NCBI GenBank assembly: GCA_964348985.1
Contig: CAYGEQ010000005.1
Location: 1 to 25,126, forward strand
Direction of reading: 5' to 3'
Origin: an uncultured Gammaproteobacteria bacterium
GTDB taxonomy: Bacteria; Patescibacteriota; Patescibacteriia; UBA9934
DNA length: 25,126 bases
Position 1 is the stretch's first letter, and every line of letters starts with the position of its first letter. The notes beneath the pieces are model-generated. The model searched no databases. It was not told the DNA's origin and saw nothing but the letters and a program-made list of their open reading frames with translations. Made by a program: the position numbers and the translations under genes. Below, piece after piece: positions 1-25,126 of the stretch.

Positions 1-325
1 CATCTGTTAACGCCGGGTTAGGTACGTGATAAAGCAGATCCTCCAGGTCAGTTTCAAGTGGAGTGAGTTCAGTGGTCAAAACACTAGCTCGTTGGTCAAC
101 CTCACGCATGTCAGTAATTAGTTGTTTGCGCTCGTCTGGGGTGGCCTTAGGGATGCGCTTTGAAACATCATTTTTCTGGGCGTTAATGCCCTCCAGCTCT
201 GTTTTCAAAAGACGAACTCGGCGGTCTAATTCCATGATGCGCTCAACGTCTATTTCAATATTCTTGGCGCGGGCCGCGTCACGAAAAGAAATTGGATTTT
301 CCCGGAACAGTTTTAGGTCAATCAT
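1..325 (-). CDS. serS: Seryl-tRNA synthetase, N-terminal 108 aa (partial, continues off the left edge; not in the ORF track)
   Basis: Manual translation from ATG at 325: MIDLKLFRENPISFRDAARAKNIEIDVERIMELDRRVRLLKTELEGINAQKNDVSKRI...LEDLLYHVPNPALTD. This matches the SerRS N-terminal coiled-coil arm (MLDxKxxRENP ... LxxIPN). Confidence 0.93.
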   Translation of the reverse strand, partial: MIDLKLFRENPISFRDAARAKNIEIDVERIMELDRRVRLLKTELEGINAQKNDVSKRIPKATPDERKQLITDMREVDQRASVLTTELTPLETDLEDLLYHVPNPALTD

Positions 326-351
326 ATAGTTAAGTCGCTTCAGGCTGACAC

Positions 352-753
352 TTAGGTAATTTTCGATGACTTGTATTTATCTGGCTCGAACGCCTTGAGC
401 GTCACCACCTTAACTTGTTTACCAGTTCTCTCTAAAAACTTCAAAAAGTTTTCCCGGAGTTCAATTTGGTCATAGCCGAAGGCCACAACATCCGGGTGAA
501 CTCGACCAAGTACCCGGTACACGCCCTCTTCTTTATCACTGGTAGCGATTTGGTCCACCAGTCCGCTCACTAGGAGCGCATCCTGTCGCTCTTCAAAGAG
601 ATATTTGGGCTGGTGGCCTTTGAGTCGCTCAATGACCGTATCAGGTGCTAGGGCCGCCACTACCCGTTCACCGTAATTCCTGGCCTGTCTAAGCAAGGAT
701 TCATGCCCGGGATGCAACCCGTCAAACGAACCAAAGACGAGGACTATTTTCAT
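352..753 (-). CDS. Stand-alone nucleotidyltransferase of the CTP_transf-like family, RibL (archaeal-type FAD synthase)-like
   Basis: FGSFDGLHPGH (HxGH motif), PDVVAFGYDQ and C-terminal YKSSKI resemble RibL/TagD-type enzymes. The start overlaps the lysS stop (ATGA). Substrate is not certain. Confidence 0.75.
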   Translation of the reverse strand: MKIVLVFGSFDGLHPGHESLLRQARNYGERVVAALAPDTVIERLKGHQPKYLFEERQDALLVSGLVDQIATSDKEEGVYRVLGRVHPDVVAFGYDQIELRENFLKFLERTGKQVKVVTLKAFEPDKYKSSKIT

Positions 754-2234
754 ACCTGGTCTGGTTTTTCCGGTTTGAGTGTTGGGAATAGGATCACTTC
801 TTTCAAGTTTGGAGCGCCAGTCAGGAAGGCGACCAAACGATCAATGCCAATACCAACACCACTAGTTGGCGGAAGGGCGTGTTCAATAGCGGAGAGGAAG
901 GCCTCGTCCAAATGCTGAGCTTCTTCACTCCCCTCCTCGCGCAACTGTTCCTGAGCTACAAAACGGGCCCGCTGATCAATTGGATCATTTAGTTCGTGGT
1001 AGTAAGCATTAACTACTTCTGCGCCCTGAATAACCAGCTGTACGGTTGAGCTCTTGGTTTTGTCTATTGGATGCTGCTTAGCGAGTGGCTTCAGGTCAAC
1101 TGGATAATCATAGATCCAGATTGGGCCGTCCAGGTTTGGTCTAGCTGTTTTCTTCCAAAGTTCATCCAGATGTTCGCCTAAGCCTACGCACTTCTTGAAA
1201 TCAATCTTAACTTTAGCTTTCTTTACCTCCACTATCAGCTCTTTCACATTAGTCACTGTATCAATATCAATTCCGGAAGATTCCAGAATAGCCTCACGGA
1301 AAGTCTTCCTAGGCCAGGGACCGGTAAAGTCAATTTCTTTGACCGTATCTGTGCCCGGAACTTTCAGCGTGCCTAAGCTTTCAGCAATGACCGTGGTCAA
1401 CAAATCCTCTAAGAAAGTGATGAAGGAATCTTTATTAGCGTAGGCCCAGTAGAGCTCTAGCATGGTGAACTCAGGATTGTGCGAGTAATCAATGCCTTCA
1501 TTTCTGAAGCACCGGCCAATCTCATAAATTTTTTCAAAGCCACCCACTACCAAGCGCTTCAAGTACAGCTCTGGAGCGATGCGCAAATAGAAATCAGCGC
1601 CTAGGGCGTTATGGTGAGTGATAAACGGACGGGCACTGGCACCACCCGGGATGGGCTGAAGAATGGGGGTCTCAACCTCCAAAAAACCGCGCGTGTCTAA
1701 ATAGGCACGCAGGCCTGAGACTACTTTTGACCGGATACGGAAGCGCTCACGAACGGCGGCGTTCACAATCAAATCAAGCTCACGCTCCCGGTAACGGGTT
1801 TCTACGTCAGATAGACCGTGCCATTTTTCAGGTAAGGGCTTTAGAGCTTTTGAAAGAATTCGGATAGAGGTGACCAGCACAGACTTCTCACCCGTCTTGG
1901 TTACAAAAGCTCGCCCGGTGGCCTCCAGGATGTCACCCACGTCAGCGTGCGCCAGGAAGAAATCATAGGCGGTTTCTAGGTCAGCCTGGCGAAGAACTGC
2001 CTGCATGACGCCTGAATCATCTTGAATTCTAAGGAAGGTTAGCGCGCCAATGTCACGAATGGCCATGGCTCGCCCGGCAATCACCACCACTTCCGCTGAC
2101 TGTTCAAGGGCAGAAAAAGTAGCCAACGCCTCTGACACCAAATGGGTTCGCTCTACATTATCTGGATAGGCGTTGACGTTGGCCTTCTGAAGAGACTGCA
2201 ACCGCGTCAACCGGTCTTGTTCTTCACGAGTCAT
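750..2234 (-). CDS. lysS: Lysyl-tRNA synthetase, class II
   Basis: N-terminal OB-fold; GGASARPF, LRIAPELYLKRL, FRNEG, HNPEFTMLELY, ELNDP, motif 3 GVGIGIDRL, VILFP. Confidence 0.97.
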   Translation of the reverse strand: MTREEQDRLTRLQSLQKANVNAYPDNVERTHLVSEALATFSALEQSAEVVVIAGRAMAIRDIGALTFLRIQDDSGVMQAVLRQADLETAYDFFLAHADVGDILEATGRAFVTKTGEKSVLVTSIRILSKALKPLPEKWHGLSDVETRYRERELDLIVNAAVRERFRIRSKVVSGLRAYLDTRGFLEVETPILQPIPGGASARPFITHHNALGADFYLRIAPELYLKRLVVGGFEKIYEIGRCFRNEGIDYSHNPEFTMLELYWAYANKDSFITFLEDLLTTVIAESLGTLKVPGTDTVKEIDFTGPWPRKTFREAILESSGIDIDTVTNVKELIVEVKKAKVKIDFKKCVGLGEHLDELWKKTARPNLDGPIWIYDYPVDLKPLAKQHPIDKTKSSTVQLVIQGAEVVNAYYHELNDPIDQRARFVAQEQLREEGSEEAQHLDEAFLSAIEHALPPTSGVGIGIDRLVAFLTGAPNLKEVILFPTLKPEKPDQV

Positions 2235-2236
2235 AC

Positions 2237-2698
2237 TTATTGGATAGAAATAATTTCGTAAGTCATGACGCCTGACGGAACCTTAGCTTCAACCGTCTCC
2301 CCTACGCTCTTGCCCAAGAAGGCATTACCAAGCGGAGATACGTTACTAATTTTGCCCTCCATCGGATTAGCTTCATTCTCCCCGACTATCTCATACGTCT
2401 TTTCAGCCCCACCGATTTTCACTTTAAATGAAGAGCCGAGTCCAATAGACCCGCCTTTTTTCTCTTCAACCACCACCGCGGTAGAGAGCATTTCAGTAAT
2501 TTCTATAATTCGGCTTTCGTTCAAACCTTGCTGATCTCTGGCTTCATGATAAGCGAAATTCTCAGACAAATCGCCCATTTCTTTAGCTTCACTAATACGC
2601 TGAGCAATTTCCGGCCTCACTACCTTTATCCTGTTTTCCAGTTCTTTCTTAATATCGGCTAGGCCAACAGCAGAAATGTACGTAGCGTGGTTTTCCAT
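2237..2698 (-). CDS. greA: Transcription elongation factor GreA (likely start is ATG 2698, not TTG 2722)
   Basis: GDLSEN acidic tip, YEIVGENEANP, ISNVSPLGNAFLGK; adjacent to lysS. Confidence 0.95.
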   Translation of the reverse strand: MENHATYISAVGLADIKKELENRIKVVRPEIAQRISEAKEMGDLSENFAYHEARDQQGLNESRIIEITEMLSTAVVVEEKKGGSIGLGSSFKVKIGGAEKTYEIVGENEANPMEGKISNVSPLGNAFLGKSVGETVEAKVPSGVMTYEIISIQ

Positions 2699-2733
2699 AA
2701 ATGAAGAAAAGACGCGTTCCAAAAGGGTCGCGT
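2699..2733 (-). terminator. Terminator-like hairpin plus U-rich tract in the greA leader
   Basis: Minus strand ACGCG-ACCC-TTTT-GGAA-CGCGT followed by CTTTTCTTCATTT, then the greA ATG. Confidence 0.45.
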
Positions 2734-2742
2734 TATGGGCGC

Positions 2743-2770
2743 ATTATGCCCCAGGCTACCGGGGAGTCAA
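2743..2770 (-). promoter_or_regulatory. Sigma70-type promoter for greA-lysS-ribL-like-serS
   Basis: Minus strand TTGACT-N16-CATAAT, overlapping the last codons of mrdA. Confidence 0.55.
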
Positions 2771-4681
2771 GTACCACTCGAGAATCTCCCTGGCGATAGG
2801 TACGGCTAATGACAAGTCTCCGCCCTCTTCTACTATGACCGCAATGGTAATAGTTGGGTCATCATATGGTGCGAAGCCGGTAAACCAGGAGTGAGGAACC
2901 TTATTCGAATTCCATTGGGCAGTACCCGTCTTACCCGCTGCGGGCACCGGCAAGGATTGTAGAGAGGTAGCTGTGCCGTTGGTCACCGTAGTGCGCATAG
3001 CTTCCTGAATCACTGCTTGGATTTGCTCGTCCGCTACCCGGACTGCCGTTGCCCCCTGACCGACCACCAAGTGAGGGGTGATGAGCAGGCCACCGTTAGC
3101 CACCACGGCCGTAGCTCTAGCCATCTGCAAGGGCGTAACTAAGATGTCGCCTTGGCCAATAGAAGCATTATACGTATCACCCAGAAACCAGTCCTCATTT
3201 TTTGTTTCTTTTTTCCATTCCTTGCTAGGCAAGAAGCCAAGCGCTTCGCCTGGTAAATCAATCCCGGTTTTAGCGCCTAATCCGAAGGTTCTGGCCCAGG
3301 TCATAAGTTTATCTATCCCCAAACCCCTAAATGATTCATTACCGCCACCAATCAAATAAAAATAGGTATTAACTGAGTCGGCGATCGCGTGATATACGTT
3401 CGTCATGCCATGACCACCGCCTTTCCAATCAGGAAAAAACCTGTCCCCTAACATTAATCCGCCTCCAGAAAAAAATGTGGTCTGCGGAGTCACAATGCCC
3501 TCCTCTAAAGCTGCGGTGGCAAAGAGCGGCTTAATGGTTGAACCAGCCGGGTATGTCCCAGCGGTAGCCCGTGGAAAGAGTGGCGCGTTCGGGTCATTTA
3601 CTAGAGCTGAATATTCAGTACCCGAGATACCTTTGGAAAATTTATTGGCGTCATAAGCCGGGTAGGACACCAGAGCTAACACTTCCCCATTACGTGGATC
3701 AAGCGCTACCACCGCTGCTTTTTTTACGGGCCTATTTTGTAAGTACTTGTTTAGCACTAATTCTGAATAGGCTTGTAACCGAGCGTCAATAGTTAAGGTC
3801 AGATTTTGACCATCAACCGGATCTTTGTGCGATAAAATTCTTAAGGGCGCACCTTTGGCGTTTACCTCAAACACATCCTCTCCATATTGGCCGCGTAGCT
3901 CAACCTCATGTGAGGATTCCACACCCTGCTTGCCAATGGCATCAAACGAACGGTAACCGTCTTCACGCAGGGCGTCATATTCTTCCGCGCTAACGCCACC
4001 GGTATAACCTAGGACATGCGATAAAGAAGGAATGGCATCCGTAGGATAGCCACGCTCCTCAGCTAGCTCAATAGCTAATCCTGGGAGTTCCTGACCAGAA
4101 CCCATATAGGCCATAGCCTTCTCATAAGGGATATCTTTGGCGTACAAAATCTCTTCACTGTCATGAGCTAACTGATCAGCCAACAGCAACTCTTCAAACG
4201 AGAGCTCTAACATTTCCGAAGCTGCTCTTAGGATGTCCTGCCTGGTAGTCACTAGCGGCCAAGTCCAGCCAGGCACTGCCCGTGGGAGCAGTGATTGGTA
4301 CCCCACTAATCTAAAGGAGGGCAGGTTTGAGGCCAGAGGAATGCCGTGCCGATCAGTTAAGATGCCTCGGTGCGAAGGGATGGCGTGAATCCTTAATCTG
4401 TTAGATTCAGCCACGGCTCTATAGTGTCCGCCGTTCACAATTTGCAAAAAAGCACTCTTGCCCAAAAAAATAGTGACCACTAGTAAATAGGCAGCTAAAC
4501 CAAGCAGAAACCGTTGGTGGCTAATGGGCGGTTTAACGGTTGATCTAGACAGAGATGATCTAGGCTCAGATAACACTTCGTCAACGTTGCTACGCGAAGA
4601 CATGCCCCAATCACTGGAGCTTTCCCCAAGGCCAAAAAGGTTAGGTCCGCTATCTTGGCGCCTGGACTTCATAAGTATCAT
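2756..4681 (-). CDS. mrdA: Penicillin-binding protein 2 (class B PBP); alternative start at 4672
   Basis: TM anchor, then RGILTDRHG dimerisation domain, GYTG, GKQGVE; catalytic STIK (SxxK), SVN (SxN) and KTG; directly downstream of mreBCD. Confidence 0.95.
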   Translation of the reverse strand: MILMKSRRQDSGPNLFGLGESSSDWGMSSRSNVDEVLSEPRSSLSRSTVKPPISHQRFLLGLAAYLLVVTIFLGKSAFLQIVNGGHYRAVAESNRLRIHAIPSHRGILTDRHGIPLASNLPSFRLVGYQSLLPRAVPGWTWPLVTTRQDILRAASEMLELSFEELLLADQLAHDSEEILYAKDIPYEKAMAYMGSGQELPGLAIELAEERGYPTDAIPSLSHVLGYTGGVSAEEYDALREDGYRSFDAIGKQGVESSHEVELRGQYGEDVFEVNAKGAPLRILSHKDPVDGQNLTLTIDARLQAYSELVLNKYLQNRPVKKAAVVALDPRNGEVLALVSYPAYDANKFSKGISGTEYSALVNDPNAPLFPRATAGTYPAGSTIKPLFATAALEEGIVTPQTTFFSGGGLMLGDRFFPDWKGGGHGMTNVYHAIADSVNTYFYLIGGGNESFRGLGIDKLMTWARTFGLGAKTGIDLPGEALGFLPSKEWKKETKNEDWFLGDTYNASIGQGDILVTPLQMARATAVVANGGLLITPHLVVGQGATAVRVADEQIQAVIQEAMRTTVTNGTATSLQSLPVPAAGKTGTAQWNSNKVPHSWFTGFAPYDDPTITIAVIVEEGGDLSLAVPIAREILEWYLTPR

Positions 4682-5165
4682 TCTTGGCTACAAACCGGCG
4701 ACCAAACGCGTGCAAGGCTCGCTCTAAGAACAGCGAGGCGATGACGGTCAGGAGCGAGGTCACCGCCGTCAGAAAAAGGAACATCCACGGAAAAAATCCC
4801 GGTACGCGCACCACTACCCCAAAACGTAACGCGAAGTACAGCAGACTGGTAACAAGCACCACTCCAGCAAAGGCTGCAATGGAACGACGCGCAAACACCC
4901 GTGAGATCAAGCCATAAACAATCACTAAGCTAGCTAAAACTACCAGCAAATGGGCGGCTGGGGCTAAGCCGACAGCTACCGTAGCTAAACCGGTTACTAG
5001 TAAAAAAGCGCCACCCAACTCAAACGACACCCGATGCATGATGGCTAAAGAAAAAATAAAGGCCCAAGGAATTAAGCGCCAGGGTAAAGGCAAAACCGCC
5101 CACACTGTTTCAGTGAAGAAGAAGGTCAGAAGTAACGTCGCGGCTGATAAAAATCCGAGGATCAT
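4650..5165 (-). CDS. mreD: Multi-TM membrane protein, MreD-like by position
   Basis: About 5 hydrophobic segments, located between mreC and mrdA. Sequence motifs are weak, so the call rests mostly on synteny. Confidence 0.65.
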   Translation of the reverse strand: MILGFLSAATLLLTFFFTETVWAVLPLPWRLIPWAFIFSLAIMHRVSFELGGAFLLVTGLATVAVGLAPAAHLLVVLASLVIVYGLISRVFARRSIAAFAGVVLVTSLLYFALRFGVVVRVPGFFPWMFLFLTAVTSLLTVIASLFLERALHAFGRRFVAKNDTYEVQAPR

Positions 5166-5167
5166 AA

Positions 5168-5971
5168 TCAGGGAGAGATGGGCGGGAGAATAAGCACGTT
5201 AGACCACTCGAGCGGGTCTGCAAACGGTTCTAAGAGGGCGCTCTTGAAAGGAGCGCTGGCGTGATTAATAACTTCGGTGACGGTGCCCAGCAACAACCCC
5301 TCGGTGATGCGTCCGTCTAATCCGCTGGTGGTCACAATGTCGCCGCGGGCCACATCCGCCTCACGTGGAATAAAGTTCAGCCCAATCACCGCGCCGTTAC
5401 GTCCCTCAGCTAAACCAATGGTGCGCTTTTTTCCAATAATAGTAGCTGGAATCCGACTGTCCGAACCGGTCAATAAAGTTACTATACTGGTGTGTTCTTT
5501 AACTGCAGTCACCGTGCCTAGGACTACCCCCTGTCCAACTACCACCACTGAGCCTATGACCACGTTATCGGCTGATCCTCGGTCAAGAATTACCCTCATG
5601 GGGTCCTCCGGTAATGACCTGGCAATTAATCTAGCCGCCGTGCCGGCCACTGCTACGTGCTCCGAGTAGCCCAAGGATTCCCGTAGTTCAGCATTCTCAT
5701 CTTTTAGGCGCTCAAATTCCACGGCGTCTCTAGCTAGCGCTAACCCGTCATCCTGACACATTTGAAGTCTAACTGACAAAGAATTTTCCGATTCAAAAAA
5801 TCTAGCCACCGCTCTGGCTATGCCTGCTCCGCCCCGAGCGAGGACCGCCTCGCCAGATCTGATGGCTGGACCAATGCCAGGTAGTTGCTTAGCTAGAAAA
5901 AATACACCCACGAAAGCCACTAGTATGACCACTGGCTTAAGACGCGCAAGGATGGTTGGCTGCTCAATCAC
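5168..5971 (-). CDS. mreC: Rod shape-determining protein MreC (GTG start)
   Basis: TM segment, coiled coil LKDENAELRESL, ILDRGS, GDIVTTSGLDG, LLLGTV; follows mreB. Confidence 0.92.
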   Translation of the reverse strand: MIEQPTILARLKPVVILVAFVGVFFLAKQLPGIGPAIRSGEAVLARGGAGIARAVARFFESENSLSVRLQMCQDDGLALARDAVEFERLKDENAELRESLGYSEHVAVAGTAARLIARSLPEDPMRVILDRGSADNVVIGSVVVVGQGVVLGTVTAVKEHTSIVTLLTGSDSRIPATIIGKKRTIGLAEGRNGAVIGLNFIPREADVARGDIVTTSGLDGRITEGLLLGTVTEVINHASAPFKSALLEPFADPLEWSNVLILPPISP

Positions 5972-5976
5972 AGCGT

Positions 5977-7020
5977 TTAGTTATTAGCGGTGGTTGGTAG
6001 AGAGACATCAGTCAAGAATTCTGGCCTATCAAGCAAAGCTCCAGCGCCCCTAACCGTACACGTCATTGGGTCATCAGCAATTCTCACCGGAATATCTGTT
6101 TCTCTAGCAATTGTTTTATCTATCCCCTTTAACAGCGCACCGCCACCCGCTAAAACCAGGCCACGTTCATAAATATCAGCCACAATTTCCGGGGGAGTAA
6201 CTTCAATAGTCGCCTTGATGTTTTCGACTATAGTCTGGACGTTACGATAAATAGCTTCACGAATCTGGGCGTCCGTCACTATGACCTGTCTTGGCAAACC
6301 ATTAATGAGATAGCGCCCACGCATTTCCATTTCCATGGGCGAACCTAAATCCATAGACGTACCGATTCGCCATTTCACTTCTTCCGCCACGCGTTCACCA
6401 ATCAACAAGTTAAAGACGTCCCGGGCGTACTGAGTGATACTCTTCGTCATTTCATCGCCAGCTACGGTCAGGGACTTCCAGGTAACAATACCGCCCAGCG
6501 CCACCACCGCAATTTCCGTAGTTCCCCCACCAATGTCAACAATCATACTGCCAACAGAATCCTCAACCGGTAGACCCGCGCCCAGCGCCGCGGCGAGTGG
6601 CGCTTCTACTAAAAACGCCTCACGAGCGCCAGCTGATAAGGCGGCATCTTCCACGGCTTTACGCTCAACCTCCGTAATCTCCAGTGGAACGGTCATGACC
6701 ATGCGAGGCCTGGGAACGAGAGTGAACGTGTCCTCATGTACTTTGTCCACAAAGTACTTCAACATTTTTTCAGTCACTTCAAAATCTGAAATTACGCCCT
6801 TAGTCAGTGGCCGAGTGGTCACAATGTGTGGCGGCGTCTTGCCTAACATGTCCTTGGCCGAGGTGCCAACAGCGAGAATGTGATTAGTTCTGGTATTCAC
6901 AGCCACGATGGACGGCTCGTGCATCACGATTCCGCGCTCACGTACAAAAACTCGGGTGTTTGAGGTCCCGAGGTCAATAGCAATATCTTTAGAAAACCGA
7001 CCAAAAATTCGGCTGAACAT
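5977..7020 (-). CDS. mreB: Actin homologue MreB (likely start ATG 7020), with Ala at the catalytic Glu position
   Basis: N-terminal amphipathic MFSRIFGRF, IDLGTSNT, EPSIVA, RPLTKGVISDF, VDIGGGTTE, LAGGGALL, ADDPMTC. Confidence 0.97.
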   Translation of the reverse strand: MFSRIFGRFSKDIAIDLGTSNTRVFVRERGIVMHEPSIVAVNTRTNHILAVGTSAKDMLGKTPPHIVTTRPLTKGVISDFEVTEKMLKYFVDKVHEDTFTLVPRPRMVMTVPLEITEVERKAVEDAALSAGAREAFLVEAPLAAALGAGLPVEDSVGSMIVDIGGGTTEIAVVALGGIVTWKSLTVAGDEMTKSITQYARDVFNLLIGERVAEEVKWRIGTSMDLGSPMEMEMRGRYLINGLPRQVIVTDAQIREAIYRNVQTIVENIKATIEVTPPEIVADIYERGLVLAGGGALLKGIDKTIARETDIPVRIADDPMTCTVRGAGALLDRPEFLTDVSLPTTANN

Positions 7021-7081
7021 AAGCGTCCGCTGGCATTTCATCACGGGTATGTAACTCGAACAAGGCGCCCTGTGGAGTGAA

Positions 7082-7486
7082 CTAAGCCTCTGACGGCGGT
7101 TCTAACGTTTTGCGGTCTTGAAAAATTATGAAGAAAAACTCTAAGAGCGCTAATAAGGCAATCAACACCATGAGCACGGGCGTAGAAAACAACCCAATAC
7201 TCATCAGGATCAAAGACAATAAAATAAGCGCTCCAAAAAATACCCCTTGTCTAAATGATCTAATGACGGCCAAGCTAGCCCCAGCTTCTGGAAACCTACC
7301 AGACCGCATAACAGTGCCAATGATGGTCAGCAACCCAACTAACCCACTGCCAAGGGTAACGTAAAAAATGATCAAAGCTAACGGACCAGCCGTGAATGGA
7401 TCAATAGACAGCAAAGTCACCACCCAAGCCGAGAGAGCAATGGCCGTACCTAGCGCCAGAATAACAATATATTGCCGAAGGTTCAT
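7082..7486 (-). CDS. Hypothetical 4-TM membrane protein (likely start ATG 7486)
   Basis: MNLRQYIV... with four hydrophobic helices and motifs IDP, FY, SFRQG, LE. The longer ORF-track start overlaps dciA. Confidence 0.75.
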   Translation of the reverse strand: MNLRQYIVILALGTAIALSAWVVTLLSIDPFTAGPLALIIFYVTLGSGLVGLLTIIGTVMRSGRFPEAGASLAVIRSFRQGVFFGALILLSLILMSIGLFSTPVLMVLIALLALLEFFFIIFQDRKTLEPPSEA

Positions 7487-7496
7487 AGCTAGCTCA

Positions 7497-7808
7497 TTAT
7501 ATATCCATAAACGCCTCCGGCCTAAGCTTAGCCACACAAACCAAGGATAGAGAGGGAAAATCTTCCTCAAGTGATCTGGCCAACTGAGGGCCTATGACAT
7601 CCGCCTCATAACGCGCCGTGGGGTTCTGGCAAGCAATCGTCAGCTCCTTGTCTTTGAAACTTAAAACCTTCATGTCGCGTTGATACTCCGCTGGGATGAG
7701 GGCAAATAATTTATCGTTAGCCTTCCTGACTACTTGAGCAGCCAAAACCTGCTTACCTATCCCATGGCGAGCGAGAATTGAATCTGTAAGACTACCGAAT
7801 GTTTTCAT
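7497..7808 (-). CDS. dciA: DciA/DUF721-family replicative helicase loader-like protein
   Basis: 103 aa; N-terminal 'GSLTDSILARHGI' and 'VLSFKDKELTIACQNPTARYE' fit the DciA KH-like core as I recall it. Confidence 0.65.
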   Translation of the reverse strand: MKTFGSLTDSILARHGIGKQVLAAQVVRKANDKLFALIPAEYQRDMKVLSFKDKELTIACQNPTARYEADVIGPQLARSLEEDFPSLSLVCVAKLRPEAFMDI

Positions 7809-7820
7809 AGTTCTTTCCTG

Positions 7821-7996
7821 AGTCGTCCACTCGTGGCTACGTCCTCGCTCGTGGAGTCGTGTAGAGGTTCGCGCGCACTCCTAACACTCGCGAGAACGTA
7901 CCCACTCGTCGACGAGGCCATTCGGGGGTGCGAGTGTTAGGAGCGTGGCACATTCTTGAGCGACTCCACGAGCAGACACGAATGACCAAGTCGACT
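7821..7996. other. ~176-nt irregular long hairpin with a central bubble (candidate structured ncRNA or palindromic repeat)
   Basis: Perfect 13-bp helix 7847-7859/7961-7973, perfect 14-bp helix 7878-7891/7930-7943, terminal AGTCG/CGACT at 7821-7825/7992-7996, and a 12-bp palindrome CTCGTCGACGAG at 7905-7916. Confidence 0.8.
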
Positions 7997-10971
7997 TATA
8001 GCTGCGCGAACGGACAGATATCTTTAAAGTCACAATACTTACAGGTAAACGGACCGGGCTTAGGTTCGAACGTACTGGTTCTAATGGCGCCGACCGTATC
8101 TCTAATCTCGTCCAAGAGCTTCTCCTTGTCTTTGTCGGTCGGGGCGAAACTCACGGTGTCGTTTGTCTCGACATAATAGTACGTCAGCGCCTTCACGACG
8201 AGGGGTGGATTAAAGCACTGCTCAGCCGCTAGGGCGTAGAGGACTAACTGACGGCGGGCATCCCAGTCAAGTGTCTCCTTAGCACGACCGGTCTTGTAGT
8301 CGATAATTTCAACTCCACCCTCCACGGCGTCTATTCTGTCTATTCGCCCCTTCATGAGGATGTCGCCTATCTTGAGTGTGAAGCCAGCTTCTAACAAGAA
8401 TGGCTTCGGTTGATTCTCCACCACCTTGCGGTGAAAAACCTTAAGTGCGTCGACCCCCTGTTGCCTGTATTCCTCGCGCGTTTTGGAATCTGGATACCAT
8501 TCGTCAATGAACGTAGCGGCGTACATGTCGAGTAATTGACGTTCCGTAGGAACCACACGCGTAGCCGTAAGGTCGCTGCTTGCAGCGGCCGAAAACAGGT
8601 CAACCTGTACGCCGGTTTCATCCGGCAACATAGCCTTTACGAATTTCTCGAGCGTTAAGTGCATGCTTTGGCCGAAGCTGAACTGATGACGGCCGAAGGT
8701 AGGAATTTTCAGAATGTGGGCGTACTTGTACTGGAGCGGGCAAGAACCGAAAGCTGCAACTTGGGAGAAAGAAAATTTGGTTGGCAATCTAATTTCCGCC
8801 GCGCCGGAACTGGTGATGATTTTGCCGCGTTCGTCCAGGATGTCGTCTGTAGTTGTTTTCTTTTTCTTTTCTGTTGGTTGAACCTCGTAGCCGAGCTCAG
8901 CGAGGAATCTAGATGGCTTCCTTTTCCGAGAACCGCCATAATCCTCAGCCGAGCACAAATACAGCCCCTCCTTGGCCCGCGTGATAGCTACGTAGAACAA
9001 GCGTCGCTCCTCGGCCACGTGATCATCAAGCGCCGCGTCCACTTTTCTCACGAGCGTTGGGGGGAGCGGTAATTGGTCTGATCGAGAGACCGAGGGAAAT
9101 CTCTGCTCAATCATATTGACCACGAACACGTACTTAAACTCCAATCCCTTGGCGGCATGAATAGTCATGACGTTCACCACGTCTGGGCCTTCTTCATTAT
9201 CGGCCTTTAAGCCCCCAGCCTCCCCTGCCTCGCGCTCAGCATCAAACTCCTCAAGAAAGCCCGGCAAGAGCTTATTGTCGGGACTGGCGATAACATAACG
9301 CTTTAGACGAGCTAGAAAACCTTCAAGATGCCTGAACACTTCTTGCTGATCGGCCTCAGGAAGAATCTTAAGGTCGCCGAGCAGACCAGTGTCCTTGAGC
9401 ACTGACACGAACAGCTCAGTCACTGGTAGACGTTTAGCCTTCTCGCGTAGTTCCTCAATGATCCGCGTAATCTCCATGACCCGGTTACGGCCGTCGAGCG
9501 AGAGACCGATGGCCTGCGTCATTGAGCGCATGCCGTCAATAATCGCTCCGCCGGATTTACGGCGAACATAACGCATGAGTTCAGACAGATCTGACTCAGT
9601 CAGACCCAAACGCGGGTGGCTAAGGACCCGGTACATGGCTGGCGAGTGATACGGTTCACAGACCGCACGCATGTACGCCATCGAATCTAAAATGATGGGC
9701 TTCGTATAGAGCCCAGACATGGCCACAAAGTGGTACGGCACGCCAGCACGCTCAAGGGCCTCCAGAAACGGATCCGCGGCATCATTCGACCGCGCCAAAA
9801 TGACAAAGTCGTTCCAATCCCCTTCCCCATTTTCATGTTTAAGAATGATTTCATTGACCACAGATTCGACTTCCTCGGTGGCGGTAGCGCAGTGAAGATG
9901 ATGAACTAGACCATTGGTCTCGGTATGCGATTGCAGCTTCTTCGAAAGGCCCTCGCTAGCCTCTAGCCGATGCGGATTATTTGTTTGGATCAACTTGTAG
10001 GCTGCGTCTAGAATCGTTGCTCCGCTTCTATAGTTTCTCGTCAGCACCACGCGGGCTGCGTCTGGAAAATCTGTGCGGAATTCTAGAATGTTAGCGAGTG
10101 CGGCTCCGCGAAACTTATAAATAGCCTGGTCATCATCCCCCACTACCGTGATATTTCGGGGAGCGTGAACGAGGATCTTTACGAGTTCGTTTTGAATGCT
10201 GTTTGTATCTTGGAATTCGTCGACAATGATGTACTTGAAGCGCTTTTTGTATTCCTCCAGGACGTTAGGCCGCGTCTTGAATAACTCGAGCGTCAATAGA
10301 AGCAGACCGCCAAAGTCTATGGCATGCTGTTCTGATAATAATTTTTCATACATGGCGTAGGCACTAGAAAGTTCCTGCCATTTCTGAAGTTCTAGCTTGC
10401 TCTCATCCGGCATAGCAGCCAAACCCTCCGGCGAACCTCCGGACATAGTCGCCGTCAACTCATTAACCGCAACCAAATACTTCTCCGGCGTGATACCTTC
10501 ATCTTTAGCGCGGGAAAAATGCTGAAGCAATTGTCTCAGGAACTTGGTCGGCGAACCGCGTGGCTTGAAATAGTCCAGCTCGAAACGGTCTATATTCCGG
10601 CGCATCAAGAGCCAGCAGTCAACCTCCGTGTACATTTTGAAATCTGATGGAATGCCAATATGAATCCCGTGCTCACGCAATACTTTCTCGCAAAAAGAGT
10701 GAAACGTGGAAATAGAGAGGTCCAGGTAACCCATCGGCAGTAAACGATCAACACGCTCCTCCATCTCGTTCGCCGCCTTGTCCGTAAACGTCAGCGCGAG
10801 AATCTCATTTGGCTCGGCGAGTTTTTGTTCAATCAACCAGGCGATGCGCTTAGTAACCACTGTGGTCTTACCAGTACCCGCGCCAGCAATAATCATGAGA
10901 GGTCCTTCTCCATGGGTCACGGCTGCCAATTGTTCCGGGTTCAAGCCTTCCAGTAACGGGTTTGCGTCCAT
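7996..10971 (-). CDS. SF1A UvrD/PcrA-like helicase fused to a C-terminal PD-(D/E)XK nuclease with 4 Cys (AddA/AdnAB-like architecture)
   Basis: LNPEQ, AGAGTGKT, VDEFQD, GDDDQAIYKFRGA, NYRS, TIHAAKGLEF, EERRLFYVAITRAK; nuclease SCPLQYKY, GRIDRID, IIDYKTG, QLVLY, CKYCDFKDIC. Confidence 0.93.
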   Translation of the reverse strand: MDANPLLEGLNPEQLAAVTHGEGPLMIIAGAGTGKTTVVTKRIAWLIEQKLAEPNEILALTFTDKAANEMEERVDRLLPMGYLDLSISTFHSFCEKVLREHGIHIGIPSDFKMYTEVDCWLLMRRNIDRFELDYFKPRGSPTKFLRQLLQHFSRAKDEGITPEKYLVAVNELTATMSGGSPEGLAAMPDESKLELQKWQELSSAYAMYEKLLSEQHAIDFGGLLLLTLELFKTRPNVLEEYKKRFKYIIVDEFQDTNSIQNELVKILVHAPRNITVVGDDDQAIYKFRGAALANILEFRTDFPDAARVVLTRNYRSGATILDAAYKLIQTNNPHRLEASEGLSKKLQSHTETNGLVHHLHCATATEEVESVVNEIILKHENGEGDWNDFVILARSNDAADPFLEALERAGVPYHFVAMSGLYTKPIILDSMAYMRAVCEPYHSPAMYRVLSHPRLGLTESDLSELMRYVRRKSGGAIIDGMRSMTQAIGLSLDGRNRVMEITRIIEELREKAKRLPVTELFVSVLKDTGLLGDLKILPEADQQEVFRHLEGFLARLKRYVIASPDNKLLPGFLEEFDAEREAGEAGGLKADNEEGPDVVNVMTIHAAKGLEFKYVFVVNMIEQRFPSVSRSDQLPLPPTLVRKVDAALDDHVAEERRLFYVAITRAKEGLYLCSAEDYGGSRKRKPSRFLAELGYEVQPTEKKKKTTTDDILDERGKIITSSGAAEIRLPTKFSFSQVAAFGSCPLQYKYAHILKIPTFGRHQFSFGQSMHLTLEKFVKAMLPDETGVQVDLFSAAASSDLTATRVVPTERQLLDMYAATFIDEWYPDSKTREEYRQQGVDALKVFHRKVVENQPKPFLLEAGFTLKIGDILMKGRIDRIDAVEGGVEIIDYKTGRAKETLDWDARRQLVLYALAAEQCFNPPLVVKALTYYYVETNDTVSFAPTDKDKEKLLDEIRDTVGAIRTSTFEPKPGPFTCKYCDFKDICPFAQL

Positions 10972-10980
10972 AGTCCGGCT

Positions 10981-10986
10981 ATTGTA
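10981..10986 (-). promoter_or_regulatory. Possible -10 element (TACAAT) 9 nt upstream of the helicase ATG
   Basis: Minus strand TACAAT-agccggact-ATG; no convincing -35. Confidence 0.35.
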
Positions 10987-11030
10987 ACCTCATAACAGAC
11001 CTCCTCAGCTAGAGGGGGTGTGGAGGGAAT

Positions 11031-11357
11031 GTGGCCGACATTCTAACCCCTAAAGAGTTTCCAACCGTGATGGTCGACCCCCACGGCAAGCAAGCAACAG
11101 TCTTGCGCGCCGTGGATCTGACCGAGGACATTCCTAACGCAGACTACACGTTCGTGGTCTACTATGGGCTGGATGACGACACCGTCATCGTGGTGCAGCT
11201 CATAGAGGAGCGCGGCCATCAGCCCCGTAAGAGCGTCATCTTCCCACTCGCTGCCTACTCAGGCCCCCTGCCTGAGTCCATCAGCAAGTTCCTGGCGGCC
11301 AGCTTCTGGCTCAAGCCAGACCTCGTCGCCCGGCTAGTCCAGGAGAACGCCAAGTGA
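11031..11357 (+). CDS. Orphan hypothetical protein, 108 aa
   Basis: Fills an otherwise empty gap, has GGAGG at 11022-11026 before the GTG start and a terminator after the stop. About 60% GC by hand count (195/327). Confidence 0.75.
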   Translation: MADILTPKEFPTVMVDPHGKQATVLRAVDLTEDIPNADYTFVVYYGLDDDTVIVVQLIEERGHQPRKSVIFPLAAYSGPLPESISKFLAASFWLKPDLVARLVQENAK

Positions 11358-11368
11358 GTCCCCGTCAC

Positions 11369-11410
11369 AAAAAGGGCCCCCACGCATGCGCGCAGGGGCT
11401 CTTCTTTATT
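11369..11410. terminator. Bidirectional intrinsic terminator between the orphan ORF and atpC
   Basis: AAAAAGGGCCCC ... GGGGCTCTT followed by CTTTATTT; A-tract on the left and T-rich tract on the right, between convergent genes. Confidence 0.75.
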
Positions 11411-11847
11411 TATGATGGTAAGTTTCTCTGTTTGCCTTTCCCCTTCAGCGCCACGCGATAACGTGCTAGTTCACGCTCCATGTGGGCGGCGGCGTCAGCG
11501 TAACTGACAGCGTCTTTGCCGCGAGCAGCAGTAAGCGCGTCTTCGGCCAGCTTTTTAGCCGTCTCAATTGCGCCGAGCTCAAGCTCACTTGAGTGCTCTG
11601 CAGTCTCCGCCAGAATGAGGATGTTGTTCCCTGGTTCAATCTTGAGCAAACCGCCAGCCACCGCTAACAGCTCTTGGTTCTCACCAGAACCTACACGCAT
11701 CTCTCCGGGCATGAGCAAAGTCGCCAAGGGAATATGCCCTGGGAGAATGGTGATCTCGCCATCTTCCGTCATCACGGTCAAAGAAGGCGTCTCGCCTTCA
11801 GCAACCACTCGGTCGGGAGTAACTAATTTGTATTTAAGCGTTGCCAC
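11410..11847 (-). CDS. atpC: ATP synthase F1 epsilon subunit (GTG start)
   Basis: LVTPDR, GEITILPGHIPL, GGLLKI, ILAETAE; last gene of the atp operon. Confidence 0.95.
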   Translation of the reverse strand: MATLKYKLVTPDRVVAEGETPSLTVMTEDGEITILPGHIPLATLLMPGEMRVGSGENQELLAVAGGLLKIEPGNNILILAETAEHSSELELGAIETAKKLAEDALTAARGKDAVSYADAAAHMERELARYRVALKGKGKQRNLPS

Positions 11848-11848
11848 A

Positions 11849-13219
<1,371 letters not shown>

Positions 13220-14098
13220 TTATTCTAGGGCTGCCTTACCTGAGCTGATTTCTGCAATCTCCTGGGTGATACCCGCCTGACGGGCTTGGTTGTAAGTGAA
13301 GGTCAGGCCATCAAGCATGTCTTTTGCCGCGTCAGAAGCGTTCTTCATGGCGAGCATACGTGCAGCGTGTTCACTCGCCCCTGATTCAAGCAGCGACTGC
13401 CAAAGCATGGTTCGCGCCACGGCCGGGAGCATGCGGTCGAACACTTCTTTGGGTGAAGGCTCGAAGAGAATTTCTTCCGAGGTCGGGGTCGACCCATGCG
13501 TCGACCCATCCTGATCGAGCTTCATGGGAAGCAGGTCAAGCAGTTCAGGCTTTTGGGATATGCCGGAGATGAAATGCGTGAAGCCGAGCACCACTTTCTT
13601 ATATTCGCCGTTGATGAAAGCCTCTAGCGCCAGACGAGCAACCGGCAGAAGGTCCGTATAGGCCGGGTTATTTGAGAGAGCGCCGAACCGAGCAATAACC
13701 CTCACCCCTGCCCTGTCCATAGCATCCCCGCCCTTCTTGCCTACGGCCACCACATCAACTGACTCAAGGCCCGTAGTCTTGACGAACTCAAGGGCCAGAC
13801 GCGTCATGTTCACGTTTAGACCACCAGCTAAGCCTCGGTCTGAAGAGAAAATGACGAGCAGTGTCTTAGTGGCCTTTGGGTCTCCTGTTAGGAGGATGTT
13901 CTTTAAGCTGGCCGGAGCACTAGCCGCCGCTGAACGCATAGCTTCCGCCACCGTTTCCGCGTAGGTGCGGCTCCTTAAGGCAGACTGAACTGCGCGGCGC
14001 ATCTTAGATGCAGCCACCAGTTCCATAGCCTTCGTAATCTTCCGTGTGTTCTTCACGGACTTGATCCGAAGCTTGATTGCCTTTTTGGACTGAGCCAT
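13220..14098 (-). CDS. atpG: ATP synthase F1 gamma subunit
   Basis: KITKAMELVAASK, SDRGLAG, SEHAARM, NQARQAGITQEIAEI. Confidence 0.98.
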   Translation of the reverse strand: MAQSKKAIKLRIKSVKNTRKITKAMELVAASKMRRAVQSALRSRTYAETVAEAMRSAAASAPASLKNILLTGDPKATKTLLVIFSSDRGLAGGLNVNMTRLALEFVKTTGLESVDVVAVGKKGGDAMDRAGVRVIARFGALSNNPAYTDLLPVARLALEAFINGEYKKVVLGFTHFISGISQKPELLDLLPMKLDQDGSTHGSTPTSEEILFEPSPKEVFDRMLPAVARTMLWQSLLESGASEHAARMLAMKNASDAAKDMLDGLTFTYNQARQAGITQEIAEISSGKAALE

Positions 14099-14103
14099 AA
14101 CAA

Positions 14104-15612
14104 TTAAGATTGCTTGAAGTTCTCAATAAAACTCTTGAGCAACTTTTCAAGCTCGGCCTTAGTTTCAGCCACCAAATCTTTCTTCTCAGTAATATCCTTA
14201 AGTACGTTCGCCCCAACGCCATGCATGAGCGCCAAGAACTCTTCCTCGAAACGCAAGATGTCGGCTACTGGAATAGAATCAAGCAACCCGTTGTTCAGGG
14301 CGTAAACCACTACTGCTTGTTCAGCAAAAGACATTGGTGAGTACTGCTTCTGCTTCATGAGTTCCATGGAGCGGCGGCCGCGTTCAATCTGCTTCTTAGT
14401 AGCTTCGTCCAAGTCTGTAGCAAACTGAGCAAAGGCTTCAAGTTCGCGGAACTGAGCGAGGTCTACCTTGAGCGTCTTCGCTACGTTCTTAATAGCCTTG
14501 GTCTGAGCAGCCGAACCCACACGGGACACGGAGAGACCAATGTTCAGAGCTGGGCGCTGACCCTTGTAGAAAAGATCTGACTCAAGGTAAATCTGACCAT
14601 CCGTAATAGAAATTACGTTGGTTGGAATGTAGGCTGCCACATCACCTCCTTGAGTTTCAATAATCGGAAGTGCGGTGATAGATCCCCCACCGTTCTCCGC
14701 GTTCACGCGAGCTGAACGCTCAAGCAAACGAGAATGCAAGTAGAAAACGTCACCGGGATAAGCCTCGCGTCCTGGTGGACGGCGGAGCAAGAGAGAGATT
14801 TCACGGTAAGCCCAAGCGTGCTTAGAAAGATCATCGTAAACAATCAGCACGTCTTCGCCCTTAGCCATGAAGTATTCAGCAATAGCACAGCCGGAGTACG
14901 GAGCGATGTAAAGCATGGCGGCAGGGTCACTGGCGCCGGCTAGCACGATAGTGGTGTATTCCATGGCACCGGCCTTTTCTAGTCTGGCGCGGATCTGGGC
15001 CACCTTTGATTCTTTCTGACCAATTGCGACGTACACGCATTTCACGTTACCGCCCTTCTGGTTCAAAATAGTATCAATAGCAATAGCCGTCTTACCGGTT
15101 TGACGGTCGCCAATAATCAGCTCACGCTGACCACGGCCAATTGGGATCAAAGCATCAATGGCCTTGATACCCGTCTGCATAGGTACGCCCACGGCCTCAC
15201 GAGCCATAACACCAGGAGCGATTTTCTCGACCGGCACGAACGTAGTGTTAGTGACAGCGCCCTTACCGTCTACCGGGTTGCCAAGCGCATCAACTACTCG
15301 ACCAATAATTCCGTCCCCAACTGGAATGGAAAGAATACGGCCAGTAGCCTTAACGGTGTCACCGGCCTTAGTAGTTGGGCTGGCGGTTAGCAAAATTGCA
15401 CCCGTGGTTTCCTCCTCAAGGTTAAGGGCGATACCAAAAGTTCCGCCACCAAAATCAAGCATTTCTTGGCTCATGACGTTAGACAGTCCGCTCATGCGGG
15501 CCACGCCGTCAGAGAAAGAAACAATTGTTCCTACTCGCTCTTCTTCAACGCCGGACTTAAAGGCGGCTACTTGGGCGCGCAATGATTCAATGATATCCAT
15601 TTTTTTGGCCAT
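14104..15612 (-). CDS. atpA: ATP synthase F1 alpha subunit
   Basis: [43 protein letters not shown]. Confidence 0.99.
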
Positions 15613-15613
15613 A

Positions 15614-15997
15614 CTATGCTAACAAGGTGTTCTTCAGTCTTTGTAAGGCGCCAATAATGGAGCCGTCCAGTCGCCTGTCATCTATCCGGATCACTGCCCC
15701 ACCCATTAACCGCTCGTCTACTCGCTCAATCAGTTCGGCACCATTCACTAAATCTTCCAGTTGTTTTTTAGCCGCCTTGGACAGTTCGTGAGCCGAGAGA
15801 ACAGTCACCCTGCTGGCCCCGAACTTGTTTCGCCAAGCTGAGTGAATTTCTTTTTCCAACTCGCGCCAGCGCCCAAGCAAATTTCGTTCCTGTAAAAAGG
15901 CGATTATTTTAACCATCTCCTTCTCAACATCAGCCGGCTTCAGCTCCGCTAGTTCATCAACAATCTTTTGGGCCAGAGGTTTCAAGCTCTTCTTCAT
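15614..15997 (-). CDS. atpH: ATP synthase delta subunit, short form (127 aa)
   Basis: C-terminal VTVLSAHEL ... [22 protein letters not shown]; located between atpF and atpA. Confidence 0.9.
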
Positions 15998-15998
15998 A

Positions 15999-16550
15999 TT
16001 AAGTAAGCTTGCGGACCACTTCTTCGGCCATTGATTTCGACTTCTTCTCGTCCATGTCGGTCGAGATAATTTTAGCCGCTGCCTTCACGGCAATTTCAAC
16101 CAGATCTTTTCTGGCTTCAATCATCATAGCGGCATGTTCGTCCTTAAGCTGTTCCTTCCCCTTCTGGATGACCCGCTCAACTTCACGCTTAGCGGCCTCT
16201 ATCATCTCAACTTTCCGCTCTTCAGAATCAACGGCGGCCTTAGCATGAAGAGCCTGAGCGTCCTTCTGAGCCTGTGCTAGAAGTTCAGCACGTTCTTTTT
16301 CATTAGCTAAAACCCGGCGCTCAATCTCTTGAGCGTCTTTAAGACTCTGTTCAATCCGAGCTTCTCGATCACCTAGCAACTTAAGAATCGGTTTGTAAGC
16401 GAAAAGCCACAACACCCCTAGAACAATGAGGAAGTTAATTAGCTGACCAGCAAAGAGCGCAGGTTGTACGCCAAACGTGTGGGCTATACCCGCTACGCCA
16501 GACGGAGCTTCTTCGGAATGTGTTGTGGTTTCGGCCATAAAGAGATCCAT
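15999..16550 (-). CDS. atpF: ATP synthase F0 b subunit (start 16550 or 16538)
   Basis: GQLINFLIVLGVLWLFAYKPILKLLGDREARI followed by a long charged coiled coil. Confidence 0.96.
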   Translation of the reverse strand: MDLFMAETTTHSEEAPSGVAGIAHTFGVQPALFAGQLINFLIVLGVLWLFAYKPILKLLGDREARIEQSLKDAQEIERRVLANEKERAELLAQAQKDAQALHAKAAVDSEERKVEMIEAAKREVERVIQKGKEQLKDEHAAMMIEARKDLVEIAVKAAAKIISTDMDEKKSKSMAEEVVRKLT

Positions 16551-16551
16551 G

Positions 16552-16636
16552 AGGTGTCAGGTTTCAGGTTGCGGTACTTCTACGGAATCCAATTCAGTAA
16601 GTCACAATCCTTCACCTGACACCTGAAACCTGGTGG
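16552..16636. repeat. Heptamer-armed inverted-repeat element, copy 1 (atpE-atpF spacer)
   Basis: Left arm AGGTGTC-AGGTTTC-AGGTT, right arm ACCTGAC-ACCTGAA-ACCTGGTGG; 16591-16636 matches 18969-19014 at 44/46. Confidence 0.9.
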
Positions 16637-16638
16637 TC

Positions 16639-16857
16639 TTAGAGGGTGAAGGCAATGATCAAGGCGTAAATAGCGATAGCTTCAGCAAAAGCCATACCGA
16701 GCAACATTGGCACGAAAAGCTTACCAGCGGCGTCTGGGTTACGGCCGATGTTGTTCATAGCTGCGTAACCAATCAAACCAATGCTGATAGCTGGGGCAAA
16801 GCCACCGGCCGTAATAGCGAATGCCTTAGCGAGAAGTACCATGGTTTCTGCGTTCAT
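16639..16857 (-). CDS. atpE: ATP synthase F0 c subunit, predicted H+-coupled
   Basis: Two TM helices, loop GRNPD, ion-binding AEAIAIY; lacks the Na+ ligands Gln32/Ser66/Thr67 (Ilyobacter numbering). Confidence 0.97.
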   Translation of the reverse strand: MNAETMVLLAKAFAITAGGFAPAISIGLIGYAAMNNIGRNPDAAGKLFVPMLLGMAFAEAIAIYALIIAFTL

Positions 16858-16912
16858 AACGTATACATTTAATGGTTATAACTTACGGCTTAGAGACTAG
16901 GGCATCTTCCCT

Positions 16913-16940
16913 AACCTGCAACCCGCAACCTGCAACCGCT
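16913..16940. repeat. Tandem heptamer array (AACCTGC-like x4) in the atpB-atpE spacer
   Basis: AACCTGC AACCCGC AACCTGC AACCGCT; a small hairpin TAGGG/CCCTA lies next to it (16898-16913). Confidence 0.8.
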
Positions 16941-16944
16941 CTGA

Positions 16945-17751
16945 TTAGTGCGCCTTCGCCTCATGATGTTCTTCATCCCCATGTCCATGAGAGTCAGTGG
17001 CCACAGTGAGGAAGGCCAAGACTAGGATGGAAAATACCGTGGCCTGGATGGCGCCCACAAGAATTTCCAAGAACATAAACGGCACCGGCACCACAAACGA
17101 GAACATGCTCATCATCACGCCAATCAAAATTTCGCCGGCGAAGACGTTACCGAACAAACGTAGCGACAGCGAAACTACCTTAGCAAACTCACTAACAATT
17201 TCAATCAAGCCTACCCCAAACTCAACAATCGCTACCGCAATAGCCGTTGGCCCTTTAGGGATAGCCATGATAATGCCCTTAATGTTTACGAACTTACTGC
17301 CGTAATTAATGAGGCCAGTTGCCTGGATACCCGCAATCTGGACAACAGCCACGGAAAATACCGCAATGGCCAAGGTGAAGTTTAGGTCAGCGGCGGCGGG
17401 GCGAAGCAAAGGCAAAAAATGGTCACCACTCCAACCAATGGTGCCGGTGCCCGGCAAAAGGCCCATCCAGTTGTTAACCAAGATGTACAAAAACAAGGTA
17501 GCGACTACGGGGAAAAACATGAGCGCCCGCTTACGGTCCCCGGTCACTTTTTGCACTTCAACCAGTAAGCCTTCAATAATCGCCTCAATGAAATTATGAA
17601 TGCCGTGCGGCACTAAAGTCTTACGGCGCGAGGCGACAAAAGCCACCACACAAAAAAACGCCACCGAAATCCATGCATTGAGCAAAGAATTCGTGACGGT
17701 AAACTGACCAATATTGAACAACGGCTCAGCTGCCAGAGCGGCGAAGCTCAT
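16945..17751 (-). CDS. atpB: ATP synthase F0 a subunit (likely start ATG 17751)
   Basis: AAEPLF, NNWMGLLPG, ADLNFTLA, SLRLFGNVFAGE (stator Arg), IQATVF; His-rich C-tail. Confidence 0.97.
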   Translation of the reverse strand: MSFAALAAEPLFNIGQFTVTNSLLNAWISVAFFCVVAFVASRRKTLVPHGIHNFIEAIIEGLLVEVQKVTGDRKRALMFFPVVATLFLYILVNNWMGLLPGTGTIGWSGDHFLPLLRPAAADLNFTLAIAVFSVAVVQIAGIQATGLINYGSKFVNIKGIIMAIPKGPTAIAVAIVEFGVGLIEIVSEFAKVVSLSLRLFGNVFAGEILIGVMMSMFSFVVPVPFMFLEILVGAIQATVFSILVLAFLTVATDSHGHGDEEHHEAKAH

Positions 17752-17986
17752 CTTGAGTCCGGTTGAGTTGTTGGAACGCTCGGCCATACTGGGAGATCTT
17801 TTTCCAGAGAACTATGGCGGTGAGCCCGAAGGTCAACGCCAGAATGGCGAGAAAGATGGTGTCCGGAAGTTGGAACGCAGTCTTGATCACGAACGCCGCA
17901 ACTGCCGGAACCAGAATGGTCCCGAGCACGTCAACGAATGCTCGTAGCGCGAATACGTAATATTTCCGCACATCATCCCCTGCCAT
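17726..17986 (-). CDS. Small 2-TM protein, AtpZ/AtpI(gene 1)-like
   Basis: Two hydrophobic helices; first gene after the atp promoter, overlapping atpB. The call is mostly positional. Confidence 0.6.
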   Translation of the reverse strand: MAGDDVRKYYVFALRAFVDVLGTILVPAVAAFVIKTAFQLPDTIFLAILALTFGLTAIVLWKKISQYGRAFQQLNRTQDELRRSGS

Positions 17987-17997
17987 AAAACGCGGGT

Positions 17998-18026
17998 AGT
18001 ATATGTGATCCCAGAGTTAGGGTCAA
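17998..18026 (-). promoter_or_regulatory. Sigma70-type promoter of the atp operon
   Basis: Minus strand TTGACC-N17-TATACT, ending 11 nt before the ATG at 17986. Confidence 0.75.
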
Positions 18027-18041
18027 GGAGCGTGTGGAGAA

Positions 18042-18902
18042 TTACAAGCCAAAAAGCTTCATGGCGTTTTCTGTGGTAACCCTAGCCACTTCATCTACGG
18101 ACACTCCTTTAAGTTTCGCGATAGCCTCGGCCACATGCACAACGTTACTCGGCTCGTTCCGCTTTCCACGCATGGGTGCGGGCGATAAATACGGGGAGTC
18201 AGTTTCAACAAGTATCTGCTCAAGCGGAATCTCCCTCACGGCTTCCATCACGTTTTTGCCAAAGGTAACGATGCCAGTGATAGAGACATAAAAACCGATC
18301 TCTTTATAATTTGCCGCCTCTTCCGCGGTACCGGTAAAACAATGAATTACGCCCCGGCGCTTCAAACCACCGGCGTCGATTTCGTCCTTCAATAACTGGA
18401 ATTGATCCGCGTGAGCGTCTCGGCAGTGAATGACAATCGGCTTTGACGATTGTGTCGCAAAACGCATTTGTTCACGTACAGCAAAAGACTGATCGGCCTT
18501 TAACTTTTCTAAATCAACATTCGGCGGAATTCGAAAATAATCTAAACCAAATTCCCCAATGGCCACCACCTTGGGGTGCTTCACTAACTCTCGGTAATAG
18601 TCCGCGTCAAACGTCTCTGCACGCGTCTTAATCTTCACTCCGTGCGTGTGCTGAGGATCACTCGGTGAAAGTTCATTATCATCCGCAAACTCCTGCGCGT
18701 GCAGATGATTAGGATGGAGTCCAATGGTGCACCACACGCCTTCATAACGCTCAGCCAAGGCCAACCCATTCTTACTTGTCGTCGACTGTGTCCCAACCGT
18801 AATCATGCCTACGCCATTCTTGAGCGAACGCTGAACCACTTCGTCCATGTCATCCTTGAAGGCTTGAAAGTGAACGTGACAATGCGTATCAATATATTTC
18901 AT
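18042..18902 (-). CDS. tatD: TatD family metal-dependent nuclease/hydrolase
   Basis: DTHCH, GLHP, IGEFGLDY, IHCRDA, HCF, ETDSPY. Confidence 0.95.
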   Translation of the reverse strand: MKYIDTHCHVHFQAFKDDMDEVVQRSLKNGVGMITVGTQSTTSKNGLALAERYEGVWCTIGLHPNHLHAQEFADDNELSPSDPQHTHGVKIKTRAETFDADYYRELVKHPKVVAIGEFGLDYFRIPPNVDLEKLKADQSFAVREQMRFATQSSKPIVIHCRDAHADQFQLLKDEIDAGGLKRRGVIHCFTGTAEEAANYKEIGFYVSITGIVTFGKNVMEAVREIPLEQILVETDSPYLSPAPMRGKRNEPSNVVHVAEAIAKLKGVSVDEVARVTTENAMKLFGL

Positions 18903-18912
18903 AGGAAGGGAT

Positions 18913-19014
18913 CCACCAGGTTTCAGGTGTCAGGTTATGGAGCCTGAACAAAGAATCCAATGCATCTAAATTCAGTAAGTCACAGTCCTTAACCTGACAC
19001 CTGAAACCTGGTGG
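18913..19014. repeat. Heptamer-armed inverted-repeat element, copy 2 (cvpA-tatD spacer)
   Basis: Perfect 25-bp inverted repeat CCACCAGGTTTCAGGTGTCAGGTTA (18913-18937) / TAACCTGACACCTGAAACCTGGTGG (18990-19014) around a 52-nt core. Confidence 0.92.
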
Positions 19015-19020
19015 CACAGG

Positions 19021-19500
19021 TCATAGCACATTCATCTTAACAAGCGCATTTATTGCATTGGACACAGTATAGGACTGGACGAATGCATTCCGGATGTCAC
19101 TTTGCGGGAAAAAGTTTACCGTAGCAAAGGCAATGGCGAGGGCCACCATTCCGGCCTCGATTGCGCCAACCAAGAAACCGAGAATGCTGTTAAGCATCCC
19201 AATGCCCGGAATAATCGAGAGAACTTTTCGGGCTAGATCAAGGAGAGTGATCACAAAACCCATCAGTCTAGTCAAAATCAAAGTCAGCAACAAAAAGACT
19301 ACAACAAAAACCACCGGGTTGCCGCTAAAATGCCACCCCGTTACGCTTTCAATCCAGGCTACGCCCCAAGTAGCAATAGACACTGCCACCACTAATGCCA
19401 CTAAACTCCCGGCCATCTTCACGAAGCCCTTATGCCAGCCCTGCAGACAAAGCAGCAAGGCAAGAACCGCGAAGATGATGTCGACAATAATTGGTTGCAC
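19021..19500 (-). CDS. cvpA: CvpA family membrane protein (GTG start)
   Basis: IVDIIF ... GWHKGF, four TM helices, LNSILGFLVGAIE. Confidence 0.85.
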   Translation of the reverse strand: MQPIIVDIIFAVLALLLCLQGWHKGFVKMAGSLVALVVAVSIATWGVAWIESVTGWHFSGNPVVFVVVFLLLTLILTRLMGFVITLLDLARKVLSIIPGIGMLNSILGFLVGAIEAGMVALAIAFATVNFFPQSDIRNAFVQSYTVSNAINALVKMNVL

Positions 19501-19501
19501 A

Positions 19502-20941
19502 TTATTCTTTTACCTCTTCCCTCTTTGGGAACAGTGGCTCGCCATGAATGAGCTTCTCCGTATTATAGCGCTTCAAAATCTCTTCACTCGTGGCTGGAAT
19601 TACTGGAGCCAACGCAGTCGCAACCCAACGGATCATGGCAGCGAGCTCGGCGAGCGACTTCTTTGCAGCTTCCGCGTCTGTTTTAACGAGCCTGAACGGG
19701 GCCTCAACGTCGATCTTGTGGTTGGCCGAGTCGATTACCGTCCAAACATGTTCAATGTACTGTTTGAAATTGTATTCAGCGAGAGATGAGTCGAGGGACT
19801 TGTCGAGTTCTGCATGGTCGAAGGCTACCTCACCAACTACTCCATCAAAATACTTGTTCGCCATGGCGGCTACACGGCCAGCCAGGTTGCCGAGGTTGTT
19901 CGCTAACTCGTTGTAGCGCTCCTCCATGCGCATCTCTGAATAGTCGCCGTCGGTACCGGTTGGCATTTCGCGCAACAGGAAATAACGGACAGCGTCTGTT
20001 CCGTACTTGTCGACTAGATCCTTCGGGTTGATGACATTACCGAGCGACTTGCTCATCTTCTGGCCATTCACCGTGATGAACGAGTGAATGAAGATCTGCT
20101 TGCTCATGGGCAAACCGGCAGACAAAAGCATGCCCTGCCACATTGCGCTCTGCTGTCTCAAGTTATCTATTCCGGCTACCTGAACACCAGGCCAGAATTT
20201 TTCGAAGTTGCCTTTCGCCGGCCAATCCAATGTCGAAATGTAGTTCACGAGCGCGTCGAACCACACGTACATGACGTGATCCTCGTCTCCTGGCACCGCA
20301 ATTCCCCATGGCATCTTTTCCTTTAGACGAGAAATGCTGAAGTCATTCAATCCGCCTTTCACGAAATTTTTGATCTCGTTAAACTTTTCGTTTGGGACAA
20401 CAAAGTCGGGGTGAGCGGCGTAGTAATCGAGAATTGCCTTTTCGTACTTAGACCAACGGAAAAAGTAGTTTTCCTCGTCCCGCAACTCAATCTCCATCTT
20501 CGGGTGCACTGGACACTTGCCGTCAACGAGATCGGAATCAGTCTTTTCGAGCTCACAGCCAACGCAATATTTAGTCTGGTACTGCTTCTTATAAATGTCG
20601 CCAGAGGCATCACAACGCTTCCAGAACTCTTGGGCGGCCGCAACATGCTTCTCGTCTGTGGTGCGAATGAAGTGCGTGTACGTCAAATTAAGATGTTCGC
20701 GCAGATCCTGGAACTTCACGGCGAACATATTGCAATATGCCTTCGGCTCCACACCAAGCTCTAAGGCCTTCCTGTAGATCTTCTGACCGTGCTCGTCGGT
20801 CCCAGTATTAAAAATCACCTCATCACCAAGCGACCGTCGATAACGAGCAATCATATCGGCTTGCACGAACTCAATCGCGTGGCCGATATGCGGATCGGCG
20901 TTGACGTACGGAAGCGTGGTGGTGATGTAGTAGTTGGACAT
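19502..20941 (-). CDS. metG: Methionyl-tRNA synthetase, short form without a C-terminal tRNA-binding appendix
   Basis: TTLPYVN, HIGH, GTDEHG, one knuckle CVGC..CPVH, YVWFDAL, KMSKS, LANNLGNL. Confidence 0.97.
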   Translation of the reverse strand: MSNYYITTTLPYVNADPHIGHAIEFVQADMIARYRRSLGDEVIFNTGTDEHGQKIYRKALELGVEPKAYCNMFAVKFQDLREHLNLTYTHFIRTTDEKHVAAAQEFWKRCDASGDIYKKQYQTKYCVGCELEKTDSDLVDGKCPVHPKMEIELRDEENYFFRWSKYEKAILDYYAAHPDFVVPNEKFNEIKNFVKGGLNDFSISRLKEKMPWGIAVPGDEDHVMYVWFDALVNYISTLDWPAKGNFEKFWPGVQVAGIDNLRQQSAMWQGMLLSAGLPMSKQIFIHSFITVNGQKMSKSLGNVINPKDLVDKYGTDAVRYFLLREMPTGTDGDYSEMRMEERYNELANNLGNLAGRVAAMANKYFDGVVGEVAFDHAELDKSLDSSLAEYNFKQYIEHVWTVIDSANHKIDVEAPFRLVKTDAEAAKKSLAELAAMIRWVATALAPVIPATSEEILKRYNTEKLIHGEPLFPKREEVKE

Positions 20942-20955
20942 AGATAAAGGCCGAA

Positions 20956-20981
20956 GTTTGTCCAGGATATCTAGGACAAAC
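20956..20981. other. 26-bp near-palindrome upstream of metG
   Basis: GTTTGTCC-AG-GATATC-TA-GGACAAAC; 11 of 13 positions are symmetric. Confidence 0.65.
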
Positions 20982-20998
20982 GCTGGGTTTCAGATAGC

Positions 20999-21670
20999 TT
21001 AACGCTTGCCGACAATAACCACAAACTCGCCCTTCATACTTGTCTCCTTCAGGGCCTTTAGAACCTCTACAGCCGTGCCTCTATATATTGTCTCATGTAA
21101 CTTGGTCAGCTCACGGCAAACCACAAGAGGCTTAGGGCAGGACGCGAGGGACTCGAGAGCCTTTTCGATCCGGTGAGTTGCTTCGTAAAATACTTGTACA
21201 TGGTCAGCCTCAAGGACTTCACGGAAGAAGGTCTCTCTCCCCTTCTTATGGGGCGGGAAACCCAGGAACGTAAAACGGTCAATCGGCATACCGGAAATTG
21301 AGAGTGCGGCAATCACGGCGCTCGCTCCGGGGATTGGTGTGACCGTAATTCCGCTCGCAACTGCATCGGCCACTAGGAATCCGCCAGGGTCTGAAATGGC
21401 CGGCGTACCTGCGTCCGTCACCAGAGCAATTTTCTTACCCTCGACCAGCATCTCTACAATGTGTTTCCGCTTCAAAGGATCAGTGTGTTCGTGGAACGAC
21501 ATGGTGGACGGCGTAATCCCTAAGTGTGCCAGCAATCGACTCGTCACGCGTGTGTCCTCGCACAGCACCAGATCCACACTCGCCAAAATTTCCTTAGCGC
21601 GCGCTGAAATATCACCGAGATTTCCTATCGGTGTGGCGACTATGTAAAGGTGGCCGTTATTCTGAGACAT
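20999..21670 (-). CDS. rsmI: 16S rRNA (cytidine1402-2'-O)-methyltransferase
   Basis: VATPIGNL, CEDTR, DAGTPAISDPG, IPGASA, RELTKLHE. Confidence 0.96.
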   Translation of the reverse strand: MSQNNGHLYIVATPIGNLGDISARAKEILASVDLVLCEDTRVTSRLLAHLGITPSTMSFHEHTDPLKRKHIVEMLVEGKKIALVTDAGTPAISDPGGFLVADAVASGITVTPIPGASAVIAALSISGMPIDRFTFLGFPPHKKGRETFFREVLEADHVQVFYEATHRIEKALESLASCPKPLVVCRELTKLHETIYRGTAVEVLKALKETSMKGEFVVIVGKR

Positions 21671-22862
21671 TGATGGTGGTTACAGGTAGCTCCGCGCCGT
21701 CCTCCGCGGCCTCTGGCTGGACGAACAACTCATTCCCCAAAAGACGCGCCGTTGGAAAATGAGACACGTAAGCATGAGCGAAATATCTAGCTGTTGGCTG
21801 GATTTCCATTAGCTGTGTGCCCTTCAGCTCGCCTTGAATTGATAGACCGTCAGTCGTCCACCTGGAAGAGGTTTCTAGATCAGTGATGACGTTGCCCTCT
21901 CGCTTGAAGTTCAAGATCTGACCGTCAACGGTTGAATTGAAAACTTTGATCAGATTGTCCTCATTAACTAAGGCTACGTAGGAGGTCGAGCCGGTGACAT
22001 AGTTTGGCCCCTCCACAAAAGATAGAAACTTAGCCGTGGCGCCCACATGCTCATTTTCAATCACTAGGTCGTAAACCAATTCTTTATTAGCTAAGCGAGT
22101 ATCAGTTTTGTTAGTGGGGAAAAACAATGAGTTGTTGTTCTCATAATTACCGTAAGGATGCCGCCTATAATCCCGGCTATACCCCGTTTCAGTAGACAAC
22201 ACCTCCCCATTTGGATAAGCCTTTTTCCAAGCGTCCCAAGTCATAACGGCGCTTGGATAACGCTGCAGCGAAGTGGCGTGATCATGTCCCGCTACTAAAG
22301 CACCGCTAGCCTGATCCCAAAGACTAGTGGAAGCAGAGTCGTAAAATACAGGACAGTTGTTGTAAACCTGGCCGTTGTCCCCAAATGTTCTAGCTATACC
22401 GTCCTCCACTACTCGGTCATAGACCACCGCACTCCCGCACAGTGGCGAATACGAAACCAAAAGCTCACGTCCACCAAATTTATCATTAACAATCTGATGC
22501 CAGTTTAATATTTGGAACGAATAAAAACGGTGCTGACCGTTCACCTCCACATCAATACCTGCCACCGTATCATCCAACACTTCATCAGCAGTTGCCATGG
22601 AAACATAGACCGGCATATTTATGGCTGGCACGCCGTCCTTGCCTAACCCGTTCCCATAAAGCTCATCCGGTGGCACAAAAAAATTAGTGCCATTTTTCAT
22701 GACCGGCTGACTGTAGGTGCCGCCCATCACATCCGGCCACCGTCCCTCCGCTGGCATATCAGCTAACCGCCAAGCCCGCACTCCAACCAAGGCGCCCAGC
22801 ACTAGAAGCCCGACCACCACTGGGAGTATTTTTTTGAAATTCTTATGCATAGGAATGGGCAT
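21657..22862 (-). CDS. DUF3179-like membrane-anchored extracytoplasmic protein (likely start 22862 or 22850)
   Basis: N-terminal TM, GKDGVPAINMP, ILNWHQIVND, YSPLCGS, SLWDQASG, MTWDAWKKAYP, TGYSRDY. The ORF-track start 22931 would overlap ahpC. Confidence 0.75.
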   Translation of the reverse strand: MPIPMHKNFKKILPVVVGLLVLGALVGVRAWRLADMPAEGRWPDVMGGTYSQPVMKNGTNFFVPPDELYGNGLGKDGVPAINMPVYVSMATADEVLDDTVAGIDVEVNGQHRFYSFQILNWHQIVNDKFGGRELLVSYSPLCGSAVVYDRVVEDGIARTFGDNGQVYNNCPVFYDSASTSLWDQASGALVAGHDHATSLQRYPSAVMTWDAWKKAYPNGEVLSTETGYSRDYRRHPYGNYENNNSLFFPTNKTDTRLANKELVYDLVIENEHVGATAKFLSFVEGPNYVTGSTSYVALVNEDNLIKVFNSTVDGQILNFKREGNVITDLETSSRWTTDGLSIQGELKGTQLMEIQPTARYFAHAYVSHFPTARLLGNELFVQPEAAEDGAELPVTTINVSE

Positions 22863-22914
22863 AGAGTAATAGGTAGAGCAAAAAGAGTAAAGATGTGATA
22901 ATCTGCTCCCACCT

Positions 22915-23439
22915 ATGATCTCCATAAACAAACCGGCACCAAGTTTTGAGAATGTTACCTCTTACACAAAGGGTGAATTCACTAAAACCAGCCTATCAGA
23001 CTACAAAGGCACTTGGCTTATTTTATTCTTTTATCCACGGGATTTTACCTTCATCTGTCCTACGGAAATTAAAGGCTTCGCTAAGATGGAAGCCGAGTTC
23101 GCTAAGTTCAACGCCAAAGTATTAGGCGCCTCCACTGACTCTGAATGGTCACACAAGAACTGGTTTGAAAAAGACTTACCAGAAGTCACCTACCCTATCT
23201 TGGCCGACACCACCCAGAAAGTCGCTCGTGATTACGGAGTCTTGAACGAGGACGACGGCAGTGCTGACCGCGGCCTCTTCATCATTGATCCAGAGGGCGT
23301 GGTGAAGTATGCGGTCATATCCGCTGGCTCCGTTGGCCGCTCGGTCAAAGAAGTTTTGAGAGTTCTCGAAGCACTCCAGTCCGGCGAGCTCTGCCCGGTA
23401 GAATGGGAACCAGGCGAAAAGACTCTCGGTAAGGCTTAG
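22915..23439 (+). CDS. ahpC: Typical 2-Cys peroxiredoxin (AhpC/Prx1)
   Basis: FYPRDFTFICPTE (peroxidatic Cys), STDSEWSH, DRGLFIIDP, GRSVKEVLR, LCPVEW (resolving Cys). No GGLG or YF motifs. Confidence 0.96.
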   Translation: MISINKPAPSFENVTSYTKGEFTKTSLSDYKGTWLILFFYPRDFTFICPTEIKGFAKMEAEFAKFNAKVLGASTDSEWSHKNWFEKDLPEVTYPILADTTQKVARDYGVLNEDDGSADRGLFIIDPEGVVKYAVISAGSVGRSVKEVLRVLEALQSGELCPVEWEPGEKTLGKA

Positions 23440-23444
23440 TAAAT

Positions 23445-23528
23445 AAAAAACCAGTGTTGACGAGAAATTGTTAGGAGGGCGCCGTAGACCTCTGCCCGAC
23501 TCCAATTTCGAGACAATACTGGTTTTTT
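23445..23528. terminator. Long bidirectional terminator hairpin between convergent ahpC and pepA
   Basis: AAAAAACCAGTGTTG / CAATACTGGTTTTTT outer stem, GAAATTG/CAATTTC and GGGC/GCCC inner stems. Confidence 0.8.
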
Positions 23529-23530
23529 GT

Positions 23531-25039
23531 TTACTCTAAATTCTGGACGTACTTCACCAATGTTCCAACGCCGAACCCTGTTCCACCTTTACCAACGTAA
23601 GTTGAGAGTGGTCGCTCGGCAAACGCTGGCCCGGCTATATCCAGGTGAACCCACGGCGTATTGTCTTCTATGAACTCGGCCAAGAACAAACCGGCCGTCA
23701 GCGCTCCCCCATAGCGCGTCAGAGCAATGTTTCGTAAGTCGGCTACCTCAGACTTGATCTGAGAGGCATAGCGTTCAAAGAGTGGTAGCTCCCACATACG
23801 CTCCCCCGCCTCCTCAGACGCGCTCAGGACTTCTTTCATCAGCTTCTTGTCATTCCCCATGGCTCCCGCTACTTCCTCCCCCAGCGCACCTACTACAGCA
23901 CCCGTCAAAGTAGCCAGATCAATCATTGCGTCAGGCTTCACTTCTCTCTGGATATACGTCATGGCGTCAGCTAGCGTAAGGCGACCTTCTGCATCAGTAT
24001 TCAGTACCTCAATGGTCTTACCGTTCATGGACTTCACCACATCGCCTGGTTTAGTGGAATGTCCGCTTGGCATGTTCTCTGTAGCGGCAATCACGCCATG
24101 AATGTTTACTCTTGGCTTCAGGCGCGACAGCGTAGCAAAAAGTCCGAGCACAGCCGCTGCTCCCGCCATGTCACACTTCATGGTCATCATGCCGTCAGCC
24201 GGCTTAAGTGACAAACCACCCGAATCAAACGTCACTCCCTTACCAACAACGGCCACCGTCTTCTTACTTGGCCTGGGCGACTTATAGCTCAAATGAATAA
24301 ATTTCGGCTCTTGTCCGCTCCCCTTGGACACCGACAGGTACGAACCCATCCCGAGCGCCTCACACTCCCCCGCCTCTAAAACCTTAACCTCAACCATCTC
24401 ATTAGATGACTTCGCTATCTCAAGCGCCGCCTCAGCTAGCAAGCTTGGTGTCATGTGTCCTCCAGGCGTGTTCACCAGGTCACGGGCCACCGTCAAACCA
24501 TCACATAGAGTCTCCGCGTGCAGTACGGCCTTTTTCATTGCCAGAAGCTGCGCGCGTTCCTCGGTGGCAATCACAAATAGATCGAGGTGCTTAGTACTCG
24601 GCTCCTTCTTAAACATGTCAAACGAGTAGTCGCTCAAGATAGCAGCCGTCGCTACCGCCTCAGCCACCGGCGCCTTAGCCAGCTCTCTTGGCAAAACAAG
24701 GCCAACAGACTTCATACCGTTCTTCCTAGCCACGGCCGTGGCTGTACCCACCGCCTCTCTAATTGCCTGGAGATTAGAAGCCTTTTTCTCCCCCAAACCT
24801 ATAACCAAGATGGCATCCGCATTACTACCTACCGGCAGTTGAAGCGAGACGGTCTCATTTAGCTTTCCAGCAAAGCCCATCCGCTCAACTGACACCATGA
24901 ATCTATCCACCAGCTCGGCCGGGATCCCCTTCACGTTCTTAATGGAAAAGGTCTTGCCGCCAAACACCGGAATCACCACTAGATTGGTCTGGCACAAAGT
25001 AGCCGTAGCCTTAAGGACGTTAATCTGCATATATCTCAT
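23531..25039 (-). CDS. pepA: Leucyl aminopeptidase (M17)
   Basis: ARDLVNTP, VGKGVTFDSGG, MKCDMAGAA, NTDAEGRL, ATLTGA, WVHLDIAG. Confidence 0.97.
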   Translation of the reverse strand: MRYMQINVLKATATLCQTNLVVIPVFGGKTFSIKNVKGIPAELVDRFMVSVERMGFAGKLNETVSLQLPVGSNADAILVIGLGEKKASNLQAIREAVGTATAVARKNGMKSVGLVLPRELAKAPVAEAVATAAILSDYSFDMFKKEPSTKHLDLFVIATEERAQLLAMKKAVLHAETLCDGLTVARDLVNTPGGHMTPSLLAEAALEIAKSSNEMVEVKVLEAGECEALGMGSYLSVSKGSGQEPKFIHLSYKSPRPSKKTVAVVGKGVTFDSGGLSLKPADGMMTMKCDMAGAAAVLGLFATLSRLKPRVNIHGVIAATENMPSGHSTKPGDVVKSMNGKTIEVLNTDAEGRLTLADAMTYIQREVKPDAMIDLATLTGAVVGALGEEVAGAMGNDKKLMKEVLSASEEAGERMWELPLFERYASQIKSEVADLRNIALTRYGGALTAGLFLAEFIEDNTPWVHLDIAGPAFAERPLSTYVGKGGTGFGVGTLVKYVQNLE

Positions 25040-25081
25040 TTTTCCCGTATTTCTACAGTTTAGTCAATAAGGTGCTAAAGC

Positions 25082-25109
25082 TTGACGAAAAAATACGTTC
25101 CTGTATAAT
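25082..25109 (+). promoter_or_regulatory. Sigma70-type promoter pointing out of the window, divergent from pepA
   Basis: TTGACG-N16-TATAAT. Confidence 0.7.
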
Positions 25110-25126
25110 TCCGACCATCTTATTGG

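Follow-up and report, generated by a model that had tools for sequence, protein, structure and literature searches.

A natural glutamate-to-alanine substitution at the catalytic position of the elongasome-linked MreB of a Patescibacteria bacterium

Introduction

The chemistry by which MreB hydrolyses ATP has been described for the protein of Caulobacter crescentus (CcMreB), where, in the filament state, the water poised for in-line attack is held by E140 and T167; the same E140 is bound by A22 and MP265 (PMC4051119). A hydrolysis motif, E...T-X-[D/E], has been defined and is kept in 95.8% of 4832 non-Spiroplasma MreBs, and T167 and E169 have been proposed to abstract the proton from the water (PMC9597168).

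What happens when the Glu is replaced by Ala? In MreB of Geobacillus stearothermophilus (GsMreB), E136A lowers the ATPase 55-fold, while ATP is still bound and the Tm is higher; the polymers are indistinguishable from those of the wild type, and under limiting ATP they disassemble much more slowly (bioRxiv 10.64898/2026.07.23.740262). The same substitution in B. subtilis, E136A, causes only minor shape defects (bioRxiv 10.64898/2026.07.23.740262). ScMreB5 E134A is ATPase-deficient and still forms filaments, with the side effects that it binds liposomes less well, assembles late and bundles less (PMC9195046). As for E. coli, cells with E143A in the chromosomal mreB are viable rods that resist A22 and have longer polymers (10.1101/226290; PMC11098131). 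In the alanine-scan paper on E. coli, E143 is not mentioned. With GsMreB E136A, ScMreB5 E134A and E. coli E143A on record, the Glu-to-Ala change is indeed, as the first-pass annotation of the DNA described here had stated, the standard hydrolysis-deficient laboratory mutant. The same annotation had named Spiroplasma MreB3 as a natural exception at this site, and this agrees with the published work: MreB3 carries Asp/Lys/Ser at the motif, releases Pi very slowly and still forms double filaments (PMC9597168).

There is continuing debate over what MreB gains from ATP hydrolysis in the Rod complex. In the view taken by recent laboratory work, assembly requires ATP to be bound but not to be hydrolysed, and hydrolysis serves only to speed turnover. 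For the CPR/Patescibacteria, a search of the literature on MreB active-site variation returned nothing specific, and no description of two distinct MreB paralogues with separate neighbourhoods in Patescibacteria was found in the literature searched. Here we describe an MreB of this phylum in which the catalytic Glu has been replaced by Ala, together with the distribution of this trait among its relatives.

MreB1 and its operon

The gene, mreB1, lies in a window of 25,126 nucleotides, the term denoting the whole stretch of DNA that was analysed; the assembly to which it belongs comprises 773 kb in 75 contigs and is 87% complete. The features of the locus are collected in Table 1. The start codon of mreB1 is taken as the ATG at 7020, an in-frame GTG upstream, at 7044, being less likely; the homologues of MreB1 are 346-352 aa long and start at the same Met.

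Table 1. Features of the mreB1 locus; positions are those of the window
Feature	Position	Strand	Basis or remark
mreB1, operon-linked MreB, 347 aa (P0001)	5977..7020	-	profile scores, AlphaFold model, homologues
Phosphate-1 motif DLGTSNT, residues 16-22, intact	6955..6975	-	D16, L17, G18 and T19 invariant in 121/121
Glu114, VPLE (residues 111-114) replacing VPxG, clade-wide	6679..6681	-	E in 117/121 clade members
GAA codon, Glu139, ordinary neighbouring acidic residue	6604..6606	-	column 139, model
GCG codon, Ala140, at the position of the water-positioning catalytic Glu (CcMreB E140, EcMreB E143, GsMreB E136)	6601..6603	-	in-frame reading, alignment
Phosphate-2 motif DIGGGTTE, residues 162-169, intact; includes the T167-X-E169 half of the hydrolysis motif	6514..6537	-	
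Tyr237, GRYL replacing GRDL, subclade-level	6310..6312	-	column 237: D 68, Y 50, H 3; 3 changes
Adenosine motif GGGALL, residues 292-297, intact	6130..6147	-	
mreC	5168..5971	-	PF04085 109 bits; TIGR00219 92.8 against a cut-off of 92.75; starts 5 bases past the mreB stop
171-aa polytopic membrane ORF at the mreD position	4650..5165	-	MreD-like by position, size and hydrophobicity only; several hydrophobic segments
pbp2/mrdA transpeptidase, overlapping the mreD-like ORF	2756..4681	-	PF03717 and PF00905; TIGR03423 526.8 against a cut-off of 455

MreB1 is an unambiguous, complete MreB under strong selection. It scores 426.5 bits against PF06723 (cut-off 27), 452.7 against NF010539 (cut-off 293) and 428.8 against TIGR00904 (cut-off 365.75), and the motifs of nucleotide binding (DLGT, DIGGG and GGG) are all found in it, as DLGTSNT, DIGGGTTE and GGGALL. 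The AlphaFold2 model (pLDDT 91.6, pTM 0.88) predicts the actin/Hsp70 fold with its four subdomains; in Foldseek comparisons it superposes on the solved MreBs of T. maritima, G. stearothermophilus and C. crescentus (1JCF, 7ZPT, 8AZG, 4CZ*) with a TM of 0.86-0.93 and an rmsd of 1.6-2.4 Å. The protein also has an N-terminal amphipathic helix.

With mreC and pbp2 directly downstream of its gene, MreB1 is the elongasome-linked MreB of this bacterium. The mreB-mreC-mreD-pbp2 operon described in the first-pass annotation is present, mreD being placed by position and topology only, since the 171-aa ORF found no Pfam or NCBIfam match in the profile searches. Two SEDS genes are found elsewhere in the assembly. 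A RodZ-like gene is present as well, beside ftsK: it encodes an HTH_25 domain (68 bits) followed by a TM segment and is cut by the contig end, and the RodZ_C profile has no match in the assembly.

A side observation concerns RodZ. In E. coli, E143A partly suppresses delta-rodZ, and this prompted the idea that MreB1 might be a natural analogue of that suppressor in a lineage devoid of RodZ. Because of the RodZ-like gene, the idea is unsupported.

Residue 140 and the nucleotide pocket

The translation of 5977-7020 (reverse strand) contains FLVEAPLAAALGAG. With Met 7020 setting the frame, the codons at this point are GAA (E139), GCG (A140) and CCA (P141). In phmmer alignments to three solved MreBs, gapless for tens of residues on both sides of A140, this residue stands opposite the second Glu of TIEEP in GsMreB, which is residue 136 in the numbering of 7ZPT, and opposite the Glu of LIDEP in CcMreB, which is E140. 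The in-frame codons and these alignments bear out the earlier claim of an Ala140 encoded by GCG at 6603-6601: in structural terms, residue 140 corresponds to the Glu that positions the water, and the remaining nucleotide pocket is intact. In terms of the motif E...T-X-[D/E], MreB1 departs at the first position, which is Ala140, and has T167-T168-E169 in the others. This motif is a property of most MreBs and is no criterion of membership, so that its incompleteness bears on activity and not on homology.

Could the neighbouring Glu139 have taken over as the catalytic residue? This possibility, which the first-pass annotation had raised against its own proposal, was considered and rejected. Canonical MreBs also carry an acidic residue at this position (EEP or DEP), so that Glu139 cannot count as a shifted catalytic Glu; in column 139, 119 of 121 clade members have E, and 123 of 150 representatives of 50%-identity clusters have E or D. 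Along with the gapless alignment, the model of MreB1 contradicts the displacement, since in it residue 139 is predicted to end the strand 134-139 and residue 140 to begin the helix 140-147.

The translation also reproduces the other motifs as first read, namely VPLE, GRYL, DLGTSNT, DIGGGTTE and GGGALL. Do the first two of these, both deviant, have any relation to the loss of Glu140? Co-variation with it was considered for both and rejected. Glu114 is found also in those clade members that still have E140 and so does not co-vary (column 114 is G in 93 of the 150 representatives), and Tyr237 is the marker of a subclade.

Ala140 is fixed in the lineage

All 24 of the closest homologues, at least 81% identical to MreB1, have Ala140. 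When the view is widened to the 120 closest homologues, drawn from a collection of 5.8 billion sequences and all of them labelled Patescibacteria or 'Candidatus Uhrbacteria' at source, column 140 reads A in 59, S in 34, E in 17, N in 4, T in 3, and V, G and D in one each. In genomes of the same genus and family, the codon for Ala140 is GCG, GCA, GCT or GCC. Against mreB1, dN is 0.03-0.2, and omega is ~0.02-0.05, a value to be taken as a rough bound only because the pairwise dS is mostly saturated (>1.3 or not computable). The four Ala codons and the low omega mean that Ala140 has been kept through many synonymous changes and under strong purifying selection.

These data also dispose of the caveat, entered when the residue was first noticed, that the Ala might be a sequencing error or a strain-level SNP, to which an incipient pseudogene can be added. 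It is true that GAG to GCG is a single base change, and that a private oddity of this sort exists elsewhere: P0258 alone reads AAP in an actinobacterial cluster of 2262 members, the others of which read EEP. Here, however, the Ala is common to all close relatives, from independent assemblies and in four different codons; Glu is not encoded here in any of the close relatives checked. mreB1 has an unbroken reading frame and invariant binding motifs, and its operon is conserved. An artefact or a decaying gene is thus already refuted, and its probability is negligible. Ala140 is a selected trait of the lineage, long fixed in the genus-level clade.

Site 140 is relaxed across the order

Beyond this clade, the picture is one of a site that has become free to vary. 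Column 140 has undergone 21 parsimony changes among 8 states on a tree built from the 120 closest homologues, as compared with a median of 4 changes; it ranks 35th of 347 and is among the 10% most variable columns. On the same tree D16, G18, T19, G164, G166 and G292 have not changed at all, and E139, D162 and T168 have changed once each. When the operon paralogue is followed through 39 genomes of the order, position 140 changes at least 10 times, with E, A, S, N, G and C among its states. Across the order, then, site 140 is relaxed and accepts A, S, N, T, G, C, V or E.

The remaining half of the hydrolysis motif has fared differently from lineage to lineage. In MreB1 Glu alone has been lost, whereas in some sublineages T167 has changed to M, V, I, K, A or S and E169 to Q. 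Some of the sublineages that have lost E140 also show decay of T167 and E169, as in ESP...GGGMTQ, and one genus-level subclade offers a plausible series that would run from ESP..TTQ to ENP..VTQ and then to ESP..MTQ. Such decay after the loss of E140 is what one can expect if hydrolysis is dispensable.

Distribution outside the order

In a phylum-wide sample, MreB was found in 78 of 101 genomes, almost always in two copies. The tabulation of column 140 across CPR MreB paralogues, proposed in the first-pass annotation as a check, gives Glu140 in the operon-type copy of all 29 sampled genomes from outside the order in which one such MreB (LIEEP-like) is recognisable; mreC is detectable beside it in 19 of the 29, and six further sampled genomes are ambiguous or lack evidence of mreC. 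The second-type MreB outside the order mostly reads KEP; the exceptions are LIKQP, in a single genome, and IIKAP, shared by two genomes from the same family.

This result bears on the suggestion that the substitution serves a static scaffold in an ultrasmall cell. Cells are just as small in the rest of the phylum, where the sampled operon-type MreBs keep Glu, so that the link with cell size finds no support of its own, and a trait of ultrasmall CPR cells in general is rejected as an explanation.

Farther away, the 150 nearest representatives of 50%-identity clusters have E at column 140 in 101 cases, Q in 20, A in 7, S in 6, G in 5, N, K and D in 3 each, and T in 1. Deviation at this site is commoner here than the 4.2% reported for the whole motif (PMC9597168), with the proviso that representatives over-weight divergent sequences. 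The same change is found in at least one other lineage: a cluster of 62 members from Oscillospiraceae (P0380/P0419) reads LIEAP, with DIGGGTTE intact, and is encoded in a maf-mreB-mreC-mreD-pbp2 operon; its change from Glu to Ala is independent of that in Patescibacteria. The substitution is therefore no one-off, as its first description might have led one to think: the site is relaxed throughout the order, and the same change has recurred independently elsewhere.

The second paralogue, MreB2

Is there a canonical MreB in the genome that could cover for MreB1? The first-pass annotation had called for this check, and the answer has two sides. A second full-length MreB does exist (MreB2; G000:C7:3317-4291, P0121, 434.8 bits), but it is not canonical: its motifs are DLGTTTV, IIKQP and EIGGGTSE, so that position 140 is Gln and the phosphate-2 Asp has become Glu (Asp162 to Glu). 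Cover by a canonical partner is consequently rejected. No Glu-type MreB was found in the assembly, and complete relatives have exactly two MreBs; the assembly being 87% complete, a third copy might in principle lie in the missing part.

MreB2 is a conserved protein. Its 120 closest homologues are 86-100% identical, with Gln140 in 119 and Lys in 1, and with Glu162 in all 120. Position 140 of MreB2 changes once, from E to Q together with D162 to E, on the branch leading to the family of the studied genome, where all 25 of 25 genomes retain the state. MreB occurs in each of the 40 relatives sampled in the order, with two copies in 39. In a tree of 79 MreBs from 41 genomes, with 10 outgroup representatives, the MreB1 and MreB2 types are reciprocally monophyletic (SH-aLRT 99 and 100). 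Each type has a neighbourhood of its own: mreC is downstream in 14 of 14 operon-type loci inspected, and a gene for a DUF4012 protein is directly upstream in 15 of 15 second-type loci inspected. Coupling of the Glu loss in MreB1 to the E-to-Q change in MreB2 was considered too, and no consistent pattern was seen.

How does the family live with these two proteins? MreB1 has Ala, Ser or another small residue in most of its genomes, so that, taken with the Gln of MreB2, neither paralogue has the catalytic Glu in most of the family. It is possible, if on the doubtful side, that the elongasome has long worked there without the canonical hydrolysis chemistry of MreB; equally tentative is the corollary that MreB1 is essentially non-hydrolysing and that MreB2 has converged on a site of the actin Gln137 type. 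If true, nature would have shown that the Rod complex can function without Glu-driven turnover, and the paralogues would be a case of specialisation into static and dynamic filaments.

Discussion

What does an MreB do without its catalytic Glu? Judging from other MreBs, MreB1 most likely still binds Mg-ATP and most likely polymerises on the membrane into antiparallel double filaments; its hydrolysis of ATP is probably slower, by a factor of tens, than that of a canonical MreB. Slow hydrolysis would entail slow turnover, and the resulting long-lived filaments would still be usable as a curvature-sensing track for RodA-PBP2, the movement of which is powered by wall synthesis and not by turnover of MreB. 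The whole of this reading, from retained ATP binding and polymerisation through slow hydrolysis and long-lived filaments to preserved guidance of the Rod complex, is given a probability of roughly 0.7. It agrees with the first-pass proposal of an ATP-binding, slowly hydrolysing MreB that forms stable filaments, a proposal that fits the experiments on the same substitution in other MreBs. Two qualifications apply: some residual or compensated hydrolysis is possible because T167 and E169 are intact in MreB1, and "stable filaments" may be too simple a description because the Glu-to-Ala mutants showed side effects.

Two other readings deserve to be weighed against this one. MreB1 might be a structural element or an adaptor, unable to hydrolyse ATP and functional only in the company of MreB2, and the Gln140/Glu162 site of MreB2, resembling that of actin with its Gln137, might supply the nucleotide turnover that is needed. 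In favour of such a co-polymer are the two paralogues that almost all MreB-bearing genomes of the phylum-wide sample contain, and their reciprocal monophyly in the order. It would also suit the far stronger conservation of MreB2, with its short branches, and the nature of the residue, Gln being what actin has at the site (actin Q137 has been equated with CcMreB E140; PMC9597168). As for precedents, one MreB isoform of Spiroplasma is reported to regulate the polymerisation of another (PMC12337190). However, the two genes sit in separate conserved neighbourhoods, one linked to mreC and the other to the DUF4012 gene, and E140 has been lost from MreB1 without regard to the E-to-Q change in MreB2: non-Glu MreB1 occurs in families whose MreB2 keeps Glu, and some genomes of family f1, where MreB2 has Gln, have an MreB1 with Glu. 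On balance both parts of the proposal, the adaptor role of MreB1 and the supply of turnover by MreB2, seem rather unlikely, and they overlap with the reading of a slowly hydrolysing MreB1 without excluding it.

The other possibility is that hydrolysis in MreB1 is nearly normal, the water being positioned and activated by T167 and E169 or by another residue, such as Glu114 or, in relatives, Ser or Asn at position 140. The persistence of T167-T-E169 in MreB1 and in 88 of the 103 non-Glu clade members would fit, as would the near invariance of Glu114 in the clade; the preference for small or polar residues at position 140 hints at a steric requirement. Set against this is the behaviour of GsMreB, a protein of 49% identity with its T and E in place, the ATPase of which falls 55-fold upon the Glu-to-Ala change alone (bioRxiv 10.64898/2026.07.23.740262); the ATPase of ScMreB5 is strongly lowered in the same way (PMC9195046). 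Moreover, Glu114 is indifferent to the presence of E140, and several sublineages later lose T167 and E169, which would be unexpected if those residues carried catalysis. Near-normal hydrolysis must accordingly be rated as quite improbable, and the slowly hydrolysing, long-lived filament is the reading that we prefer.

An operon-encoded MreB that has been without the catalytic Glu since long ago is natural support for the view that assembly depends on binding and that hydrolysis only makes turnover faster. After the loss, the site drifted among small residues, and strong selection persisted on the remainder of the protein. The lineage also provides a natural series for tests, with Ala, Ser, Asn and Glu orthologues and a Gln paralogue, and it draws attention to the fact that Patescibacteria generally have two distinct MreB paralogues in separate conserved neighbourhoods.

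Comparison with known systems

The canonical MreBs of C. crescentus (4CZE-4CZM), T. maritima (1JCE-1JCG), G. stearothermophilus (7ZPT/8AZG) and E. coli are 46-49% identical to MreB1 over the full length and share its fold, its phosphate-1, phosphate-2 and adenosine motifs and the gene order mreB-mreC-mreD-pbp2; the amphipathic N-terminal helix is as in Gram-negative MreBs. MreB1 differs from them in having Ala for the water-positioning Glu, Glu114 for Gly and Tyr237 for Asp, and in co-existing with a second MreB that likewise lacks the Glu.

The engineered mutants GsMreB/BsMreB E136A, ScMreB5 E134A and EcMreB E143A carry the identical substitution at the same residue, and with such mutants the rods of B. 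subtilis and E. coli are near-normal (bioRxiv 10.64898/2026.07.23.740262; 10.1101/226290; PMC11098131). They are, however, single laboratory changes in a background adapted to Glu, whereas the state of MreB1 is ancient, kept by selection and found at a site that varies freely.

Spiroplasma MreB3 (7E1C/7E1G) is, like MreB1, a natural protein that lacks the motif and occurs alongside other MreB paralogues. They differ in other respects: MreB3 has changed three motif positions (Asp/Lys/Ser) and MreB1 only the first (Ala/Thr/Glu, with T-T-E kept), MreB3 belongs to a wall-less swimmer with no link to mreCD-pbp2, and MreB1 is ~31% identical to 7E1C/7E1G as against 46-49% to the canonical MreBs. By this measure, the two are of independent origin, and MreB1 is not of the MreB3 type; it probably works in a similar manner, by slow hydrolysis. 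The Oscillospiraceae proteins show the same natural change at the same residue, an intact phosphate-2 motif and an equivalent operon, in Firmicutes and by an independent event.

Given that the Glu-to-Ala change is tolerated in E. coli and B. subtilis, that MreB3 is a precedent and that the change recurs in Oscillospiraceae, the surprise is a limited one. A natural case and engineered mutants were already known; what this lineage adds to them is a graded natural series and an arrangement of two MreBs.

Two MreB Paralogues in Patescibacteria

MreB is present in 78 of the 101 genomes of a phylum-wide sample of Patescibacteria, and nearly all of those 78 encode exactly two copies: one linked to mreC and carrying the LIEEP motif, and one of an I-I-K-E-P type. 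No description of this two-MreB arrangement was found in the literature searched.

The second paralogue of the window's genome (P0121, MreB2) lies outside the window, and its gene is bordered by short N runs, which appear as X in the translations and reflect masking by the data provider, not interpretable assembly gaps. The protein lacks the N-terminal helix and has the motifs DLGTTTV, IIKQP, and EIGGGTSE. The Gln of IIKQP occupies the position of the catalytic Glu (compare Q137 of actin), while EIGGGTSE represents an Asp to Glu exchange in the phosphate-2 motif. Both substitutions, E to Q and D to E, have a joint single origin on the branch from which the family of the window descends, and 25/25 genomes retain them; in the rest of the order, the second paralogue reads KEP and DIGGG. 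Elsewhere in the phylum, the second MreB of genome G124 has LIKQP, and in another family the second-type MreB of genomes G060 (locus L136) and G112 (locus L146) has IIKAP, an E to A exchange in the other paralogue.

Genes beside the Two Paralogues and Elsewhere

At all 15 loci inspected, a DUF4012 gene is located directly upstream of the second mreB and overlaps it; given this conserved pairing, DUF4012 may have a role connected with an MreB filament. A RodZ-like gene is found immediately downstream of ftsK, and the contig end cuts it off. A RodZ_C domain was not found anywhere in the assembly, which is 87% complete and in which the RodZ-like gene is itself incomplete. Within the window, two putative ORFs just upstream of the mreC-linked mreB overlap each other and have no match in Pfam or NCBIfam, and small ORFs are interspersed among the ATP synthase subunit genes identified by Pfam.

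Features in the window, elsewhere in its genome (contigs C7 and C37 of assembly G000), and in a Firmicutes contig
Feature	Location	Strand	Remarks
Second MreB (P0121)	G000:C7:3317-4291 = L001:1480-2484	-	334 aa
DUF4012 (PF13196) protein	L001:2474-3964	-	~496 aa
RodZ-like	L088:1447-2010 (G000:C37)	+	HTH_25 (68 bits), a single TM segment and an extracellular portion
Putative ORF	window 7082-7570	-	
Putative ORF	window 7497-7808	-	
UvrD-type helicase fused to PD-(D/E)XK nuclease (AddA/PcrA-like)	window 7996-10971	-	991 aa; mre operon downstream
F-type ATP synthase operon	window 11410-17787	-	Pfam: a, b, alpha, gamma, beta
DUF3179 protein	window 21657-22931	-	424 aa; flanked by leucyl aminopeptidase (M17) gene and small ORF
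mreB with LIEAP	L159:5001-6035 (Logan contig SRR31562802)		maf-mreB-mreC-mreD-pbp2 operon

The Same Exchange outside Patescibacteria

A natural E to A exchange (LIEAP) next to an intact DIGGGTTE is also present in a Firmicutes lineage, in a 62-member cluster named for Oscillospiraceae, and it is of independent origin. The xAP reading was seen, too, in Dethiobacter and in one unnamed cluster.
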